Shown piece by piece: positions 1 to 64,000 of a DNA stretch of 64,000 nucleotides (within the stretch, counting starts at the first letter, position 1; every line of letters begins with the position of its first letter). Both the position numbers and the translations under genes were made by a program. Source of the stretch: Myxococcales bacterium (GTDB taxonomy: Bacteria; Myxococcota_C; UBA6777); assembly GCA_020632975.1 (NCBI GenBank), contig JACKEL010000004.1, forward strand, positions 271,963-335,962, given 5' to 3'. The notes under the pieces were generated by a model. The model did not search any database. It saw nothing but the letters and a program-made list of their open reading frames with translations, and was not told where the DNA came from.

Positions 1-2241
1 ATCAGCGATACAGCGGGCAAGATCTCGTTGCACTCGCGTTTTCGCTTGCATGGGCTTTTGCCTGATCAGACCAAGCAAAATGTCCTTGAGATGGCCGATG
101 GGACGCTTGCTTACATCGGTATCACGATGCGTAACCAACTGCACTTGGATCAGAGGATCGTGAAGGCACGTCTTGCGAATGTTGCGACCTCTGTGAGCTT
201 GGATGGTCCGCGTGGCCTGCGCGTGATGAGCGGGCTTTTCTTTGGAAAAGAGAAAGAGGCTGTGCGGGCGACGCTTTTCGATGAGAAGCGACAGGTCTTG
301 TTTGCGATTACTTCTTCCGCAGATCCCGAGCTTTTGCAAGGTTCGAATCTCAACTTTGAGGCGATCCGCGAGCGTCGAGAGCGTCTGCTTTTTTGCGATC
401 CTTTGTACACCATCGACCTCAAGGACCCTGCGAAACTCTCGATATTGGGGGCTTTGGACGATCTCAACGGCGATATGAACTTCTTCCGCCCGATCCAAGG
501 GGGAGACTTTTTGCTCGCGGTGGGGCGGGATACTTCTGCGACTTGCACGGGGTTTGAACCTGCCTCGGGTCGATTCTCGCGGACTTCTGTGAGTCTTGTG
601 GATGTCCGCGACTTGACGAAGCCCAAACTGGTGCAACGTCGTTGTGTAGGGGTCAATGTCAAGGCGGATATCGTGTCCTCTGAGGTCAACTGGGATCTCG
701 ACCAAGCCCACAAACAGATCGGGTTTTATTCAGAAGGAAACACGCATCTGATCTCGGTCCCTGTGGAGTTTTCCTATCGTGAAGAAGGTGTCTTAAAAGA
801 TTATACAGCGGTAGGGCTGATGCGCTGGGACCTCGGTCGCTACGACGAAAACAAAGGCCCTGCGGAGCAAGACGTCTTACAAGAGTTGGGGACCTTTTTG
901 CACCCACGTGGCCGTGTGGAACGCACTTTCTTTGAGGTGTTGCAATACAACCAAGAGCCTCGTTTGAGTTTGATCAACTTCTCGCAAGATGCTTTGTCTA
1001 TCACGGATCTGGAATACCTCGAAAAGCCCCGTCTCGCCTCGACTTTGGAGCTTTCTCCTCAGATCTCCCATGTGTTTTGGTTGAAAGAAAAAACCCGCAT
1101 CTTGATGCGCAAGGTGATCCCCGCTACTTCAGGGCCATCGACATACTTGTGGCAGCTTCGCCAAGTGGCCGAAGGGGTGGCGCTTGAAGATGGGGCTTTG
1201 TTGGGAGAGTGGCCTGGTCAGGCAGAGGATATCCCCATGATGTGGGGGGAACAGTTGCTTTTGCAGAAAGGCAACTCGCTCATGATCTACTCTTTTGCAG
1301 AGGACAAGATCAAAAGCTCTGTCGTGGTTTATCCCAAAGGAGCGGAAGCGCTTGTTGCAGAAGATCTTTTTGTTCGCTCTGCCAAACAACGCCGTGTCTT
1401 GTTGACCAAACATGCCTTGTTGACAGTCGGGCGCTATTCTTATCACATTGGTGGTGAGGATTATACGGTGGATCGGGTCTTTGCGCTTGATGCAGGCAAA
1501 GAGGACTCCCAGTTCAAAGAACTTAGGATCGAGGAGACGCGCAACACTTCGCTTTATTTGATGGCTTCGGGGGACGAAGTGATCGTCTTGCAGGAGCGTG
1601 CGGGCAAGTTTGCTCCCCAGTATTACACCGCGACGCTGCGGATGTCTGCGCAAGGTACATGGGATATCACGCCTTTTGGCAAGGAACAGCCTGGGCGGAT
1701 CTTGCATCGATTTGAAGATGGGCGAGTCTTGGTTTCGTTGGGCTCCTCGCCCAACGATTTGGGGCAACTCTCCTTGGGCTTGATGCAAGACAATGGGTTC
1801 GTGCTTGAGCAGAGCCTGCCTTCGACGCAGGGCATGTCTTACAAAGATGTGACCGTCCGTGGTGATGATGTCCTGCTGATGACCTCTGCGAATCATCTTT
1901 TACGATATAAAAAAGTCGACGGATTCTTACAATTTGTTCGTCAATGGACGATGGCGCTTTCTGAGGACTGGGTGTTTGGTCCTTGGGATAAAGAGACCTT
2001 TGTGCTTTTGCGTCGAGTGGCTGTGTGGTTTGATGCTTTGATCGTGTTGGATCTGGAAAAAGAAGCCGATGCTTCTGAACACCTCTATTACGCGGGCTTT
2101 TCGCTCAAGCCGTCCATGGATGGAGCGACCCTTTCTCAATGGACAAAGCTGCCATTTTCTACGCTTTCGTTGGGTGCAGATCGGATCGTGATGGCGCATG
2201 ACGTCCAAGGGATCGTCTTTCTCCCGCGCGTTGGGAAGTAA
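1..2241 (+). CDS. Large hypothetical protein, 5' end outside the window. The frame is open from nt 1, and the TTG at 28 is unlikely to be the true start.
   Basis: Continuous ORF with coding-like composition. No recognisable catalytic motifs. Its repetitive beta-rich character suggests a possible beta-propeller-type fold. Confidence 0.55.
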   Translation: MSDTAGKISLHSRFRLHGLLPDQTKQNVLEMADGTLAYIGITMRNQLHLDQRIVKARLANVATSVSLDGPRGLRVMSGLFFGKEKEAVRATLFDEKRQVLFAITSSADPELLQGSNLNFEAIRERRERLLFCDPLYTIDLKDPAKLSILGALDDLNGDMNFFRPIQGGDFLLAVGRDTSATCTGFEPASGRFSRTSVSLVDVRDLTKPKLVQRRCVGVNVKADIVSSEVNWDLDQAHKQIGFYSEGNTHLISVPVEFSYREEGVLKDYTAVGLMRWDLGRYDENKGPAEQDVLQELGTFLHPRGRVERTFFEVLQYNQEPRLSLINFSQDALSITDLEYLEKPRLASTLELSPQISHVFWLKEKTRILMRKVIPATSGPSTYLWQLRQVAEGVALEDGALLGEWPGQAEDIPMMWGEQLLLQKGNSLMIYSFAEDKIKSSVVVYPKGAEALVAEDLFVRSAKQRRVLLTKHALLTVGRYSYHIGGEDYTVDRVFALDAGKEDSQFKELRIEETRNTSLYLMASGDEVIVLQERAGKFAPQYYTATLRMSAQGTWDITPFGKEQPGRILHRFEDGRVLVSLGSSPNDLGQLSLGLMQDNGFVLEQSLPSTQGMSYKDVTVRGDDVLLMTSANHLLRYKKVDGFLQFVRQWTMALSEDWVFGPWDKETFVLLRRVAVWFDALIVLDLEKEADASEHLYYAGFSLKPSMDGATLSQWTKLPFSTLSLGADRIVMAHDVQGIVFLPRVGK

Positions 2242-2625
2242 GAGCGTCTTTCTTCGGGTGAGGCTGCGGGTGGCTTGCCAAGCAAAAGTATAGAGCGATC
2301 TTCGCGCTTGGGTGGTGGATGTGTTTGGGGGTGGGGTCTTGGGTGGGCAGATCTTTCCCTGTGTTGTAGGGAGTCAGGCTTTGGTGCTTTGTATCTCTCT
2401 GGATTTGATGATCTTTTTTCTTTCCGTTTGACCTTCTCAGGCATCCTTCGTATACAAATGGGTCTCAAAAAGGTGTCACGTGCTTCTCTGGAGCCTTGGC
2501 TTGTGTAAAAAGTCTGGGCTTCTTGGGGTCGCGAGACGTGGCACATCGCATGATGCCATATCGATCTTGTTCGGATAACGCGAACGATCTGTGTATACGC
2601 TAGAGAAATCGAGAGGTACAAAACG

Positions 2626-3369
2626 ATGGCTGGACATAGTAAGTGGGCCAATATTAAGCGCCGCAAAGGCGCGCAAGATGCGAAACGTGGTAAGGTCTTT
2701 ACCAAGATTATCAAAGAGATCAGCGTTGCTGCGAAGATGGGCGGGGGAGATGCAGATGCAAACCCTCGTTTGCGTGCTGCGGTTCTTGCGGCCAAAGCTG
2801 AGAACATGCCCAAAGACAACATCGAGCGGGCAATCAAAAAGGCGACTGGCGCTGACGCTGCGGACTATATTGAGCAGACATTTGAGGGCTACGGCCCTGG
2901 TGGTGTCGCGGTATTCGTCGAAGTGGCGACAGACAACCACAACCGCACAGTGAGCAGCGTGCGCTCTTACTTCAACAAAAGTGGCGGTAGCTTGGGCAAA
3001 GATGGCTGTCTTCAGTTCATCTTTGAGCAAAAAGGTGTGTTTTCCTTCCCCAAAGGCGACCTCGACGAAGAAGAGCTGATGCTTGAGTTGATCGACGCAG
3101 GGGCCGAGGATATCGAGACCGAAGATGGCACTGTGAACGTCACATGCGAAGTCGCGGACTTTGGTAACCTACAAAAGAAACTTTATGAGATGGGGATCGA
3201 GCCCGAAAGCGCGAGCTTGGAGCGTCTTCCCTTGACCATGCAAAAGGTCGATGATCTTGCGATCCTCAAGCCTTTGATGAAGCTCGTGGACCAACTCGAA
3301 GAAGACGACGATGTCCAAAAGGTGTACCACAACCTCGAAGCGGACGATGAGTTGCTAGACCAACTCTAA
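2626..3369 (+). CDS. yebC: YebC/PmpR family DNA-binding regulatory protein
   Basis: N-terminus MAGHSKWANIKRRKGAQDAKRGKVFTKIIKEI is the hallmark YebC signature. Length is 247 aa. GAGAGG lies upstream of the ATG. Confidence 0.9.
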   Translation: MAGHSKWANIKRRKGAQDAKRGKVFTKIIKEISVAAKMGGGDADANPRLRAAVLAAKAENMPKDNIERAIKKATGADAADYIEQTFEGYGPGGVAVFVEVATDNHNRTVSSVRSYFNKSGGSLGKDGCLQFIFEQKGVFSFPKGDLDEEELMLELIDAGAEDIETEDGTVNVTCEVADFGNLQKKLYEMGIEPESASLERLPLTMQKVDDLAILKPLMKLVDQLEEDDDVQKVYHNLEADDELLDQL

Positions 3370-3444
3370 GAAGACGCTTCCATCCCTCCCTTTGCTGCGT
3401 CTCTTTGGCGCGGATACTTCTTCCTTCTTGACAGCTTGACGCTT

Positions 3445-4146
3445 TTAAGGCCTGTGACGCTTCTTGCGTTTGTAGGGGCTTGGGACGCGGACAAGCTCGT
3501 CCTTCTGATGCCACCAACCAATCAATTCTCTTCCATGCACACATCCCCCATCAAGGCACAAAGTCTTGGGCGTGCGGTGAAAGCCTTGTCTTGCCCAGTG
3601 CCCGTAAACAACGAGCTTTTCGCCTTGGTAAAAGTGGTGCCAAGGTGCAAAGCCTTCAGGTGCATTGCGCAGATGCCCATCCCACTCTCTCGGGAGGCGT
3701 CCCAAAGCATCGCAGATTCGGACGCGCGTGAGAAACTTGGCTGGGGTTTGTTCGGGTGCAAGGTGAGGATGAAGGCCCGCGTGGACAACGAGCCAGTCTT
3801 GTTCTTCGATGAAGAGAGGCCAGCTTGCGATCCATTCGAGCCATTCGTCTCGATCTGCCGCTGCCATCACATCAGGACAAAAGTCCTCGGGGTCGAACCA
3901 GTCGGGATATTCGGGCGCTTGGGTTGCTTCGAGCAGGCTTTCTTCGTGGTTGCCACGGACAGCAGAGGCCCCCAACGAACGCAGCAGACGCAAGACACCA
4001 AGGCTATCAGGACCACGATTGAGCGTATCGCCCACACAGATCAGGCGATGGCGATCGGGTTGGAAGTTTGCTTGCTGCAACAAGGTTTCTAAAGGCTGGA
4101 GGCAACCGTGGAGATCACCTACAAACAAGATGTCTTGTGATGTCAT
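3445..4146 (-). CDS. PPP-family metallophosphoesterase: Ser/Thr protein phosphatase (PrpA/ApaH-like)
   Basis: Motifs GDLHG, GDTLNRG and GNHE in canonical order; 233 aa. Lies immediately downstream of a Ser/Thr kinase gene on the same strand. Confidence 0.8.
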   Translation of the reverse strand: MTSQDILFVGDLHGCLQPLETLLQQANFQPDRHRLICVGDTLNRGPDSLGVLRLLRSLGASAVRGNHEESLLEATQAPEYPDWFDPEDFCPDVMAAADRDEWLEWIASWPLFIEEQDWLVVHAGLHPHLAPEQTPAKFLTRVRICDALGRLPREWDGHLRNAPEGFAPWHHFYQGEKLVVYGHWARQGFHRTPKTLCLDGGCVHGRELIGWWHQKDELVRVPSPYKRKKRHRP

Positions 4147-4204
4147 CCTTTTTCCTTTGGAGGGGGAGAAAGATTCTTGGGGAAGGGGAAAGGCCGCAAG
4201 GTGA

Positions 4205-5809
4205 TTACCAAGCCGTGCTCTGTTTGCCCCATTCTGGGGGAGATTGAGAGAGGGTGGGCATGGAAGTGGGGGGCGCAGGGAGTTCTCTGTACCAACCCTC
4301 TTGATCGATGGCAGGCGTCGCTTGCGCGGGGGGAAGCTTGGGGAGGCTGCGTTTGATCACAGGTGGGGGCTGTTGTTTTGGAAAGAACGAGAGGGCCCGC
4401 TCACTGAGCGCGACATAGGCCGTGGTGAGGGTACCTTGGGGATCTTTCCAGAGTTGTTCGCGGTAGGTGTACCAAAGACCACCCGTGCTTGTCGCGGAGA
4501 AGAGGAACAAGAAGACCATCAGACGCAGAAGATATCGTGGTTTGGGGAGTTCAGCGTTGAGGCGATCTCGCGTGTCTTGGAAAGGTTGCGCAAAAAGCGA
4601 GGTCTTGCGGGCCCCTGGTGGGGGGAGCGCAGCAGACGAAGTAGAAGACAGTGGCGCTGGGGCGTTTGACTGTGAAGGGGTCGAGATCTCAGAGGACACC
4701 GAGCTTGACTGCGCGGAGAGTTCTTGGGCATCGAACGGTTTCATGTCCAAGGTGGGGGCGGTGGAGATGCGTTCTTTGTTGTTGTCTCCTCCCGTGGTGA
4801 CGGGGGTGGGAAGGACGTGCTTGTTGCCACTGGATTGCAAAGCCATATAAGGCTGGCTTGCATAGGGCGAAGACAGCGGGGAGATCAACGACTGGGTATG
4901 TTTCTTTTCTTCGTTGGCGTGGTGAAGTGCAAGGTCCGTGGGTTCAAGACCGTTGTACAGCGGGGCATTGTCGAGCGCTTTGTCAAAAGCTTGGAGAAGC
5001 TCTTGGCAGGTATTCCAACGCAACGCAGGGTTTTTCTCAAGGCAACGCATCAAGACGTTGTGGCTGGGTTCGTTGAGGTGAAGGAGTGGTGGGGGCGGCT
5101 CGTGCATCAGTTTGAAAAGCAAAGAAGAGGCATCATGGAAAGGGAGCGTGCCCGAGCACATACGATAAAGTAAGACCCCTAGACTGTAGATATCGGCCCG
5201 TTGATCGGCTGTTTTGCTGTCGAGCATTTGTTCGGGGGCGATATAAAGTGGGGTCCCCATGGTGCTGCCTGTGTGGGTGAGGTTGGAGACTTCGAGGACT
5301 TTTGCGATCCCAAAGTCGGTCACACGGGCGGTTGCGGGCCAGGTTTTTTTATCGAGGAGGATGTTGGGTGGTTTCAGGTCGCGGTGCACGATATCTTGTT
5401 CGTGAGCGGCTTGGACCCCAAGGACGATGTCGTGAAAGATCTGATGGACTTGTTCTTGTGGGAGGGGACCTGGATTTCTTTCGAGGTAGGCTTGGAGATC
5501 GCCACCTTCCATCCATTCCATCACAAGGCCAAGAACGCAGTCTTCTTCGAGCATCTGAAGCACGCGTACTACGTTGGGATGTTCGATTTGAGACTGGATG
5601 CTGGCTTCGCGTTCAAAGCGTTGTCGCACCTTGTCTTGGCTGGCCATGTGTTCGTAGAGGATCTTGATGGCGACATGCGCGTCGGTTTCTGTGTCGAGCG
5701 CGCGGTAAAGCCAGGCCATCCCGCCGCTGCCAACACGTTCTTCGATCACATAGCGATCGGCTAATTTTTTGCCTTCAAGCATAGAAGCTGCGCGTTTTTC
5801 GCTCATCAA
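4205..5809 (-). CDS. Ser/Thr protein kinase (Hanks-type) with Pro-rich segment and a transmembrane region
   Basis: VAIK, HRDLKPPNILL, DFGIAKV and APE subdomain motifs. Hydrophobic segment LMVFLFLFSATSTGGLW. Confidence 0.88.
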   Translation of the reverse strand: MMSEKRAASMLEGKKLADRYVIEERVGSGGMAWLYRALDTETDAHVAIKILYEHMASQDKVRQRFEREASIQSQIEHPNVVRVLQMLEEDCVLGLVMEWMEGGDLQAYLERNPGPLPQEQVHQIFHDIVLGVQAAHEQDIVHRDLKPPNILLDKKTWPATARVTDFGIAKVLEVSNLTHTGSTMGTPLYIAPEQMLDSKTADQRADIYSLGVLLYRMCSGTLPFHDASSLLFKLMHEPPPPLLHLNEPSHNVLMRCLEKNPALRWNTCQELLQAFDKALDNAPLYNGLEPTDLALHHANEEKKHTQSLISPLSSPYASQPYMALQSSGNKHVLPTPVTTGGDNNKERISTAPTLDMKPFDAQELSAQSSSVSSEISTPSQSNAPAPLSSTSSAALPPPGARKTSLFAQPFQDTRDRLNAELPKPRYLLRLMVFLFLFSATSTGGLWYTYREQLWKDPQGTLTTAYVALSERALSFFPKQQPPPVIKRSLPKLPPAQATPAIDQEGWYRELPAPPTSMPTLSQSPPEWGKQSTAW

Positions 5810-5844
5810 AGCACCTCGATTTTACACAGGGGATCAGGAGAGGG

Positions 5845-6780
5845 TCATTCTGTGATACGCAGGAGCCAGTGCATAAGATCTTCCATGACTTGTTTTCGAT
5901 TGGTTTCGTTGAAGATCTCGTGGCGTCCATCTGGGTACAAATGCAGCGAAAGATCCGTGAGTCCCGCACGGGTGTAAGCTTGGGCCAGCCCTTTCATGCC
6001 TTCGCCCATCCGCGTAACAGGATCTTTTTCACCACCCACAAGATAGACAGGAAGGTCGTGTCGCACACGCGCTCGAAGATCCGAACGAGCGATCTCGCCG
6101 AATCCATGGAGGCAGTCGAGCCACATCTGCGTGGTGATAATAAAACCGCACTTGTCATCCGCAACATAAGCATCCACTTCCGCTGCGTCACGGGAGAGCC
6201 AATCAAAATCTGTACGATTGGGTCGAAAAGGTTTGTTGAAGTCCCCGAAGCTCATGGCGTTGAGCAACTTGCTGCGTCCTCTTCGACCAAGGCGATAACG
6301 CTCTGCGTGCGTTGCCGCGATACCAATCAAGCGCAGTGGGCCCACGGTATCGACCGCAGCGGAAAGAACCGCGCCTGCGAACTTTTTGCTGTGTTCAAAC
6401 AGCGTAAATTGCACCAAGAAGGAGCCCATGCTGTGGCCAAAAAGCACGATGGGAAGGGATGGATCAGCTTTGTGCGCGATGTCGTGGAGGGTGATGATAT
6501 CTTGGATGACGCGAAGCCAGCCGTTGTCGTCCGCAAAGTAGCCGATGTCTTCGGGCTGTCGGGCAGTTTTGCCATGTCCTCGTTGATCGTGGGCATACAC
6601 CACAAAACCATCTTGGGTCATGCGTTCTGCGAGGCGTGCATAACGCGCCGCGTGTTCGGCCATCCCATGAACGAGCAACACGATACCACGCTTGGCGCTG
6701 CCTTCATCTGGAGACCATTTGAAGGTGAAGATCTCGGCTTGTTTGTCTTCGCTTTGGTATGTGAAAGTTTCGGCTTGCAT
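5845..6780 (-). CDS. Alpha/beta hydrolase (lysophospholipase / monoacylglycerol-lipase-like)
   Basis: GHSMGS nucleophile elbow, HG oxyanion motif (LLVHGMAEH), and C-terminal His in DGRHEIF. Confidence 0.75.
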   Translation of the reverse strand: MQAETFTYQSEDKQAEIFTFKWSPDEGSAKRGIVLLVHGMAEHAARYARLAERMTQDGFVVYAHDQRGHGKTARQPEDIGYFADDNGWLRVIQDIITLHDIAHKADPSLPIVLFGHSMGSFLVQFTLFEHSKKFAGAVLSAAVDTVGPLRLIGIAATHAERYRLGRRGRSKLLNAMSFGDFNKPFRPNRTDFDWLSRDAAEVDAYVADDKCGFIITTQMWLDCLHGFGEIARSDLRARVRHDLPVYLVGGEKDPVTRMGEGMKGLAQAYTRAGLTDLSLHLYPDGRHEIFNETNRKQVMEDLMHWLLRITE

Positions 6781-6853
6781 CTGTCGCTTCTCCTATTTGT
6801 CGTGGTCTTGAAGAGATGGAGTGTAGCGCAAGATGAGATGAGATGCGAGAGGT

Positions 6854-8251
6854 TTAGCCCAAAGGATCGAGCATACTTTCGCGCAACTCTTCTGCGCGGT
6901 TCATCACGTCTTCAAAACGCGGAGGATAGGGCTCGACCTCTTTGAGGGCGTTGGAACACTCTTCTTCAGTGAAGCCTTCCAAAGAGCCTCCCAGTCGCGT
7001 GATCAGTTTGGCGCGGATCTTTGTGGCATAGCGGGGATTGTAGAAGTGTTCGAGCAGGTTGCTCATGGCTTGGGCGCTGCGTGCGGCGTTCCAAGCGGCT
7101 TGAAGTGGATCTCCATGTTCGCCCCAAGCCTCGACCCACAAAGGGATCGCTTCTGGGCGAAACTGAAGTTCTGCCAAAAACTCTGCGATCGGGCAGCGGG
7201 GAGGTGGCGTGCGAAAAGCTTGGATCGTCTCTTCTAGGCTCGGAGGGATGGGGACGATCTTGCGAATCAAAGGCGAGACATTGTCGCCTTCAGCGGGCAT
7301 TTGTCCGCGTTTTTCGACCTCATACTCTCGAAAAAACCACCAAAATTGCCTTTGTAGAGCTTCTTTTTGCGGGTGTTCGAGCCGCGACAACAACATCAAC
7401 ATGTGTTCGCCGTAGAGCGCATGATCCCATGCAAATTGCATGGGGTCCTCTTCGGGCGTGGGGGTGCAGCGCGTGAACCAAAGCTCTGAAGGACGCCCTT
7501 GGCTGATGATGTCCCGCCACAAATGGATCAGCGGACAGTTGGGGACGTGCGCCCGAAAACGCGGAAAATTCGGCATCGACGCAGGTGTTTGGCTGGCCTG
7601 TTCTTGGAGCGCTTCGTTGGAGAGGAAGGGTTGGGACTCTGTGGGAGCCAAGCTGCGGACAGGAGACGGTCGATTTGCATCAAACGCACCTGGCTGTGAA
7701 CGAAAGCCCCCAAGATGCGGGATCACCAGCGTTGGGGCTTTGCTGCGGCTTGGGGGATTCCAAGCTCGAAAGCGAGGAAACCACCGTGGTACGTGTTGCT
7801 TGTAGTCGATGTAACCTTCGCGAAAGCGAGCTTCGAGCGCGGGTTCCTCGAAAAGCGGTATCGAAAGGACGTAGAAAAGTGTATTGGCGGCCGCCCAAAT
7901 CGAAAGTGGAAGCGAACGAAAAAACAGCGCTTCCGCGTAAAGCACCAAAAGCAGCCCCACGATCATAGGGTTACGCAGGTGTTGGTAAGGGCCAACGATA
8001 ATGAGTTTTTTGGCGGGGGCCCAAAAAGAAGGTGTTCCACGGCTGAGTTGAAGAAACAAAGCCAAGGACCAAAAGCCCAAGAAGATCCCCAGAGAGCACG
8101 CCACAAGTGCAGCCCACAAAAAAGGAGAATGAAAGGGGGCTGGGTCCGCTGCATGAGGGGTATGACGAAAGAGCAAAAGCAAAGATACTGGAACCAGCAC
8201 GACCACACCCACCAGAAAGATGATGGTGCTTACCAGCCAACTACGCCGCAT
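6854..8251 (-). CDS. Membrane methyltransferase-family domain (PEMT/ICMT-like) fused to a ~290-aa C-terminal domain of unknown function
   Basis: The N-terminal 170 aa has 4 predicted TM helices plus the RNPMIVG...EEPALEARFREGYIDYKQHVPRWFP motif typical of ICMT/PEMT/NnrU-like methyltransferases. The remainder has no recognisable motif. Confidence 0.6.
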   Translation of the reverse strand: MRRSWLVSTIIFLVGVVVLVPVSLLLLFRHTPHAADPAPFHSPFLWAALVACSLGIFLGFWSLALFLQLSRGTPSFWAPAKKLIIVGPYQHLRNPMIVGLLLVLYAEALFFRSLPLSIWAAANTLFYVLSIPLFEEPALEARFREGYIDYKQHVPRWFPRFRAWNPPSRSKAPTLVIPHLGGFRSQPGAFDANRPSPVRSLAPTESQPFLSNEALQEQASQTPASMPNFPRFRAHVPNCPLIHLWRDIISQGRPSELWFTRCTPTPEEDPMQFAWDHALYGEHMLMLLSRLEHPQKEALQRQFWWFFREYEVEKRGQMPAEGDNVSPLIRKIVPIPPSLEETIQAFRTPPPRCPIAEFLAELQFRPEAIPLWVEAWGEHGDPLQAAWNAARSAQAMSNLLEHFYNPRYATKIRAKLITRLGGSLEGFTEEECSNALKEVEPYPPRFEDVMNRAEELRESMLDPLG

Positions 8252-8478
8252 TCACGAACTCCTTTGAAGCTTTTGCATTGCACAATCCAACCTTCGCGCT
8301 GGCTATCTTTGCGCTGATTGGCATATCTGTCAATCTTTGGGGCATTCTTGTGTGAGTCTTTCTGCAGTTTTTGCAGATCTTCGTGATAAGCTGGCGACTC
8401 AAAGGTAACATGCTCAATACAACGACCTTTCGAGCCTATGGGCTGCAAGGCTCTTCTTTCAAAGTCGATGGAGACATC

Positions 8479-9954
8479 ATGCAGGACACGCAAAAGGAGA
8501 CCCAAGACTTTCCTATCGCGATCATTGGCGCAGGTTTCGCTGGGATGGGGATGGGGATTCGTCTGAAACAAGAAGGCATCCACTCTTTCACGATCTTTGA
8601 AGCCGCTGACGAAGTCGGCGGAACTTGGCGTGAAAACACTTACCCTGGGTGTGCTTGCGATGTGCCGTCCCTCTTGTACTCGTATTCTTTTGAACAAAGC
8701 TCTCGTTGGTCTCGGATGTTCGGGGAACAAGGGGAGATCTGGGAGTATATGAAGACTTGCGTTGACAAGTTTGGTTTGCGTTCGCATATCCGCTTTCGTT
8801 CGCGTGTGATCTCGCTGGAGTTCCAAGAAGATCGGGGACTGTGGAGACTCGAAACCGAAGACAAGCAGGTCTCTTGGGCGCGCGTGGTGATCAGCGGCAC
8901 GGGTGGGTTAAGCAAGCCCGCTTTTCCTTCGATCGAAGGCATGGAGCGATTTGAAGGGCCGCAGTTTCACTCCGCCCAGTGGGATCACGATGTGTCTCTC
9001 CAAGGCAAACGTGTCGCTGTAATTGGAACGGGTGCTTCGGCGATTCAGGTGATCCCTTCTATCGTGGATCAAGTCGCTTCACTGAAAGTCTTTCAACGCA
9101 GCCCCGCGTGGGTGATGCCCAAAGCTGATCGACCGATCTCTCGATTTGAGCAGGGCCTCTATCGTCTGATTCCTCCGTTGCAGTGGGCGTATCGATCCAT
9201 GATTTATTGGTGGATGGAGATGCGCGGATTGGCTTTCGTGAAGTACCCCAAACTCCTCGAATATGCGCAAAAACAAGCGCTTGAACACATCGCCTCTGCG
9301 ATCCACGACCCCGCACTGCGAGAGAAGTTGACGCCATCCTACAAGATGGGTTGCAAACGCATCCTGATCTCCAACGATTACTATCCTGCCCTTGCCAAAG
9401 AGCATGTCGAAGTCGTGACCGAAGCCATCGACTCGATCCAGCCTCATAGCGTCCGAACAGCCGATGGCCGCGAGCATGAAGTCGATGTGATCCTCTACTG
9501 TACTGGATTTCGCGTGATGGACTTCCTCGCACCCATGACAGTCGTGGGTTTGGAAGGCAAAGAACTGAACGAGCTTTGGCAAGAGCAAGGCATCGAAACA
9601 CTCCATGGTATCGCGGTTTCAGGGTTTCCAAACTTTTATCTTTTGGTAGGACCCAACACAGGGCTCGGGCATAACTCGATTATCTTTATGATCGAGTCGC
9701 AAGTCCGCTACATCTTGCAGTGCATCGAACGTTTGCGGACCAAAGGAGGGCGGTACCTCGACCTGCGACCTGAGAGCCAACACTCCTTCCAAGAAGAGGT
9801 GTCGCAACGCACAGAAAATACCATTTGGAAGTCTGGGTGTCGTAGTTGGTATCTCACAGAGGACGGAAAAAACTACACTTTGTGGCCAGGTTATACCTTC
9901 GAATATTGGTGGAAGACACGACGCCTCCGCCCCAAAGATTATCGACTTGTCTAA
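8479..9954 (+). CDS. FAD/NADPH-dependent flavin monooxygenase (Baeyer-Villiger monooxygenase-like)
   Basis: Two dinucleotide-binding motifs, GAGFAG and GTGASA. BVMO-like fingerprint FEGPQFHSAQWD. ATG at 8479 is preceded by GGAGA; the ORF track places the start at 8371. Confidence 0.85.
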   Translation: MQDTQKETQDFPIAIIGAGFAGMGMGIRLKQEGIHSFTIFEAADEVGGTWRENTYPGCACDVPSLLYSYSFEQSSRWSRMFGEQGEIWEYMKTCVDKFGLRSHIRFRSRVISLEFQEDRGLWRLETEDKQVSWARVVISGTGGLSKPAFPSIEGMERFEGPQFHSAQWDHDVSLQGKRVAVIGTGASAIQVIPSIVDQVASLKVFQRSPAWVMPKADRPISRFEQGLYRLIPPLQWAYRSMIYWWMEMRGLAFVKYPKLLEYAQKQALEHIASAIHDPALREKLTPSYKMGCKRILISNDYYPALAKEHVEVVTEAIDSIQPHSVRTADGREHEVDVILYCTGFRVMDFLAPMTVVGLEGKELNELWQEQGIETLHGIAVSGFPNFYLLVGPNTGLGHNSIIFMIESQVRYILQCIERLRTKGGRYLDLRPESQHSFQEEVSQRTENTIWKSGCRSWYLTEDGKNYTLWPGYTFEYWWKTRRLRPKDYRLV

Positions 9955-10048
9955 TCATTTGGCTTTGCCTAGGTCTTAGAGCTGTGGGGAGTTTCGCTAG
10001 CTTCTGGATAGGATGGGGTGAAGCGAAGGGGCTTGGGGGAGGGTATGC

Positions 10049-11308
10049 TCAGTCACAAGTGAAGAGACAAGCTGTACGGGCGCCCAAGGAACAGGCTCGA
10101 CGCTTAAATGCCCTTGCTTTGGGGCAGTTGTGTTTGAGGCCGCGGCCTTGCTCGTACATATCTCCTAGAACAGAGCAACTTTTGGCATTGCGTTTGGCGC
10201 ACGCTCGCAACAGTGCGGTGTTGCGAAGCTTCTTTTCTGGGGCCGAGATCACGGGGGTATCGAGGAGTTGGGCGAGGGCCAAACAACCATCTCCTGAACC
10301 TAGACGACACGAACGTTGTAGGAGCTTGCGATACGCCATCTTGTGCTTTTTGCTGGGGTATTTGGGGCGTGTTTCTCTGGCAAGCAGGTAACAGGAAGGT
10401 CCGTGGTAAAAGTGGCAAGCACGTTGAAGTTTGGGCACATGGTAATTCTTTTTTCGGATCTCGGGGACACGCAAAGCCACTTGTGCTTGGGCATAACAGC
10501 CCGCAGCATTGTTGAGTTGACATGCCCGTCCATACAGCGCAAGAGCGCGATCTAGATCTGTGACCATGTTCCAATCGCCTTGGATGACACGGCCCAAACG
10601 ATAACACGCTAGACCCAAGCCTTTGTCACACGACAGTTTGTAATAAGAGATCGAAGTGCGCTTCTGATTTTTGTAGATGACACCGTGCTCATAGAGCCAA
10701 GCCAACGCATAACAACCATGACGATCCTTTTGCTCGCAAGCTGAGATCGCCGCCTCTTGGGCTTTTTTGTAATAGGCTCCCGCAAGTCTTCTGTTGCCTG
10801 TGTAAAAGATGGACTCTCGCAGGTAACGCGCATGGCGAAGGCAAGCCCGGGCAAAGCCTTCGTCACAAGAACGCGTGAAGTAGGTTTGGGCTTGTTGGAG
10901 TTCTTTGACACTGAACAGTGGATCGTTGTGTAGGTTGTAACTCAAGAAACGACCGAGATAAAAGCATCCAAGTGGGTCTTTTTGTTCGCAGGCTCTGCGA
11001 TAATAACCAAGCGCTGCGTCCATATCGCGCTTTAATTCGATGCCCAACTCGTACTTTTTTCCGAGCTGTTGGCAGATCTTGGCGATGCCTTTTTCACATT
11101 GGCGGATGCTGAGTTGGAGAGGCGTCAAACCACTCAAGTCTTCTTCTGGGGGCGGTGGTGTGCGTTTCACTTGTTGTTGCGTGGTAAAGCAACCCACGAG
11201 AGGCTGAAACAATGACAGGGAGAGCAGAAGCAAAAGTCGGATGCGTCGCATCTTGTTTGGCCTTTGTTTGGGGGATGGGCTGCTTGTTTGGGGAGGGACG
11301 AAGTGCAA
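10049..11308 (-). CDS. Sel1-like repeat (SLR) lipoprotein
   Basis: Signal/lipobox LLLLSLSLFQPLVGC. More than 8 repeats of the GxxY/L...A...A...G Sel1 pattern, with paired cysteines as in Helicobacter Hcp proteins. Confidence 0.8.
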   Translation of the reverse strand: MHFVPPQTSSPSPKQRPNKMRRIRLLLLLSLSLFQPLVGCFTTQQQVKRTPPPPEEDLSGLTPLQLSIRQCEKGIAKICQQLGKKYELGIELKRDMDAALGYYRRACEQKDPLGCFYLGRFLSYNLHNDPLFSVKELQQAQTYFTRSCDEGFARACLRHARYLRESIFYTGNRRLAGAYYKKAQEAAISACEQKDRHGCYALAWLYEHGVIYKNQKRTSISYYKLSCDKGLGLACYRLGRVIQGDWNMVTDLDRALALYGRACQLNNAAGCYAQAQVALRVPEIRKKNYHVPKLQRACHFYHGPSCYLLARETRPKYPSKKHKMAYRKLLQRSCRLGSGDGCLALAQLLDTPVISAPEKKLRNTALLRACAKRNAKSCSVLGDMYEQGRGLKHNCPKARAFKRRACSLGARTACLFTCD

Positions 11309-11477
11309 GACATGCCCGTGGTTCCAAGGTTCTTTTTAGCCGATTGCATAGCCCAAAAGCAAGCCACGCAGGTTTTTTCTTGGTACAGGGGCAGGTTGGG
11401 GCGGGCACGGAGGATGGAAGATTGGCCTGCGCGGGTTGAAAGGATTCCTCTGTATTGGGGGCGACCCTTTATGGTCG

Positions 11478-11547
11478 CCTGAATCTACCCTGAATCCCCC
11501 TGGAATCTGGGGTGACCCTCCGCGCCCGCCCGAATCGATCTTGAATT
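11478..11547. promoter_or_regulatory. Helically phased direct repeats CCTGAATC, CCTGAATC, CCTGGAATC (10-11 bp spacing), plus CCCGAATC and CTTGAATT, upstream of the Sel1-repeat gene
   Basis: Seen in the sequence. A GGCGACC-ctttat-GGTCGCC hairpin at 11464-11483 precedes them. Confidence 0.3.
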
Positions 11548-14500
11548 AGACCCGAGTACGGTAGACGCTGTGGATCTCTTGGAGATGGAGAGGGAGAAGG
11601 ACGCTGTCTTCGATGGGTTGTTTGTTTTCGATCAAAGCTTCGTTGCGTGCGAGGAGTTGTTTGATCTCTTCGCGTGTGTACTCGTTGTGTGCTTTGCTGA
11701 ATTGCGTGAATTGCAAGCGGATAAGCTGGGTATTTTCACGCAAAGCATCGCAAAGGGGCTGAAGACCTGCTTGACCGATATCGTTGTGTAAGAGATCCAA
11801 GCTGCGCAGTGTACGATTTTTTTGTAAGAGTTTGGCGATGATCTTGGCGCCTTCGTCTCCAAGGAAGTTTCCAGCCTCGCCGACAGCACCTGTTCCGCGC
11901 ATATATCCGAGATCTAGGAACAACAGAGTTGGATGTTCTGCGAGTGCTTCGACAAGGATCTCTGCGGCTTTTGGGGTCAGTCGGTTGGAGGCCAAGCTCA
12001 AGCGTTCAAGCGACGTATTAGAGGCCAAAGCAGGAGCCAACAAGCGTACACCTTCGTCGCCGAGGCGGTTGCACGAGAGGAAGAGAGTACGCAAGGGCGG
12101 TCCTTGTTCCAAGCAACGTGCGATGATGGGAGCTGACTTGGGCGTCAAAGCGTTGGCGTCTAGGTAGAGGTGACGCAAGCTGCGGTTGGCGCACCAACCC
12201 TCTTCGAGGTTTTGGATACCTTCGTCAAAGACCGCACAGTTCAACAGGTCGAGTACTTCGAGATGTTGATGTTGTTTGAGCAGGTTAGAAAGCGGTATCA
12301 TCCCTTCAGGGCGCAGCGGGTTTCGTTTGAGCCACAGATGACGGACTTGGGGGTCTTCTGCGATGGCTTCGGTCACAGCTTGCAAACCCTCTGCGGTGAT
12401 CTCGTTTCCTGCGATGTACCAACAGTCGAGTTGAGAGCGACCACTGCGGATATACTCGGCGATTTGGCGCGCTCCGCCATCGCCCACGATGTTGTTTCCT
12501 AGCAACAAGCGTTTTACGCGTGAGCTGTGCTGCATCGCACCAAGCAAAGGACCGATCCCTTCGGGTCCAACGACTTGTTTGCATAGGTCGAGGCGTCCAT
12601 CAGGCAACAAGGTTCCACGGGTGAATTGAAGCATCTCAGCGACAGGGCTGTCGTTGTTGAGCCAGTCAAGCAAGGGTTCCAACTCTTCGTTTGCGCAAGG
12701 CAAGACGGGTTCTGGCGCAGGGTGCAAGATGGGCGCAGGGATGGGCTCTTGCTCAGGGTTGGTACGTGAACGGCTTTGTTCGTAAAGTTGTTTGATGCGC
12801 TCGTTGCGTTGGCGATCTGCGAAGTCCAGCATCAGGTGGTCGAGGGCTTTTCGCAGATCGCGGACAGTGTGGCGATACTCCATGTAGCGGTAGCCTTTGG
12901 CTTTTTTGAGACCTTCTGGGGTCCAAGGCTGGCTCATCGAGTCTTCTGTTGGCAAGGGCAACAAAGCCAAAGCGATATCGCAAGCGAGATGGCAGAGTTT
13001 GTCCACGGCGCTTCTGCGTTTGGGGGCGTAGTGCGCGCAGTCGCTGGGCCAAGTCAGGCTTTCGAGTGTGTGAGGATCGCTTTCGTCGATGGAGAGATTT
13101 TGTTCTAGGATCTCTTTGTCTTCAGTGAGTTGCTTGGCATAGAGCGTCACGAGATGTTGATGCAAAGCCTGCAAAGGCTCTACCCAAGGATGGATGCCTT
13201 CGGATGTGCCCTGTTCTTCGAGTGCGACGCGCGTTTGCGCAGCTTCAAAAGCGAGGTCATTCATCCATGACCAGCCCAGTTCGTAGGGCAACATGCGGAA
13301 AGCTTCTTGAAGGGCCGATTCTTCGGGCTGTTGGGTTTCTTGCGCATAGAGCCACAAAGCCACCAGATAACGATACGCGGGATCTCTGCTTTCGTGATGT
13401 TGTTCCAAGTGGCGTGCGATGGCAAACACATCGTCAGCGCTAAGGTTTGCAGGGAGTGAGGACGCCAAGCCCTGTTGCAATGCTTGGTGATAAGCTGCGA
13501 CTTCTGGGGTGGTTTCTGCCAACTGAGGCCAGGATGTTTCCCAAGCGCTTGAGGGAGTGGGCAAGATCTGAAACTTTTGTAAGAAGATCTTGATGTCCTC
13601 TAAAGGCCAACGGTCGGGGACAAAGTGCCCACCACTATGTTGGACGATGACAGGATCTTGGAAGCACTCGGCCAAGGCGAGCGTGCGTTCTGGGTCCACC
13701 AAGATGTCATTCGCCCCAACGATGTGGAGTGAGGGCAGTGCGATCGAGTGTGGTTGGAGCAAGCCTTGGTGCGCTTGGGCACGCGAAGGAAAGCCTGAGA
13801 TACAGATCACAAAGCGCATCGACAAGCCAAGTTGTTCTGCCATGGCCGCAGCAAGGCCCGTGAAGGCACCCCCTTGGCTAAAGCCGAGGATGCCATCAAA
13901 AGGCCCGTAAAGTTCGTCCATCTGCTTGATATAAGCGAAGGAAAGCTCGACGCCTTCGTACACGCTGTTGTCTTCGTCCGCATTCCACCAGCAGCGTTGG
14001 TGCTCTGTGTCTTGGAGTCGACCGAAAGCTGCGAGCACAGCGTTTCGCACTTCGCCTTTTGGATTGTAGGGAAGGGGTGCGTTGGCGTAGATGATCTCTG
14101 CGGTGCCTTCGAGGGCGCGGCGGAGTTTGCGGGTTCGTGCGCGCATGATGCGGGCATTTTGGCGGAAGCTATGCAACACAAGAAGCTTGAGTGGTGTTGC
14201 TTCTTGGCCGTTGCTTGGGCTTTTCGACGCTTGAGGGAGCAACACATCAGGCTGCTTTGTTAGCACATCTTCTTGCACCTGTTGTTTGTCAGGCTGCGAT
14301 AGATTCGCAGGATTCGAGGGTTCCGAAGTGGACTCGGAGGTCTGCTGTTTGTCTTGTGTTTGTACTGAGCGCATAAATCCATACCTCTTGGTTTCTAAGA
14401 ACGCGGTTTCTTCGGGCGTGGTTGTGCGTCCCAAAAGTGCGTTGCGATAAGGATAACGACCAAATGCTTCTAAGATCTCGACATGTTGTTGGCCCGCCCG

Positions 14501-15061
14501 CAGCATCCGCTTAAATCGTTTGCGTTGGGCGGGAGGACTGTCTTCGACAAGGCGGGTCTTGTAAGCCACGGCTTGTCGCACCATCTCGATATCTTCGGCG
14601 TGTTCAAGGGCAAAGTAGAAAAAGACCCGTTCTGCAGGGGCGACGTGCTGGTCCATCTCGTGGTGGATGGCGTACAACGCGATCTCTTGGGCGATATCGT
14701 CGTATTGAAACATTGCTGCGTGACCACGGTGGATATGTCGTGGAAACTGATCCAACAACAGCACCAATGCGAGACAGCCGTGTGCGGTGTGTCGCAGAGC
14801 ATCCAGTTTGCTTTGGGCTGCGGCTTCGACGAGGGGTTGAAAACGCGACTGGATCTCGGCGTCGATCGCGGGACCTGCACGGAACCAAAGCTCTGAAGGT
14901 GGTGTGTAATCGTGTGCTTGCGGATCGCTTTGTTCGCCAAACCAAAAACGAAGGACTTGGTCGGCGTCTTTGCCCAGTTGGCCTGTGGGGAGGGTTCGTC
15001 CAAAGAGGTATGTTTGTTTTGGTATGGAAGGCTCCTTGGGTGATGTTTCTGAAGCAGTCAT
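11546..15061 (-). CDS. Multidomain protein: N-terminal DUF924-like domain, FSH1-type serine hydrolase domain, central unknown region, and C-terminal RNI-like leucine-rich repeats
   Basis: DUF924-like LLLDQFPRHIHRG block. FSH1 LVLHSFRQNARI with GFSQGG nucleophile elbow. More than 10 ~28-aa LRRs of ribonuclease-inhibitor type (LxxLxLxxNxIGDEGxxxLAxAL). Confidence 0.7.
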   Translation of the reverse strand: MTASETSPKEPSIPKQTYLFGRTLPTGQLGKDADQVLRFWFGEQSDPQAHDYTPPSELWFRAGPAIDAEIQSRFQPLVEAAAQSKLDALRHTAHGCLALVLLLDQFPRHIHRGHAAMFQYDDIAQEIALYAIHHEMDQHVAPAERVFFYFALEHAEDIEMVRQAVAYKTRLVEDSPPAQRKRFKRMLRAGQQHVEILEAFGRYPYRNALLGRTTTPEETAFLETKRYGFMRSVQTQDKQQTSESTSEPSNPANLSQPDKQQVQEDVLTKQPDVLLPQASKSPSNGQEATPLKLLVLHSFRQNARIMRARTRKLRRALEGTAEIIYANAPLPYNPKGEVRNAVLAAFGRLQDTEHQRCWWNADEDNSVYEGVELSFAYIKQMDELYGPFDGILGFSQGGAFTGLAAAMAEQLGLSMRFVICISGFPSRAQAHQGLLQPHSIALPSLHIVGANDILVDPERTLALAECFQDPVIVQHSGGHFVPDRWPLEDIKIFLQKFQILPTPSSAWETSWPQLAETTPEVAAYHQALQQGLASSLPANLSADDVFAIARHLEQHHESRDPAYRYLVALWLYAQETQQPEESALQEAFRMLPYELGWSWMNDLAFEAAQTRVALEEQGTSEGIHPWVEPLQALHQHLVTLYAKQLTEDKEILEQNLSIDESDPHTLESLTWPSDCAHYAPKRRSAVDKLCHLACDIALALLPLPTEDSMSQPWTPEGLKKAKGYRYMEYRHTVRDLRKALDHLMLDFADRQRNERIKQLYEQSRSRTNPEQEPIPAPILHPAPEPVLPCANEELEPLLDWLNNDSPVAEMLQFTRGTLLPDGRLDLCKQVVGPEGIGPLLGAMQHSSRVKRLLLGNNIVGDGGARQIAEYIRSGRSQLDCWYIAGNEITAEGLQAVTEAIAEDPQVRHLWLKRNPLRPEGMIPLSNLLKQHQHLEVLDLLNCAVFDEGIQNLEEGWCANRSLRHLYLDANALTPKSAPIIARCLEQGPPLRTLFLSCNRLGDEGVRLLAPALASNTSLERLSLASNRLTPKAAEILVEALAEHPTLLFLDLGYMRGTGAVGEAGNFLGDEGAKIIAKLLQKNRTLRSLDLLHNDIGQAGLQPLCDALRENTQLIRLQFTQFSKAHNEYTREEIKQLLARNEALIENKQPIEDSVLLPLHLQEIHSVYRTRV

Positions 15062-15254
15062 GGGTGCTGCTCCCTATTCTGAAGTGGTGGCTTGTTGGGC
15101 CTTCATCGCCTTGAAGGTGGGGATCGAAGGTTGTAGATACGAAAACATCTTCTTTGCTCCTTTGCAAGTTCTATCCTGCTTACGGAGTGTGTTCTCGTTC
15201 GGTTCGATGCGACTTTTTCTTTGGGATGGATGTTGTTTCTTGAGAGGCGTGGGA

Positions 15255-17606
15255 TCAGGGTTTGGGGAGGTTCTTGATCGCGTTGGTGACGATCTGGGGG
15301 GTAAGGATCTGGGGAAGGACGCGGAAAGAACCGTCTTTTCCATTAAAGAGGACGTAGAGTGGGACACCACTGCGCTTGAATTGTTCGAGGGTTTGGGTGA
15401 TCTCTTTGTTTCCATCGGTCCAGTCGCCAACGACGTAATGCACGCCGCGTTCTTGGAGGGCTTTGCGCACATCGTCGCTGCGAAGGGCAAGGCGTTCATT
15501 GGCTTTACAAGTGATGCACCAGTCTGCCGTGAAGTTCAGGAATATATTGGCTTTTTGCTTGAGGAGCCCCTCGAGTTTCTTTCGTGTGAAGGCCGTTTTT
15601 TTGAGGGTCTTGGAAGGTGTCTTGGCCCGTTTTGTGGTGGTACGAGGGGCGTTTGCTGCGGAGGCACGGCCTTCTTGGAAGGCTTCTTGAAGTGCGGTGC
15701 GTTGGGCATCTCTGTGATCGATTTGGGCTTGGTATTGGTTGGGGATGCCCCACACAAGGGTACACAAGACGATCACGACAGCGGCGCGACCTGCCCAACG
15801 GCGTTTGTTGCTACCAAAAGCCGTGATGTGTAAAAGCCATCCAGAAAAGGCGACCAGAAGGGCGCAGACGAGCGTGATCAAGATGCCTCGTGGCCCAGCG
15901 ATGGAGGTGAGGACCCACGCCAACCAGATCGCCGCGCCATAAAGCGGGAAAGCCATGATCTGTTTGAAGGTTTCCATCCAAGCACCTGGGCGCGGCAAGA
16001 TGCGCAGTGTGGAAGGATTCAACGAAAGAAGCAGGTAGGGAAAGGACATCCCCAAGCCCAACATCGCGAAGATCAAAAGCCCGACCCAAGGGGGTTGCAG
16101 AAGCGCGAAAGCGATCGCGCCTCCCATAAATGGCGCGGTACATGGCGTGGCGACGATCGTTGCGAGGAAGCCCGAGAAGAAAGAGCCCATGTATCCGCCT
16201 TGATCGGCGAGCTGGCTTCCTACATTCATCAGAGAGTTCCCCACCTCAAAAAGTCCTGAGAGGCTGAGTCCCATCCCAAAAAACAGCAAGATCAAAGGCA
16301 AGAGCACCGCTGCGGATTGAAGCTGATAACCCCATCCCAAGGAGCTTTCGAGGCCGACGAGCTTTTGGAGGGCGGGGATACGTAGCAGAAACAAGATCCC
16401 TGAAAGGCCCAAGAAGGAAAGCAAGACACCTGCTGTAAAAGCCCATCCATGGCGCTTTACGACTTGAGGCTGGGACTTGGCTTGCTCGACAAAGTGCAGA
16501 AGCTTGATCGAGAGCACGGGAAAAACGCAAGGCATCAAGTTGAGTAACATCCCGCCAAGGAAGGCAAACAAAAGCGCGAACCACACGGATTGAAGGGCTT
16601 CTTGATCCTTTCCTCCTTTGGCGAGCAGGCGATCCAGGCTGCTTCCTTGGGGCGAGGATGTGGGCGGCTTTGGCGACTTGGTCGTTGCGATCTTTGCGAT
16701 GGATGCGGAGGTTGGGCGGCTTGTGGCTTTGGCAAGAGGGACACTCGTTTGCGCACTTACCTCGTAACTGAGAAGTGGCTTGTTGGGTTCTCTTGAGACG
16801 ATCAGACCGCGTAGTTTGGTGCGTTCGGGCGTGTGATACTCGTTCTTTTCAACAGCGATGCGCAAGGTCTTGCCATGCCATGTTATCTTTTGTGGCGCAG
16901 CGTTGGAGATGATCGAGTGATCGATGGGATAAAAGGCGAGGTTTTTTCTGTTCGCAAAAGCGCTAGGAAGATCGGTGAGATCGATTTGGACATCATCTTC
17001 GCCGATGCGAAGGACGCCCTTGGTTTGGGGCCATGCGATGGGGGTTTGTGCGCGGGTTGTTGCGAAAAGTGCCTTTTGTGCGAGATGTTGGCTGGTGGGG
17101 GCAGAGGTTGGTGTCCCTGTGCTTTGTACGGGCAAAGTTAGAGACAGCGATCCGCTTCCTTTGATGCACTCTTCTTTGCACACCAGCCATGTCAAATCGA
17201 CGGATAATTGGACTTGTTTGGCTTTCAGATCTTTGGGAGGAGTGATCTTGATAGGAAGCAACACGCGTTCTTCATAGCCGAAGTTGGCGAGGATGCGAAC
17301 GCGGATCAGCTTGGGGGTGGGCCATTGAATCGACCCTGCTTGAAAGCCCGAAGGTAGCTTCCATGTGAGTTTGGGAGGGACGCCAGAGTCCCCAGCATTA
17401 CGCCAGTAAGTATGCCAGTGTTCCTCGAGATCTTGTTGGATGCCGACCCAGAAAGGCTCACCCGGTCGGATGGTTGGGGTTTCACTGATCAAAGAAAGTT
17501 GGATATGTGGGGCTTTGAGAGGGGCGGCGGAGGCATGGAGGATTGGTTGGGAAAAGAGCCACAAGCCCAAGACACCACAAGCGAAGAATCGCAAGATTCG
17601 AGTCAT
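15255..17606 (-). CDS. dsbD: Thiol:disulfide interchange protein DsbD (protein-disulfide reductase)
   Basis: N-terminal DsbD-alpha-like domain after a signal peptide, central multi-TM CcdA-like core, and C-terminal thioredoxin domain with WCITCK (CxxC). Start assigned to the internal ATG (MTRILRFF, signal-like) rather than the ORF-track 17705. Confidence 0.85.
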   Translation of the reverse strand: MTRILRFFACGVLGLWLFSQPILHASAAPLKAPHIQLSLISETPTIRPGEPFWVGIQQDLEEHWHTYWRNAGDSGVPPKLTWKLPSGFQAGSIQWPTPKLIRVRILANFGYEERVLLPIKITPPKDLKAKQVQLSVDLTWLVCKEECIKGSGSLSLTLPVQSTGTPTSAPTSQHLAQKALFATTRAQTPIAWPQTKGVLRIGEDDVQIDLTDLPSAFANRKNLAFYPIDHSIISNAAPQKITWHGKTLRIAVEKNEYHTPERTKLRGLIVSREPNKPLLSYEVSAQTSVPLAKATSRPTSASIAKIATTKSPKPPTSSPQGSSLDRLLAKGGKDQEALQSVWFALLFAFLGGMLLNLMPCVFPVLSIKLLHFVEQAKSQPQVVKRHGWAFTAGVLLSFLGLSGILFLLRIPALQKLVGLESSLGWGYQLQSAAVLLPLILLFFGMGLSLSGLFEVGNSLMNVGSQLADQGGYMGSFFSGFLATIVATPCTAPFMGGAIAFALLQPPWVGLLIFAMLGLGMSFPYLLLSLNPSTLRILPRPGAWMETFKQIMAFPLYGAAIWLAWVLTSIAGPRGILITLVCALLVAFSGWLLHITAFGSNKRRWAGRAAVVIVLCTLVWGIPNQYQAQIDHRDAQRTALQEAFQEGRASAANAPRTTTKRAKTPSKTLKKTAFTRKKLEGLLKQKANIFLNFTADWCITCKANERLALRSDDVRKALQERGVHYVVGDWTDGNKEITQTLEQFKRSGVPLYVLFNGKDGSFRVLPQILTPQIVTNAIKNLPKP

Positions 17607-17808
17607 CAAAAAGATCTCCCTTGTCGATATTAAGAAAGAGGATGCTTTCTTGGAGAGAACACCTGTTGCTTGCGTTGGATTCCCAAGTGACAGAGAAGGT
17701 TGCATTCGGCCGAAAAGAAAGCCCTTGCAGGCGAGTGGGAATTGGTGTCATCTCATAGAGATACGCGCTGTTACCAAGCGTCAAAAGAGAAGCATGGAGG
17801 AAGAAAAG

Positions 17809-20565
17809 ATGGTTTGGCGTGTGCTCTTGAAAAGATATCTAGTGTGGGGATCTTTGTTGTTGTTATGGGCCTTTCCGCGTTTGGCCTTTGCGCAACAAGG
17901 CTCGAACTGTCAGCCGCCCAACTTGATGGTGATTATTGATGCATCCAACAGTATGGGCAACAACAACAAGATCGCGAGCCAAGCTTGTACGACCAAAGCA
18001 TCTTGTAACCCGATCCCTTTCACCTTTCAGCCCGCCCCAGGGACGACACCTCGCTATGATTATTCGTGCAATGCCAACAAAAAGTGCTTGTACACGCGTT
18101 GGGATATCGCGAGGAATGCGCTAAAAGAAGTCGCCTATCAGTACGGAGGGACCGCCGCAAACAACTACAGCGATCGCAAAGCGCGCTTTGGTTTGGTGGC
18201 CTTCAACGATCTTGCGACTTTGGAAGCGACGATCACCGCCAACCCACCAAAGATGGCCAACCGTTTGGATGCCAAGACCCTGGCTTATGGAACGCGATTT
18301 ACCCGCGCTTTTACGGAGGCACGCAACCATCTTCAAAGTGTGATCAACAGCGACTCCGTGGCAAAACGCCCGACACATATCTTGTTTATGACGGATGGTG
18401 CGCCCACAGACGGGTGTGTCGATGCGCCCAATATGGTCCGCGATATGTACCAAGGGACGGGCACATTTGCCTTGAAAGATACCAAAGGCAATATTTATCC
18501 AGTCAAGACCTATGTGATCGGATTTGGCTCAGGGATCAACGCCAGCGCCAACAACTGCCTAACCAAGATGGCCGATCTTGGAGGAACCAAGCGCTGTGAC
18601 CCAAGCATCGCTGGGTGTGTGGCTTACTTTTTTGCGGACAACGCTGTCCAACTCAAGGGCGCGATGGATGCAATCGTCGATAACGCAACCCAAGAAGCTT
18701 GCGATGGGATCGACAACGACTGTGATGGAAAAACCGACGAAGATTACAAAGACCTCGGTCAAAGCTGCGATGTGGGCGTTGGGGAGTGCAAACGCACAGG
18801 GACGAAAGCTTGTCGCCCCAATGGTAGCGGGACACGTTGTGATATCGCTGCGGGCACACCTGCCGCAGAGATCTGCGATGGCAAAGACAACGACTGTGAT
18901 GGAAAAACCGATGAAGACTTCCCCACGCTGGGTTCGCCTTGCCAAGCGGGTGTCGGATCTTGTCGTAACAGCGGGGTCTTAGCGTGTCGTCCTGATGGCT
19001 TGTCGACGATTTGTAATGCTGTTCCTTTGCAGCCACAGCCTGAGGTCTGCGATGGCAAAGACAACGACTGCAACGGACAAATCGACGACAATCTCACGCA
19101 AGGTTGCTCCACAGCTTGCGGGACGGGCGTTGAGTTTTGCCAAGGTGGAAAGTGGGTCGGTTGTACCGCGCCCAAGACAGAAGCCGAGGTCTGTGATGGC
19201 CGAGACAACGACTGTAACGGGACTGTCGATGATGGTCTCAAGCGTCCTTGCACCACAAGCTGCGGAAGTGGCGAAGAAACCTGCGTGAATGGAAACTGGG
19301 TATTTTGTGATGCGCCCAAAGCAGAGCCTGAGATCTGTGATGGCAAAGACAACGACTGCGACGGAAAAACCGACGAAGGAATCGTTCCTCGTGCTTGCCA
19401 AGGAGATTGTGGGACGGGGACCGCACAGTGCGTCAATGGCGCTTATACAGGTTGCGACGGACCCAAGCCCGAAACAGAGGTCTGCGATGGCAAAGACAAC
19501 GACTGCAACGGACAGATCGACGATGGCCTAGAACGCGACTGCAAAAGCCTTTGTGGTGATGGAAAAGAACTCTGTAAGAATGGGTCGTGGGAAACCTGCA
19601 ACGCACCTCAACCCAAAACAGAGATCTGCGATGGCCAAGACAACGATTGCAACGGCAAGATCGACGACAACGCAACTTGCCCCACAGGTGAAAGCTGCGT
19701 CGAAGGCCTCTGTCGTCGTCCTTGTCGCAATGGTGAGTGTCCAACAGCGTTCCAATGCCGCGAAGGATTTTGTTTCTCCACGACCTGCGACAACATCACT
19801 TGTCCAGGCGATCTCGTTTGCAAAAGCGGCCAGTGTATCGACGCTTGCATTGGTGTGACTTGCCCTGATCAAGAAGTCTGTAAAGCTGGAAAGTGCGTGG
19901 AAAACAATTGTTTTGGTTTGGGATGTCCCACAGGGGAAGTCTGTAAAGCCGGACAGTGCGGGGTTGATCCTTGTGCTACTGTGACTTGCTCAAGTGACCA
20001 ATACTGCCGCGAGGGTTCTTGTGTCGCTGTTTGTAAGACAGATTCTTGCGCACCAGGCGAAGGATGCTCTGAAGGAAAGTGCGTACCCGATCCTTGTGCG
20101 GGTGTTTCTTGTGCGAACTTCCAGCGTTGCGTGAATGGAGCTTGCCAAGCGGACCCCTGTTTTGAAGTGACATGCCCCAATGGTCGGGTATGTGCTGATG
20201 GCAAGTGCCAAGAAGACCCATGTCTCGGCATCCAGTGCCCCGCAGGTTCAAGCTGTGTCGAAGGGGTTTGCAAGCAACCCTCTCGTCCACCCTTGCCAGA
20301 ACCCGTTGTAGAGGGCGTCACAGAGCCCGGCGATGAGATCGCCTCTGATGCAGAAGGGACGATCTCAAATGATGCCTCGCAACTCGATGATCCTACAGGA
20401 GAAAAAGTCTTCGGCGAGTCCAACTCTCCCAGTGAACGCTATGGAAGCGGCCAAGCCCCTGGATGTAGCTGTCAAACAGGGAATACGCCGCTGTCTGGAG
20501 GCATCTTGTTGTTCTTGTTGGTGTTCTTGAGAGTGCGCAGACGTCAACCTCAACGCGCTGAATAA
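17809..20565 (+). CDS. Secreted giant Cys-rich protein: vWA domain, seven MopE-type metal-binding repeats, C-x-G-x-C module array, MYXO-CTERM anchor
   Basis: Signal peptide MVWRVLLKRYLVWGSLLLLWAFPRLAFA after a GGAGG RBS. vWA MIDAS-like LMVIIDASNSMG. Seven copies of E[IV]CDG.DNDC[DN]G..D[ED]. C-terminal GCSCQTG...ILLFLLVFLRVRRRQ fits the MYXO-CTERM pattern. Confidence 0.82.
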   Translation: MVWRVLLKRYLVWGSLLLLWAFPRLAFAQQGSNCQPPNLMVIIDASNSMGNNNKIASQACTTKASCNPIPFTFQPAPGTTPRYDYSCNANKKCLYTRWDIARNALKEVAYQYGGTAANNYSDRKARFGLVAFNDLATLEATITANPPKMANRLDAKTLAYGTRFTRAFTEARNHLQSVINSDSVAKRPTHILFMTDGAPTDGCVDAPNMVRDMYQGTGTFALKDTKGNIYPVKTYVIGFGSGINASANNCLTKMADLGGTKRCDPSIAGCVAYFFADNAVQLKGAMDAIVDNATQEACDGIDNDCDGKTDEDYKDLGQSCDVGVGECKRTGTKACRPNGSGTRCDIAAGTPAAEICDGKDNDCDGKTDEDFPTLGSPCQAGVGSCRNSGVLACRPDGLSTICNAVPLQPQPEVCDGKDNDCNGQIDDNLTQGCSTACGTGVEFCQGGKWVGCTAPKTEAEVCDGRDNDCNGTVDDGLKRPCTTSCGSGEETCVNGNWVFCDAPKAEPEICDGKDNDCDGKTDEGIVPRACQGDCGTGTAQCVNGAYTGCDGPKPETEVCDGKDNDCNGQIDDGLERDCKSLCGDGKELCKNGSWETCNAPQPKTEICDGQDNDCNGKIDDNATCPTGESCVEGLCRRPCRNGECPTAFQCREGFCFSTTCDNITCPGDLVCKSGQCIDACIGVTCPDQEVCKAGKCVENNCFGLGCPTGEVCKAGQCGVDPCATVTCSSDQYCREGSCVAVCKTDSCAPGEGCSEGKCVPDPCAGVSCANFQRCVNGACQADPCFEVTCPNGRVCADGKCQEDPCLGIQCPAGSSCVEGVCKQPSRPPLPEPVVEGVTEPGDEIASDAEGTISNDASQLDDPTGEKVFGESNSPSERYGSGQAPGCSCQTGNTPLSGGILLFLLVFLRVRRRQPQRAE
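18700..19700 (+). repeat. Intragenic tandem DNA repeats (~140-150 bp period) encoding the MopE-type modules
   Basis: The string tgcgatggcaaagacaacgactg(c/t)(g/a)a(c/t)gg recurs at about 18877, 19051, 19330, 19480 and 19630. A closely related variant occurs at 19189. Confidence 0.6.
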
Positions 20566-20625
20566 CACGGTGGTTTCGTGGTCTTGGGCTTTTAGAGGCC
20601 CAAACCTTTTGGGGGAGGGGGTCGC

Positions 20626-21288
20626 TTAGGTTTCTGTGGTAGGGGGAGATGGGAGAGGGCGTTCTGAACGTCGCGCCAACCAAGGCAACGCCAGAAAAGA
20701 GAACAACAACAGCAAGATAAGTGGATAGAGTTGGTGGGGCGGCTTACCAAAGGTCGCGAAGATCTGCAATCCACACATCCCACCAACGAGAAAAAGCATC
20801 TTTCGACGCTGTGTTGGAGGACAAGCCCACCACAGAAACAAGCCCACACTCAACGCAAAAAGCACCATCTCTAGGGAAAATGCCAACATCGGATAATTCC
20901 ACAAGCCAAATCCCACTTTGTGGCCCGGATAGAGCGAGAGATCGGGGCGATGGACGAGGAGATCCAACAACCAGTGTGAACTCACGGTGATCCCAACAAC
21001 GCTTGCTTCTTTCCACGATAGCCGCAGAAAAGTAAGCGACTTGGCCAAAAGCATCGCCCCAAGTCCCCAAAGCAACGTCGCCAACAGACTATGCGTGTAG
21101 GGCATGTGGTAGAGGTCGAACGGATTGGAGCGCAAACCTGGGACGATACGGACTTTTTCGACCCCTGTTAGCACAAAGGCTGCCCAAAAGATATCGACAA
21201 ACTGGGCCGCTAAAAAGAGCACCCAAAGAGGTATCTTGGGTTGGGCAGACTTGGCGACAAAAGCCGCGCTGTAATGGCCGATATACAT
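20626..21288 (-). CDS. Integral membrane protein, possibly a membrane-bound metal-dependent hydrolase (YdjM/DUF457-like)
   Basis: 5-6 hydrophobic helices and His-rich motifs (HYSAAF, HMPYTHS). Start set at the internal MYIGH Met. Confidence 0.4.
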   Translation of the reverse strand: MYIGHYSAAFVAKSAQPKIPLWVLFLAAQFVDIFWAAFVLTGVEKVRIVPGLRSNPFDLYHMPYTHSLLATLLWGLGAMLLAKSLTFLRLSWKEASVVGITVSSHWLLDLLVHRPDLSLYPGHKVGFGLWNYPMLAFSLEMVLFALSVGLFLWWACPPTQRRKMLFLVGGMCGLQIFATFGKPPHQLYPLILLLLFSFLALPWLARRSERPLPSPPTTET

Positions 21289-21292
21289 CTTC

Positions 21293-22090
21293 TTATCTCC
21301 CTGGGGGAGGAGAAAGTTTGGGTGATGCGTGGCCTTGAAGGACTTTGAGGTAGGCTTGCACAGTCGCATAAAGCCCCATGTCGATGGCATCTGCGATCAG
21401 TGCGTGTCCAATGGAGACTTCAAGGAGGTTGGGGACGCGTGCGCAAAAAGCCCCAAGGTTCTGCAAGTTGAGGTCGTGCCCTGCATTGATCCCAAGCCCC
21501 AACTCTGCGGCGCGTTGGGCGGCTTGGGCGTAGGTCTCTAGTTGTGTGCCCATGTTCGTTTGCCCAAAAGAAGCCGCATAAGGCTCAGTGTAAAGCTCGA
21601 TGCGATCCACACCAAGTTCGGCTGCGCGTTCGATTTGTTCGATGTCTGGGTCCATAAAGAGACTGACGCGCATCCCATCTTCTTTGAAAGCCTCAACCAC
21701 AGGTCTCAAACGCTCACTTGTGGTGCGCAGATCCCAGCCATGATCAGAGGTCGAAGCATTTGGATCATCGGGTACAAGGGTGCATTGGTGCGGACGGATC
21801 TTGCGAACAAGCTCAAACCACGCCGCTTTTTCGTCCGTTTGGGCATGGACAAATGGATTTCCTTCGATGTTGTATTCGATATGGGGATACTGCTTTAGGA
21901 GTCCTTCAAGCTCGAAGGCATCGGTCTTTCGGATGTGTCTCTCATCTGGTCTTGGATGGATCGTGATGCCGTGGGCGCCCGCTGCGATGCAAGTTTGCGC
22001 AGCGTGTAGGACATTGGGGATGTTGAGAGGGCGCGAGTTTCGAATAAATGCGATCTTGTTCACATTGACGCTGAGTTGGGTCACGAGCAT
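21293..22090 (-). CDS. pdxJ: Pyridoxine 5'-phosphate synthase PdxJ
   Basis: LSVNVNKIAFIRNSR aligns with the PdxJ N-terminus LGVNIDHIATLRNAR. GITIHPRPDERHI aligns with GITVHLREDRRHI. TIM-barrel length. Start chosen by alignment to E. coli PdxJ. Confidence 0.85.
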   Translation of the reverse strand: MLVTQLSVNVNKIAFIRNSRPLNIPNVLHAAQTCIAAGAHGITIHPRPDERHIRKTDAFELEGLLKQYPHIEYNIEGNPFVHAQTDEKAAWFELVRKIRPHQCTLVPDDPNASTSDHGWDLRTTSERLRPVVEAFKEDGMRVSLFMDPDIEQIERAAELGVDRIELYTEPYAASFGQTNMGTQLETYAQAAQRAAELGLGINAGHDLNLQNLGAFCARVPNLLEVSIGHALIADAIDMGLYATVQAYLKVLQGHASPKLSPPPGR

Positions 22091-22252
22091 CTCCTTATCG
22101 CTGAAGGTACAGGAGGGTTGGGACAAAAGAGACAAGATTGTGATGATCGCGAGGGGCAGTGTCTAGGGGCTCTTGAGGAAATCTTGTGGGATGGGGGCTT
22201 TTTTTTGGCGCGAGAACGAGCTTTTTGGTGCCTTTGAGCGGGGGAGGCTGCA

Positions 22253-22834
22253 TCAGTGAAAGGGCTTGGGGGCGAGAAAGTGCCAAAGCAAAAGAGATAT
22301 CGGGATACGCAGAGAGAATCCAATCGAAGCGACGGTCTTTTCGGGTTGGAAGAACAAGTTCCCTTCGAGCGAAAAGATCGACCAACCGAGCGCCAAGCGT
22401 AGGAAGCCTTGGTTGGGGCCGCGATAACCGCCTTCCAAAGAGGCATGGAGCCCCATGCTTGTAGAGAGACCTTCGACATATCCGCCGACTTCCCACGCCA
22501 AAGTATGCTCAAGCGCAGCGATCGCACCCACAGAAAGGACCCACTGTGAACGCAAGCTATTGTGGATGAAACTTGCGCCCACTCTCATACGTGGCAAAAA
22601 CGCCCACTGGCCCGAAGAAAACTCGTAGCGTGTCCCTACGGAGAGCGACAAATCAAACCAAGTGCTCCATCGACTGTATTGGAAAAATCCTTTGGGTACT
22701 CTGATGATACGCTTAACGATCTTTTTGCGGGTCTTGGTCGTGGTTGCTTGGGAGGTGGGCTGTGCTTGGACATCTTGGGGAGATGTGAACAAGAGAATGC
22801 CCAAAAGACCCGTGTAGAGGAGGTTATAACGCAT
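22253..22834 (-). CDS. Secreted protein, probable small outer-membrane beta-barrel
   Basis: Signal peptide MRYNLLYTGLLGILLFTSPQDVQAQ. Alternating amphipathic beta-strand pattern with a C-terminal aromatic. Confidence 0.5.
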   Translation of the reverse strand: MRYNLLYTGLLGILLFTSPQDVQAQPTSQATTTKTRKKIVKRIIRVPKGFFQYSRWSTWFDLSLSVGTRYEFSSGQWAFLPRMRVGASFIHNSLRSQWVLSVGAIAALEHTLAWEVGGYVEGLSTSMGLHASLEGGYRGPNQGFLRLALGWSIFSLEGNLFFQPEKTVASIGFSLRIPISLLLWHFLAPKPFH

Positions 22835-23285
22835 GGCTTTGTTGTCCCGCGCGGAGCTGAGCGCGTAAGAAAAGCTGCATGCCTTGTTTTTCTGTGATCG
22901 CTTTTTCTTGGAAGATCCTGCGTGCTTCGTCGCATGGAAAGAGTCGTCTCAAGCACTGAGCGAGGTTTGCATCTTTTGTTTTGAAGGTTGTCTTACAAAA
23001 ACGAGGTCGCGATGTGATCTCGACAGAACCTTTGATCATTTGGAGGGACTTGGGGATGGGGCATCGTCTTGCCCCAAGAAAGAAGAACTTGGACAACAAA
23101 GGCACAAAAAGATCTTCTTGGGCTGCGGGTTGGGAAGCGACTTGGATGCTTGAGAGCTTCGAGATACCCGGAAAATGCAAAGACACATAATGAAGGGGGG
23201 CTACATCTTCTTTTTCTTGGGTGCATCCAGTAAAAGACACCCCCATGCAAGAAAAGAGAAGGACAAAAAAGTATTGTGGTTTCAT
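22824..23285 (-). CDS. Hypothetical lipoprotein
   Basis: MKPQYFFVLLFSCMGVSFTGC lipobox-like signal. Its stop overlaps the downstream OMP start by 11 nt, suggesting translational coupling. Confidence 0.5.
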   Translation of the reverse strand: MKPQYFFVLLFSCMGVSFTGCTQEKEDVAPLHYVSLHFPGISKLSSIQVASQPAAQEDLFVPLLSKFFFLGARRCPIPKSLQMIKGSVEITSRPRFCKTTFKTKDANLAQCLRRLFPCDEARRIFQEKAITEKQGMQLFLRAQLRAGQQSHAL

Positions 23286-23430
23286 GATCTCGCTCCAATC
23301 CTCTTGGGGGGTCGATGCCAAAAAAAAGAGATGGAAAAAAAGACGAACAAAAAGAAAATAATTCGTCTTTTTTTCTGAAAAGGGGATGTCTTTCTTTTAC
23401 TAGATTACAAAAGAGATGAAGGGGCGGATA

Positions 23431-23646
23431 TTAGGGCGTTTGTGCGCGGCAGCGAACGATCTGGATACCATCTACTTCGCAGACATACACTTTCCGCAGC
23501 GCCCCAAAGAGAAAGCTATCGTTTTGCAAGATGGCTACTTTGCTGCCTGATTGGTTCATGGCTACGCCTGAGTAGAAGCAACCTTGTGCAAACATCGCAA
23601 AAAAAGCCGCGAGAAACAACGAAAGAAAAATACGACGTGTCTTCAT
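23431..23646 (-). CDS. Small secreted protein or lipoprotein (71 aa)
   Basis: MKTRRIFLSLFLAAFFAMFAQGC signal plus Cys. Divergent from the STAND gene across the AT-rich spacer. Confidence 0.4.
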   Translation of the reverse strand: MKTRRIFLSLFLAAFFAMFAQGCFYSGVAMNQSGSKVAILQNDSFLFGALRKVYVCEVDGIQIVRCRAQTP

Positions 23647-23649
23647 GGT

Positions 23650-23830
23650 AAAAGTCTCCTTTTTATTTTGGGGGGGATTTTGCCGAGGACTTATTTCCTC
23701 CGACGATGTTTTATGTAGCGTGAGGTTTTAAGACTGTCAAATGTAAAATTGTTTTTATTTTTCAATGTTTTATATTTGTTCAAATGTGTCTAAAATGTGT
23801 TCGGGTATGTCCATTTATTGAACAGAAAAA
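23650..23830. promoter_or_regulatory. AT-rich divergent promoter region with repeated CAAATGT / TAAAATGT motifs
   Basis: Local GC is far below the window average, with runs such as ttttatttttcaatgttttatatttgttcaaatgtgtctaaaatgtgtt. Lies between two divergently oriented genes. Confidence 0.45.
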
Positions 23831-26800
23831 ATGGATTTGAAGGAATTGTCCGCGATGTGGACAATGTGGGTCGGAGCGTGTGGGGTTGGGTGTTTTTGTA
23901 GGATGTGTTATGAGAGAAGAGGTTCAGAGCGTGTGGTGGATGGTTTCATCACCAAAGCATCCGTCAGTCGGGAAACAAAAGGAGCGAGTATGCGAGAGGT
24001 CTTGGGGCTTGCACGTGAACTTCACGATGAGGTGTGGGTCTGCGGGGATGCTTTGTTGGGTACAGAACTTTCGATGATCAACGATACGATATGGCGTTGT
24101 GGCTTTGTGCCAAACGAGCTTGTTGTGGATGAAAAAGCTCAAGATGAGGGGATGATAGAGGCTGGGGAACTTCAACAGCGAGCCGCACTGTTGGTCGTGG
24201 CAGGGCAACTTGAAGACTGGGAGGTTGGTGGGCCGCCTGCTACCGTTCTTGCGTGGATGCGCCACGCGCGCTCAGCGGGGATTGGTATCTTTATGGTGGT
24301 TTGGTGTCGTCCGCGTTTTCCGCGTGCGCGTCGTGAGGCTTTTATACAACACTGGCAGGCTGAAGGTGCTGAGATCTTTTCTACGGAAGAGGCCGATCCT
24401 TGGTCTGTTTGGGAAGAACAGCCAGTTGTTCAAAAGAGCGTGCGTGCGGATCGTGTACTTTGTTGTTCGACCGAGCAACAAGCGCTCAAAGGCATCTTTT
24501 CTTCGATCCTGTGGTTATTAACACGCCAAGAGCCCGCACATACCGCGCGAGAGCGCCATCTCGACAGCCTTTTGGGTCAAGATCTGCTTTCTAGTTCACA
24601 GAGAACCAACGACCTGACAGACGATCTTGAGGCCAGTGAGATCGCTTTGCATCACCCGAATGCTCGCAGAATCCCATTGCCTCCGATGCCTTACGTGGTA
24701 CATCCGTATATCCTGACGCGGCGATTCTTTGGTCGCGAGAATGAATTGGAGATGTTGGATGACTGGGGAAGATCGTCTGATTCGACCCTTGTGATCGATG
24801 GCATCGGCGGGGTGGGCAAGAGTGCTTTGACGTGGCACTGGTTTTGTCACTACGCAGCCCAGTCGATCCCTGATCTCGAAGGCGCGATGTGGTGGAGCTT
24901 TTACGAGAGCAACGCCACGATGGACGCTTTTTTGCGCCAAGCCTTGCTTTATGTGAGCGAACCTGCAGAAGCCGCGAGCTTACCGCTGCTCAAATACGAA
25001 GAGCGCATCGAACGGCTTTTTGAGATCCTAAAAAAGCGAAGGATTCTTTTTGTTTTTGATGGGATCGAGCGAATCATGGTGGCTTATCATCGCTTGGATG
25101 CTTCGCATCTGCGGGATGACCAAGTGGAAGCGAGCGCAGAAGTCTTACGCGAACGCCAAGAACGCTCTTTTACAGACCCGCAACATGGGGATCTTTTGCG
25201 CGTTCTCTGCCAGCAAACACAGTGCAAGTTGCTGATCAGTACGCGCCTCAAACCTTACGACCTCGAAGAAAAGATGTCCGAAGGACAATCTCCCATGCTC
25301 GATGGGATACGCTATCGTTATCTCGATAGCTTGGAGCCCAAAGATGCTTTGGCGTTGGTGGCCTCGCGCGGTGTCTCTGGAAACCAAGACGCGATGCGGG
25401 ACTTTATGGGGCTTTTTGATTACCACAGCCTTCTCTTGGGGGTCTTGGCGGGAATCATCGTCCATGATCGCCAAGCCAAGGGCGACTTCGATCGTTGGTA
25501 CGCTTTGCATCGTGAGTCGTTGGACTTTGCTGCGCTGACTTCTGCCCAACGCCGCATCATGTTGTTGCGCCTTGCTTTGGAGAGTTTGCCCAAGACCTCG
25601 CGGCGTTTGTTGTGCCAAGTTGCAGCGTTTCGTTATCCTGTACGCTTTGATGCGTTGTTGCCCTTGCATCGGCCTGTTCCAGATCCTCCGAGTGAGCCTG
25701 GACGTCCTTTTGAATACTGGCTGAACGATCTCCGCGAACAGTACGCAAACACCGATGACGACGAAGAGCGTGAATCTTTGCTTGAAGAGATCGCCTTGGA
25801 AGAAGAGGAGATCGCCGAACAACATGCGCGATGGCGTATCTTTTTGCGGGAGAAGCGACGTTATAGCCAACGTGCGGACGTTTGCGATGTGCGCGCCAAC
25901 TTCCACGTATCGCTGTGTTTGTTGGAGCGCTATGGCTTGTTGCAGTGGGATCGACCTGCGAATCGCTATGACTTGCACCCCGTGGTACGGGGGTATGCGT
26001 TTGAACAACTCGAAGGACGAGAGCGGCATAAGACATTTTCTCATATCCGCGATCACTTTGAGCGTTTGCCACCTGAAGACATGAAGACCATTGAAGAGGT
26101 CAGCGAGCTTCGCCGAACCATCGAGATCTATCATGCTTTGATCGGCGCAGGAAACTTCGATGAGGCCGCATCCTTCTACAGCACACAACTCAACCAAGTA
26201 TTGTTCAACCAGTTGGGTGCTTACTACACGATGATCGAGTTGTTGAGTCCGCTGTTCCCGAGGGGATTGGAAAAGCGTCCAGCATTGCGTTCGTTGTTTG
26301 CGCAGGGTGCGCGGATCGTGGATATCTCCAATGCCCTGAATATGGTCGGGCGCGGTGATGAAGCCAAGCGGATGCGTGCGATGTCGATCGAGATCGACTT
26401 AGAGCAGCAGAGCGGGGCGGCCTTGGGTATCTCCTTGATCAACTATGCGTTGTCTTTGGAAGACGAAGATCGCGTCGAGGCGGCCTCTCGTTGTTTGCGA
26501 CTGGCTTTGGAAGTGAGTCGCGCCGCAGAAGACGATCGCAGCGTGATCTTGTCACTGTTGTACCTGTCGTCTTTGGCTGTTGAGATGGGTGACGAAGAGT
26601 CTTTCTTGCGTTGGGAACGTGAGTTTTTTGCATGTCCTTCGTATGTAAAGACGCATGATCGTTTGGCGCGTTTGTATCTGTACCGTGCGCACTGGATGAT
26701 CGATCACGGCGAAGATCCCGAGCAAAGCAAGCTTCTCTCGCAAGCATGGGAAGAGGCTGTGGCTTGTCGAAGCGCTTCCATTCAGTGTGCTGTACAACGT

Positions 26801-27277
26801 TGGCGAGCGACTTGGGCTTTGCAACAAGGGAAACTGGATGTTGCAGAGCGAGGCTTTGAAGAAAGCATCCGTATCGCCCGCAAGTCGGGCTCTGTGAATG
26901 TTGCGATTTATCTTGGGCGCCTTGCACAAGTTCGCTTGAGGCAAGGGCGTACCCAAGAAGCGTCGATGTTGATCGAAGAAGCTCTGTCGATTCGTGAGTC
27001 TTTTATCTCGCTCCATCTTGATGCTGCGGATGTGTTTTATGCGACGGGGCAAGAAGAGCGTGGGAAACGCCATCTGTTGCGTGCTTACCAAGAAGCCTGG
27101 GCGGAAGGTCCCCCTTATTGCTGGCGTACCTCGTTGGCGCGTTGTGAAGATGCTTGCCAAGCGCGCGGTCTCCCTCTTCCCATCTTGGCACCTTTCGATC
27201 CACAATCTCGTGTTGTGTTGCCTCATGAGGAACGAATTGAAGAGTTTATCCGTCGTTTACGCGAAGATCTCGGATAA
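23831..27277 (+). CDS. STAND-class P-loop NTPase with unassigned N-terminal domain (~300 aa) and C-terminal TPR-like array (Avs/NLR-like architecture)
   Basis: Walker A VIDGIGGVGKSAL. Walker B-like ILFVFDGIER. About 500 aa of helical TPR-like repeats at the C-terminus. The true start may be the internal Met at MREVLGLARELH. Confidence 0.8.
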   Translation: MDLKELSAMWTMWVGACGVGCFCRMCYERRGSERVVDGFITKASVSRETKGASMREVLGLARELHDEVWVCGDALLGTELSMINDTIWRCGFVPNELVVDEKAQDEGMIEAGELQQRAALLVVAGQLEDWEVGGPPATVLAWMRHARSAGIGIFMVVWCRPRFPRARREAFIQHWQAEGAEIFSTEEADPWSVWEEQPVVQKSVRADRVLCCSTEQQALKGIFSSILWLLTRQEPAHTARERHLDSLLGQDLLSSSQRTNDLTDDLEASEIALHHPNARRIPLPPMPYVVHPYILTRRFFGRENELEMLDDWGRSSDSTLVIDGIGGVGKSALTWHWFCHYAAQSIPDLEGAMWWSFYESNATMDAFLRQALLYVSEPAEAASLPLLKYEERIERLFEILKKRRILFVFDGIERIMVAYHRLDASHLRDDQVEASAEVLRERQERSFTDPQHGDLLRVLCQQTQCKLLISTRLKPYDLEEKMSEGQSPMLDGIRYRYLDSLEPKDALALVASRGVSGNQDAMRDFMGLFDYHSLLLGVLAGIIVHDRQAKGDFDRWYALHRESLDFAALTSAQRRIMLLRLALESLPKTSRRLLCQVAAFRYPVRFDALLPLHRPVPDPPSEPGRPFEYWLNDLREQYANTDDDEERESLLEEIALEEEEIAEQHARWRIFLREKRRYSQRADVCDVRANFHVSLCLLERYGLLQWDRPANRYDLHPVVRGYAFEQLEGRERHKTFSHIRDHFERLPPEDMKTIEEVSELRRTIEIYHALIGAGNFDEAASFYSTQLNQVLFNQLGAYYTMIELLSPLFPRGLEKRPALRSLFAQGARIVDISNALNMVGRGDEAKRMRAMSIEIDLEQQSGAALGISLINYALSLEDEDRVEAASRCLRLALEVSRAAEDDRSVILSLLYLSSLAVEMGDEESFLRWEREFFACPSYVKTHDRLARLYLYRAHWMIDHGEDPEQSKLLSQAWEEAVACRSASIQCAVQRWRATWALQQGKLDVAERGFEESIRIARKSGSVNVAIYLGRLAQVRLRQGRTQEASMLIEEALSIRESFISLHLDAADVFYATGQEERGKRHLLRAYQEAWAEGPPYCWRTSLARCEDACQARGLPLPILAPFDPQSRVVLPHEERIEEFIRRLREDLG

Positions 27278-27288
27278 AGGAATAGAGG

Positions 27289-27876
27289 ATGCGCTATAAC
27301 CCTAGCGAAAAAGTCGATGTTGACTTTCATACAAAGTCTTTGATGGAGATCGCTGCACAAGCGGATGAGATCGAACCCGAAGTCGCGGAGTTTTTTGCGT
27401 GGGAGTGCGGTGTTTGGGCCTTGCAACAAGAACGAGAAAGCGGTCGCAAGCTCCCTCCGCCTTTGTGGAAAGCTCTTGATGCAGCACGCTCTGTGTTGGA
27501 AGGGCGTTTGGCCCCAAAAGAGCTGGAGTTGCATCGAAGCAGTGCGCTTGGACTTGCAGGGGCGCTCTCCCCAGAACAACCCTTTTCTTCGTTGCGTAAG
27601 TCGCTTTGCTGGATCGTTGCTTATATCTGTAGCATCCCTGAGGACGGCTTTTGGCGCCAACAAAATCTGCGGCAAGTCTTGCATCACTTGGCTCCTTTGT
27701 TGGAGATGTGGCCTCACGCAAATCCTTATTGGGGAGGAGAGCGATTGCAAGCGCTTCGTTCGATGCATCGGGCTTTACAGCGTCGTTTATGTTTGCTTTT
27801 GTTGGCGAGGGCCAAAAAGATCGATGCGTTCGTTCCTTTGGCGCGCCTAGAGTTGGAAGAGGGGCTGTTTGGGTGA
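27289..27876 (+). CDS. Hypothetical 195-aa helical protein, 12 nt downstream of the STAND gene and probably co-transcribed with it
   Basis: Protein-like composition, unlike the Arg/Ser-rich antisense ORF on the opposite strand. Tight spacing to the upstream stop. No known motif. Confidence 0.55.
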   Translation: MRYNPSEKVDVDFHTKSLMEIAAQADEIEPEVAEFFAWECGVWALQQERESGRKLPPPLWKALDAARSVLEGRLAPKELELHRSSALGLAGALSPEQPFSSLRKSLCWIVAYICSIPEDGFWRQQNLRQVLHHLAPLLEMWPHANPYWGGERLQALRSMHRALQRRLCLLLLARAKKIDAFVPLARLELEEGLFG

Positions 27877-27883
27877 GGGGTGC

Positions 27884-29296
27884 TTAATCAAGCCAACGCA
27901 GGGTCGCAGGGAGTTCTCCTTTGGGGCGGAGGGTGATCAAAGCTTCGGGTTCTGCGTAGTGATGCGCGGGGACATTCACCTCAACATGCTGCATGAGCAT
28001 CGCCAAGATAAGTTGGGCCTCAAGCATCGCAAATCCCTTTCCAATGCACATACGCTGCCCCCCGCCAAAAGGAAAATACGCAAAGCGATGGCGTTGTTTT
28101 TCTGTTTCTGGGAAAAAACGTGTGGGATCAAAACGACCAGGATCTTTCCAAAAGCCCGGATGACGGTGTGTTGAGAATGGACTAATCACGACCGTTGAAC
28201 CTGCTGGGATCGTGTAACCGTCGATCTCATCGTCTTCTTCTGCGCGTCGAGTCAGTGCCCAAGCTGGCGGATAGAGACGCATCGCTTCTTGTATCACCAT
28301 CGACAACAGCGGAATCGCTGGAAGATCCGAGACCAAAGGTGCCCTTCCTTGTAAGTGAGCACGGCAGTCTTGTTGAAGGTAGTGTGCGATCTTGGGGTGT
28401 TTGGAGAGCAAGTAGAGCGTCCACGACAGTGTGTTGGCCGTGGTCTCATGTCCCGCGATCATCATCGTCAACAACTCGTCGCGGATCTGAGCGTGCGACA
28501 TGGGTTCTTGGGTTTCTTCATCGCGGGCTTGAAGCAAAAGGCTCACAAGATCCCGACGTGGCTTGTTTGGAGCGCGCAAGATGTCTTTGCGGCGCTCGTC
28601 GATCATCGAAGTCACGATGTGATGGAGTTTGGCGGTACTTTGGCGGATACGTTTGTTTCGCGGCGTTGGGGCACCTGACCACACGATCTCGACAGGTCCC
28701 AATAACATCAACTCTTTGCTTGCGGTCTCAAACGCCGCACCCACTTCGTTGGAGGCGCCCAACAAATCCAGATCGAACAAGGCGCGACCCACGATATGCA
28801 AGGTCAATCTTGTCATCTCTTCGACGATGTCGATGGATTGGGCTGGATCCTTCTTGGCACGCCAACGATCGAGCATATTCTCTGTGCATTCCAACATCAT
28901 GGGGCCCAAGTCTTCGACGTGTTGGCGCGAAAAGAGCGGCTGGATCATGCGCCGCTGCTTTTTCCACAGCTCCCCTTCGCTCGTCAAAAGCCCTTCTCCG
29001 CCCAAACGCCGCAACAGTCTGTAATCAATGGTGCGTTTGCTGTAGATCCGCGCTTTTTCTTGAAGCACATGTCGAACATGATCCGGGTGATTGAGTTGGT
29101 AGATCGGCCACACAAACATCCGATAATACGTCATGTCGCCGCTTTGGGAGGCATTTTGGTGCATGACTTCTGGGTTGGTGTAGAGACCCACGCTTTCCGT
29201 GATCAGCGCGGCGTTGGGTCCAGGAGGACGTTTGGGGCCTCGCAGTAAAGCTGCAAAGTTGTTGTTGCGTAAAGCCCCGCGGATGGAGGTCAACAT
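27884..29296 (-). CDS. Cytochrome P450
   Basis: Heme-binding loop FGGGQRMCIGKGFA. ETLR-like K-helix AGHETT. PPGP near the N-terminus. Length 470 aa. Confidence 0.9.
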   Translation of the reverse strand: MLTSIRGALRNNNFAALLRGPKRPPGPNAALITESVGLYTNPEVMHQNASQSGDMTYYRMFVWPIYQLNHPDHVRHVLQEKARIYSKRTIDYRLLRRLGGEGLLTSEGELWKKQRRMIQPLFSRQHVEDLGPMMLECTENMLDRWRAKKDPAQSIDIVEEMTRLTLHIVGRALFDLDLLGASNEVGAAFETASKELMLLGPVEIVWSGAPTPRNKRIRQSTAKLHHIVTSMIDERRKDILRAPNKPRRDLVSLLLQARDEETQEPMSHAQIRDELLTMMIAGHETTANTLSWTLYLLSKHPKIAHYLQQDCRAHLQGRAPLVSDLPAIPLLSMVIQEAMRLYPPAWALTRRAEEDDEIDGYTIPAGSTVVISPFSTHRHPGFWKDPGRFDPTRFFPETEKQRHRFAYFPFGGGQRMCIGKGFAMLEAQLILAMLMQHVEVNVPAHHYAEPEALITLRPKGELPATLRWLD

Positions 29297-29377
29297 CTGT
29301 TTGGTCCCCTTGGTTCAAAGCGTCGATGAGAGCGGGTTTGGCGGCGAGCACATCAAAAGAGCTAGCTGCTTTTTCGC

Positions 29378-29785
29378 TCAAGCTTGTGGGTTCAGTTTCA
29401 CGATATACACCGTGATGGCATTTATATCACGCCCATAATACAGCTTATCAAGTGCTTCATAGATGTTTCGGGCACTAAAATAAGAGGTTTGAAGGTCCGC
29501 GCCATCTTTGGAACGCCATTGAATGGTGTAGCTGTTTTCGCTGGGTCGCGTTTGTTTCACGTATTCGACAAGTTTTTTCAACGCATCTATTTTGTCCACG
29601 CCACGGGTCTGATGGAACAAAAAGGATTGTCTGTGGCGCGGATTGATGGTCACCAAAGCGAGGTGGATCAGGCCGTCCACTTGTTTGTATTCGAACATCA
29701 GGTGATCAGAGTCCACCCCCAACATGTCTTGGATTTGCTTTTGGAGATGGGCGATATCGACGCGGCTATCTGGGGTTTCTGTCAT
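29378..29785 (-). CDS. Hypothetical protein (135 aa) upstream of the P450 and co-oriented with it
   Basis: Clean ORF with protein-like composition, 81 nt upstream of the P450 start. No motif recognised. Confidence 0.5.
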   Translation of the reverse strand: MTETPDSRVDIAHLQKQIQDMLGVDSDHLMFEYKQVDGLIHLALVTINPRHRQSFLFHQTRGVDKIDALKKLVEYVKQTRPSENSYTIQWRSKDGADLQTSYFSARNIYEALDKLYYGRDINAITVYIVKLNPQA

Positions 29786-30045
29786 GATCTTGTCCTAATG
29801 TTGGGGCTTTTGCGTTCTTTTGAAACGTACACCAGATCCTAAGCCTTGAAAAGTAGGCGCATGAGAGGTTTCTGCTCAAAAACAGAATATCGTCGCCTTT
29901 TGTCGCGTCAGATGCCAGAGCCCCAAAAAACTCCACCGTGATATCTCACCTATTCGCTCAATGAACCGCGCAAAAACGTAAAGAATCTCTCTCACGCAAA
30001 AACACCGAAGAATCTTCTTTTCGTTTTCTTTCTGTTCGATAACAC

Positions 30046-30065
30046 AAGAGCACATTTGTGCTCTT
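30046..30065. promoter_or_regulatory. Perfect 9-bp inverted repeat with 2-nt spacer (AAGAGCACA TT TGTGCTCTT), ~25 nt upstream of the Cys-rich gene start
   Basis: Seen directly in the sequence. Operator-like position upstream of the Cys-rich gene start. Confidence 0.35.
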
Positions 30066-30090
30066 TTCCCCACAGATGAAGGAGACCTTT

Positions 30091-30816
30091 ATGCTCAAAA
30101 CTTATTTGCCGTTGATTTGTCTTTTGTTGTTCGCTTTTCCAAGCAAGGCAGACGCGAGATGTCGCCACGAGGGAGGGACCTACGAAGAAGGATGGACGCG
30201 TTGTTCGGGCAAAAATGCCATGCTCAAGTGCAAGAGCGGCAAGTGGGCAAACATTCTTTGGTGTCCCCATGGTTGTTACTTTGAAAAGATGGGAGAAGCC
30301 CGCTGTCACTGCGAAACATCCAGAAAGGATGGGCAGTCTTTTTGTCGTAAAAACCAGACCTGTGTGTGTAGTAGCACCCCACATAAATATTCTTCCTTCT
30401 CTTGCAAACCCTGTCAGAGTGAGCTTGTCTGCAAGCGCGGTGCTTGTGTGCCGCCCACATGTTTTGCAGGCGGAATCCATTACACAGAAGGCCAGACACG
30501 ATGCTCTTCTCGTGAACTGAATGTTTGCAAGAAAGGACGCTGGAGAAAGCTTCGGACCTGTCGCGCAGGATGTTATCGAAAAAAACAAGGTGAATCCGCG
30601 TGTATGTGCAATGGAAAAATACAGGATGGTAAGTTTTTCTGCGTCCAAAGCCGCCGTTATCAATGTATCGCAAAGTCTACAGGGACGACCAAAAGAGCGG
30701 CTGAATGCCCGAAAGGACATTTTTGCAACAAAGGGGCGTGTGTGCCACTTCGCTGCAAAAATTGTAAGAAAAATACAGTCAAATCACCAAGCAATGGATC
30801 CACAAATCTGCGCTGA
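30091..30816 (+). CDS. Secreted cysteine-rich protein with an internally duplicated ~50-aa module
   Basis: AAGGAG RBS 6 nt upstream. Signal peptide MLKTYLPLICLLLFAFPSKADA. Module CRHEGGTYEEGWTRCS...CKSGKWANILWCPHGCY...C repeats as CFAGGIHYTEGQTRCS...CKKGRWRKLRTCRAGCY...C. 34 Cys in 242 aa. Confidence 0.65.
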   Translation: MLKTYLPLICLLLFAFPSKADARCRHEGGTYEEGWTRCSGKNAMLKCKSGKWANILWCPHGCYFEKMGEARCHCETSRKDGQSFCRKNQTCVCSSTPHKYSSFSCKPCQSELVCKRGACVPPTCFAGGIHYTEGQTRCSSRELNVCKKGRWRKLRTCRAGCYRKKQGESACMCNGKIQDGKFFCVQSRRYQCIAKSTGTTKRAAECPKGHFCNKGACVPLRCKNCKKNTVKSPSNGSTNLR

Positions 30817-30849
30817 GCGGCCTCTCAAGCGGCCATGCTTGGGGAGATC

Positions 30850-31447
30850 CCAGCTTCTCCTGAGAGAAGATGCCCATGGGAAGATGGGCATGAAGGCCCT
30901 GAAGCAGAGGTGCGATGGGCATGAAGGGCATAGGGATATAAGGGGCTAAATGGGGGATAGGAGGGCGCGAGGAAGGGGCATCGGGATATAAGGGCATAGG
31001 GATATGGAGATGAGGAATAAGGGATAGGAGAGCGATGGGAGAGCGATGGGAGGGCGACCAGGAGGGCGACGGAGGGCCGGTGATGGGAGAGATGGGCGAG
31101 GGAATATTCTAGGGTGGATATTCGAGATGTGGAGGAATCAGCAAGATATTCGAGGATAGGGGCAGAGGGGCAAATATTCGAGAGAGCAGCAGGATATTCG
31201 AGATATCTAAAATCAGCAGGATCTCGAGGGATTTCGAGGGAATATCAAAAATCGGGAAGAGCAGTCGTTTTAGGAGGAATCTCTGTGGCTTATCAAATCA
31301 GGGAATCTCGGTCATTTTCGGGGATATCTAAAATCGGGAATCTCGGTCGTTTCCTGGGGCGGCCCTCTGTGGCCGCCCTAAAAAGAGATCCAAGGATATC
31401 GAGGATTTATCCTGGCCGCCCTAAAAAAGATCCAAGGATATCGAGGA
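30850..31447. repeat. ~600-bp non-coding, strongly purine-rich (top strand) multi-family short-repeat tract in a convergent intergenic region
   Basis: Block 1 (30880-31100) is almost pure G/A, with gggatataaggg, gcgatggga and gagggcga reiterations. Block 2 has (G)ATATTCGAG four times at 23-31 bp spacing. Block 3 has ATCTAAAATC(A/G)G twice and GGGAATCTCGGTC(A/G)TTT twice. There is a GGGCGGCC-ctctgt-GGCCGCCC hairpin at 31356-31377. Block 4 is a ~36-bp direct repeat, GGCCGCCCTAAAAA(G)AGATCCAAGGATATCGAGGATT, twice. Confidence 0.65.
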
Positions 31448-32554
31448 TTATTCGTCGTCGCTAGCGTTGTTGGGGCTGATGGAGAGGAGGTTGGAGAGGT
31501 CGCTGGTGTTGGTGATGAGCGTGAGCTTTTGAACTTTTCCAGCGATCTCTTTCCACGTTTCGAGTTCTTTCAATCGAAGCAGTGTGGGGTTGCGTTCGAG
31601 CATCTTTGCGGTGTTTGCGAGCGAACGTGTCGCAGCGGTTTCTTCACGACGCAGGATGTTGTTGGCAGCGGCTTCTTTTTCAGCTTCGATCACGCGGTTC
31701 AGCAGTTGTTTCATTTCGCCGGGCAGAACGATGTCTTTGATGTCAGTTCGTACGATTTGGACACCCCACTCTTGGCTACGGGGCTCCAGTTCAGCGCGCA
31801 TGGAAGTTGCGATCTCTACGCGGCTTTCGAGCAATTCGTCAACGGTGTGCCCTGCGATGAAGGAGCGCGCGATCATCTGTGTTTCGCTGTAGATAGCGTT
31901 GTAGAGGTTATCGACGCTTTCGACGCTGCGTTGGGCATCATGGATCTTGTACTTGATGATCAAGTTGAGTCGCAGCGAGACTTTATCGCGCGTCATGACC
32001 TCTTGTCCGACGATTTGGATCTCTTGTTCGCGGAGGTCCAACAGGCGGATATCGAGTTTGCGCCTCCACACGCTCAGGGCGTAGTTTCCTGCGTCCAGTG
32101 TCTTTTCGAGCTTGCCATTGACGTAAAGCAGGGCTTGTTGGTAGGGCAAGACACTTTGGTTGTTGACGAACTCGTTGGCGATGAGCTTGCGGTGATCTTC
32201 GGGGATCTCAAGGAAAAGCTCATTGAGGTCGTAACGATGGAGTTTTGTGGGAAACCGTTCCGTCCAAAGGATGTAACGTCCGGGCCGCAGCATGCTGTGG
32301 GGTCGGTTATCGATTTCAAGGATGGCGATCTCGTGGCTTTCGATGGTCGCGAGTTCGCCTGCATTTTTTGGTAAGAGGCGTTCAATCTCGGCGGTTAGGT
32401 AGGTGTAGCCACCATCCAAGTTAATCTTGCGGACTTCGAAGGTCGAGCCAAAATTCCACCATGTATGGCGACCAGCGTCGAGCCAGCGAGTAAGCTTGCC
32501 ATCTTTGTAGAGCAAGCCGCGTTCATTTTCTTGGATGATAACATCAGTACGCAT
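31448..32554 (-). CDS. SPFH/Band 7 (stomatin/prohibitin-like) domain protein, apparently without an N-terminal TM helix
   Basis: SPFH core starts ALLYVNGKLEKTLDAG...VMTRDKVSLRLNLIIKYKI, followed by coiled-coil EAEKEAAANNILRREETAATR. The first ~110 aa look like a partial duplication of the SPFH N-terminal strands. Confidence 0.75.
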   Translation of the reverse strand: MRTDVIIQENERGLLYKDGKLTRWLDAGRHTWWNFGSTFEVRKINLDGGYTYLTAEIERLLPKNAGELATIESHEIAILEIDNRPHSMLRPGRYILWTERFPTKLHRYDLNELFLEIPEDHRKLIANEFVNNQSVLPYQQALLYVNGKLEKTLDAGNYALSVWRRKLDIRLLDLREQEIQIVGQEVMTRDKVSLRLNLIIKYKIHDAQRSVESVDNLYNAIYSETQMIARSFIAGHTVDELLESRVEIATSMRAELEPRSQEWGVQIVRTDIKDIVLPGEMKQLLNRVIEAEKEAAANNILRREETAATRSLANTAKMLERNPTLLRLKELETWKEIAGKVQKLTLITNTSDLSNLLSISPNNASDDE

Positions 32555-32708
32555 CCGAGATCTCCTTTGCAGTGAAAGCGGAAAATCCCCTTGACAAGGG
32601 TAGGTAAGGTAGCGACAACATGCGCGCGGAGTGCCATACGGTATAACACGCTTGTGGGTTCGCTTGGGAAAGAAAATGTATGGGACCAGAAGCCTTTGGG
32701 AGGAAGAG

Positions 32709-34097
32709 ATGACATCGCAAGGACAAGCATGTGGGGAAGATTTGAGCGTTGACGTAGTGATCGTGGGGGCTGGACTTGCGGGCCTTTCAGCGGCTTGGGA
32801 GCTTTCGCGGCGTGGTCTCTCTGTCTGTGTTTTGGAAGCGAGAGATCGTGTGGGGGGGCGGGTTCGGACTTCGCGGGAGGGTTGGTTGCACGGTCAATAC
32901 GCGGAGGCGGGCGCTGAGTATGTCGGGACAGAACACGAGCGTGTTGCTGCTTACCTCGAAGAGATGGGGCTTTCGCGCACAAAGGCAGCAGATCCTTACC
33001 AGCGTGTTCAGTTTGGGGGGAAAGTCACATCCTTTTTGCGCCCTGAGGCTTCCGTGATCCCCGAGCGTCTAGGGCGTTTGTTGTCAGGGAACTTTTTTAG
33101 CATGGATCTCGAAGAAGCTTGTTTGCTCCCGATATTCGATGCTTTGGGGGCAGAGACAGAAGAAGAGGCTGTGGAGAGAGGTGGGCGTTTGAGTGTCGAA
33201 GAGGGCCTCAAGCTGATAGAGGCTTACCCTGAAGAACAGACTTACGTGGCGATGCGCATCGTGCCTTTCGAGGGGGTGGGATTGGATGCGATCAATGTGT
33301 TGGATCTGGGGCAAGAGGGGTGGCCAGACGACTACCAAGAAGAGATGTACCGCGTGGAAGGTGGAAACCAAAGACTGCCCGAAGCGTTGGCCGAGCGTCT
33401 TGGAGATAAGGTGATCTTGGGCGGAAAAGTCCGTGCGATCAGCCAAGATGATGCGGGGGCGGAGGTTTGTTTTCTGCAACAAGGAGAGGACTGTTGTGTG
33501 CGGGGGCGTGCGGTGTTGCTGGCCTTGCCGTTGGTGGCGTTGCAGTCTGTAAAGAGCCAACCTGCTTGGCCTGCCCCCATGCAAGCTGCGATGAGTCAGA
33601 TGAATTATGGAAAAGTCCTCAAAGTGAATGTGCAGTTTGCGCGGCGTTTTTGGGAAGATGCGGATTGGAACGGTGGGATGATCTCGGATCACCCGTTGTG
33701 TGTCTGGCATGCAACAGAGCATCAGGGTGGAGAGTCGGGGATCTTAGCGCTTTATTTGACGGGCCCATTTGCTGAAGATATGCGGGGCTTGGGCAAAGAT
33801 GAGTTGCTTCAGTCTGTCCTTGCATTGGTTGAACCATCGCTTCAAGCCTCGCAAGAAAAAGTCTTGCACTTCGAAGTCGATGATTGGTCAGGAGATCCTT
33901 TAAGCGGCGGTGGTTGGGCGGTTTACCCTGTCGGAGAAGAAGAACAGGCCTATGAGTCTTTGTTGTCCGAACATGGCTGTTGTTTCTTTGCAGGGGAGCA
34001 CCTTGCGAGCGAGTACAACGCCACGATGGAAGGGGCGATCTGTTCAGGGCACGAAGCGGCAGAGGCGATCTTGGCTTACTTGGGCGTGGAAGAATAA
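32709..34097 (+). CDS. Flavin-containing amine oxidase (MAO/L-amino-acid-oxidase/protoporphyrinogen-oxidase superfamily)
   Basis: N-terminal FAD fingerprint DVVIVGAGLAGLSAAWEL...VLEARDRVGGRV. Length ~460 aa. GGAGG RBS 5 nt before the ATG at 32709. Confidence 0.85.
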   Translation: MTSQGQACGEDLSVDVVIVGAGLAGLSAAWELSRRGLSVCVLEARDRVGGRVRTSREGWLHGQYAEAGAEYVGTEHERVAAYLEEMGLSRTKAADPYQRVQFGGKVTSFLRPEASVIPERLGRLLSGNFFSMDLEEACLLPIFDALGAETEEEAVERGGRLSVEEGLKLIEAYPEEQTYVAMRIVPFEGVGLDAINVLDLGQEGWPDDYQEEMYRVEGGNQRLPEALAERLGDKVILGGKVRAISQDDAGAEVCFLQQGEDCCVRGRAVLLALPLVALQSVKSQPAWPAPMQAAMSQMNYGKVLKVNVQFARRFWEDADWNGGMISDHPLCVWHATEHQGGESGILALYLTGPFAEDMRGLGKDELLQSVLALVEPSLQASQEKVLHFEVDDWSGDPLSGGGWAVYPVGEEEQAYESLLSEHGCCFFAGEHLASEYNATMEGAICSGHEAAEAILAYLGVEE

Positions 34098-34147
34098 ACG
34101 CGCGTAGTGGTTGCTTTTGGGGGGTGGAAAGGGCGGATAATCGGGGA

Positions 34148-35935
34148 TTAGAACTTGATGAGGCCAAACATCCACGCAAGTACTGCAGCGGAAGCGAGAA
34201 GTCCTACAACGACGGATATATACAACACCATCTTGTTGTCAGGGGGTGGTGTAGAAAGTGTGTCGTCGTTGATATCGATGGATGGGATCGGGCCGACGGT
34301 GCTGATCTCTGCGTCTGTGGAGGCTTGTGTCTCTGGGGGGAGTGGGGCTGGTGCGCCTGGCTGTGTTTGGGAGTCTGGATCTTCGAAAGGCTCGGGTGTT
34401 GGGGTTTGTGGCGCATGGGATGGCGTTGTATGAAAGGGGCTGGATTTGGTGTGGTGTGGGATCGAAGGTGGTGGTGTTTGAGAGATAAAGGCGTCCATCT
34501 CCGCGGAGGCAGCCTCGGCTGTTGGGCTGATGGGAGAGAGCACTTCGCTTGGTGGTGCGGGGGTGCTTGTTGCTGAGACAGCCTCAGGGAGCGTGCCAGG
34601 CTCTGGGGTAAATGTCAGGGGAGAAAAGCGGGAGGTGGCTTCGTCGAGGAACAGGACATTCATTTTTGCGTCGTCGTCGAAAGCCACGGGTAAATCGGGA
34701 TAATCCGTCATTGAGGTGGGGTCGTCATCTTTGGGGACCCCACCTGCGATGGTTGCGTCTTCTCCCTCGAAAGCGTTGGGGAGTTGAACGGGAGAGAGAA
34801 GCCCTGAAGAAGCGAATGCGTCGAGCGCAGGATTGAAGGGGCGGGTTTGGTCATCTGCGAGACCTTCGATCTTGATCTTGAGCACGCCGTGGGAGCTGGG
34901 GACTTCGTCGTCGAAGAACTGGGAAGCTTCGTCGAGGTCGAGTTCGTTGTCTTTGTGGAATGGGTCGTCTTTGATCTTGATGCGTTGGACCCAAAGAGAG
35001 AGGGCTTCTTTGTTTTCATCAGGAGACAAGGTCTCGTTGGGGAGTTCTTCGTCCAAGACGCGTTGCAGTGCGCGTTTGAGTGCATTGGGGTTGGAAAAGC
35101 GGTCATCCGGGTGTTTTTCGAGCAAGCACAAAGCCACCTCTTGGAGCAACACGGGGATGTCCTGCTTTTTGGAGATCATGGGGGGAGGAGGCTCAACTTG
35201 GATGGCGCGCAAAGTCTCTACCAAAGAAACCCTTGGGTAAGGAGGTTGTCCCACACACATCTCGTAAAGGATGGTTCCTAGCGCGAAAAGCTCTGAGGAA
35301 GGATCGCGATAGTGCGAGGTGACTTGTTCAGGGGAGAGGTAGGTCGGGTGCCCTTCGAGGAGACCATTTTCGGTTTCATAGCGAGGTCGGAAGATCTTGG
35401 CGACCCCAAAGTCAAGCAGGTTGATGGTACCGTTTGTGTCGATCCCGATGTGTTCGGGGGTGAGGTTGCCATGCAGATACTGCTCGCTGGGATCGGCATA
35501 GGCTGAGCGCTTCTCATTTTTGTTGTAAGCGTACTCAAGGGCATCACAGAGGCCAAGGATGACACGTGCAGCGTGGTACCAAGGGATCGGGATGTCATAC
35601 TGGGCGAGGTGGGAGAACATCAACTGTCGAAGTGTGTGTCCAGAGAAAAACGGCGTGATGAGGTAGAAGTACTCTTTCCAATGTCCGTGTTGGATCGGTA
35701 AGAAAAGAGTCGTGTGATCGAGGGCTTTTAATCGATTGAGTTCTTTCTCTAGGACTTGTTCTAACTTTGCGTCCTGTAAGTGCTTTTTTTGGATAAGTCG
35801 CAGCAGCACCTCTGCGGGTGGCTTATCTTTGCGGAAGTATTGCGCGCTCCACAGTTGGATTTGATTTTTGGGGGCGAGCGGTTTCCCTAAGATAACTTCG
35901 CCATCGGCAAGAGAGTCGCCAGCTTTTAAGGTCAT
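34148..35935 (-). CDS. Ser/Thr protein kinase with Pro/Thr-rich linker and C-terminal tail-anchor TM helix
   Basis: HGNLTPEHI, DFGVAKIF and YLSPEQ motifs. C-terminus MVLYISVVVGLLASAAVLAWMFGLIKF. Confidence 0.85.
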   Translation of the reverse strand: MTLKAGDSLADGEVILGKPLAPKNQIQLWSAQYFRKDKPPAEVLLRLIQKKHLQDAKLEQVLEKELNRLKALDHTTLFLPIQHGHWKEYFYLITPFFSGHTLRQLMFSHLAQYDIPIPWYHAARVILGLCDALEYAYNKNEKRSAYADPSEQYLHGNLTPEHIGIDTNGTINLLDFGVAKIFRPRYETENGLLEGHPTYLSPEQVTSHYRDPSSELFALGTILYEMCVGQPPYPRVSLVETLRAIQVEPPPPMISKKQDIPVLLQEVALCLLEKHPDDRFSNPNALKRALQRVLDEELPNETLSPDENKEALSLWVQRIKIKDDPFHKDNELDLDEASQFFDDEVPSSHGVLKIKIEGLADDQTRPFNPALDAFASSGLLSPVQLPNAFEGEDATIAGGVPKDDDPTSMTDYPDLPVAFDDDAKMNVLFLDEATSRFSPLTFTPEPGTLPEAVSATSTPAPPSEVLSPISPTAEAASAEMDAFISQTPPPSIPHHTKSSPFHTTPSHAPQTPTPEPFEDPDSQTQPGAPAPLPPETQASTDAEISTVGPIPSIDINDDTLSTPPPDNKMVLYISVVVGLLASAAVLAWMFGLIKF

Positions 35936-35939
35936 GATG

Positions 35940-38900
35940 TCACCGCTTGATTAGAACAAGGATGATGGTCACAAGGGTCAAGATGACGATGATGTTACCA
36001 CCGATCCAGAGCCACTTGAGACGCTGCTTTCTTTTCTGGAGTCGTTCAAGAAGTTTGACATCAAGGACCGTAAAGTCACCGCCACTGTCATTGTGGGGCT
36101 CTTTGGCGATCTCGTCGAGTTCGAGAGAGAACTCAGGTTGTGATGGTGTGGCGCCTTGCAACATCTGGTAGTACTCAGGAGGGGGCTTGTTTGGGTCATA
36201 AGCGCCCCCTGCGAGTGGAGAAAAGCCTTGGCGTAGCGTAGCGGCTTCTTCGTCTACCACTGGGAGTTGTTGGGGTTCTATGGGCGCATCAAAGCGGTAA
36301 GAAAGGGCGGGGATCTCCCCTTGAGACATGGAGACGACGTTACCAAAAACTTCGTCATCAGCGTTTCTCAGGGAAGGGATGCGGGGGGATGAGACCCGCA
36401 GAGCGGTTGGAGCATCTGCAAAGTCATCGTCGGGATCGTTGGTTTGGTAGATGTTTGTGACGCCTTCGTCGTCTTCGTTCGCTTGATGGGGCAGCAAGAT
36501 GCCCGTAGGAGCGAACTCATCATCATCGTCGAAGGCGTGGCTTGACGCGATGACCTCGTCGGGATCTTGTGGAGCTTGGGGGACAGGCTGAATCGTGGTG
36601 GATTCGCCCCCAAAGTCGCTGTCTTCTGGCTCGTAAAGGTCTCGTGGGCCAGGCAGCAGGGTATCTTCTTTGTGTCTGAGCTTGAACTGAAGATCCTCGA
36701 TCGAAAGCTCATCCGAAAGCAGCAAAGAGGATGTTCGTTGGCGATGTGGCGGCTCGGCGAGTTCTTCCACCAACTGATACGTGGATGAAACCTCCGCACC
36801 CACCGCGTCTCTCTGAAGCAAGGGTGGGAAAAAGGCTTCTGCATCTTCAGGCGAGATACCTTCGATCAGAGGGGCTGTTGCTTGGAAAGCCAACTCTGAG
36901 GACTCTTTTCTCTCACTTTTCTCGGAAGGTTCGATGAGAGGAACCTGAAGTTCTGCGGAGTCTTGCCCATGCAACGGCGTTTTTTCGAGCGGTGCAGCGT
37001 CGAGGCCCGAGCGACTTTCGGGGCCTGGCTCGTCAGATGGTTGCGTTGCTGGCTTGAGCGTGTCGGGCACTGCGAGCATAGAGGACACAGTTGCTGCGCT
37101 GGAGGACTCATCTTCCACAGGAGGGGCGGTTTGTTCTTTGTCTTCTGAGGAGTCCGCCGTTTTGGTCAGGGCATCGCTCGGGGAGATATCGATCTTTTTG
37201 TCGCTGGCAAGGGGGGCAGAGCTTTGTGAACTTGCGGGTGATGCAAGCTTTTCGTCGTCCGCAGGCTTTTCGCCAAATAGAGAAAGTGCGGGTTTTGCGT
37301 CGTTTGTGGTGAGGGGTTGGAATGCGAGAGGAGCCGAGAAAGCGTCCAAGAAAGAGAGCGGATCATCTTCGGGCAGATCGTCGCTGCTGAGAGAGTCGAG
37401 GATCGCGGAAGATGGCGACTTGACAGGGACAGGCTTTTCTTTGGGCAGGGGCGGGGCTGGCAAAGGATCGTCAAACAGCCCTGGCAAGGGGGCGTTGAGC
37501 AGGTCTGGATTGGCTTCGAGCGCAGAGGCTAGGTCTTCCGTCTCTTCATTGGAGAAAGAGACGGGCATCGCGTTGGGATCAGTTGGTTTGGTGTCGATGT
37601 GACGAGGCCCAGAAGGGTTCTTGACAGGAGGTTCAGAGGCAACATAACCTAGCAAGATCTGTTGGAGTTTGTCTTGCTCGCTGATGGGCATCACGGTCTC
37701 GCGGAGCGTTTGTTCTGTGGGGATGCCCACGACTGCGCCAGGCGGTAGATGCGATGGGGAGCTTATCTCTGTCGAAGAAGGACGATGTTGTGTTTCAGTG
37801 AGGGAACTCTCGCTCGATGGGGTGCCTTGGGCGGCTTTGCGGACTTCCTCAAGCGGGGCGGACATGGTGGGTTCCATGGCCTCGTCATGGTTTTCAGGGA
37901 AGAGGGTCGCAAGCGGCGCGGCAGGTTGGCGCATGGGGTTGGGGGTTTGGTTCCCATACATCATCAATGGCACAGGAGAAGGCGTATAGCCTGGCCGCAC
38001 CATGTCCGTGGCAGCGAGGGGTTCGCTGGGTCGTTCGGGTTCGTGAGGGGGAGGAGCCTCTGTAGGCTGCGCGTAGCGTTGCGCGAAGTTGAGCAAGCTA
38101 TCGCGGTGGAAGCCTGAGGGCGCGTCTTCTCGGATAATCTTTTCGAGGGCGCGTTGAACTTGGCGGGCGTCCTCGTAGCGGTCGTCAGGCTTTTTCTCAA
38201 GAAGTTTGAGGACAAGATTATCGAAAGACTCTGGTACGCGCGGGGCTCTTTTTCTGAGGGGTTCAGGGTGATTTTCAAGGATGGAGTAGATGAGGGTGGG
38301 GAGCATATCGCCGAGGAAAGGGCGTTGTCCCGTGCATAGCTCGTACATAATGATGCCGAGTGCGAAGAGGTCAGAGCGAAGATCTTGAGGACGCGCTGTG
38401 ATCTGTTCGGGCGACATGTAAGAAGGTGTGCCCTTGATGATACCCGTTTGCGTTTTATGCTGGACGTTAGAGGCTTTGGCCATCCCAAAGTCGATGATCT
38501 TGATAAAGCCATCCACAGTGAGGAGCATATTTTCGGGTTTGAGGTCGCGGTGGATCAGGTGAAGTGCTTGTCCATCGCGGCCTTTGCTTGTGTGGGCATA
38601 ATGCAGCCCTTTGCATACACCTAGCATCATCTGGGCGACCAGCGTCCAAGGGATCGGCTGGCCCGTCTTGCGAACATGCGTTTCCAAGATCCGACCGAGA
38701 TCTTGCCCGCGGATCAACTCCATCACGATGTAGTCGAGTTCGTTGTGTTGCCCGATGTCGTAGATCTCGACGATATTGGGGTGTTGGAGTTGGGCTGCGA
38801 GATGGGCTTCGTTCAGGAAGATCTGGTGAACTTTTGGATTTTCAAGCGCCTTGGCGTGGACGATCTTGATAACAACGTCTTTTGAAAAGCCGCCCACACC

Positions 38901-39056
38901 AAGCTGTTGGGCCTTCCATACCTCGGCTTGTCCGCCTTTTCCGAGGCGTATCTCGACGATGTATTTCCCACCTGCGATGGGTGTGCCTTCTCTGACGATC
39001 ATGTGGCTTGCTTCTTCTTTGGGCTGCGGCAGTGTTTTTGAAGGGTTTACAGGCAA
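35940..39056 (-). CDS. Ser/Thr protein kinase (1038 aa) with ~650-aa acidic low-complexity region and C-terminal TM helix
   Basis: VVIKIV, HRDLKPENMLL, DFGMAKA and YMSPEQ motifs. C-terminus WLWIGGNIIVILTLVTIILVLIKR. Its stop lies 4 nt from the downstream kinase start. Confidence 0.85.
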   Translation of the reverse strand: MPVNPSKTLPQPKEEASHMIVREGTPIAGGKYIVEIRLGKGGQAEVWKAQQLGVGGFSKDVVIKIVHAKALENPKVHQIFLNEAHLAAQLQHPNIVEIYDIGQHNELDYIVMELIRGQDLGRILETHVRKTGQPIPWTLVAQMMLGVCKGLHYAHTSKGRDGQALHLIHRDLKPENMLLTVDGFIKIIDFGMAKASNVQHKTQTGIIKGTPSYMSPEQITARPQDLRSDLFALGIIMYELCTGQRPFLGDMLPTLIYSILENHPEPLRKRAPRVPESFDNLVLKLLEKKPDDRYEDARQVQRALEKIIREDAPSGFHRDSLLNFAQRYAQPTEAPPPHEPERPSEPLAATDMVRPGYTPSPVPLMMYGNQTPNPMRQPAAPLATLFPENHDEAMEPTMSAPLEEVRKAAQGTPSSESSLTETQHRPSSTEISSPSHLPPGAVVGIPTEQTLRETVMPISEQDKLQQILLGYVASEPPVKNPSGPRHIDTKPTDPNAMPVSFSNEETEDLASALEANPDLLNAPLPGLFDDPLPAPPLPKEKPVPVKSPSSAILDSLSSDDLPEDDPLSFLDAFSAPLAFQPLTTNDAKPALSLFGEKPADDEKLASPASSQSSAPLASDKKIDISPSDALTKTADSSEDKEQTAPPVEDESSSAATVSSMLAVPDTLKPATQPSDEPGPESRSGLDAAPLEKTPLHGQDSAELQVPLIEPSEKSERKESSELAFQATAPLIEGISPEDAEAFFPPLLQRDAVGAEVSSTYQLVEELAEPPHRQRTSSLLLSDELSIEDLQFKLRHKEDTLLPGPRDLYEPEDSDFGGESTTIQPVPQAPQDPDEVIASSHAFDDDDEFAPTGILLPHQANEDDEGVTNIYQTNDPDDDFADAPTALRVSSPRIPSLRNADDEVFGNVVSMSQGEIPALSYRFDAPIEPQQLPVVDEEAATLRQGFSPLAGGAYDPNKPPPEYYQMLQGATPSQPEFSLELDEIAKEPHNDSGGDFTVLDVKLLERLQKRKQRLKWLWIGGNIIVILTLVTIILVLIKR

Positions 39057-39225
39057 AAACCTTCCAAGAACATTGTCTTATCGCTGGTTGGGACAGTAGC
39101 TATCCGTTCTCAAGGATAATGGCCGTCCTCCATGGAACTAGACTACCCATGCGCTGCTTGCTGTCAAGAGAACAACATTTCTACAGACAAGAACTTGCGT
39201 GCGGTGGGAGAAGAGAAGTGGGACT

Positions 39226-39984
39226 TTAGTCTTCCAAGGCGAAGCGGACAGGGATGCGAAACTCAGCCCAAGCGCGGGCATATCCTGAGGGCAAGGTGGG
39301 AAGGGGCAGCGCAGCGCTTACCATGCGAACGGCCTCTTTGTCGAGAACGCCATAGCCGCTTGAGCGGAGGACCTTGGGAGGGCGCGCGAGGTTTCCTTTG
39401 GGGGTCACACGCAGCAAGACGACGACCAGACCTTCGAGGCCCATGCGTTGTGCCATCGGGGGGTAGCGTTTGTGGCGCTGGAGGACTTTTCCCAACATGC
39501 TGCGATAAGGGCCCAGATCCACGGGGGCTGCGGGGCGTGGAGTGGCTTTCGCAACTTTTCGTGGTGGAGGTGGCGGTGGATCGGGGCGGACCGGTTCGGG
39601 TCGAGCGACGGGTTGTGGCTCAGGTTGCACGATAGGCCGCGGCGTAGGCTTGGCGATGGGACGGGGGCGAGGTCGCATCACTGGGCGCGGCTTCGGACGT
39701 CGTATCCGCTTGCGTGGTTTGCGTTTTTTTGGTTTACGCTTGGGTGCAGGCTGCACGGGAGGCGTTGGCCGCGGTTGTGTGCGTGGTGGCGGAGGTGGCG
39801 GTGGTTTGCGAGCGATGAGTTTGATGCGCAACGGTGGCGGCGGGGGTGGTGGGCCTTGCATGCTCAATGGAAGCCAGCCCAAAAGACTGTGGGCCATGAG
39901 CGCGAAGACAAACGCCGTCAACCATGAGGTCTTTCTTGGGGTAGGGGGTTGAGTACGCATCGGGTTGATCCTTTTTCTACACAC
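39226..39984 (-). CDS. tonB: Energy transducer TonB
   Basis: N-terminal TM anchor, long Pro-rich spacer with (KP/RP)n repeats, and a C-terminal TonB domain that supports the family assignment. Confidence 0.75.
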   Translation of the reverse strand: MCRKRINPMRTQPPTPRKTSWLTAFVFALMAHSLLGWLPLSMQGPPPPPPPLRIKLIARKPPPPPPPRTQPRPTPPVQPAPKRKPKKRKPRKRIRRPKPRPVMRPRPRPIAKPTPRPIVQPEPQPVARPEPVRPDPPPPPPRKVAKATPRPAAPVDLGPYRSMLGKVLQRHKRYPPMAQRMGLEGLVVVLLRVTPKGNLARPPKVLRSSGYGVLDKEAVRMVSAALPLPTLPSGYARAWAEFRIPVRFALED

Positions 39985-39995
39985 GGGAGCCGAGA

Positions 39996-40397
39996 TTAGG
40001 GATTGGGCTTTACATCTGCGGCGGCTAGAGAGACGGATTGAAACTGAAGTTTGGCGGCGAGATCCAAAACAAAAACAGCATGTTGCAAAGCAACTTTGCT
40101 ATCTGCTCGGATCACAAGGTCTTTGTGGCGTTCGCGGAGTTGTTTGAGTTGGACAGTGAGGTCTTTTTTGGAGATGTCGCGTCCGTCCACTTGGTACTGC
40201 CCGCGGCTGCCCACCGTTAAGATCAGGGGCTTTTTGGGGCTGGCTTGGACGCTTTCTGCGGTGGGAAGCTCGACCTTCAAGCCACGGATTCGCTCGAAGT
40301 TGGCCGCGATGACCACAAAGATCAACAAGATAAAGACGACATCGATCAGCGGTGTCAGTCCGATCTCAGGGGTGCTTCGTCGTGGGGCTTCAAACAT
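39996..40397 (-). CDS. exbD: Biopolymer transport protein ExbD/TolR
   Basis: 133 aa with a single N-terminal TM (TPLIDVVFILLIFVVIA) and an ExbD periplasmic domain. Confidence 0.85.
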   Translation of the reverse strand: MFEAPRRSTPEIGLTPLIDVVFILLIFVVIAANFERIRGLKVELPTAESVQASPKKPLILTVGSRGQYQVDGRDISKKDLTVQLKQLRERHKDLVIRADSKVALQHAVFVLDLAAKLQFQSVSLAAADVKPNP

Positions 40398-40456
40398 GGG
40401 TATATCGCATCTTTTGTCTGGCTTGTTGAGACTTTCGAGGGTTTGGGCAGAGGCTT

Positions 40457-41227
40457 TTAGAGAGAGCCTAGGCGTGGTGGCTCGTCTTCGTTGCCTTTTG
40501 CGTCAGAGACCTCTTGCGGCGAAACACCCAAAGCCACGGTGTGCTGGCCGTTGACAGCTGCTTGATTGGGGGCTTCGGGCTTCGCTTTGTTGGATTCTTC
40601 GGGCCAAGGTCCATCGAGAGGCGGAAGGACGTGCAACATGCGTTCGACGCTGTCGCGCAGTTGCATGCGCAGATTGTCCACACGACTGTTGAGATAGTGG
40701 TGTCCTGCGAGTGTTGGGGCCGCAACGACGAGACCTGCTGCTGTGGTCAACAATGCTTGCCAGATCCCCGAAGACAACGCCGCTGCGTTGACATTGGCCA
40801 TGCCCGCACTTTGAAGTCCAAAAAAGAGTTGGACCATACCAATGACCGTTCCCAAAAGTCCCAACAGTGGGGCGATTTGTGAGACGAGTCCCAACAAGGG
40901 CAAGTTGCGTTCAAAGGTGCTGAGTTCCAAAAGCCCGACGCGCTCGGCTTCTGCGGGGACACGATCTGGGCGCAGGGCCGCGATGCGCGAAGAAGCCGCA
41001 AGGACGCGGGCCACGGGGTGGTCGATCTTTTCGGCTTGTTCGGCGGCTGCGATATAGTGCATGGCCCCGATCCTTTGGAGCAAAGGTTCGACCCAAGGGA
41101 GTTGGTTGGCGCTGATCTTTCGATAAAGCCAGAGTCGCTGGCAAAAGACTGTGAGCGCCAAGATCGAGCATAAGTAGATGGGCCACATCGCCCATCCACC
41201 CTGCGCTAAGAGGTTTGCAACCGTCAT
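40457..41227 (-). CDS. exbB: MotA/TolQ/ExbB proton-channel protein
   Basis: Three TM helices. Conserved TVIGMV...F region (GLLGTVIGMVQLF). Confidence 0.85.
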   Translation of the reverse strand: MTVANLLAQGGWAMWPIYLCSILALTVFCQRLWLYRKISANQLPWVEPLLQRIGAMHYIAAAEQAEKIDHPVARVLAASSRIAALRPDRVPAEAERVGLLELSTFERNLPLLGLVSQIAPLLGLLGTVIGMVQLFFGLQSAGMANVNAAALSSGIWQALLTTAAGLVVAAPTLAGHHYLNSRVDNLRMQLRDSVERMLHVLPPLDGPWPEESNKAKPEAPNQAAVNGQHTVALGVSPQEVSDAKGNEDEPPRLGSL

Positions 41228-41253
41228 CGTTTTCCCATCATCCGAGAGACAAG

Positions 41254-41271
41254 AGAGAAGAGTTCTTCTCT
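41254..41271. promoter_or_regulatory. 8-bp inverted repeat AGAGAAGA gt TCTTCTCT in the exbB upstream region
   Basis: Seen in the sequence ~30 nt upstream of the exbB start. Possible operator. Does not match a Fur box. Confidence 0.2.
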
Positions 41272-41389
41272 AAAATCCTATAAAAAACAAAGTATTGCCT
41301 ATCTTGCTTCGTGTCTCACGACATCCCGCGAGCGCTCAACATGCGAGAGACCCCAACAGATTGTCAAGATCTAAAGCTTCTTGAAATGT

Positions 41390-42166
41390 TCAGAGAGACC
41401 GACCGAGGTGTTCGAGGACGGCTTGGCGGTAGGCATGTGGAGGGATCCAACCCAACGAAGGAGGGGGATCTTCTGACTTGAGGCGACACTGGTCATCGAG
41501 CCATGATAGCTTTTGCTCAAGGAAGGGACGCAGCAACTCGTCTGGATGTCCCAACAGAAACTCACTAAACAGCCAGTCTTCTGGGGCCAGTGTGGTGGGT
41601 GGTGTGGCTTGGGAGGGGATCTCCACAAGATGGCCGACGTAGAAGATGCGGTGATCTTCGACAAGGTACTCATCCCGCAAGATCCAGCCTTGCATCAGGA
41701 TAAAACGCCGCAAGAGTTCTTCTTGGGTGTTGCTTTGCAACAAGAGGTAGCGCAACCCCAAACGGTGGAGATCTCTCGCACGCAAGATCCGCTCGATGCT
41801 GTTGCGGCCCATCCCTGCGATGGTGATCGCATCGACCTCGCCATCTTGAAGCGGCGCAAGACCGTCCCCTAGGCGAAGTTCAATCGAACCCTCCGGTTTA
41901 TAGAGATCGATGTTCTCGCGGGCGACCCCCAAGGGAGCGGCATTTTTGTCGCAAGCCAACACGTGTTGCGTGTGTCCCCGCGCAACGAGATGCAAGGGAA
42001 GGTGCCCATGATCGGTGCCTATATCCGCGACGCGCCAAGAGGGTTGGACCCAACGCAACAAGCCTGCAAGTCGAGGCTTGAGCAAGGGGAGCGAAGTTTC
42101 GTCTTTGAAGGGGCCCAGAAAGGGCTTTCTTTGCTGTGAATTAACCAATGGGGATGCCTTTCCCAT
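41390..42166 (-). CDS. trmK: tRNA (adenine22-N1)-methyltransferase TrmK-like class I SAM methyltransferase
   Basis: ADIGTDHGHLP...LRLGDGL...DAITIAGMG matches the TrmK/YqfN signature order. Confidence 0.7.
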   Translation of the reverse strand: MGKASPLVNSQQRKPFLGPFKDETSLPLLKPRLAGLLRWVQPSWRVADIGTDHGHLPLHLVARGHTQHVLACDKNAAPLGVARENIDLYKPEGSIELRLGDGLAPLQDGEVDAITIAGMGRNSIERILRARDLHRLGLRYLLLQSNTQEELLRRFILMQGWILRDEYLVEDHRIFYVGHLVEIPSQATPPTTLAPEDWLFSEFLLGHPDELLRPFLEQKLSWLDDQCRLKSEDPPPSLGWIPPHAYRQAVLEHLGRSL

Positions 42167-43580
42167 CTTCCTCTTCTCCCGTGTTCAGCGGGGCTTCTTC
42201 TGTCATGAGCCATTCGGGGGTTTCGAGATCTTCGAAGCTGTGGGACACGCTGTGGAAAAGGTTGTGCATGTGGTGAGAACGTAGATCCATCAACTGACGC
42301 AAAGCGCGTTCAAGGTTGGGTTCGAGGCGGCGGATCAGGCGGTAAGACTCAACAGGCAGGTGCAGCAAGATCCCACCATCAGGCATCCAGACAGAAGCGG
42401 TGGTGGGTTCATTGTTGAGCAAGGAGAACTCCCCAAAGGTGTCGCCTTCAGAAAGTGTCGCGAGGTGAATACGCCTTCCATCGGGGGTTTGGGCCATGAC
42501 CACTGCTTCGCCATGCAAGATCACGAAAAGGCCGGGAGGTTCGGCCCCTTGCTCAAAGACCTTCTCGTCCACCTCGACCACGCGAAGTTTAAAGGCGCGG
42601 AGTAGGCTATCTTTGGTTTCCACCGCAGAGAACACATCGCTCAAACGCAACAAGTTGTCGAGCTGGCGGCGCTTGATCAGTTGATGCAGAGACTGGATCA
42701 GTTGGGGGTGTTTGTGTGCAAGCGCAGACATCAACGCAGAGTCGATGCACCACGCAACACCCGGTCCTTGGGAGACAACAGAAGCTCGTCGAGCGACTGT
42801 TGTCAACAAAGACATCTCCCCAATAAAAGTGGGGGCTTGGAGCGTTGCGAGCGTCACGACTTCCTTGCTTGGGCGGCGTTGATGGACTTCCACGACACCA
42901 TGAGAAAGCAGGTAGAATGTACGGTCGTTGTCGCCTTGTTCGATCAGGGTCTGGCCGCGTTGAAGTTGTAGGGGTTGGACCAAGAGCGCAAGTTCATAGA
43001 GATCATCTGCAAGAAGATCCCCAAACAGCGGGGGAGATGGAAGAGGCGAGTTGGGGGGAAGTCCGATCCCATGGAGGTCACGGGCGAGGTTGTGAACCAA
43101 CGCAAGTTGATCTTCCAACTCTTCTGAGACTTCGATGTCCAAGGGATCGGCAGGATGAGGCGCTGAGATATGTCCAAGGATGCGTTTGTCCATCCCAAAT
43201 CGATCCGCAAGTTCGCGTACCAAGACAGTCTGCACATTTTCGGGAAGATGCATCCGCGCAAGTGCGAGGGCACTAAAAAACTCGCCCCGCAACGAAGATA
43301 CCCGAACAGCGGAGATCATCACCGCTGACGCGAGATCCGCTTCGCCCATGCTCGCAAGTTCGTTGGCCAGAAAAACACGTGCTTTGACCGCGTCAGGTTG
43401 TTGGATGACCGCGAGGATCTTCTCTCCCAAGCTCATCGTGTGTCCCTTTCTCTTCGATCTTTCTTGTTGGGTGAGGTGACTCTCCGTGGTCACAAGAAAG
43501 ATCCTAGCTGTAGCTCTCGTTGGAGCGGGGGTTTGGGAACCTGCACGCTCACGCTGTGAAGCGACGGGTGCAGTGCTCAT
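42141..43580 (-). CDS. Tandem cyclic-nucleotide-binding (CNB) domain protein with ~150-aa N-terminal unknown region
   Basis: Two CNB-like beta-roll segments (LQRGQTLIEQGDNDRTFYLLSHGVVEV, and FEQGAEPPGLFVILHGEAVV...FGEFSLL). The probable real start is the internal MSLGEK Met near 43435. The stop overlaps the trmK start by 26 nt. Confidence 0.7.
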   Translation of the reverse strand: MSTAPVASQRERAGSQTPAPTRATARIFLVTTESHLTQQERSKRKGHTMSLGEKILAVIQQPDAVKARVFLANELASMGEADLASAVMISAVRVSSLRGEFFSALALARMHLPENVQTVLVRELADRFGMDKRILGHISAPHPADPLDIEVSEELEDQLALVHNLARDLHGIGLPPNSPLPSPPLFGDLLADDLYELALLVQPLQLQRGQTLIEQGDNDRTFYLLSHGVVEVHQRRPSKEVVTLATLQAPTFIGEMSLLTTVARRASVVSQGPGVAWCIDSALMSALAHKHPQLIQSLHQLIKRRQLDNLLRLSDVFSAVETKDSLLRAFKLRVVEVDEKVFEQGAEPPGLFVILHGEAVVMAQTPDGRRIHLATLSEGDTFGEFSLLNNEPTTASVWMPDGGILLHLPVESYRLIRRLEPNLERALRQLMDLRSHHMHNLFHSVSHSFEDLETPEWLMTEEAPLNTGEEEDGKGIPIG

Positions 43581-43762
43581 GAATCGTTGTTCTTATAACA
43601 CACTACGATCCGTTTCGCGAACCAACAAACGATCTCTTTGCGATCAACCATTGACTCTTGGGGGGATCGGTTTAGCTTTGGCGCGATCTTCTATGATGGG
43701 CCTTTGGAAAACTTGCTCCAAAAGTCTCGAAGACCTCCCCCCAACAAAGAAAGGGTCGACTT

Positions 43763-46438
43763 GTGTTAAAGAGCTTGCGTTCATGGTGGAGTCGTTTCTT
43801 ACATCCAGGTAGTGCCTTGTCCTATAAGCCTCTTTTGCTACAGGTCAACGCTTTTGAACCCAAGATGCAAGCGATGTCTGCACAAGAACTCGCTGGGCAA
43901 ACAGCCCTGTTTCGAGCGCGCCTAGAACAAGGACAGCCCCTTCTCTCTTTGTTGCCTGAAGCTTTTGCGACTGTGCGCGAAGTCGGGCGACGCGAGTTGG
44001 GGATGCGTCACTTTGATGTACAGATTCTTGGGGGAGCGGCCCTTGCGCACGGTGGGATCGCGGAGATGAAAACAGGGGAAGGAAAGACCCTTGTGGCGAC
44101 TTTGCCCGCTTATCTGTACGCGCTGCAAGGAAAAGGCGTCCATGTGATCACGGTCAACGATTATCTTGCCTCTCGTGATGCCGAGTGGATGGGCAAGATC
44201 TATCGTTTCTTGGGACTCGAAGTTGGGGTTGTCCTTGAAGATATGGGCGAAGGCGAAAAAGAGATCGCACGTCGTCAAACCGCTTACAGTGCGGATATCA
44301 CGTATGTTACGAACCACGAAGTGGTCTTTGATTATCTGCGTGATCACCTCGCCACACATCCGAGTGAACTTGTCCAACGCGCGCCTCACTTCGCTATCGT
44401 CGATGAAGTGGACCTGCTTTTGATTGATGAGGTACGTACACCATTGATCATCAGCGGCCCAGCCCATGAGGATGTTTCGTTGTTTGCGGACGTCGATAAG
44501 ATCATCCGCAAGCTTCAGATCGGCCCAGACCTCCGCTTTCATCCGCGTACCAAGACCGCGACACTCACAGAGTCTGGACAAGAAAAAGTCGAGGCCGCAC
44601 TGCAACGCAATCTCAGCGATCCTGACAACCTTGCTTGGTTTCATGCGGTCCATCAGTCCGTCCAAGCCCATGGTGCCTTTAAGCGCGATGTCGATTACAT
44701 CGTAAAAGGCGGGGAAGTCCAACTGATCGACGAGCACACAGGGCGGGTCTCTCCTGACAAACGCTTTTCAGATGGGCTTCACCAAGCCCTCGAAGCCAAA
44801 GAGCGACTGCGTGTACAGGCCGAAGATCGGACCTTTGCGCGGATGAGTTATCAGCAATACTTTCGACTTTATCCCAAACTTTGCGGGATGACGGGGACGG
44901 CTGCTTCTGAAAAGCAAGAGTTCTCCGAAACCTACGGTCTGCGGGTCTTGGCTGTCCCTACAAACAAGACCGTGCAACGAAAAGATTACATGGATGTGAT
45001 CTACGCATCTGAGCGCGAAAAACACGAAGCCATCGCCTCTTCCATCGAGGACATCCACGAAGAAGGTCAGCCTATCTTGGTCGGCACCACCTCTGTCGAA
45101 GAGTCCGAACAACTCGTGCGTTTGCTCAAAAAGCGCGGTCTCTCGTGCGAAGTCCTCAACGCCAAGGATCATGAACGAGAAGCCGATGTCGTCGCACAGG
45201 CCGGACGCAAGGGCGCGATCACCATCTCTACGAATATGGCGGGCCGCGGGACAGACATCTTGCTTGGCGGGAATGTCGAAAGGCTCGTCGCCTTGGAAGA
45301 AAAAAAGAAGGGCAAAAAAGCCTCCGCCCAAGAGATCGAGAAGCAGTGTGAGGCCGAACGCAAGGCTGTGATCGAAGCGGGCGGGCTGTTTGTGATCGGG
45401 ACTTCGCTACACGACTCCCCACGCCTCGATAACCAACTTCGCGGTCGCGCGGGGCGTCAAGGTGATCCTGGAGCGTCGCAGTTTTTTGTCTCTTTCGATG
45501 ATGAGATCTTTGCAAAGTACGGAGAGGCCGAAGTCGCGGCACTTCAACACGACTTTGAAGAACATCCTGAAGGAGAAGAGATCGACAATCGCTCTGTTCG
45601 AGCGATGCTCTATGCGCTCCGTGACAAGGTCACTTTCGAACATCGTGCTGAGCGCAAAGAAACGCTCAAATACGATAGCGTCGTGCATCAACAACGCGAA
45701 CAGATCTACCAGTGGCGCCAAGAGATCCTTTTGGAAGCTGTCTCTCCCCAAGAACATCGCAGCCAAGCGCGTGAGATGATCCTCGAAGTCCTCGAAGAAC
45801 AAGCTTTTCTCGCGTTTGATGGACTCCAACCTGACGAAGATCTTGGGCCGCTTTTTGATGAGTTTGAGCAGGTCTTGCAAGAGATCTTTCGTTTTCCTTT
45901 GGAAGTCCCGCGTCTTCCAGAGAGCCGTGATCTTGCAGATGCGGTCGTTGCGAAGATCCAAGAGGCCGTCCTTGCGGAGTTTGATCGTCGTTTTCCTTTC
46001 TCGTCGAGCGAAAAGGAAGAAGCGCCAAGCTCCAAAGCGACTGAGTCCTTGCCCCAAGCCCTTGTGGAGATGCAACGCACGCTGCTCCTCGAAAGCATTG
46101 ATGATGCTTGGATCGATCACCTCGGCGCCATCGAACGTTTGGAAGACAATGTCAGCCTCTATGGATACGCAGAACAAGATCCCATCGTGATCTTTCGCAG
46201 AGCAGCAGGGGTCCAGTTTGGTGAACTCTTGGCAGAGATCCGCTTGCGTGTCGTGAGCCTGTGGTTTGCCCTAGAACTTGAAGAAGTCCGCCCCTCACGT
46301 GAGAAGTCTGGTTCTGCGGAGAAAAAGAAAAAGTCTGAGAAAGAGAAGCCCGAAAAAGACGAGAAAAAAGCCAAACGCGACAAACATCCGCTCTTGCATC
46401 CCTCCAATCGCAAACGCCGCAAACGCAAGATGGCTTAA
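43763..46438 (+). CDS. secA: Preprotein translocase ATPase SecA
   Basis: MRHFDVQILGGAALAHGGIAEMKTGEGKTLVATLPAYL (DEAD-motor Walker A). Full-length, 891 aa, with a Lys-rich C-terminal tail ending in a CxxC-less short tail. Confidence 0.95.
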   Translation: MLKSLRSWWSRFLHPGSALSYKPLLLQVNAFEPKMQAMSAQELAGQTALFRARLEQGQPLLSLLPEAFATVREVGRRELGMRHFDVQILGGAALAHGGIAEMKTGEGKTLVATLPAYLYALQGKGVHVITVNDYLASRDAEWMGKIYRFLGLEVGVVLEDMGEGEKEIARRQTAYSADITYVTNHEVVFDYLRDHLATHPSELVQRAPHFAIVDEVDLLLIDEVRTPLIISGPAHEDVSLFADVDKIIRKLQIGPDLRFHPRTKTATLTESGQEKVEAALQRNLSDPDNLAWFHAVHQSVQAHGAFKRDVDYIVKGGEVQLIDEHTGRVSPDKRFSDGLHQALEAKERLRVQAEDRTFARMSYQQYFRLYPKLCGMTGTAASEKQEFSETYGLRVLAVPTNKTVQRKDYMDVIYASEREKHEAIASSIEDIHEEGQPILVGTTSVEESEQLVRLLKKRGLSCEVLNAKDHEREADVVAQAGRKGAITISTNMAGRGTDILLGGNVERLVALEEKKKGKKASAQEIEKQCEAERKAVIEAGGLFVIGTSLHDSPRLDNQLRGRAGRQGDPGASQFFVSFDDEIFAKYGEAEVAALQHDFEEHPEGEEIDNRSVRAMLYALRDKVTFEHRAERKETLKYDSVVHQQREQIYQWRQEILLEAVSPQEHRSQAREMILEVLEEQAFLAFDGLQPDEDLGPLFDEFEQVLQEIFRFPLEVPRLPESRDLADAVVAKIQEAVLAEFDRRFPFSSSEKEEAPSSKATESLPQALVEMQRTLLLESIDDAWIDHLGAIERLEDNVSLYGYAEQDPIVIFRRAAGVQFGELLAEIRLRVVSLWFALELEEVRPSREKSGSAEKKKKSEKEKPEKDEKKAKRDKHPLLHPSNRKRRKRKMA

Positions 46439-46558
46439 GGGCCCCGAACCTACCCTAGATATCCCTCCCACTTTCCTTTTTTATCTTCGTTTTCTGAAGA
46501 AAATATCCCCTGAAGTCAAGCTCTTCCTAGAATCGCACTTGTAAGAAAAAAGAGTGCG

Positions 46559-48400
46559 ATGCTAAGACAAAGTATCTTTCCTTCGAAGGTACAAAGATGT
46601 GTGACGAAGACGGGGGGAATCTTGAAGAAGCTCTTTTTCGTTGGATGGTGCGCGGTTTTTTCTGTTTTCGTGTTGCTCAAAGGATGTACTGAGCAACACA
46701 TCTTGCCGAACGAGACGTGTTCTGAAGCAAACTGTGGCGATGGTGGGACACAAAGCTCTATGCCACCGAGGATCGAGCCACCAGCGGAGTTTCCCAAACT
46801 AGGGGATGTGTGCTCGAAAGATACGGACTGTGGGACGGGTTTGATCTGTGTCTTGGAGAGTGAAGGGAACGGTCATTGTTTCCAAGATTGCTCACCCGCA
46901 CCGCTCGACTGTCAGAAAAACACGGATGGTCGGACGGTTTGTTTGCGCAATGAGAAAGAGCAGCGCTATTGCTTCCAGCCCAAGGCCAAAGACGGCCAAC
47001 GCTGTGGAGCGGGGATGCAAAACGACTGCGACAAAAACACAGAAGTCCCACTTTATTGCAACACCAAGACGTGGACGTGCGAAAAAGTCGCGCAATCCGA
47101 AAAAGAAGGGGACGCGTGTGATCTTGCCGAAGGGAAGGGATGTCTCGCTGGGTTGACCTGCGCGCCCAAAGACAAAAGTGGGAGAGGAGTTTGTTATCGT
47201 GTATGTGACGGTGATAACGGGGAGCTAGATTGCAAGGCGGCTGGATATGAAGGTTGTGCTCGTGACATCTCTTCTCCTACTCTGACGCTTTTTTGCTACC
47301 GCGATAATGTTGTGGAAGGTGGGGCTTGTGGGGTTTTTTCTCCTTTCCCATGCAACAGTGCCCTATCGCTGTATTGCGATAAAACCACAAAAACATGCAA
47401 AAAAGCCCCCCAAACAGGAAAGTTGGGGGATTCATGTTTTCCCGATGACCGCGCTCGACCGAGCGGATGCGAGGCAGGTTTGCTTTGTTTGGAAGGAAAG
47501 TGCGTCAAAAGCTGTAAAGATGATCCTGCCGTGTGCGCTGTGGGGGAACGGTGCGAGAAAGACACAAACGAGGCGTGGCGTTGCCTTCCTGCGAAAAAAG
47601 GGGAACCTTGCGAACCTGGGAAGACAAGGTGTGACTTTGGGTTGGCCTGCGATACAGACACCAAACGTTGTGAGTTGAGAAAAGCCTCTGAACCACCTGC
47701 TTTGGGGAAACCTTGCGGATCTGGACGGGTGCAAGGGGGATTTGTATGTGGTGGAGTTTTTGATTCTTTTAATGGAAGCGTCAAAGATCCTGTTTGGCTT
47801 CAAGACTGCGAAGACGATCCTGCCATTTGCTCGAAAAATACGGACGGGAGGACGGCATGTCTCCCCATCAGTGATACCAGAGGCGGCAGTCTCCTTCGAT
47901 ACTATGCGTGTTTTCGCCCGAATGCCAAAGAAGGAGAAGCTTGTGGTAACGTTGCGCAAGCTTTGTGTGAGGAGGATGATACGTCTCGACATCCCAAGCT
48001 TCTTTGTCACAAAGATGTATGCACGCGACCTACCATCCAGAAGAATGAAGGCGATCCATGTGATGGTCCTTTCTTGGATATACAAGAGTTTTTGAAGAAC
48101 GAAAGCATCCCGCGTCTTTGTGATCGCGATGCGGCTGTGCCTTTGGTTTGCGAGCCTAAGTCTCATACATGCGTCAAAGCTGGCTTGGTTGGGGAAGGTT
48201 TGCCTTGTTTGGCGGGGACAAGAAACCTCTGCGAAAAAGGGTTGCTTTGTTCTCAAGGGCCTTTCAGTCTTGTCGAAGCCGAAGGAGTCTGTCGAGCTGC
48301 GTGCAACCTGCGAAGCCCTCAATGTCCACAAGGAACATCTTGCAAGCGTTTGGGGCTCCTTCCACCCAAGATTCAAATAAGTCTCTGCACAAAAGATTAA
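46559..48400 (+). CDS. Secreted Cys-rich lipoprotein, paralog A (C-x-KNTDGRT-x-C family, uncharacterised)
   Basis: Lipobox-like VLLKGC. ~70 Cys. The recurring DC.KNTDGRT.C module appears three times. Collinear similarity to the next gene. Confidence 0.7.
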   Translation: MLRQSIFPSKVQRCVTKTGGILKKLFFVGWCAVFSVFVLLKGCTEQHILPNETCSEANCGDGGTQSSMPPRIEPPAEFPKLGDVCSKDTDCGTGLICVLESEGNGHCFQDCSPAPLDCQKNTDGRTVCLRNEKEQRYCFQPKAKDGQRCGAGMQNDCDKNTEVPLYCNTKTWTCEKVAQSEKEGDACDLAEGKGCLAGLTCAPKDKSGRGVCYRVCDGDNGELDCKAAGYEGCARDISSPTLTLFCYRDNVVEGGACGVFSPFPCNSALSLYCDKTTKTCKKAPQTGKLGDSCFPDDRARPSGCEAGLLCLEGKCVKSCKDDPAVCAVGERCEKDTNEAWRCLPAKKGEPCEPGKTRCDFGLACDTDTKRCELRKASEPPALGKPCGSGRVQGGFVCGGVFDSFNGSVKDPVWLQDCEDDPAICSKNTDGRTACLPISDTRGGSLLRYYACFRPNAKEGEACGNVAQALCEEDDTSRHPKLLCHKDVCTRPTIQKNEGDPCDGPFLDIQEFLKNESIPRLCDRDAAVPLVCEPKSHTCVKAGLVGEGLPCLAGTRNLCEKGLLCSQGPFSLVEAEGVCRAACNLRSPQCPQGTSCKRLGLLPPKIQISLCTKD

Positions 48401-48499
48401 GCAGAGGTGGGGGGTTTCAAGCCCGCTCGTCTCATTCGTGTTGGAAAGCTCGACGACGTACAGAAAAACGAAGCGAGAACTTTGGTTGGATGGGGTCTG

Positions 48500-50629
48500 A
48501 TGATGCACAAGTTGGGTCTGAAAAAGGGCGTATCGCTTGGATGGATGGTCCTTTTCGGTCTTTTTTTGTGGAGCACTTTGGGAGGTTGCGTGGAGGTGTC
48601 TATCTCCACACCACCTGATGGAAACTGCTTGCCCGATCGTACTTGTTTTTCTGAGCCAAAGGTGGAGAAAGCCTCCCCTGAAAAGCTCCTTGAAGAGAAG
48701 CTTTTGGAGGGAGAGGCAGACGCTTCTTCCAAAGAAGAGCCCCTGCAAGACTTCGTTTCAGAGCCTCTTGGGGCGGATGAAAGAACCCTAGAGCGACAGG
48801 AAGAGCTTGCTCTTGAAAAGGAGTCTTTTCGTGAGAAAAAGGCTGAAGAGCCCTCTCTCGAACCTCGCTTGGAGGAGACAATACCTGAAGAAAAGACCGT
48901 AGATGGGGCGCACGCAGAAGAAAAGTATCCTGAAGAGCGGGTCACGGAGCCCTCTTTCGAACCGTTACAAGATGGGGTTCCGTCGGATACCTCGGTGGAT
49001 GCGACGATTCCAGGCCCTCCTACGATCTCACCTACTCCAAGTTTGCCAAGGCTGGGGTTTGTTTGCGCGCAAGATGCGGACTGTGGAACGGGTTTGGTTT
49101 GTGTTGCTCATCAAGGCAGCCCATCAAGATGCCATCAAGACTGTCGGACTTCTCCTCTGGATTGCGCCAAAAATACGGATGGTCGGACGCTTTGCTTCTC
49201 CAATGACAAAGGCCAGCGTTATTGTACCAACATGCATGCCCAAGAAGGACAGCAGTGCGGGTTTGGTATGCAGGCTTCTTGTGAGCTTGCGGGGCGCGTT
49301 CCGCTTTTTTGTCATCCGCAGACATGGACCTGCGAAAAAGTCCAACAGACGGGCGGGATGGGAGAGGCTTGTGATATCGAAGCGGGCAAGGGATGTCTGC
49401 CGAAGCTGACGTGTACTTTTGATCGCACGCTGAAAAATCCACGTTGTCTTGCTTTGTGTCGTGCGGAGTATCCTGCGAAAGAGTGCCAAGCATTTGGTTT
49501 GGAGGACTGCGGAAGGCATCTAAGCGGATATCCCTTGCATTGTGGTGGCGAGGGAGCGGGAGAAGGCGAAGCATGCGGTGGGATCTCGCCCGTCTATTGT
49601 AAGAGTTGGCTGTCTTTGTATTGCGATGCGACCACGAAGACATGCAAAAAGGCTCCTGCGACCGCAAAAAGCGGCGAGGCTTGTACGCCTTCAGCGAGTG
49701 GAGTCGGATGTCTTGCGGGGCTCTTCTGCGTTGGAGGAAGATGCGTCGAAAACTGTCAAACGACGCCCTCTTTATGTGCGAAAGGAGAACGCTGCGAGGC
49801 CGATGCGAAGGGGCTTTGGGGATGTCGGTCTGCTTTGGCTGGAGAGGCTTGTGATCCGCAAAAGACGACGTGTGTAGGGGCCTTTGCTTGTGATGCGCAG
49901 AGCCAGACATGCGCTTTGCCTCCTGCTCCAACAGGAGCGGTGTTGGGAGGGGCATGTGCTTCTTCGCCTACGAAGCACGTTCAAGGGTTGGTCTGTTTGG
50001 ATGTCTACGACTCTTTTCGCGGAACAGCGGGGGGCGAGCGTTGGTTGCAGGATTGCAGCCAAGATCGAACCATCTGCTCTAAAAATACGGATGGTCGGAC
50101 GACATGTTATCCGCTGGCTCGCTACGCCACGGGATTTATTGAGCCGCGTTGGGCTTGCTTGCGGATAGACGCCAAAGAAGGAGAGGCGTGCGGAAGTGCA
50201 GCACAAGCCCGTTGTGAAGATACTTCTTCTTCTCGGCTGGCGGCCTTGCGTTGTGTTCAAGGGCTTTGTCAGCGCTTGAGCATCCAGACAAAAGAAGGAG
50301 ATCCTTGCGATGGTCCTTCGTTGGACAACAGCGCACAACGTCTCTGTGATCGCGATGCGATGGTTCCTTTGGTGTGCGATAACATCACAAAGTCCTGTGT
50401 CAAAGCAGATGTCGTGCAAAAAGGTGATGCTTGTTTGGGCGGAAGCAAGGCGGTTTGCGCTGTGGGTCTGATCTGTTTGCCTACGATATACGCATGGAGT
50501 TATGATGAGGCGGGAACTTGCCAAGTTGCGTGCGATCTTAAAAGCCCGCAGTGCCCGCAAGGATCGACATGCAAGTTGCCAAACTTGATCACGCTCAAGG
50601 TACATCAGAGTTATTGCTACGAGGATTAG
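48500..50629 (+). CDS. Secreted Cys-rich lipoprotein, paralog B, with an acidic Glu/Leu-rich N-terminal extension
   Basis: MMHKLG...LWSTLGGC lipobox. DCRTSPLDCAKNTDGRTLC...QRYC...QTWTCEKV aligns residue-for-residue with paralog A. Confidence 0.7.
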   Translation: MMHKLGLKKGVSLGWMVLFGLFLWSTLGGCVEVSISTPPDGNCLPDRTCFSEPKVEKASPEKLLEEKLLEGEADASSKEEPLQDFVSEPLGADERTLERQEELALEKESFREKKAEEPSLEPRLEETIPEEKTVDGAHAEEKYPEERVTEPSFEPLQDGVPSDTSVDATIPGPPTISPTPSLPRLGFVCAQDADCGTGLVCVAHQGSPSRCHQDCRTSPLDCAKNTDGRTLCFSNDKGQRYCTNMHAQEGQQCGFGMQASCELAGRVPLFCHPQTWTCEKVQQTGGMGEACDIEAGKGCLPKLTCTFDRTLKNPRCLALCRAEYPAKECQAFGLEDCGRHLSGYPLHCGGEGAGEGEACGGISPVYCKSWLSLYCDATTKTCKKAPATAKSGEACTPSASGVGCLAGLFCVGGRCVENCQTTPSLCAKGERCEADAKGLWGCRSALAGEACDPQKTTCVGAFACDAQSQTCALPPAPTGAVLGGACASSPTKHVQGLVCLDVYDSFRGTAGGERWLQDCSQDRTICSKNTDGRTTCYPLARYATGFIEPRWACLRIDAKEGEACGSAAQARCEDTSSSRLAALRCVQGLCQRLSIQTKEGDPCDGPSLDNSAQRLCDRDAMVPLVCDNITKSCVKADVVQKGDACLGGSKAVCAVGLICLPTIYAWSYDEAGTCQVACDLKSPQCPQGSTCKLPNLITLKVHQSYCYED

Positions 50630-50758
50630 GGCTTTTCCCAAAGGGGAGACTTCTTCGCGATCAGCTGGGCGATTGTAGAGTTTTCGCCATGATTTAGAGG
50701 GGGGGAGGTCAAGTTTCTGGGTTGGAGATCTTTTCGTGGGAAAGGTCGTCGAGCTTGC

Positions 50759-51781
50759 TTAGGTGGTGGGGCGCGCTGGGAGATGTTTTTGGAGGAAGCG
50801 CAGCCAGTTGCCGCGGACGAATCCGTCGATCTCTTCGTCGTTCCATCCGCGTTGTGCGAGTCTGTCACAGATCTTTGTAAAGTCTTTGGGTTCTTGGATG
50901 CCGGTAGGAAGGGTATTTGCGCCATAGCCACCATCAAGGTCGCTGCCGAGTCCGATGGTGTCGCGGCGTCCCATGTACTCACAAAGGATCTCGATCTGGG
51001 CGACGGCATCGTCGATTTGGGTGCGTTTTTTTAGTCCATGGCTGTGCAAAAACGGACTGAGCAAGTTGAGTCCGATCATCCCATCACGTTGACCGATGGC
51101 GCGAATCAGATCATCTGGAAGGTGACGTTGGTCTTGGCTTTGGAGCGACGAACGACTGCTCGAATGACTCGCAATGATCGGGCCTTGGCTGATCTCCAAA
51201 AGCTGCCAAGCGGCTTCATCACAAAGATGGGAGAGGTCGTGGATCATGCCGTATTGATCGAGGGCATGGACAAGCTCGCGTCCTTCTTGGCTGAGAGGGC
51301 GTGGGCGGGCATTGCCACCTGCATAGCGTGTTCCTTGGTTCCAAGCCATGCCAACGAGACGTAAGCCTTTTTCGTACCACCATCCGACCTCTTCAGGTGA
51401 ACGGATGGGATCGGCGCCTTCCATCGACAAAAGGACTTGTGTGCGCGAGCCTGTCGGTCGTTCGAGGTCTTCGCGGTAATAGATGCGGTCGATCACGCGG
51501 GTTTGTTCCCAAAGCTCGTACATCGTGAGTTGGCGGACGCCTGCTTTGTGTGCGCCTTCGACAGCGTCGTTGCTTGGGTATCCACAAGGACCTGAAAAGT
51601 TTGGTGCTGTAAAGATCGTCCCGATACATTGGGTGATACCGCCGTCTTGCATACTGGGAAAGGTCAAAGAGGCGGGCTGTGGGGGTCCTTGGGCTTCTTG
51701 GGGAGAGACCAGCATGTCGCGTCCCATCAGGGCGAGACATGCGAGGTCAAGGTGTCCATCAAACCAATCTTTTTTCTGCAT
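50759..51781 (-). CDS. Membrane dipeptidase (peptidase family M19)
   Basis: DGHLDLA at the N-terminus (DGHNDLP-like). HSSSR...GLGSDLDGG metal-ligand motifs. Start set at the internal MQKKDWFDGH Met. Confidence 0.8.
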   Translation of the reverse strand: MQKKDWFDGHLDLACLALMGRDMLVSPQEAQGPPQPASLTFPSMQDGGITQCIGTIFTAPNFSGPCGYPSNDAVEGAHKAGVRQLTMYELWEQTRVIDRIYYREDLERPTGSRTQVLLSMEGADPIRSPEEVGWWYEKGLRLVGMAWNQGTRYAGGNARPRPLSQEGRELVHALDQYGMIHDLSHLCDEAAWQLLEISQGPIIASHSSSRSSLQSQDQRHLPDDLIRAIGQRDGMIGLNLLSPFLHSHGLKKRTQIDDAVAQIEILCEYMGRRDTIGLGSDLDGGYGANTLPTGIQEPKDFTKICDRLAQRGWNDEEIDGFVRGNWLRFLQKHLPARPTT

Positions 51782-51953
51782 AACGATCCTTTGCCTTGGT
51801 GGGAGGCATCGTGGGGTGGTGTAGAGGTCTTTCTTTGATGTTGGGGGTGGGTGGCTCTTTGCGCAAGGTGTCGGTTGTTGTATGGTCTTTGGGGTATGCA
51901 CGCATCTTGGGTGTGTCAACGTCACATAGCACGTCTTGTAAGTGAAAAAGAAG

Positions 51954-52565
51954 ATGTATGACAACACAAAGTCTTTGATTCATTTTTGTTTTTCGTATGG
52001 CGCGTCTTTTCGTGTCTTTTCCTTGTTGCTTTTGGCGGCGTTCGCTTTTGTGGAAGTAGGGTGTTGGTCTTGGGCGCAAGACAAAGAAGACGATGCTCGT
52101 ACGCTTCTTCGGATCTCAAAGAGCGCTTCAGCCAAGCAAGGATTTGAAAACGTTGCTGATCCTGAGATCTTGCGGGGAGGGCCGATTGTTCGGGCAGAGT
52201 TGCCCGTACAAGCGGGTTATTGTTACCGCGCGGGGGTGGCTTGGTCCTCTTCGTTTCCTGTGTACGCTTCCATACATTTTTTGAAAAATTCGCTGGGGCA
52301 GCGGACAAACGACTATCGCTATCGCATCCGACGTTCCTTGCTTTATGGCACAGACGCCGTGTTGTTTTGCGTGGACAAAACGGGCTATGTGCGTTTGAGC
52401 CTCGCAACGATGAATCGTTCCCAAAGTGCTTTGTTGAATATCCGAACGATGTACGCGTTTTCTGTGACACGTCGCAAGGAGCTTTCCACAGAGCGGTTGT
52501 TGCGGCGCCATCGTGCTTGGGTCCGTCAACAAAAAGCCAAAGAGCGCCGTGAATCGAAGAAATAG
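51954..52565 (+). CDS. Hypothetical secreted protein
   Basis: Signal peptide FRVFSLLLLAAFAFVEVGC. Basic C-terminus. No motif recognised. Confidence 0.45.
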   Translation: MYDNTKSLIHFCFSYGASFRVFSLLLLAAFAFVEVGCWSWAQDKEDDARTLLRISKSASAKQGFENVADPEILRGGPIVRAELPVQAGYCYRAGVAWSSSFPVYASIHFLKNSLGQRTNDYRYRIRRSLLYGTDAVLFCVDKTGYVRLSLATMNRSQSALLNIRTMYAFSVTRRKELSTERLLRRHRAWVRQQKAKERRESKK

Positions 52566-52574
52566 GAGAGCATC

Positions 52575-53591
52575 ATGGGAAAGAGAGAACATGCTCTCTG
52601 TCAAGCAAAAGCAAACCATGCTTCTGCGCAAACTTGTGCGGGGTGCCAAGGCGTGTGTGAGGCTTGTGGGGATGGTTGTTCTTCCAAGCCTTCAGCCTCT
52701 GCTTCGCGTACAGCAAAACTTCAGATCCTTTGGGCTTTTTTGGTCTTGATCTTGTTGATGTTGTCTCTTGTGAGTTGTCGTTTTTTCATCCCTGTCGATG
52801 AGTTAGACGCAAACAAGCGTATGGAGCTTTTTCCGCCACAGATCCTACAAGAGCCCGCTGCCGTTCAAGGGAAAGACAGCTACTCTTTTGTGTACTTTGC
52901 GGATATCCAAGTCGATGAGCGCCTGATCGCCGAACGACGGGCCCCAGCGATCGCGGTCCTTGGGGATTATCTGAAAAAGAACCCTGTAGACTTTATGATC
53001 TCAGGGGGCGACAACACACAAAGCGGAACATCCGAAGAGTACGCGTTTGTTGATCAAGAGATGAAAAAGCTCGGACTACCGATCTTTTGGTGTGTGGGGA
53101 ACCACGACTTTTTTGGGGATGGCTGGCAGCTTTGGCGCGATTATTACGGAACGACGGTGCGCGTGATCAAGCTACCTCACACAAGCATCTATATCCTCGA
53201 CAATGGCGCGGGTACATTCGGGGAAAAGCAACGTTTGTGGTTTGAAGAACAGCTCAAGCAAGACACCGCCAAACATCGCATGGCGGTGATGCACTTCCCG
53301 ATCTACGGGGATGTTGACTATATCTTGGAGAGTCATGCTTTTTCACGCGAAGATCAGACCTTTGCGTCATTGTTTGAGCGCTACAATGTGCGTCATATCC
53401 TGATGGGACATAGCCACCTATACAGAAGTGTTTTGGTCAACGGGATTCGCTACATCACAGCCTCTGCTTTGAAGGAAAATAGCCCGAGTAAGATGATCTT
53501 GCGCGTCGATGTGGACGCCAACGATGTCAAAACGACGGTGGTTCCTATCGAAGTGGACGGATACTTGAGTTGGAAAGTGGCAACGCCTTGA
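52575..53591 (+). CDS. Calcineurin-like metallophosphoesterase with N-terminal Cys-cluster, single TM/lipobox segment and extracytoplasmic catalytic domain
   Basis: GDNTQSG...GNHDFF and GHSHLY metallophosphoesterase motifs. N-terminal C-x11-CAGC-x3-CEAC-x3-C, then LVLILLMLSLVSC. Confidence 0.75.
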   Translation: MGKREHALCQAKANHASAQTCAGCQGVCEACGDGCSSKPSASASRTAKLQILWAFLVLILLMLSLVSCRFFIPVDELDANKRMELFPPQILQEPAAVQGKDSYSFVYFADIQVDERLIAERRAPAIAVLGDYLKKNPVDFMISGGDNTQSGTSEEYAFVDQEMKKLGLPIFWCVGNHDFFGDGWQLWRDYYGTTVRVIKLPHTSIYILDNGAGTFGEKQRLWFEEQLKQDTAKHRMAVMHFPIYGDVDYILESHAFSREDQTFASLFERYNVRHILMGHSHLYRSVLVNGIRYITASALKENSPSKMILRVDVDANDVKTTVVPIEVDGYLSWKVATP

Positions 53592-53608
53592 GTTGGGGGA
53601 AGCGGGAT

Positions 53609-54706
53609 ATGAAACGATGGTGCCTTGTGGGCTTGGTGTGGATGGTTTGTGGGTGGTTTGGCCCTTCTTTGGGCTTTGCGGAAACCCCCAAAGGTGCGAC
53701 ATCACAGCCACGCCCCAATGTTACGAAGCTCAAAGAAGCCCTACAAAAAAAAGCGACGAATCCGCCCACAAATCCGAGCCCTTTGATGAAGGTGCGTACA
53801 GAACCCGACAAAGGCGCTCCAAGCCCAGTGATGGATGATCCCAATCGTTCGGATGCAGATCGCCTATCGATTGCCTTTTTTGATTTTATTTGGCCGCGTA
53901 AAGGCGCGATCGCTCGGTGGGAACTGCAACTAGGCGCACAACTTTCGCAAGCTTTTCATGACGCTTATTCTCCATTAAATCTACCTTTTTCTTTGGGGTT
54001 GCGCCTTACTGCATACGATGCGATCAAGCGCTTTCGTTGGCGGCCTTTTATGCTGTTTTTGGCCTTTGAAGAAAATGGTCGTGCAGATCGCTATGACACC
54101 GTAAACTACGCGTACAACGTCTTTGATGTGGACGTTGCTGTGCACATCCATCCGTTGATTCACTTTTATTATGACCTGAGCATCTTGCGCAGTGGCTCTG
54201 AGATGCATGTCTCGGATGCTGGTTTGAGCGTCAGGATGGGGGTTCGCATCCCTTTTTGGTTCAAGGATCGACGGCCTTTCCAGTACGATCAAAACCACTT
54301 GCATCTGGTGTTGTTGCCCGTAAGTGCGTCTTTGTTGGGGAGCCTCAACCGAGATAACCTCAAAGGCTTCAACAACCTGCAACCATCGCTCAATGGACAT
54401 GCAGGGCTTGAGTTTTATATGACGCCCTTGCCTTGGTTGGGCATCCACGCCCAAGCCTATGCGCACCTCAACTTTAATCTCGAACAAAGCTTGTTGTTGC
54501 GGGGACGTGCAGGGGTGAACTTTTCGATTGGTCGCTTTGTGTCCGTGAGCCTTGCGATGTTGGGGCAGTGGTATCCCAAACCGCCGCCTATCCGCACAAA
54601 TCTATACACCCTTTACTTTTTGCAGTTTCCTTCTGTGTCTGGGGAGCTACTCATTGATATCCGCTTTTCAGAGTGGCTAAAAAACAATGCAGAAGGGGCG
54701 CACTGA
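53609..54706 (+). CDS. Hypothetical secreted protein, possible outer-membrane beta-barrel, paralog 1
   Basis: Signal peptide MKRWCLVGLVWMVCGWFGPSLGFA. Pro/Lys-rich linker. Alternating beta pattern with aromatic-rich C-terminus. Confidence 0.55.
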   Translation: MKRWCLVGLVWMVCGWFGPSLGFAETPKGATSQPRPNVTKLKEALQKKATNPPTNPSPLMKVRTEPDKGAPSPVMDDPNRSDADRLSIAFFDFIWPRKGAIARWELQLGAQLSQAFHDAYSPLNLPFSLGLRLTAYDAIKRFRWRPFMLFLAFEENGRADRYDTVNYAYNVFDVDVAVHIHPLIHFYYDLSILRSGSEMHVSDAGLSVRMGVRIPFWFKDRRPFQYDQNHLHLVLLPVSASLLGSLNRDNLKGFNNLQPSLNGHAGLEFYMTPLPWLGIHAQAYAHLNFNLEQSLLLRGRAGVNFSIGRFVSVSLAMLGQWYPKPPPIRTNLYTLYFLQFPSVSGELLIDIRFSEWLKNNAEGAH

Positions 54707-55761
54707 TGCGAATGATGAGGATGCCCTTGTTTTCTCTCTTGGATCTCTTCGGATGGGGCATAAGGATCAGCCGTTTGGGTTGGGTGTTTTGTGTCTGTTT
54801 GTTGTGTCTTTTGGTGGGGGGTGGGGCTTTTGCAGAAACGGCGACCCCACAGCCGAACCCTTCGACGAAAGTGACCCCACAGCCGAACCCTTCGACAAAA
54901 ACAGCCCCTGCGCCTCGTAGAAAAGCGGCCAAAGAAAAACAAGATGTCTCTTCCCAAAAAAGAGTAGAGAAAAAGTCTGATAAAAGAAAAGCGTCTTCTA
55001 AAAAGGTCGACCGTGCGATGGTTTTGGTGCCTTCGATGAAGACGTTGGCGTTGAAGCCAAAAAAGAAGAAAAAGAAAAAAAGATTTCGTCATGAGTTTGA
55101 GGGGCGCATCCACATCATCTCCGAACATACGGGCCTTGATAGTGGATTTGCCCCTGAGTTTCAGTATCGTTTTCGCATGGATCGATGGTTGGATTTACGC
55201 GCGGGGATTCGCGTGGCGCCACCGGGGTTTGGAGATGCTTTGCGATATTATCTCAGTGGTTTTGTGCATGTCCCGTTGCCCTTGGTTCGCGATGGTGCGC
55301 TTGGGGTGATGGTGATGCACAACAGCTATGGCGATATCCAAAAAGGCGAAAATACATTTTTTTTCTTGCACCACTTTGATATGCGCTACTTTGCCTTTGA
55401 TGGCGGACTGGTCTTGCGTTCTGAGCTTGTGCATCCAAGCACATTTCGCAATCCCTTCCTTTTTTCGACCGAATATCTCGAAGTTTTCTATGTTTACGAT
55501 ATGCGCGTCAAGATCGACTTTACCTTCCCAAAGCTTGGGGGGAGTGTCTTGCAGATCGGCGCGGGCTTGATGAACTTCCTCGACAATGATGTGCAAGGCC
55601 CCGCGACAGGGGGATATCGGTTCTTTGCATCGTGGGATCAGCCGAATGTCGGTCGATTTGAAGTGATGGGTGGTTTGATGAGCTATGGTTTTTGGGCTTT
55701 TGCGGGGTATTACGGACGTTGGTTTTTGCGCTTCTCTTATACCTATACACTCGATATCTGA
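54706..55761 (+). CDS. Hypothetical secreted protein, possible outer-membrane beta-barrel, paralog 2
   Basis: ATG overlaps the upstream stop (TGATG). Signal peptide ending GGGAFA. Duplicated TPQPNPSTK. KKKKKKK tract. C-terminal YTYTLDI. Confidence 0.55.
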   Translation: MRMMRMPLFSLLDLFGWGIRISRLGWVFCVCLLCLLVGGGAFAETATPQPNPSTKVTPQPNPSTKTAPAPRRKAAKEKQDVSSQKRVEKKSDKRKASSKKVDRAMVLVPSMKTLALKPKKKKKKKRFRHEFEGRIHIISEHTGLDSGFAPEFQYRFRMDRWLDLRAGIRVAPPGFGDALRYYLSGFVHVPLPLVRDGALGVMVMHNSYGDIQKGENTFFFLHHFDMRYFAFDGGLVLRSELVHPSTFRNPFLFSTEYLEVFYVYDMRVKIDFTFPKLGGSVLQIGAGLMNFLDNDVQGPATGGYRFFASWDQPNVGRFEVMGGLMSYGFWAFAGYYGRWFLRFSYTYTLDI

Positions 55762-55778
55762 TCCTCTAAGAGGGCATC

Positions 55779-56552
55779 TCAGGAAAGATCAAGCTCGATA
55801 CCAAGGGGACAATGATCTGAGCCTTCGACATCAGACCAGATAAAAGCATCGCGGAGATGAGGCTGTAGAGCGGGTTTGACCAACACATAATCGATCCGCC
55901 ACCCGATGTTGCGGGCACGAGCGCCTTGTCGTTGGCTCCACCATGTATAATGCCCCGAACCATCGTGCTTTTGACGAAAGGTGTCGATCCAACCTCCCTC
56001 AAGCCAACGTTGAAACTCTTCGCGTTCTTCTGGGAGGAATCCGCTGGTTTCTTGGTTTTCTTTGGGCCGTGCGAGATCGATCTCTTGATGAGCTGTGTTG
56101 AAGTCTCCCATCACGACGAGTTTTTTGTGGGTCTTTTCGATATCTTTGAGTTTGCGATAGAGCGCTTGGTAAAACCCCAACTTATAGGGCACACGGCTGT
56201 TATCGCGGTCTCGGCCACTCCCGTTGGGAAAGTACACATTGGCCACCACAAGATCGCCAAAGTAAGCGATCTGCAAACGCCCTTCATCGTCCCATGCTTC
56301 GCCTAGTGAGGTCTCGATATGATCGGGTGGACGGCGACTGTAGATCGCGACGCCACTGTAGCCTTTGCGTTCTGCGGGCACAAAGTGAGTAAACCAACCT
56401 TCTGGCTGGCGCGTTTGCTGCGAAAGTTGCGAGGGAAGAGCGCGCACTTCTTGAAGGCCAAGGATGTCCGCTCCACATGTCTCAAGCCAAGCATCGAAAC
56501 CTTTGCGAACGCACGCACGCAAACCATTTACATTCCATGAAAGTAACCGCAA
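55779..56552 (-). CDS. xth: Exodeoxyribonuclease III (AP endonuclease Xth)
   Basis: LLSWNVNGLRA, ADILGLQEVRA, GYSGVAIYSR, and C-terminal SDHCP motifs. Start reassigned to an in-frame TTG preceded by GGAGAA, giving the canonical MRLLSWNVNG N-terminus. The ORF-track ATG at 56630 would add 26 aa. Confidence 0.8.
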   Translation of the reverse strand: MRLLSWNVNGLRACVRKGFDAWLETCGADILGLQEVRALPSQLSQQTRQPEGWFTHFVPAERKGYSGVAIYSRRPPDHIETSLGEAWDDEGRLQIAYFGDLVVANVYFPNGSGRDRDNSRVPYKLGFYQALYRKLKDIEKTHKKLVVMGDFNTAHQEIDLARPKENQETSGFLPEEREEFQRWLEGGWIDTFRQKHDGSGHYTWWSQRQGARARNIGWRIDYVLVKPALQPHLRDAFIWSDVEGSDHCPLGIELDLS

Positions 56553-56589
56553 TCTGTGTTCTCCATCTCTAACAACTGAGGAAAGATGT

Positions 56590-57690
56590 ATGGGCGACTT
56601 CTCCAAAAGTGTCCAAGAGGTCTCTGCCACACAAAACGCACAAGATACTATGAATACCCCCGTCGAACAAGCGCGACGAGAGCGTGAGGCCGAGGCTTTG
56701 CGCTCACAGGATGTTGGTAAGCTTGTGCAGATCTTGGGTGCGCGGCACTCTCCGCTCGAAGACCTTTACGCTTCTTTGCTACAAAGCCGATGGCGCTGGT
56801 TGTTTGCGCTTGCGGCGGCCCTTTATCTGACGATCAATGCGCTTTTTGCAACAGCCTACTGGCTGATCCCTCAAGGTATCCAAGGGGGAAAAGGTGCATG
56901 GTCAGAGGCTTTCTTTTTTAGTGTTCAGACTTTTTCTACGATAGGTTATGGCGCGCTTTCTCCAAAGGGGTTGCTGGCCAACATGTTGGTGACCTTTGAG
57001 GCTTTGGTGGGGTTGATCAGTGCGGCCTTGGTCACAGGATTGATCTTTGCGAAGTTTGCGCGCCCAACAGCGCGTGTGCTCTTTAGTAAGAGCCTTGTGG
57101 TGCACAAACGCGATGGTCTGCCTTGTCTGCTCTTTCGGGTCGCGAATCGCAGGGGGTCCAACATCGTAGAAGCCAATATCTCGATGACCGTTTTGCTAGA
57201 GGAGCGGACCAAAGAGGGCGATGTGATGAAGCGCTTGTACGACATGAAGTTGCAGCGAAAAGTCTCGCCCGTCTTTTTGTTGAGTTGGGTGGTGATCCAC
57301 CCGATCGATGAGGAGAGTCCGCTTTTTGGGATGAGCCACGAAGAGTTGCTGCGCACAGACGCAAGGTTCTTCATCTCGTTGACAGGGATCGATGCGGTCT
57401 TTGCGCAAACGGTCCATGCCTACCACTTTTATTGGGCAGGAGATGTCTTGTGGCACCACCGCTTTGTGGACGTGATTCATCGCCTTTCAGATGGGCGTAC
57501 ACGCCTGAATCTGCATAAGTTTCATGATGCTGTTCCGCTTCCTGGGGATTTGTGTGTGGCGCACTGTGAACGAGAGAAGACCTACCTTTCGCCCCAAGAA
57601 GCTGCGGCCCAAGAGTCCGATCCTGCGCCACCTTCGGATCCTGATGCATTGAATGTCGATCTTGCAGCTTCTTCAGAGATCGATGCTTGA
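56590..57690 (+). CDS. Inward-rectifier-type potassium channel (KirBac-like)
   Basis: Pore helix plus selectivity filter FFFSVQTFSTIGYG. Two TM helices. C-terminal Kir cytoplasmic beta-rich domain. Start at the internal ATG with a GAGGA RBS. Confidence 0.8.
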   Translation: MGDFSKSVQEVSATQNAQDTMNTPVEQARREREAEALRSQDVGKLVQILGARHSPLEDLYASLLQSRWRWLFALAAALYLTINALFATAYWLIPQGIQGGKGAWSEAFFFSVQTFSTIGYGALSPKGLLANMLVTFEALVGLISAALVTGLIFAKFARPTARVLFSKSLVVHKRDGLPCLLFRVANRRGSNIVEANISMTVLLEERTKEGDVMKRLYDMKLQRKVSPVFLLSWVVIHPIDEESPLFGMSHEELLRTDARFFISLTGIDAVFAQTVHAYHFYWAGDVLWHHRFVDVIHRLSDGRTRLNLHKFHDAVPLPGDLCVAHCEREKTYLSPQEAAAQESDPAPPSDPDALNVDLAASSEIDA

Positions 57691-57882
57691 CGCTTGCACA
57701 GCAGTTTTTGGGCTTGGTGGTTTTCGTTTTTTGCGAATTCTTCTTGCTGCTTGACGCTTTTGGGGCAGCCTGCTAGTTTTTCTTTGTTTGCGGCTATTCA
57801 TCTGGGAAGTGTGTGCATCGTCCGTCCTGTGGCGCACAGGAGAGCGTGAAGATAGGACGCTGTTGGAGAAGGGAGCGGAGAG

Positions 57883-58710
57883 TTGGTCAGGGATTTCTTT
57901 GTGCGTTTTTGGGGGGTGCGAGGCAGCATCCCTTGTCCTGGACCCGAAACACTGCGTTACGGTGGAAACACTTCTTGCGTAGAGGTTCGATTCAACGACC
58001 ATCTGCTCATCTTCGACGCGGGGAGTGGACTCAAGCGTCTGGGTGATATCTTGCCGTTACCCTCGGCACATCCGATCTATTTGTTCTTTTCTCATACGCA
58101 TCTCGATCACATCTATGGCTTGCCTTTTTTTGCGCCTGTGTACCATCCAAGCACACAGATCCAGCTTTGGGCAGGGCATCTCGCCGAAGGACAAGACCTG
58201 AGTTCTGTCGTTCACCGCATCATCGCGCATCCATTTTTCCCCGTGGACCCGGGCGCGATGTCTGCGCAGCTTTCGTTCCATGACTTTCATGCGGGCGACA
58301 CGCTTTCGCTGATCGATGGTTTGAAGATCCGCACCGTTTCGCTCAATCACCCGGGTGGAGCGACAGGATATCGCGTCGAGGCGGGAGGCCGTTCGATCTG
58401 TTACATCACGGATACAGAACATCGACCCGAACAGCTCGACCAAGGCATCCTCGATCTTGTCCAAGGCACCGACATTATGATCTACGACAGCACCTACACT
58501 GACGAAGAGTACAAGCGTTTCGTTGGGTGGGGACACTCGACTTGGCAAGAAGGGGTGCGCCTTGCCAAAGCTGCAAATGTCCGGATGTTGGTGACATTCC
58601 ACCATGATCCTACACATGACGACGACTTTTTGGATCAGATCCAAGCGGAGATGGACATCGAACTGCCTGGCGCACGTGTCGCGCGAGAAGGTATGGTGTT
58701 GCGCCTCTAA
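57883..58710 (+). CDS. MBL-fold metallo-hydrolase (PhnP / class-II-cNMP-phosphodiesterase-like)
   Basis: HTHLDHIYG (HxHxDH) plus downstream His/Asp ligands. 275 aa. Confidence 0.8.
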   Translation: MVRDFFVRFWGVRGSIPCPGPETLRYGGNTSCVEVRFNDHLLIFDAGSGLKRLGDILPLPSAHPIYLFFSHTHLDHIYGLPFFAPVYHPSTQIQLWAGHLAEGQDLSSVVHRIIAHPFFPVDPGAMSAQLSFHDFHAGDTLSLIDGLKIRTVSLNHPGGATGYRVEAGGRSICYITDTEHRPEQLDQGILDLVQGTDIMIYDSTYTDEEYKRFVGWGHSTWQEGVRLAKAANVRMLVTFHHDPTHDDDFLDQIQAEMDIELPGARVAREGMVLRL

Positions 58711-58850
58711 GGATTCGGTCGTTTGGGAGGGACAGCCTCTTCAGTTGTTCCTCGTTTGTGGATAGAAAGACTTGGATTGGGCGCGAGAGCCCTTTTTATC
58801 GACTCGTCGCGAGGGAGCGATCCCTTTTGGCTACGCGAAGGAATGCCCGA

Positions 58851-60236
58851 ATGAAGAAAGACGTTGAGATTCTTCTCAAGATACCCGCCTTTAGTTCTTT
58901 GTCAGAAGAGGAAGCGAATCGTCTCGTTGAAAAAGCAAATCGTCGTGACTTCGCACCTGGTGCCGCCATCTTGCGCAAAGGTGAAGAAGGCGACGCCATG
59001 TACGTCATCATGGAAGGGGCTGTGCTGATCCCGATCCTCGACGGCGATGGGGCGGTTCGTTTCACGGCGCGCCTAGAAGCTGGCAATGTCTTCGGTGAGA
59101 TGGCCTTGTTGACGGGCGAACGGCGCTCGGCGGATGTCATCGTTGTAGGCGACGAAAAGTGCGTTTGTTTGGAGATGAAAAAACAAGAGGTCGATATCCT
59201 CTTGCGTCAACATCCCCCCATCGCTCGCTTTTTGACGGAGATCTTGTCCAAACGCCTCCTTGAATCCGAGAAGATGCGTCAGGTGGGCAAGTACACGCTC
59301 GTCAGTCGCTTGGGGCGCGGAGGGACCGCGATCGTCTTCAATGGTCAGCACCTTACGTTGGATCGCCAAGTCGCGGTCAAGATGCTCGATCACTCCTTGA
59401 GCTACAACATCTCCTTCGTCAAGCGATTCCAAGCGGAAGCGCAACTGATCGCCAATCTCTCTCACGAGAATATCGTCCAAGTGTACGATGCTGAGGAAGC
59501 TTACGGCACGTACTTCATCGTGATGGAAAAGCTCAAAGGGCAAAACCTCGGCGAAAACATCCAAGTCAAGGGCAAGATCTCTTTCGATGATGCGCGTGAT
59601 ATCATCGTACAAACCGCTTCTGCGCTCCAATATGCCCATGAACACAACATCATCCACCGCGATATTAAGCCCGCAAACATCTTTTTGGAAAACAACGGGC
59701 GCGTCAAACTGATGGACTTTGGGATCGCCCAAGCACCGCGCGTTGAAAAAGATGCGGATATCTCGGATGGTTTCATGGGCACGCCTGGCTACGTTGCACC
59801 CGAGCAAATCGCTGGGAAAAGCTTTGACCACCGCGTCGATATCTACGCTTTGGGTGTTGTCGCTTTTATTATGCTGACCGCCAAAAAGCCCTTCCCTGCG
59901 CCCAATTCCACGAAGGTCTTGCAGATGCAATTGCATACACCTTCTTTGGATATCACACGCGTTGTTGAGCACGCCCCCGAAGATCTCGCAGCTTTCGTGC
60001 GACGTGCGACCGCCAATGACCCAGAACAGCGCTTCCCTGACTGTTCCTCTGTCTTGCAACACTTCGCGCACCATCGCTCTGTGCGTGGCCTTTCTGAGAT
60101 GAATGTCCAAACCCTTACGCTACTCTATACCCCCGAAGAGTCCGAGGTTGTGCAGCGCATCATCGAAGAAACCCGCCAAAAACTCACCGCAAAGACCCAT
60201 GCCCGCGTCTTTGTTGGACATGACAGCCATAAATAA
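58851..60236 (+). CDS. cNMP-binding domain fused to a Ser/Thr protein kinase
   Basis: CNB motif GEEGDAMYVIMEGAV...FGEMALLTGERRSADV. Kinase motifs VAVKML, HRDIKPANIFL, DFGIAQA and YVAPEQ. Confidence 0.85.
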   Translation: MKKDVEILLKIPAFSSLSEEEANRLVEKANRRDFAPGAAILRKGEEGDAMYVIMEGAVLIPILDGDGAVRFTARLEAGNVFGEMALLTGERRSADVIVVGDEKCVCLEMKKQEVDILLRQHPPIARFLTEILSKRLLESEKMRQVGKYTLVSRLGRGGTAIVFNGQHLTLDRQVAVKMLDHSLSYNISFVKRFQAEAQLIANLSHENIVQVYDAEEAYGTYFIVMEKLKGQNLGENIQVKGKISFDDARDIIVQTASALQYAHEHNIIHRDIKPANIFLENNGRVKLMDFGIAQAPRVEKDADISDGFMGTPGYVAPEQIAGKSFDHRVDIYALGVVAFIMLTAKKPFPAPNSTKVLQMQLHTPSLDITRVVEHAPEDLAAFVRRATANDPEQRFPDCSSVLQHFAHHRSVRGLSEMNVQTLTLLYTPEESEVVQRIIEETRQKLTAKTHARVFVGHDSHK

Positions 60237-60244
60237 ACCTCCCC

Positions 60245-60427
60245 CAAACCACCTCGAAATTGGTTTGGTGATCGCGACACATTCGTAGAGATGCGTTTGT
60301 TTTGTGGGGGAGAGGACGGACTTCGCCGAAAGGACGGCCTTTTGCAATGGTGGGGGAGGACTTTGCCGAAAGCAAGGGCTTTTTGCAGTGTGTGCGGACT
60401 TTGTCGAGAGGAAGGGCTTTTCTAACG
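60245..60427 (+). repeat. Hairpin (CCAAACC-11nt-GGTTTGG) followed by three decaying ~40-bp tandem repeats, each with a short GC stem plus T-tract (terminator-like)
   Basis: Units tgggggagaggacggacttcgccgaaaggacggccttttgcaatgg, tgggggaggactttgccgaaagcaagggctttttgcagtg and tgtgcggactttgtcgagaggaagggcttttctaacg. Lies in a convergent intergenic region. Confidence 0.4.
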
Positions 60428-60458
60428 CGGAGAGAGCTTGAAGGGGGAGCGGGACAGA

Positions 60459-61076
60459 TCAACCAAACTGGGGTTGGGTTGCTTCCCAAGCGGGGAGGGC
60501 GCTGATGCGCGCAAACCACGCTTGGATGTGGGGGTACTCTTCAAGAGGAAGATTTGTGGCGGATGCGTAAGTGAGATCGACAGCAAGCGAGATATCTGCA
60601 AGCGTCAAAGCATCTCCTACGAGATAATCGTGTTGGCTGAGGTATTTTTCCATGATGCTCGCTGCACGGCGAAAACGCGCTTCTGCCTCTTCGATCTTGC
60701 TGGCATCGGGTTCTTTGCCGCGCATGGGCTTCAACATGCGCTCTACCATCAAAGAGTACGTCGCGAGCCCAAACTGTGCGGTCTGCCAAAACTGCCAACG
60801 CGTGATCTCTGCTCGTAGGCGCGTATCTTCGGGCCACAGAGTGTTCGGCGTTTGTGAGGCGAGGTACTGAAGGATCGCGTTGCTTTCGGTCAGCACAAAG
60901 TCACCGTCTTCGAGGGCAGGGACGCCACCAAATGGATTTTTCCCGAGGTATTCGGGACTTCGGCTCTCTCCCTGGAGGAGATTGACTTCGCAAAGTTCGA
61001 CGTCCAAGCCAAGGTGCTTGATCAACATCGCGACCCGACGGGAGTTATGGGAAAAAGAGCTTGTATAGAGTTTCAT
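60459..61076 (-). CDS. Glutathione S-transferase
   Basis: MKLYTSSFSHNSRRV...ESRSPEYLGKNPFGGVPALEDGDFVLTESNAILQYLA thioredoxin-like N-domain plus helical C-domain. Confidence 0.85.
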   Translation of the reverse strand: MKLYTSSFSHNSRRVAMLIKHLGLDVELCEVNLLQGESRSPEYLGKNPFGGVPALEDGDFVLTESNAILQYLASQTPNTLWPEDTRLRAEITRWQFWQTAQFGLATYSLMVERMLKPMRGKEPDASKIEEAEARFRRAASIMEKYLSQHDYLVGDALTLADISLAVDLTYASATNLPLEEYPHIQAWFARISALPAWEATQPQFG

Positions 61077-61129
61077 CGAACGATCTCCTTGAAAGTTGAG
61101 GACTGTGGGGACAGAAAGACACGATGTTC

Positions 61130-61939
61130 TCAAGAACGCCAAGCGTACAAGAATCCGGATTCATCGAGGTGTGGGACTTTGACCAAGTTGTCATTCGCCA
61201 TCACGACTTGAAATCCTTTGTCGTGAAGTGGTTTTACAAGCTCATCCACCTTGCCGTAATCGAGGTGGACTTCCATGGAGATCGCGCGGATACGATCGAG
61301 CCAGTCAGGGGATGCAAACAAAGCAAACTCACTGCCTTCGATATCCATCTTCAAAAAGTCGATGGATGCGATGCCTTCTTGTTCCATCAACTCTTCCATC
61401 ATCAAGAAGGGGACGCCATCATTTTGGTACATCCCGCCCGCGCCAATGAACGCATTGACGAGGCTGTGCGCGCGGAAGCCATTGCAGTTGATGTTGTGTT
61501 GAATCAAGGGGAGGAACTGCTTTTGGGCCTCTACACTGACGATGCGTTGGGCGCGTGTGGTCATGAGCGACGTAAAAGAGCCGCGATTGCATCCTAGATC
61601 CACCGCAACTTTGGCTTGGTTGTAGATGTGTGGAGGCTGGTGGCAAAAGTAACAATCGCGGATATAGAGTTCTCGTGCAGCTCCAAAGGCGTAGGAACCG
61701 TCTTGGATGACATCGTCGCAGTAAGCGCAATCAAAGATGAACGACTTACCTCGATAATGAAACTCTCTTGCCCAAGGCCCCATCCTTTGATCGAGTGGAG
61801 CAAAGTTCCGACTTTTGAGGATCTGCGGGAAGGTCTGGAAAAAAGTGGAAGCATAGCGCGCAAACAAAGCTGGCCCTAACACTTCGAAAGCTTTGGGGTT
61901 CAGCAGGTTATTTTGGATCTTTTGCCATGCTTTTCTCAT
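61130..61939 (-). CDS. FkbM-family methyltransferase
   Basis: DLGCNRGSFT SAM-binding motif and IDFLKMDIEGSEFALF motif characteristic of FkbM. Overlaps the downstream GST ORF by 13 nt. Confidence 0.7.
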   Translation of the reverse strand: MRKAWQKIQNNLLNPKAFEVLGPALFARYASTFFQTFPQILKSRNFAPLDQRMGPWAREFHYRGKSFIFDCAYCDDVIQDGSYAFGAARELYIRDCYFCHQPPHIYNQAKVAVDLGCNRGSFTSLMTTRAQRIVSVEAQKQFLPLIQHNINCNGFRAHSLVNAFIGAGGMYQNDGVPFLMMEELMEQEGIASIDFLKMDIEGSEFALFASPDWLDRIRAISMEVHLDYGKVDELVKPLHDKGFQVVMANDNLVKVPHLDESGFLYAWRS

Positions 61940-62184
61940 TTAGGCTCCTCTTGATTGGTCGGTCACATCGAACATTGTCTTGCATAGGTCTCTTCTCTCT
62001 TCGCTGGAGAGAGGAGTTTTTTGCAGGTTCACAGACAAAAGGAAGTACATTAGGGGCTTTTTTGTATGTCATGCTTGTGTGGGCTTGTGAAGAGTTCCCA
62101 AGTCTTGTTAAAGGATGAGCACCTTGATATTCCTTTGTTTGTGCTGAGAAGCAGATCTCTTAGCGCGGACCTGCAAAGAAAAGG

Positions 62185-62838
62185 ATGTGCGTTTTGAAAG
62201 ATAAGATCGCGATGCTACGAGAAGAATACTCTCGCGAACAACTCGACGAAGCCTCTGTGTTGCCCGATCCTCTGCGTCAGTTTGACAATTGGTTTCAAGA
62301 AGCCCTAGAAGCCCAAGTCCCCGAACCCAACGCGATGGTGTTGGCCACAGCGGATGCCCAAGGGCGGCCTTCTGCACGGGTGGTCTTGTTGAAAGGCTTC
62401 GATGATGAGGGCTTTGTGTTCTTTTCCAATTACAACAGCCACAAAGGGCAGCAGTTGGCTGAAAATCCACATGCTTCGTTGGTGTTTTGGTGGCAGCCCC
62501 TTGAGCGACAAGTGCGGATAGAAGGGTCTATCGAAAAGGTCTCTGCTTTGGAGTCAGACACTTATTTTCGTTCGCGTCCCAAGGCCAGCCGTATTGGGGC
62601 TTGGGCCTCTCCACAAAGTGCAACGCTTGGTGCCCGTCAAGAACTCGAAGACGCAGAACGCGATATCGCCAAGATGTACGCAGAAACAGAAGATATCCCC
62701 CGTCCGTCGCACTGGGGAGGATATCGCCTTTATCCCGAGATGATCGAGTTTTGGCAAGGTCGCCCCAGTCGCCTCCACGATCGTGTTTCGTACGAACGAG
62801 ACGGCGAGGGATGGAAGATCTCACGTCTTGCCCCTTGA
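62185..62838 (+). CDS. pdxH: Pyridoxamine 5'-phosphate oxidase PdxH
   Basis: Collinear with E. coli PdxH: [56 protein letters not shown] and WKISRLAP. Confidence 0.88.
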
Positions 62839-62886
62839 TATTCGTCTGTCCCCACAGGGCTTTTTCGAGAATAGGAGTCTCTTTCG

Positions 62887-63297
62887 ATGACACAGATCCT
62901 TGCTTTTCGTTTGGTGGTGATCCTGTTGTTTCTTGTGGTCTTTGCGGAAGCTTCGCTCTCTAAGGTACTTGGAGGCGGCGTGCCTGATTGGTTCCGCGAT
63001 CAATTCTCCAAAAGTTGGCTTGCGCGTCTCGCGCCTTTGCCGATGTTGTGGTGGACGATCGCTTTGGTGGAACTGGGCGTGGCTGTGTTGTTTGTGTTGG
63101 CTGGCTTGAGTGTGTTGATCCCCGCTCTTGGGGCGATTCAAGTCTGGATGGGATGGGGATTCATTGGGGCGGTCTTGCTCTTTTCGATCCTTTGTTTCGG
63201 TCAGCGCGTCACATTCGACTTTGCGGGCGCGGCCAACTCCTTCTTTTATGCCAGTCTGAGCGCGATCCTCTGGTTTATCTTCCACGCCCTCAAATAA
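62887..63297 (+). CDS. Small 4-TM membrane protein (DoxX-like)
   Basis: 136 aa with four hydrophobic helices. The antisense ORF is Arg/Lys-rich and spurious. Confidence 0.5.
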   Translation: MTQILAFRLVVILLFLVVFAEASLSKVLGGGVPDWFRDQFSKSWLARLAPLPMLWWTIALVELGVAVLFVLAGLSVLIPALGAIQVWMGWGFIGAVLLFSILCFGQRVTFDFAGAANSFFYASLSAILWFIFHALK

Positions 63298-63571
63298 AGT
63301 CAGCCCTTCTTCGGTCCTTGTCTTTTTTTTGCGTCACTTGGAGCAACTTGTGTCGCTTCGTTTGGGCGGGCGGGATCTGTGTTTTGTTACCCTAGCTTGC
63401 GGCTTCTTCGCAGACCGCGTCTTCGGTACAAAATTCGCAAACGCCCGCGCGCCGTGTTATCACGAACCTTGGTTGTTCGCTAAGTCCGTAATATCTCAAT
63501 ATAAAGTGTCTTTTTTGTGCAACTGTGTTGCATAATAGATACAGATGGTCTTCATCTGGGAGCGCGAATCC

Positions 63572-64000
63572 ATGCAGCTTTTTTCTTTTCCCCTGGCCCT
63601 CTCGCGGTTCTGTCGGCGTTATGCTTGGCCGACATTGTTACTCGCGTTGCTTTTTTCGGGGGTTTCGTTGTGGTGGTCCCTCAAGTTGGAACTCAAGAAT
63701 GACTTCTTGACGTTGCTTCCAAAGGATCTGCCTTCTTCCAAGACGCTGACTCGCGTGATCGAGGCCAGTGATGGTCTTGGTTACCAAGCTGTGATCGCGA
63801 CTTCGCCTGATGCCAAGAAGAATGAAGCGTTCCTGCTTGCTCTACGAGACCGTTTGACGGGCATGTTCTCGCAGGTCCCCAACGAGATCGAGTTCGCTTT
63901 AGACGATCAGTACGAGCGTATGCATACGATGCTACGCGATATCTTCCACTATGCCCGTTTTCCCAATGATTACATCAAGTCACAGTTGACACAGTGGATA
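63572..64000 (+). CDS. RND-superfamily/MMPL-type exporter, N-terminal fragment (3' end outside the window)
   Basis: N-terminal TM TLLLALLFSGVSLWWSLKL, then periplasmic domain ...LTLLPKDLPSS...GYQAVIATSPDAKKNEAFL. This is typical of HpnN/MMPL-like transporters. The frame is open to the window end. Confidence 0.45.
   Translation, partial: MQLFSFPLALSRFCRRYAWPTLLLALLFSGVSLWWSLKLELKNDFLTLLPKDLPSSKTLTRVIEASDGLGYQAVIATSPDAKKNEAFLLALRDRLTGMFSQVPNEIEFALDDQYERMHTMLRDIFHYARFPNDYIKSQLTQWI

Follow-up and report, generated by a model that had tools for sequence, protein, structure and literature searches.

Tandem repeats in a gene could be a means of varying its product, or they could be the way in which a modular protein is encoded. 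Which of the two holds, and what the product may do, is the question raised by a CDS located at 17809..20565 (+ strand, stop codon included) in a 64,000-nt stretch of DNA from a Myxococcales bacterium; we call this whole stretch the window. The CDS, supported by the ORF list and by an identical NCBI protein, codes for a 918-aa protein with a VWA domain, MopE-type repeats and a MYXO-CTERM tail. An earlier note made from the nucleotide sequence had called this protein 'giant', which is overstated for 918 aa.

The ORF list contains an open frame at 17440..20565 (+). On the opposite strand dsbD, coding for a thiol:disulfide interchange protein (Pfam DsbD_N, DsbD_TM and Thioredoxin_7), is annotated at 15255..17606 (−); thus, a gene start at 17440 would overlap dsbD by 167 nt, as the earlier note had pointed out. 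Its choice of ATG at 17809 is borne out as well. Direct reading of the sequence finds a Shine-Dalgarno-like GGAGG at 17796..17800 (+), with an 8-nt spacer to this ATG; the 100% identical NCBI protein (MCB9640784.1 / MCB9642681.1, 918 aa) starts at the same codon, and the start position is equivalent in the orthologues P0002 and P0003. No promoter or terminator signals above chance were seen around the gene. The name of record in NCBI is 'VWA domain-containing protein [Myxococcales bacterium]'; the gene is an already annotated one, of an ordinary myxobacterial cell-surface protein, and on its own it matters little, as one more MYXO-CTERM surface protein predicted for a myxobacterium that is uncultured.

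The divergent pairing with dsbD was also observed at locus L002 (DsbD 67% identical) and was absent at locus L003. As the pairing is kept at one orthologous locus and not at another, dsbD is a possible functional partner in a suggestive sense only. We also considered PilY1-like, BatA/B-like and MoxR-associated VWA systems; with neither a pilin nor a Bat or AAA+ MoxR gene as a neighbour, and with an architecture unlike theirs, the gene was not assigned to any of them.

The VWA head and the two-part stalk

The N-terminus carries a predicted Sec-type signal peptide (MVWRVLLKRYLVWGSLLLLWAFPRLAFA, 17809..17892, +), recognised by inspection from its basic n-region, hydrophobic core and AxA site; cleavage is predicted to follow AFA (between AFA and QQ). 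An equivalent leader is kept in orthologues.

The next segment, 17893..18693 (+), is a VWA head domain, as seen from Pfam, MIDAS conservation, the AF2 model and Foldseek. On the whole protein PF00092 scored 32.5 bits (cutoff 23.8) and PF13519 32.7 bits (cutoff 27); for the isolated domain the scores were 38.0 and 37.8 bits, respectively. Scores above threshold confirm the VWA domain named in the earlier note. In the alignment of 42 homologues MIDAS residues D44, S46, S48 (codons at 17938, 17944 and 17950, +) and D196 (codon at 18394, +) are invariant, while T162 (codon at 18292, +) is conserved in at least 90%; the DxSxS...T...D motif is complete in the head, and metal binding is predicted. 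The AF2 model of the head (mean pLDDT 89.7, pTM 0.90) has the Rossmann-like alpha/beta VWA fold. Foldseek matched it to 335 PDB chains at E <= 0.001, and the top 50 listed were almost all VWA domains; the best matches were TRAP (4f1j), Mfa5 (6tnj), PTMP1 (4cn9) and LapA (9no5), with E from 3e-9 to 1e-8. When PDB sequences were searched by phmmer with the whole protein, only chance matches came up (E about 0.9). The modules had been described as 'eukaryote-like'; this stands in so far as the VWA fold does match eukaryotic adhesins, but it matches bacterial Mfa5, LapA and BatB too and PF11617 is bacterial, so the term is not specific.

Directly 3′ of the MIDAS DxSxS loop, homologue alignment revealed a 46-aa insertion with four Cys (17956..18093, +). 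Among the 42 aligned homologues it is confined to the window protein, P0002, P0003, P0004 and P0023; it is, therefore, specific to this subclade.

The first part of the stalk (18694..19683, +) contains seven Asp-rich motifs of MopE type, starting at 18700, 18874, 19048, 19192, 19336, 19483 and 19627. The earlier note had proposed seven MopE repeats and had named a PF11617 search beforehand as the refuting test; the Pfam search of the whole protein matched seven stretches with 122 bits (cutoff 27, E=1.1e-35), and the proposal held. Single units scanned alone scored 22.6–23.6 bits, under this cutoff. The PF11617 motif makes up the first third of each six-Cys module of 48–58 aa; units 1–6 are complete modules (58, 58, 48, 48, 49 and 48 aa), and the seventh is the motif alone. 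In all, the segment contains 39 Cys and 66 Asp+Glu but 0 His. AF2 models each unit as a loop with a small three-stranded sheet (pLDDT about 85–91); the stalk model has pLDDT 84.3 but a pTM of 0.33, in keeping with a beads-on-a-string arrangement. In PDB the sole match to a profile of the 48-aa unit was xanthusin-1 (7unx, E=1.4, not significant), and the Foldseek match of the stalk to megalin was not significant either (E=0.12), with Pfs25/28 likewise weak. The CDGxDNDCxGxxD loops probably bind Ca2+; this prediction is based on analogy with the LDL-A and thrombospondin type-3 motifs, which we take to be comparable with the MopE-type loop.

The second part of the stalk, absent from the earlier note, is an array at 19684..20286 (+; aa 626–826) in which a four-Cys beta-hairpin of 21 aa, C-x4-C-x5-C-x4-C-x3/4, is repeated about ten times. 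Their Cys spacing is regular (5, 5 or 4, 5, 6), and the AF2 model has short strands in pairs. PF23416 (DUF7107) scored 24.2 bits on the array, slightly below the cutoff of 24.6. All Cys of the hairpin array and stalk are invariant in 35 homologues, and the mature ectodomain has 86 Cys, an even number; the entire stalk (aa 296–826) has no His. The array is followed by a further segment that had been overlooked, an acidic Pro/Ser/Gly-rich linker of 57 aa (20287..20457, +), predicted to be disordered from its composition (13 D+E, 2 K+R, 7 Pro, 0 Cys) and from its non-conservation in the homologue alignments. The AF2 model covers only the first eight residues of the linker, with pLDDT dropping to about 70 and then to 41. 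A disordered region adjoining MYXO-CTERM has been described in TraA (PMC11980579).

Repeats at the DNA level

The earlier note had described the protein as encoded by near-identical tandem DNA units of ∼145 bp and had expected copy-number variation. Neither statement withstood analysis. Tandem Repeats Finder reported 0 rows for positions 17000–21500. The first six units are 174, 174, 144, 144, 147 and 144 nt long, and their pairwise DNA identity is 53–69%; the only part in which the units are alike is a core of 44–71 nt encoding CDGxDNDCxGxxD (66–91% identity). As for copy number, the seven units correspond one-to-one to those of the orthologues P0002 and P0003, which are 68–74% identical, with the spacing of 58, 58, 48, 48, 49 and 48 kept, and the protein is 100% identical in two related MAGs. 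Orthologous units in P0002 and P0003 share 60–84% of amino acids, in comparison with 38–60% between paralogous units within the protein. With the units diverged, their count fixed in orthologues and the protein identical between MAGs, there is no sign of homogenisation or of copy-number change.

One could still think of a contingency-type locus, where near-identical tandem units recombine or slip and the stalk length varies between strains. The number of units does spread widely, from 5 to 24, among distant homologues and paralogues, and the longest exact repeat, 38 nt, is found at 19042 and 19477; these two copies lie 435 nt apart, in frame, and could in principle permit a rare deletion of three units. 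However, the repeat number differs only between old paralogues or distant homologues, and the following, which such a locus would lead one to expect at close range, are missing: a tandem repeat detectable by Tandem Repeats Finder, high DNA identity between units, paralogous units more alike than orthologous ones (orthologues at 68–74% identity have exactly seven units, with the same spacing), and a difference between the two related MAGs. We give this explanation hardly any probability and regard it as largely refuted. The repeats are protein modules of old origin, each conserved in its own right, and no device for variation at the DNA level; tandem repeats in a protein need not mean recombinogenic DNA.

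Predicted sorting signal, probable anchoring and sharing of the stalk

The C-terminal tail (PGCSCQTGNTPLSGGILLFLLVFLRVRRRQPQRAE, divided as PGCSC-QTGNTPLSG-GILLFLLVFL-RVRRRQPQRAE) carries a predicted MYXO-CTERM sorting signal at 20458..20562 (+; NCBIfam), made of GCSC, a spacer, the hydrophobic helix GGILLFLLVFL and the Arg cluster RVRRRQ. TIGR03382 scored 18.2 on the whole protein and 25.4 on the tail alone (cutoff 15.85); TIGR03901.2 scored 16.4 on the whole protein, below its cutoff of 20, and 23.8 when the last 45 aa were scanned alone. As the former passes on the whole protein and the latter passes only on the isolated tail, we characterized the match as borderline but positive, in agreement with the tail assignment of the earlier note. 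Such tails have been described as tripartite (Haft preprint, PMC11980579), with a Cys motif that is in many cases GCxC, a TM helix that lacks Pro and charged residues, and a cluster rich in Arg; all three are found at the extreme C-terminus of the window protein. A MYXO-CTERM protein would also be expected to have a signal peptide at its N-terminus, as predicted here, and to come from a Myxococcota genome that codes for several such proteins and for a myxosortase (MrtX/MrtC). Tails of the GCxC + TM + RRR kind are common across the family; at least three paralogues in the same genome (P0004, P0083, P0038) have them. No myxosortase, CPBP protease or T2SS genes were found within the 64-kb window. 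The predicted sorting by a Myxococcota-type system, suggested earlier, fits the literature model of MrtX myxosortase and T2SS (PMC11980579).

According to this published model of MYXO-CTERM export and sorting (PMC11980579), the protein would be exported by Sec and stay tethered to the inner membrane by its C-terminal helix during the formation of up to 43 disulfides. Lipidation of the tail Cys and removal of the helix by a myxosortase (an MrtX-type CPBP protease) would follow; T2SS would carry the folded protein out to the external face of the outer membrane, where the lipid would serve as an anchor. Lipidation of the Cys, cleavage at the C-terminus and surface display that depends on T2SS have been demonstrated experimentally only for TraA and MXAN_4924 (PMC11980579). 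The six parts follow in the order Sec signal peptide, VWA head, MopE-type units, hairpins, acidic linker and MYXO-CTERM. Judging by this anatomy, the two Cys-rich arrays may form a rigid stalk that would hold the VWA head away from the cell, with the head binding a putative protein or glycan ligand via the MIDAS cation. We consider it likely that the product is a Sec-exported, myxosortase/T2SS-sorted and lipid-anchored surface adhesin-like protein with a TraA-like layout and a putative ligand.

Two other explanations of the protein's role should be weighed against the anchored adhesin. The tail could hold the protein only transiently, and the VWA head and Cys-rich repeats of the shed form could cross-link polymers in a matrix or secreted material. 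Part of the TraA and MXAN_4924 protein is released from the cells into the medium (PMC11980579), which means that anchoring may be incomplete; also, the disordered linker at 20287..20457, which precedes the tag, plainly invites cleavage by proteases, and the mussel byssus matrix protein PTMP1 is among the structural neighbours of the VWA head. On the other hand, the whole family keeps the GCxC + TM + RRR tail, which speaks for selection on the anchor, and TraA without MYXO-CTERM loses its function (PMC11980579); we consider a released protein unlikely. The name of PF11617, Cu-binding_MopE, and its seven matches bring up the handling of copper as in Methylococcus capsulatus MopE, with the seven motifs capturing copper at the cell surface. 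The Asp-rich N-terminal stretch of MopE* has been given a part in the weak binding of Cu(II), but its Cu(I) is bound with high affinity by His132, His203 and kynurenine-130, which lie in a different domain (PMC3423442). The Pfam matches in the window protein span just profile positions 13–30 of a short motif, the stalk has no histidine anywhere, and neither the protein nor the unit profile has a match among PDB sequences, that of MopE included. We see copper handling as very improbable; the family name is not to be read as copper binding here.

The stalk is shared with other proteins. Among the 120 best of 4785 homologue matches, proteins with the stalk region typically have the GCxC + TM + RRR ending. 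Over the stalk-plus-tail cassette (aa 371–893) the window protein shares 46% identity (E=1e-157) with P0083, where a beta-propeller head takes the place of VWA; P0083 and P0038 were attributed to the same genome by locus tags and accession ranges. The presence of the same cassette behind another head fits a generic display stalk. A profile search of the genome contigs with alignment A1 gave at least 600 matches, dominated by the ubiquitous CDGxDNDC pattern; two distant loci were confirmed among the matches listed.

One could speculate that the cassette (a final run of MopE-type units with a recurrent spacing of 48, 48, 49, 48, about ten hairpins, the acidic linker and MYXO-CTERM) is an undescribed and structurally unsolved display stalk which this lineage reuses behind VWA, beta-propeller and heads with no recognisable Pfam domain, and that the VWA head, with the subclade's four-Cys insertion beside its MIDAS, specifically recognises prey, kin or matrix, as a receptor comparable to TraA. 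We hold this proposal to be doubtful, though with some chance of being right. Conserved, shared by proteins with different heads and structurally unsolved, the stalk cassette makes a reasonable target for structural work, on the question of how surface proteins of Gram-negative bacteria are kept at a distance from the outer membrane.

Comparison with known systems

The layout is closest to that of TraA and MXAN_4924 of Myxococcus xanthus, which have a type I signal sequence, a ligand-binding head at the N-terminus, a long stalk of Cys-rich repeats, a disordered segment and MYXO-CTERM with its Cys motif, TM helix and Arg cluster (PMC3325183, PMC11980579). TraA is surface-anchored via MrtX and T2SS (PMC3325183, PMC11980579), and its function is abolished without MYXO-CTERM (PMC11980579); the same sorting route would be expected for the window protein. 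The head of TraA, however, is a PA14 domain instead of VWA with MIDAS, and its repeats are of TIGR04201 type instead of PF11617-type units with 21-aa four-Cys hairpins; Pfam and NCBIfam scans at E <= 1 to 10 found neither PA14 nor TIGR04201 in the window protein. Further differences are the lack of a traB-like neighbour and of evidence for polymorphism in the window protein.

With MopE of Methylococcus capsulatus the window protein shares the short Asp-rich motif of CDGxDNDCDGxxDE type that defines PF11617. It has neither the MopE* copper domain nor the His/His/kynurenine site, and its repeats are devoid of His.

The VWA adhesins (Mfa5 of P. gingivalis, LapA of P. fluorescens, TRAP of Plasmodium and integrin I domains) have the same fold and a complete MIDAS, with Foldseek E from 3e-9 to 1e-7 and a target-normalised TM-score of 0.65–0.75 (for single-domain VWA chains). 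Sequence identity to them is 10–18%, with no significant PDB match by sequence, and the 46-aa four-Cys insertion after the first MIDAS loop is present only in the small subclade of the window protein. They also differ in anchoring, using a type V pilus, T1SS or a TM domain where the window protein has MYXO-CTERM.

LDL-receptor class A, thrombospondin type 3 and EGF arrays are bead-like tandem arrays of disulfide-clamped modules with an acidic loop of D-x-D-x-D-G type. The stalk of the window protein resembles these Ca2+-binding Cys-rich modules of animals in its acidic loop and in its tandem beads.

Gene start and neighbouring genes

In the list of open reading frames the gene runs from 17440 to 20565 (+ strand); a start at 17440 would overlap dsbD (15255..17606, - strand; DsbD_N, DsbD_TM and Thioredoxin_7), as this divergent neighbour is annotated to 17606. 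We confirmed the ATG at 17809, proposed earlier as the real start: GGAGG, read from the sequence at 17796-17800, is separated from it by an 8-nt spacer, and the NCBI twin, 'MAG: VWA domain-containing protein [Myxococcales bacterium]' (GCA_020633035.1, contig JACKEK010000045.1), begins at the same codon and is identical at 918/918 residues. On that contig the gene lies at 7851, against 17809 in the window, which reaches ~9.96 kb past the contig's end.

The divergent pairing of dsbD with the gene of this 88-Cys protein recurs at one orthologous locus, L002, where DsbD (566-3091, - strand) is 67% identical; it is absent at a third locus, L003. The pairing may mean that the two are loosely linked in function, via disulfide isomerisation. 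The convergent downstream neighbour (20626-21288, - strand) codes for a YdjM-like inner-membrane protein (PF04307, 23.5 bits, under the cutoff of 29).

Gene content elsewhere in the window is typical for Myxococcota: three eukaryote-like Ser/Thr protein kinase genes (4208-5809, 34151-35935 and 35943-39056, all - strand), genes of a cytochrome P450 (27887-29296) and a tandem cNMP-binding protein (42144-43580), secA (43763-46435), TPR proteins and ExbB/TonB. A 1171-aa protein (11546-15061, - strand) joins DUF924 (189 bits), FSH1 serine hydrolase (166 bits) and C-terminal RNI-type leucine-rich repeats (LRR_6), a combination unusual for a bacterium; two adjacent large ORFs, 46559-48397 (613 aa) and 48407-50626 (740 aa), both on the + strand, had no Pfam match at E <= 1e-5.

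VWA head and MYXO-CTERM tail

The product of 17809..20565 is an unstudied MYXO-CTERM surface adhesin-like protein, already annotated in NCBI as a VWA protein. Its anatomy, seen directly, has six parts in this order: a Sec-type signal peptide, the VWA head, the MopE-type units, a second Cys-rich array, an acidic linker and the MYXO-CTERM tail. The VWA, MopE and MYXO-CTERM parts described in the earlier note were borne out, while a second Cys array had been missed; the HMM failure named there as refuting did not occur, since the VWA, PF11617 and MYXO-CTERM searches pass.

On the whole protein, both VWA models scored above the Pfam threshold (PF00092, 32.5 bits versus 23.8; PF13519, 32.7 versus 27). 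Across an alignment of 42 homologues, D44, S46, S48 and D196 of the metal site (MIDAS) do not vary, and T162 hardly does. AF2 gave a confident model for residues 29-300 (pLDDT 89.7, pTM 0.90); the solved structures closest to it were adhesin VWA domains of Plasmodium TRAP, P. gingivalis Mfa5, mussel PTMP1 and P. fluorescens LapA (E 3e-9 to 1e-8, identity 14-17%). Sequence search alone found no PDB relative of the protein. The head would bind a ligand via the MIDAS cation. A 46-residue four-Cys insertion directly after the DxSxS loop, present among the 42 aligned homologues only in this protein, its orthologues P0002 and P0003, the same-genome paralogue P0004 and P0023, probably gives the ligand-binding face its shape.

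The tail, PGCSC-QTGNTPLSG-GILLFLLVFL-RVRRRQPQRAE, follows the three-part pattern described in the literature: Cys motif, charge-free and proline-free TM helix, Arg cluster. In the NCBIfam scan of the whole protein, TIGR03382 (GC_trans_RRR, currently described as MYXO-CTERM sorting domain) passed with 18.2 bits (cutoff 15.85) and TIGR03901.2 fell short (16.4 bits, cutoff 20); for the last 45 residues scanned alone, both were above cutoff (25.4 and 23.8 bits, respectively), and the tails of P0004 and P0002 likewise passed both models. If the sorting model of PMC11980579 for MYXO-CTERM proteins applies, Sec would export the protein, the C-terminal helix would anchor it temporarily, the invariant tail Cys would receive a lipid, myxosortase, a CPBP protease, would cleave, and T2SS would carry the protein to the cell surface. 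The 64-kb window contained no myxosortase, T2SS gene or second MYXO-CTERM protein.

Repeat units and copy number

PF11617 (Cu-binding_MopE) matched in seven stretches (122 bits, E=1.1e-35), in agreement with the seven motifs reported earlier. The same note had described near-identical ~145-bp tandem DNA units and predicted copy-number variation. We reject this reading of recombinogenic repeats: Tandem Repeats Finder reported no repeat in 17000-21500, the units measure 174, 174, 144, 144, 147 and 144 nt (the seventh is a motif without a full unit), and DNA identity between unit pairs is 53-69%, with likeness confined to a 44-71 nt core encoding CDGxDNDCxGxxD (66-91%). The gene has a single long exact DNA repeat, of 38 nt (19042-19079 and 19477-19514); it encodes EVCDGKDNDCNGQ in units 3 and 6, with copies in frame and 435 nt apart. 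This is just long enough that it could permit a rare three-unit deletion; no allele with such a deletion between the two copies was seen.

Comparison with relatives argues in the same direction. P0002 (74% identical) and P0003 (68%), from other metagenomes, keep the identical seven-motif layout with spacing 58, 58, 48, 48, 49, 48. All units resemble their positional counterparts in these orthologues (60-84% aa, 62-78% DNA) more than they resemble other units of their own protein (38-60% aa), thus concerted evolution is not observed. The identical protein also occurs under two NCBI accessions in two related MAGs, locus tags H6727 and H6728, which differ elsewhere (paralogue P0038, 990 aa, versus P0121, 991 aa). 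Since differences in repeat number (5 to 24) are confined to old paralogues and distant homologues, copy-number change is slow and proceeds at the family level; it is not a property of this locus.

A stalk shared by different heads

The second array, about ten 21-residue units recognised by Cys spacing (19684-20286, + strand; residues 626-826), has four Cys per unit at regular spacing 5, 5 (or 4), 5, 6; every one of its Cys is invariant in 35 homologues. Its sole Pfam signal, PF23416 (DUF7107), was narrowly under cutoff (24.2 bits versus 24.6). A 57-residue linker, acidic, Pro-rich and Cys-free, lies between this array and the tail. With 86 Cys, an even count, the mature ectodomain could form up to 43 disulfides. 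For residues 290-834 the AF2 model combined pLDDT 84.3 with pTM 0.33, hence the beads are well defined but their overall arrangement is not fixed; a MopE-type unit is modeled as a loop with a small three-stranded sheet, a 21-residue unit as a hairpin.

LDL-A and thrombospondin type-3 motifs bind Ca2+, and by analogy we infer that the CDGxDNDCxGxxD loops would do so as well. The stalk has zero histidine. The family name 'Cu-binding' is misleading here: the Cu(I) site of MopE* (His132/His203/kynurenine-130) sits in another domain and MopE is stabilised by Ca2+ (PMC3423442). The second half of the 48-aa units (19048-19626; C-x3-CGxGxxxC-x2-G-x4-C) showed a weak, non-significant profile match (E=1.4) to xanthusin-1 (7unx), a small Cys-rich peptide in PDB.

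We found 4785 proteins matching the window protein, the majority of them from MAGs of Myxococcota or 'Deltaproteobacteria'; of the 120 matches listed, those with the stalk typically end in GCxC, a TM helix and RRR. At least three paralogues are in the same genome: P0004 (VWA head, 13 or more units), P0083 (beta-propeller head) and P0038 (MopE units, no recognised head). In the window protein, residues 371-893 are colinear with residues 504-1060 of P0083 (46% identity, E=1e-157). This match, together with the paralogues' heads, shows stalk, linker and tail to be a cassette reused behind different heads; this shared stalk cassette, without a solved structure, is the sole modestly new point.

Pfam and NCBIfam scans detected neither PA14 nor TIGR04201 in the protein; therefore, it is not a member of the TraA family, as TraA has a PA14 head and TIGR04201 repeats. 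TraA, a MYXO-CTERM surface receptor of Myxococcus xanthus, is laid out as signal sequence, PA14 head, Cys-rich stalk and MYXO-CTERM (PMC3325183); by this likeness, the Cys-rich arrays described here would be a stalk presenting the VWA head.

Follow-up and report, generated by a model that had tools for sequence, protein, structure and literature searches.

A compound, strain-variable repeat tract with a U-less hairpin and a rut-like composition behind a slipin gene in an uncultured myxobacterium

What is the nature of a 600-bp tract of short repeats that fills the 3' flank of a slipin gene, and might it serve any purpose there? The question is raised by a 64-kb stretch of DNA (hereafter, the window) that is part of the ordinary chromosome of an uncultured Myxococcota bacterium (myxobacterium). 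The repeats span positions 30817-31447 of the window, between an orphan Cys-rich ORF and a gene of the SPFH family labeled 'slipin family protein [Myxococcales bacterium]' in the sources (Table 1). The neighbors of the tract within the window encode P450, amine oxidase, Ser/Thr kinases, TonB/ExbBD, PdxJ, and SecA, and no rep, par, or integrase genes are present across the 64 kb.

All the repeat families listed in the original prediction for this region are indeed present, far above chance. The array of four copies is formed by ATATTCGAG (positions 31118, 31146, 31174, and 31194, that is, at a spacing of 28, 28, and 20 nt), which has a single further copy elsewhere in the 64 kb, against 0.25 expected. 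The two-copy families are ATCTAAAATCRG (31206 and 31327) and GGGAATCTCGGTCRTTT (31301 and 31336), and the longer duplicated unit, originally given as 36 bp, measures 39-42 nt (31381 and 31423). Beyond these, we found an 11-nt tandem repeat, GATGGGAGAGC (31023-31057), three copies of GGGCATAGGGATATAAGGG, and a tandem pair of GGATYTCGAG; TRF, in addition to 3.2 copies of the 11-nt unit, reports 2.3 copies of a 10-nt unit. The predicted perfect 8-bp GC hairpin was recovered as well (31357-31378), and a degenerate second copy of its motif lies at ~31060-31079, as an inverted repeat inside the region of the 11-nt array. Repeated 10-mers cover 116 of the 589 tract positions examined, compared to 3.1 ± 3.2 in dinucleotide shuffles, and the tract is the most repetitive non-coding stretch within the window. 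Short units (11, 10, 28, 35, and 42 nt) are arranged head to tail, and altogether, at least five adjacent arrays can be delineated, with units of 11, ~16-50, 20-28, 35-47, and 42 nt.

Table 1. Features of the repeat tract and of the genes at its two borders (window coordinates)
Feature	Coordinates	Strand	Details
Orphan secreted Cys-rich ORF	30091..30816	+	Signal peptide and RBS visible in sequence; the cassette forms the distal border of the tract
8-bp hairpin ATGCCCAT-GGGAAG-ATGGGCAT	30870..30891		-13.2 kcal/mol, z -2.4; distal edge of the tract
Rut-like stretch, slipin sense strand	30875..31198	-	C 144, G 35, 118 YC dimers; almost no secondary structure
G-run-rich units, GATGGGCATGAAGG (two copies) and GGGCATAGGGATATAAGGG (three copies)	30880..31015		Two plus-strand G-quadruplex motifs
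11-nt tandem array, GATGGGAGAGC / GATAGGAGGGC	31016..31102		TRF 3.2 copies
GATATTCGAG core array, four cores	31116..31203		Units of 20-28 nt, ending in CAGCAR
3-4 degenerate 35-47-nt units (GATATCTAAAATC...GGGAATCTCGGTCRTTT)	31202..31356		Includes the tandem GGATYTCGAG pair at 31219-31241
Perfect 8-bp GC hairpin, GGGCGGCC-CTCTGT-GGCCGCCC	31357..31378		Proposed 3'-end/terminator hairpin of the slipin transcript
42/43-nt unit (TGGCCGCCCTAAAAAGAGATCCAAGGATATCGAGGATT...), two copies	31370..31447		Abuts the slipin stop codon
Slipin / SPFH (Band_7) gene	31448..32554	-	Pfam Band_7, 4.5e-33; the repeat tract is its 3' flank

A search for exact matches to the slipin protein retrieved the locus from three further assemblies of the same species, namely, a second NCBI MAG, GCA_020633035.1 (L001), and two Logan contigs (L002 and L003). 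The sequences flanking the tract are 99.2-99.6% identical to those of the window in L001 and 99.7-99.8% identical, where aligned, in L002 and L003. Nevertheless, the four assemblies represent four haplotypes of the tract, all built from the same repeat families in unvarying order. L001 has ~10 copies of the 11-nt unit compared to 3 in the window; the 42-nt unit occurs in 2 copies in the window, L001, and L003, and in a single copy in L002; and a block of ~84 nt (~31209-31292) occurs only in the window, with L001 and L003 lacking it. L001 and L003 also differ from the window in how many GATATTCGAG cores they carry and in how these are spaced, and one of the cores has decayed in two different ways in these two assemblies. 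The only block that is invariant in all four haplotypes consists of the ~85 nt adjoining the slipin gene and includes the GC hairpin. Because insertions and deletions of repeat units occur amid flanks that are 99.2-99.8% identical, the tract apparently changes by slippage or unequal recombination. The comparison with related genomes for expansion or contraction, which had been proposed as a check of the original prediction, thus reveals unit-sized differences between near-identical strains. The haplotypes demonstrate that the tract evolves by gain and loss of whole units; it is a compound, non-coding minisatellite (VNTR), apparently confined to a single locus.

In these respects, the tract resembles MIRU-type and other VNTR loci used in MLVA, in which short intergenic repeats are arranged head to tail, the copy number differs among near-identical strains and changes via slippage or unequal recombination, and one copy abuts the stop codon of the upstream gene. 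Unlike those loci, the tract chains at least five unit families within one 600-bp spacer. Furthermore, MIRU and BOX are multi-copy families, whereas no second locus was found for the units of the tract. This difference bears on whether the tract might be a dispersed element of the REP/BOX/MITE type or an artefact of assembly, the two outcomes that were named as counting against the original prediction. The modular, BOX-like make-up of the tract and the breaks of Logan contigs inside it are compatible with such an origin. However, a blastn-short search of the other 63 kb of the window detected no second copy of the tract units, only one 14-nt chance match, and neither plasmid nor phage nor viral-contig collections yielded a match to the tract, so that no dispersal is apparent in any of these. 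Searches of protein databases likewise revealed no related spurious ORFs. The pattern used to scan genome contigs (two GATATTCGAG cores 5-35 nt apart) was overly loose, with unrelated chance matches among the matches listed. The tract is real rather than an artefact of assembly because its families recur, in unchanged order, in four independent assemblies. We consider the dispersed-element or artefact explanation to be extremely improbable.

The immediate surroundings of the tract are themselves variable. The Cys-rich ORF has an atypical codon usage, and for its product, both the homolog search and the exact-record look-up came back empty. The ORF is strain-specific, with window positions ~29805-30855 missing from L001, where the gene order is slipin, tract, a 135-aa gene, and P450, all co-directional. 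Therefore, the location of the tract between two convergent genes, as originally described, holds for the strain of the window but not for L001, that is, within the same species, and is a strain-specific setting. The slipin 3' flank is situated on the edge of a strain-variable gene island. Further variation is observed at the same position in wider relatives. In one strain of a sister species, the slipin of which is 79% identical, the slipin gene is followed by 155 nt and a radical-SAM gene, whereas in other strains of that species, an HNH / N6_N4-methylase module is inserted after the slipin gene; in L138, Eco29kI and a C5 methylase are additionally found further along. In L012, with a 64% identical slipin, AAA_15/21 and DUF4276 genes follow. 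Because different genes are inserted there in different relatives, the 3' flank of the slipin gene is an insertion hot spot. The 600-nt repeat tract itself is specific to the species of the window.

The original prediction denied the tract any coding capacity, and several lines of evidence bear this out. The ORF that crosses the tract (31114-31464, ORF116) has a codon score of -0.28, compared to +0.2 to +0.35 for the real genes of the window, and neither this ORF nor a 72-aa ORF on the minus strand, the two with the longest translations in the tract, has homologs among 5.8e9 and 1.84e9 proteins. Repeat units of 11, 28, and 35 nt are not divisible by 3 and could not maintain a reading frame. 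The haplotypes differ in their ORFs across the tract, which are not conserved in L001, and the gene table of this sister MAG lists no gene at the tract. Thus, codon usage, the absence of homologs, and the haplotype-variable ORFs rule out a protein-coding gene.

We then considered a non-coding RNA transcribed from the plus strand, namely, a purine-rich protein sponge similar to CsrB/RsmZ, with many GGA/SD-like motifs and an end at the GC hairpin. Such a sponge would account for the enrichment of GGA on the plus strand (36 in 631 nt against 23.8 ± 3.9 in composition-matched shuffles, with a window median of 9 per 600 nt) and for the prediction that the purine-rich part is largely unpaired. Sponge RNAs evolve by repeat turnover, and the tract, being GGA-dense, repeat-built, and fast-evolving, is similar to CsrB/RsmZ in this respect. 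However, the tract differs from these RNAs in lacking an Rfam match, a promoter, presentation of GGA in hairpin loops, and a conserved 5' boundary. The Rfam search, performed for the whole window at the gathering threshold and for the tract at E up to 10, produced chance matches only. Global folding of the tract revealed no significant structure on either strand (z -0.48 and +0.23 compared to shuffles), with the former value for the putative sponge strand, on which the GGA motifs lie outside hairpin loops. Scans for sigma-70 promoters and intrinsic terminators in and beside the tract found nothing above the shuffle expectation, leaving the plus strand without a promoter-like site, and the GC hairpin has no U-tract. 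Because the window strain and L001 have altogether different DNA preceding the tract, there is no conserved plus-strand promoter. A sigma-54-like TGGCC-N-CTTGC element noticed by eye in L001 was dropped given its spacing of 11 rather than 10 nt. A literature search for CsrA in Myxococcota produced nothing usable. With GGA enrichment as the sole sponge-like property observed, we rejected the CsrB/RsmZ-type candidate, and a sponge RNA at this locus seems very unlikely.

The cores that recur along the tract were originally perceived as an iteron-like protein-binding array. A site array of this kind could be bound by a transcription factor or by a nucleoid or centromere-binding protein that recognizes the GATATTCGAG / GGATNTCGAGG cores or the 11-nt repeats. 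Several short direct-repeat families within one non-coding region are typical of the iteron arrays of plasmids and secondary chromosomes. The comparators include the 11-bp repeats of R1 parC as well as the 12-mers and 39-mers of Vibrio ori2, and the tract similarly combines an 11-nt tandem array with ~40-nt units. The 9-10-nt cores are perfectly conserved whereas their spacers are dissimilar, and selection for a DNA-binding site could equally explain this pattern; inspection of the sequence shows at least eight related sites that contain TCGAG; the period of the 11-nt tandem array nearly equals the helical repeat; and in L001, the tract lies upstream of the 135-aa/P450 operon. Conversely, microhomology-driven slippage would likewise preserve cores. 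The spacing of the cores is irregular and strain-dependent (28, 28, and 20 in the window vs 31, 11, and 22-23 in L001), and the decay of one core has taken different courses in L001 and L003. Unlike iteron arrays, the tract is located in an ordinary chromosomal neighborhood with no adjoining rep, par, or regulator gene, has no DnaA boxes and no AT-rich unwinding region (the GC content never falls below 0.42), and is unstable in copy number between strains. The description as an iteron-like array accordingly does not hold up given the irregular, strain-variable spacing and the lack of a cognate gene, DnaA box, or AT-rich region. A replication origin was rejected on the same grounds, with no rep or par gene in the 64 kb and no AT-rich DUE, and a binding array of any other kind appears to be a poor prospect.

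The composition of the tract is unusual but less extreme than originally described. Rather than being almost pure G/A for ~220 nt, the segment 30890-31110 contains 76% purine (G 47%, A 29%), although it is the only part of the window that reaches at least 75% purine per 100 nt. Formation of H-DNA calls for an extended homopurine-homopyrimidine mirror repeat free of interruptions. The longest unbroken run of purines in the tract measures 10 nt, and the homopurine mirror arms do not exceed 6-7 nt, so the prerequisites for H-DNA are missing, and the predicted triplex competence, along with an intramolecular triplex as a candidate structure, had to be abandoned. The plus strand does carry candidate G-quadruplexes, which, as another form of non-B DNA, could act as a barrier to replication or transcription or as a recombination hot spot that drives the turnover of the island. 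Four G3+ runs with loops of 1-7 nt occur at 30917-30965 and at 30975-31001, so that the tract harbors 2 of the 7 G-quadruplex motifs of the window, and G3+ runs are in significant excess (19 in 221 nt vs 12.1 ± 2.0 in shuffles). The locus also adjoins a strain-variable island in several lineages. However, these motifs amount to two short segments without obvious conservation, and the sister species carry their islands at the same position without such a tract. Together with the absence of the H-DNA prerequisites, this makes a non-B structure a most doubtful explanation.

The remaining features of the tract are best considered on the sense strand of the slipin gene. The GC hairpin is located 69 nt past the slipin stop codon, has an all-GC stem, is unique in the window, and is highly stable (-21.4 and -21.0 kcal/mol on the two strands, with z about -3). 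No U-tract follows the hairpin on either strand, with the plus strand reading UAAAAAG and the minus strand, CAGGAAAC, and a consensus scan found no hairpin-plus-T-run at 31357-31378 on either strand, so this is not an intrinsic (Rho-independent) terminator. Farther downstream, the read-through transcript would be rich in C and poor in G. On the minus strand, 30875-31198 is the longest part of the window over which C/G stays at 3 or more in 78-nt windows (324 nt, with 159 nt for the runner-up), with C/G values of 3.8-7.0, although the window-wide G>C skew on the plus strand lowers the specificity of minus-strand C/G ratios. The 118 YC dimers per 324 nt are the window maximum (median, 43; 99th percentile, 78), and several 78-nt windows fit the C-spacing pattern of RhoTermPredict. 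The predicted minimum free energy is -0.084 kcal/mol/nt, compared to -0.303 ± 0.047 for the background, that is, 4.7 SD above it, and none of the 214 background windows is as unstructured. In the 11-nt array of L001, the YC autocorrelation is 0.38 at lag 11. The hairpin at the distal edge of the tract (30870-30891) is possibly a pause hairpin downstream of this rut-like stretch.

A published definition of a rut site is a 78-nt window in which C/G exceeds 1 and a C recurs every 11-13 nt (PMC6407284), and the features associated with rut sites include YC dimers, C>G bubbles, and depleted structure (PMC13613805). At Rho-dependent 3' ends, stem-loops typically lack U-tracts and rut sites are enriched downstream, and homologs of Rho are present in most bacterial lineages (PMC13613805). 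The stretch 30875-31198 of the minus strand displays the C/G ratio, C spacing, YC density, and lack of structure of rut sequences, and the order of the elements on the slipin sense strand (stop codon, 69 nt, U-less hairpin, C-rich RNA) fits the published pattern (PMC13613805). Because these published criteria and the order of the elements match, we infer that the hairpin probably marks the 3' end of the slipin mRNA and is followed by a long candidate Rho-loading region; a hairpin plus rut-like 3' region that would end the slipin transcript is the best reading of the locus. This undermines the original argument that the tract stands out in a place where only terminators would normally be expected: its conserved part is a terminator-like hairpin, and the other strand of its purine-rich part is rut-like.

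Under this termination reading, the slipin-proximal ~85 nt with the U-less GC hairpin would be the functional core, providing the slipin mRNA with a protected 3' end. The purine-rich part farther from the gene would act via the other strand, given that slipin RNA reading through it would be C-rich, G-poor, YC-rich, and unstructured. Because the rut signature resides in this distal C-rich read-through RNA, Rho would be expected to load there and to stop transcription before the next genes. The DNA shielded in this way would be the antisense strand of the Cys-rich ORF in the strain of the window and the 135-aa/P450 operon in the sister strain. The repeat families, then, might be by-products of slippage in a sequence that is constrained mainly, or only, in composition.

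Compared to the Rho-dependent terminators described previously (PMC6407284, PMC13613805), the tract shares a stable, U-less stem-loop soon after the stop codon and, downstream of it, RNA with C/G far above 1 that is YC-rich and almost unstructured, with an 11-nt YC spacing in L001. It differs in that the C-rich stretch, which consists of tandem repeats, is ~4 times as long as a canonical rut site of ~78 nt, and in that the most extreme part of this stretch is found ~180-480 nt beyond the hairpin. The start of this extreme part ~180 nt past the hairpin is more distant than the reported peak of rut sites at ~50 nt, and this counts against the termination reading.

The style of the 3' end recurs in relatives. 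In L136, a member of the sister species whose slipin is 79% identical, a GGGCGG..CCGCCC hairpin that again lacks a U-tract is found 33 nt after the slipin stop codon, and in L012, the 3' flank of the slipin gene is C-rich and unstructured (-3.3 kcal/mol for 87 nt; maximum C/G, 8). The 79% sister species (L004, L134, L135, and L136) has no comparable C-rich tract, so this feature is not conserved beyond the species of the window and L012. Conservation of composition at the orthologous loci, seen in L012 but not in the 79% sister species, may thus be taken as weak comparative support for a role in termination.

The main rival to the termination reading is a purely neutral slippage scar. On this account, the hairpin is the only functional element, and the other ~500 nt are a neutral, cryptically simple product of slippage or a scar of recombination that originated at an insertion hot spot and drifts in copy number. 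The unit-sized indels between near-identical strains are readily explained in this manner, as is the restriction of the tract to one species, the corresponding position in sister species being occupied by 155 nt or by an inserted R-M island. Furthermore, a strain-specific gene cassette abuts the tract at its distal border, and the RNA of the tract has no significant structure overall (z -0.48 and +0.23). However, the compositional extremes are window-wide maxima that extend across all repeat families and are found in both full-length haplotypes, which suggests constraint on composition rather than free drift. In addition, bacteria usually delete neutral DNA. We regard the neutral explanation as unlikely, although it deserves more weight than the other alternatives discussed above.

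Taken together, the data are best accommodated by a joint reading in which a compound VNTR in the 3' flank of the slipin gene is combined with a U-less hairpin and a putative rut-like Rho-loading region; we assign to this combination a probability of roughly 0.55. A bolder version, which we consider improbable, envisages a self-renewing, repeat-built cis-element with its function vested in composition or short cores. Such an element could be an oversized Rho platform with an 11-nt YC period that would insulate the slipin gene from the exchanged island or, alternatively, a set of GATATTCGAG sites for an unknown DNA-binding protein that would mark the insertion hot spot; in either case, the copy number would tune its strength between strains.

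The tract is real and statistically solid but fairly ordinary, consisting of slippage-prone, non-coding short repeats; it opens no new class of element, and the more exotic-looking H-DNA and iteron ideas fail. The analysis also points to the 3' flank of the slipin gene as a hot spot at which R-M and other variable genes insert. If the joint reading is right, the tract would be a useful marker for strain typing in this uncultured Myxococcota lineage. It would also represent a bacterial 3' region that is maintained by its composition, that is, C-rich, unstructured RNA and a U-less hairpin, even as slippage replaces the actual sequence within a species.

In related species, the region 3' of the slipin gene is a hot spot for insertions, as seen from what follows this gene in strains of the sister species (L135, L136 and L138) and in a more distant relative (L012; see the table). 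In the distant relative, the final 23 nucleotides of the slipin gene together with the stop codon are repeated 84 nucleotides downstream (copies at 7091-7121 and 7175-7205; 94% identity), a duplication that resembles an att-like scar left by integration at the 3' end of the gene.

Features of the slipin 3' flank in related loci and of the window
Locus	Position	Strand	Feature	Remarks
L135	367-2119		inserted HNH and N6_N4 methylase	slipin 3' flank
L138	9332-15957		inserted HNH and N6_N4 methylase, plus Eco29kI and C5 methylase	slipin 3' flank
L136	9108-9262		no insertion	slipin 3' flank
L012	7163-12828		AAA_15/21 and DUF4276	slipin 3' flank; more distant relative
window	23831-27277	+	large AAA_16 and TPR (STAND-like) protein	
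window	30091-30816	+	orphan secreted Cys-rich ORF	241 aa; signal peptide; AAGGAG RBS
window	54843-54900		near-perfect 30-nt tandem duplication	TRF score 109; 96% matches

Logan contigs of both species, assembled from several runs (L002 and L005-L011), end 69-70 nucleotides past the slipin stop codon. In L002, which comes from the species of the window, the contig end lies just beyond the point where the haplotypes diverge; in the sister species, the strains diverge about 45 nucleotides past the stop codon, that is, about 25 nucleotides before the shared contig end.

Across the whole window, GATATC occurs 50 times, compared to 6.2 +/- 2.5 in dinucleotide shuffles, and 4 of these 50 sites lie in 31202-31442. 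Asp-Ile codon pairs may be all that underlies this excess. The plus strand of the window shows strong asymmetry (29.7% G vs 23.3% C), and because of this, many 78-nucleotide windows of the minus strand have a C/G ratio above 2. The top-scoring tandem repeat that TRF detected in the window is the 30-nucleotide duplication.

The STAND-like protein is encoded within the variable segment that extends from the slipin gene to pdxJ. The Cys-rich ORF, located beside the repeat tract, is present in the window strain and missing in the conspecific sister MAG (GCA_020633035.1). A search among 5.8 × 10^9 proteins found no homologue of its product, and its codon usage is atypical; therefore, this ORF is probably a recently acquired gene.

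What the first reader, a model, noticed from the sequence alone, without database searches (positions are those of the whole stretch)
46559..50629. Tandem paralogous giant Cys-rich lipoproteins defining an uncharacterised C-x-KNTDGRT-x-C module
Two adjacent same-strand genes of 613 and ~710 aa are residue-for-residue collinear over long stretches. Compare DCSPAPLDCQKNTDGRTVC...QRYCF...KTWTCEKV with DCRTSPLDCAKNTDGRTLC...QRYCT...QTWTCEKV. Each has a lipobox signal and 60-70 cysteines. Paralog B gained an acidic EEK-rich N-terminal extension. This points to a recent tandem duplication of an unknown extracellular disulfide-rich family.
Basis: seen in the sequence. Interest (0 to 1): 0.55.

Follow-up and report, generated by a model that had tools for sequence, protein, structure and literature searches.

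The report
Old tandem cysteine-rich exported protein paralogs
Two neighbouring genes of an uncultured myxobacterium encode related exported proteins, each with 60 conserved cysteines; they belong to a very rare, undescribed protein family of unknown function, and the duplication that made them is old, not recent.

Summary
Gene A (46622/46559..48400) and gene B (48500..50629) are collinear paralogs: 47% identity over 548 aa, E = 3e-156, and 40% identity at non-Cys positions. Both have 60 Cys after the signal-peptide Cys. Each carries C-x2-N-x-DGR-x2-C twice, giving 4 matches in the window against 0 expected.

Three points need correcting.
- The duplication is old: synonymous sites are saturated (pS 0.80).
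- Only B has a canonical lipobox. A has LLKGC.
- The window's B is a chimera. A sister MAG with 98.9% identical DNA has three copies (A-M-B). The window lacks 1,843 bp, so B has M's 5' end. A 393-bp gene-conversion tract links A and M.

Most likely these are disulfide-locked, envelope-tethered binding proteins. The ligand is unknown. The domain family is new, within an ordinary kind of protein.

The parts
46622..48400 (+). Gene A: 592 aa from the TTG at 46622 (613 aa if the ATG at 46559 is used); 60 Cys after the signal-peptide Cys. Identical to NCBI H6728_06455, which is annotated with a truncated start (565 aa).
46622..46687 (+). A signal peptide, (M)KKLFFVGWCAVFSVFVLLKG|C. It has a hydrophobic core (KD 2.37) and ends in a non-canonical lipobox-like LLKGC.
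46796..47101 (+). A module X1-Y1 (8-Cys plus 4-Cys mini-domains), holding the first CQKNTDGRTVC (46910-46942).
46762..47154 (+). Tract 94.7% identical in DNA to the middle paralog M of the sister MAG, where the rest of the gene is about 68-73% identical. dS is 0.12-0.15 here against 2.0 elsewhere. This is a gene-conversion tract.
47690..48202 (+). A core module X4-Y4-Y5 (171 aa), the unit shared with all distant family members. It holds CSKNTDGRTAC (47828-47860). AF2 model pLDDT 84.1, pTM 0.75.
48500..50629 (+). Gene B: 709 aa from the ATG at 48500; 60 Cys after the lipobox Cys. Corresponds to NCBI H6728_06460, which is annotated with a truncated start (677 aa).
48500..48589 (+). B signal peptide, MMHKLGLKKGVSLGWMVLFGLFLWSTLGG|C, with a canonical lipobox (L-G-G-C).
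48519..48555 (+). Deletion junction. Left of about 48555 the window matches the 5' end of sister-MAG gene M; right of it, gene B. Relative to the sister MAG, 1,843 bp (the body of M) are absent. The flanking homology is only about 37 bp and imperfect.
48647..49060 (+). B acidic, Pro-rich low-complexity linker (138 aa; 30 E, 17 P; pI 4.3). A, M and P0003 lack it. Not a DNA tandem repeat.
49040..49345 (+). B module X1-Y1, with CAKNTDGRTLC (49163-49195).
49931..50428 (+). B core module X4-Y4-Y5, with CSKNTDGRTTC (50075-50107).

Best explanation
SHOWN:
- A and B are old tandem paralogs of a very rare protein family found, apart from two unconfirmed motif matches, only in uncultured Myxococcota or 'Deltaproteobacteria' MAGs. 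They sit in an uncultured Myxococcales MAG (H6728).
- Each protein has an N-terminal signal peptide ending in a conserved Cys, followed by a C-x4/5-C hairpin and a variable linker. The linker is short in A and is a 138-aa acidic segment in B.
- A body of about 530 aa follows. It is built from alternating 8-Cys ('X') and 4-Cys ('Y') beta-hairpin mini-domains in the order X1Y1-X2Y2-X3Y3-X4Y4Y5-X5.
- Exactly 60 Cys follow the signal-peptide Cys in all four paralog types.
- The family-defining unit is the ~150-aa X-Y-Y core. Its signature is G-[LF]-x-C ... C-x-Q-[DE]-C-x6-C-x2-N-x-D-G-R-x2-C.
- The locus is dynamic between near-identical strains: 3 versus 2 copies, a chimeric M::B gene, and an A/M conversion tract. 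Orthologues are nevertheless under purifying selection.

INFERRED:
- The proteins are exported by Sec. The conserved Cys is lipid-modified (clear for B and most family members, uncertain for A).
- The 60 Cys form about 30 disulfides, giving a rigid, protease-resistant ectodomain held away from the membrane by the linker.
- The ectodomain works as a binding module in the cell envelope or on the cell surface. The conserved polar Q/N-x-DGR cluster, between Cys6 and Cys7 of the X domain, is the most likely ligand- or cation-contact site or a structural keystone.
- The ligand is unknown.
For: Paralogy:
- A versus B is 47% identical, E = 3e-156. 61 Cys columns are invariant across 6 sequences.

Age:
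- pS 0.80, dN 0.52 for A versus B.

Internal repeats:
- hhalign of X1Y1 against X4Y4 gives 98.5% probability, E = 2.9e-15. Other pairs score about 1e-5.
- jackhmmer domain hits for X1Y1 and X2Y2 are 1e-20 to 1e-32.
- Cys2 and Cys4 of X4 are lost together in the A/B/M/P0003 clade, which implies they pair with each other.

Rarity and distribution:
- 13 hits at E ≤ 1e-3 among 1.84 billion representatives. All are 'hypothetical' proteins from Myxococcota or Deltaproteobacteria MAGs.
- A motif scan of 185,579 species genomes found 17 loci, 15 of them confirmed by the core HMM, in about 8 MAGs.
- A BLAST cluster holds 31 ORFs from 10 genomes or assemblies, with repeated tandem pairs.

Export:
- A, B, M and P0003 have hydrophobic N-termini (KD 2.1-2.8) with a conserved Cys-[TV]-E.
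- Nearly all complete distant members end their signal peptide in a small residue followed by Cys.

Structure:
- The core model has pLDDT 84.1 and pTM 0.75. It is nearly all beta-hairpins, and the N-x-DGR segment lies in the blocks with pLDDT 94-96.

Conservation:
- Q and R 100%, N and D 97%, G 95% in 38 distinct domain copies.

Purifying selection:
- omega is 0.39 (A/A') and 0.17 (B/B').
Against: - No functional evidence of any kind exists. There is no known-domain partner and no gene neighbour conserved across the family.
- The SecA adjacency is seen only in the same species.
- A's LLKGC, M's FSKGC and P0003's FWRC break the lipobox rule, so some copies may be cleaved by signal peptidase I or stay signal-anchored.
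- Disulfide formation is assumed from export and the even Cys count. It was not observed.
- The full-length model is poor (pLDDT 61.5).
Confidence: 0.55

Rival explanations
1. Multi-headed protease inhibitors. An array of small disulfide-locked domains, tethered to the envelope, would protect the cell from its own or competitors' secreted proteases. Kazal, antistasin and knottin-type inhibitor arrays work this way.
For: - The architecture is about 10 tandem mini-domains.
- From general knowledge, Myxococcota secrete many proteases.
Against: - No Pfam inhibitor family is hit.
- The most conserved residues (Q, N, D, G, R) sit in a high-confidence, conserved segment, whereas inhibitor reactive-site loops are usually variable.
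- No protease gene is consistently adjacent. The M19 dipeptidase downstream is on the opposite strand and is seen only in this species.
Confidence: 0.15
2. Secreted or surface-presented toxin or antimicrobial effector built from knottin-like units and used in predation or competition.
For: - Copy number varies between strains, and the paralogs are in tandem.
Against: - There is no immunity-like small gene and no secretion-system gene nearby.
- Orthologues are under purifying rather than diversifying selection.
- The domains pack into a compact 150-aa unit (pTM 0.75) and do not look like independent releasable peptides.
Confidence: 0.08
3. Metal-binding or redox-buffering Cys-rich envelope protein, in which the cysteines act as ligands and not as disulfides, in the manner of MopE-type or metallothionein-like proteins.
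For: - The proteins are about 10% Cys.
- The same window encodes a VWA protein with 7 MopE-type 'putative metal-binding' repeats (17440..20565).
- Distant member P0016 has a sub-threshold MopE hit.
Against: - A and B do not hit PF11617 at E ≤ 1.
- His is rare and there are no CxxC or CC clusters.
- Cys spacing and the joint loss of Cys2 and Cys4 fit pairwise disulfides.
- The model is made of beta-hairpins of the disulfide-rich type.
Confidence: 0.07
4. One reading: a recent tandem duplication, with B gaining an acidic extension afterwards.
For: The genes are adjacent on the same strand with collinear products. B's linker is absent from A, M and P0003.
Against: - pS is 0.80 (saturated), and blastn aligns A and B DNA only in fragments at about 68-73% identity.
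- A homologue from another genome is as close to A as B is.
- A third old paralog, M, exists in the sister strain.
Confidence: 0.02

Closest known systems
Colipase-fold cysteine-rich domains (Dickkopf CRD2, colipase, draxin C-terminal domain)
Inhibitor cystine knot (knottin) peptides and small disulfide-rich protease inhibitors (e.g. AmFPI-1)
   Different: The matches are not significant and there is no sequence relationship. The domains here pack into a larger compact unit (pTM 0.75) and are membrane-tethered.
Other Cys-rich repeat proteins of Myxococcota (MopE-type PF11617 repeats; Myxococcus cysteine-rich repeat proteins such as TraA-type receptors)
   Same: Same phylum, same general design (signal peptide or lipobox, low-complexity linker, many disulfide-rich repeats), and the same genomes. 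The window itself has a VWA + MopE-repeat protein, and L003 has a 954-aa, 105-Cys lipoprotein next to family member P0007.
   Different: A and B match none of those models in Pfam or NCBIfam at E ≤ 1. The repeat unit and signature differ. The family is far rarer: 13 of 1.84 billion representatives.
Pfam DX module (PF01666) and Granulin (PF00396)
   Same: These are the only Pfam models with any score: DX at E 0.0025 on A residues 83-110, and granulin at E 0.017 on residues 332-372.
   Different: Both fall below the gathering scores (18.7 < 25; 15.8 < 20.9), appear only in A and not in B, and cover a single hairpin each.

Membership tests
Bacterial lipoprotein (signal peptidase II substrate) | N-terminal hydrophobic signal peptide ending in a lipobox [LVI][ASTVI][GAS]-C with no charged residue just before it (PROSITE PS51257-type rule, from general knowledge) | tested here: inconclusive
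   B (TLGG|C) meets the rule. A (LLKG|C), sister-strain M (FSKG|C) and P0003 (FWR|C) carry K or R at -2 or -1 and do not. The Cys and the following [TV]-E are invariant, and exactly 60 Cys follow in all four. No dedicated predictor (SignalP, LipoP) was available.
Bacterial lipoprotein (signal peptidase II substrate) | Actual N-acyl-diacylglyceryl modification of the +1 Cys | not testable with these tools
   Needs biochemistry: globomycin sensitivity, mass spectrometry.
Dickkopf / colipase fold | Sequence match to Pfam Dickkopf_N (PF04706) or the colipase families | tested here: not met
   No hit at E ≤ 1 for A or B, and none at E ≤ 0.1 for 10 distant members.
Dickkopf / colipase fold | Significant structural superposition on a solved member | tested here: inconclusive
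Inhibitor cystine knot (knottin) | Three-disulfide knot topology (I-IV, II-V, III-VI) | not tested
Pfam DX module / Granulin | Score at or above the Pfam gathering threshold | tested here: not met
   DX 18.7 bits (cut-off 25); Granulin 15.8 bits (cut-off 20.9); A only.
MopE-type putative metal-binding repeat (PF11617) | Match to PF11617 | tested here: not met
   No hit for A or B at E ≤ 1. The model works on this genome: 120 bits on window ORF 17440..20565.
NCBIfam-named Myxococcota Cys-rich repeat or lipoprotein families | Match to any NCBIfam model | tested here: not met
   Zero families at E ≤ 1.
The 'N-x-DGR' Cys-rich core family proposed here | X-Y-Y core with G-[LF]-x-C ... C-x-Q-[DE]-C-x6-C-x2-N-x-DGR-x2-C followed by two 4-Cys units | tested here: met
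   Both A and B contain one full core (iE 9e-71 and 8e-56) plus a second X-Y copy with the motif (iE 3e-32 and 6e-29).

The most novel reading that the evidence does not exclude
The X-Y-Y 'N-x-DGR' core is a new disulfide-rich fold with a conserved polar binding pocket. The copy-variable, recombining tandem clusters (a 3-versus-2 copy polymorphism, a chimeric gene, a gene-conversion tract, and tandem pairs in several genomes) would then encode a set of surface receptors. A small clade of uncultured marine or engineered-system Myxococcota would use them to recognise prey, kin or matrix. That would make them a bacterial, lipid-anchored functional analogue of eukaryotic Dickkopf/colipase-type ligand binders.
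Probability: 0.12. Interest if true: 0.6.

Novelty: new variant of a known kind. Interest (0 to 1): 0.33.

Why it matters
If the inference is right, this adds an undescribed disulfide-rich domain family with a sharply conserved Q/N-x-DGR signature. It is absent from Pfam, NCBIfam and the PDB. Myxococcota are known for elaborate surface proteins, and this family is confined to a handful of uncultured lineages.

The locus is also a clean small example of how tandem surface-protein arrays change between near-identical strains. It shows a deletion that fuses one gene's start to another gene's body, and gene conversion confined to one module.

On the practical side, public annotation of both genes starts downstream of the signal peptide (565 and 677 aa). 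This hides the fact that the proteins are exported. Without a ligand or phenotype the significance stays modest, because Cys-rich hypothetical lipoproteins are common in this phylum.

Tried and rejected
- Pfam and NCBIfam scans of A and B, and Pfam scans of 10 distant members, gave nothing at threshold.
- A PDB sequence-profile search with the core gave 0 hits at E ≤ 1.
- Foldseek against the PDB gave nothing (best E 1.3). The afdb50 library was unavailable.
- The search for related loci failed twice. With the core alignment it found no stretch conserved enough. With the 4-protein alignment in GTDB species genomes, 36 pattern matches were found and none confirmed, so this species appears not to be among the representatives.
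- A word-indexed protein search with the core profile returned only 2 proteins, far fewer than the exhaustive HMMER run.
- A search for conserved gene neighbours across 21 loci found none shared beyond orthologous sub-groups and other Cys-rich genes.
- The promoter and terminator scan of 46300-50900 was no better than shuffles.
- No Rfam family and no meaningful DNA tandem repeat lie in 46000-51000.
- Three literature searches (Myxococcota cysteine-rich lipoprotein; Dickkopf with myxobacteria; disulfide-rich lipoproteins in Myxococcus) found nothing relevant.
- Assembly collapse as the cause of the 2-versus-3 copy difference is unlikely. The junction homology is only about 37 bp and imperfect, with exact runs under 10 nt and therefore shorter than assembler k-mers. 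It cannot be excluded without reads.
- An EF-hand-like reading of K-N-T-D-G-R-T was rejected, because the position that would be loop residue 1 is not a conserved acidic residue.
Full report
**1. What is there**

The region holds two + strand ORFs, 46559..48400 and 48407..50629. They are identical to NCBI proteins H6728_06455 and H6728_06460 of a 'Myxococcales bacterium' MAG, both named 'hypothetical protein'. NCBI starts both genes downstream of the hydrophobic N-terminus, giving 565 and 677 aa.

The upstream parts are conserved between the paralogs and their homologues: W9, C22 and E24 are invariant, and there is a hydrophobic core of KD 2.1-2.8.
- For B the real start is the ATG at 48500 (MMHKLGLKK..., 709 aa). 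P0002 has the same N-terminus.
- For A the likelier start is the TTG at 46622 (KKLFFVGW..., 592 aa). GGGGGGA lies 4 nt upstream, and the gene caller used this start in the sister MAG. The ATG at 46559 (613 aa) cannot be excluded.

**2. Check of the observation**

BLASTP of A against B gives one collinear alignment of 548 residues, 47% identical, with 14 gaps, E = 3e-156. Two hundred composition-preserving shuffles of B never exceed 41.6 bits, against 455 observed. Non-Cys positions are 40% identical, and 61 of 62 Cys columns are shared. The refutation condition (cysteine-only similarity with no module order) is therefore not met.

Cys counts are 63 and 61. After the conserved signal-peptide Cys, exactly 60 remain in A, B, the sister-strain paralog M and P0003. 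The back-translated motif C-x2-N-x-DGR-x2-C occurs four times in the 64-kb window, all in these two genes, with 0 expected by chance.

**3. Anatomy**

From the Cys pattern and profile comparisons the mature protein reads as follows:
- a C-x4/5-C hairpin;
- a linker;
- then X1Y1-X2Y2-X3Y3-X4Y4Y5-X5, where X is an 8-Cys unit (G-x2-C-x5-C-x2-GL-x-C-x9-C-x3-C-x6-C-x9-C-x9-C) and Y is a 4-Cys unit (EG-x2-CG-x6-C-x9-C-x6-C).

The repeat evidence varies by unit:
- X1Y1 against X4Y4 is clearly homologous (hhalign probability 98.5%, E = 2.9e-15).
- Other pairs are weaker, around 1e-5.
- An iterated core profile recovers X1Y1 and X2Y2 at 1e-18 to 1e-32. X3Y3 and X5 come out only marginally, so those two rest mainly on the Cys pattern.

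X4 has lost Cys2 and Cys4 together in A, B, M and P0003, whereas distant members keep both. That argues the two pair with each other.

KNTDGRT sits between Cys6 and Cys7 of X1 and X4 only. B carries a 138-aa acidic, Pro-rich linker (30 E, 17 P, pI 4.3) that A, M and P0003 lack. It is not a DNA tandem repeat. Distant members (P0006, P0007, P0010, P0012, P0014) have unrelated low-complexity linkers in the same place, so a variable tether is a trait of the family.

**4. Relatives**

The word-indexed search of 5.8 billion clusters found four clusters of close relatives, two of which are A and B themselves, and one weak hit. An exhaustive HMMER profile search of 1.84 billion representatives found 13 proteins at E ≤ 1e-3. 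All named ones are 'hypothetical protein' from Myxococcota, Myxococcales or Deltaproteobacteria MAGs.

Twelve of the 13 carry C-x2-N-x-DGR-x2-C once. What they share with A and B is the ~150-aa X-Y-Y core.

A 41-bit DNA pattern for QDC-x6-C-x2-N-x-DGR-x2-C was scanned over 185,579 species genomes. It hit 17 loci, of which 15 were confirmed by the core HMM. These lie in about eight MAGs with 1-6 copies per genome, and essentially all are Myxococcota or 'Deltaproteobacteria'.

BLAST clustering of the fetched loci gives 31 family ORFs in 10 genomes or assemblies, repeatedly as tandem pairs. Across 38 distinct domain copies, the non-Cys residues conserved at 95% or more are G17, Q32 (100%), N44, D46, G47 and R48 (100%).

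**5. Locus history**

Contig JACKEK010000045 of MAG H6727 (L001) is collinear with the window at 98.9% and 98.6% DNA identity. It has the same neighbours (SecA upstream, M19 dipeptidase downstream) but three paralogs: A' (592 aa), M (613 aa, = P0002) and B' (703 aa).

The window lacks 1,843 bp. Left of about 48555 it matches the 5' end of M exactly, and right of that it matches B'. The window's B is therefore an in-frame M::B chimera.

The junction lies in about 37 bp of imperfect homology inside the signal-peptide coding region. That is too short and too imperfect for a typical assembler collapse, so a real deletion is the more likely reading. Only reads can prove it.

M is an old paralog, about 50-60% identical to A and B. 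The exception is a 393-bp tract (window 46762-47154; X1-Y1) that is 94.7% identical to A. There dS is 0.12-0.15, against 2.0 in the rest of the gene, which marks a gene-conversion tract.

Nei-Gojobori counts:
- A against B gives pS 0.80 (saturated) and dN 0.52.
- P0003, a single-copy gene in a different genome and context, is 51%, 53% and 46% identical to A, M and B. The A/M/B splits are thus about as old as that lineage split.
- Orthologue pairs give omega 0.39 (A/A') and 0.17 (B/B'), which indicates purifying selection.

**6. Comparison with known families**

- Pfam gives only sub-threshold DX-module and granulin hits in A and nothing in B.
- NCBIfam gives nothing.
- Ten distant members give no relevant Pfam hit.
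- The core profile finds no PDB sequence.

AlphaFold2 on the full protein with 4 sequences is poor (pLDDT 61.5). The core with a 17-row alignment is good (pLDDT 84.1, pTM 0.75). It consists of beta-hairpins plus two short helices, and the motif region is at pLDDT 94-96.

- with the full model: Dickkopf-1 C-terminal domain, colipase, draxin, a fungal protease inhibitor, IGFBP N-domains and spider knottins;

The theme, small extracellular disulfide-rich binder and inhibitor folds, is consistent but statistically weak. I treat it as a functional analogy and not as membership.

**7. Mechanism**

*Shown:* signal peptide; an even and invariant Cys count; modular beta-hairpin architecture; a conserved polar signature; purifying selection; no conserved partner genes.

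*Inferred:*
- Sec export.
- Lipidation of the conserved Cys. This is canonical in B and in most family members and non-canonical in A.
- About 30 disulfides.
- A rigid ectodomain on a flexible tether, acting as a binding module in the envelope or at the cell surface.
- The Q/N-x-DGR cluster as a binding site or structural keystone.

Rivals are a protease inhibitor, a toxin or effector, and a metal binder. All are less supported, and none is excluded by experiment.

**8. Verdict**

The family is undescribed and extremely rare. It is nevertheless one more Cys-rich hypothetical lipoprotein family in a phylum rich in them, with no functional handle.

The most solid new facts are the definition of the X-Y-Y core and its signature, the old age of the duplication, and the strain-level 3-to-2 copy change that produced a chimeric gene, together with the A/M conversion tract. 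Interest is modest.

Noticed in passing
window 48519-48555; L001 8001-9862: The sister MAG (GCA_020633035.1), at about 98.9% DNA identity, has three tandem paralogs where the window has two. The window's B gene carries the promoter-proximal 56 nt of the missing middle gene, so it is an in-frame chimera.
   Followed up: yes
window 46559-46702 and 48500-48596: The public (NCBI) annotations of both genes start downstream of the signal peptide (565 and 677 aa). The exported and lipoprotein nature is therefore invisible in the database records.
   Followed up: partly
window 17440-20565 (+): A 1041-aa ORF with 95 Cys: a von Willebrand A domain plus 7 MopE-type 'putative metal-binding' Cys repeats (PF11617, 120 bits). 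It is a second, unrelated Cys-rich exported protein in the same window.
   Followed up: partly
window 30058-30816 (+): A 252-aa ORF with 29 Cys (11%) and a signal-peptide-like N-terminus (…LICLLLFAFPSKADA). No Pfam hit.
   Followed up: partly
window 56464-57690 (+): A bacterial homologue of inward-rectifier K+ channels (Pfam IRK_C 4.9e-29, IRK 4.2e-12), i.e. a KirBac-type channel.
   Followed up: no
window 43763-46438 (+): SecA lies directly upstream on the same strand. Its C-terminus is a long Lys/Glu/Arg-rich tail (…KKKKSEKEKPEKDEKKAKRDK…RKRRKRKMA) with no Cys, so the usual C-terminal zinc-binding motif appears to be absent.
   Followed up: no
L003 4931-7795 and 9802-11130; L004 9466-10722: Distant family members also sit in clusters of Cys-rich lipoproteins. 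P0007 lies between a 954-aa, 105-Cys lipoprotein and a 442-aa family-related ORF. P0010 is followed by a 418-aa tandem paralog (core HMM E = 4e-35).
   Followed up: partly
window 47432-48748 (-) and 49032-49955 (-): Long antisense ORFs (438 and 307 aa) overlap A and B. I found no homologues for them. The sense frames are conserved under purifying selection, so I read these as shadow ORFs.
   Followed up: partly
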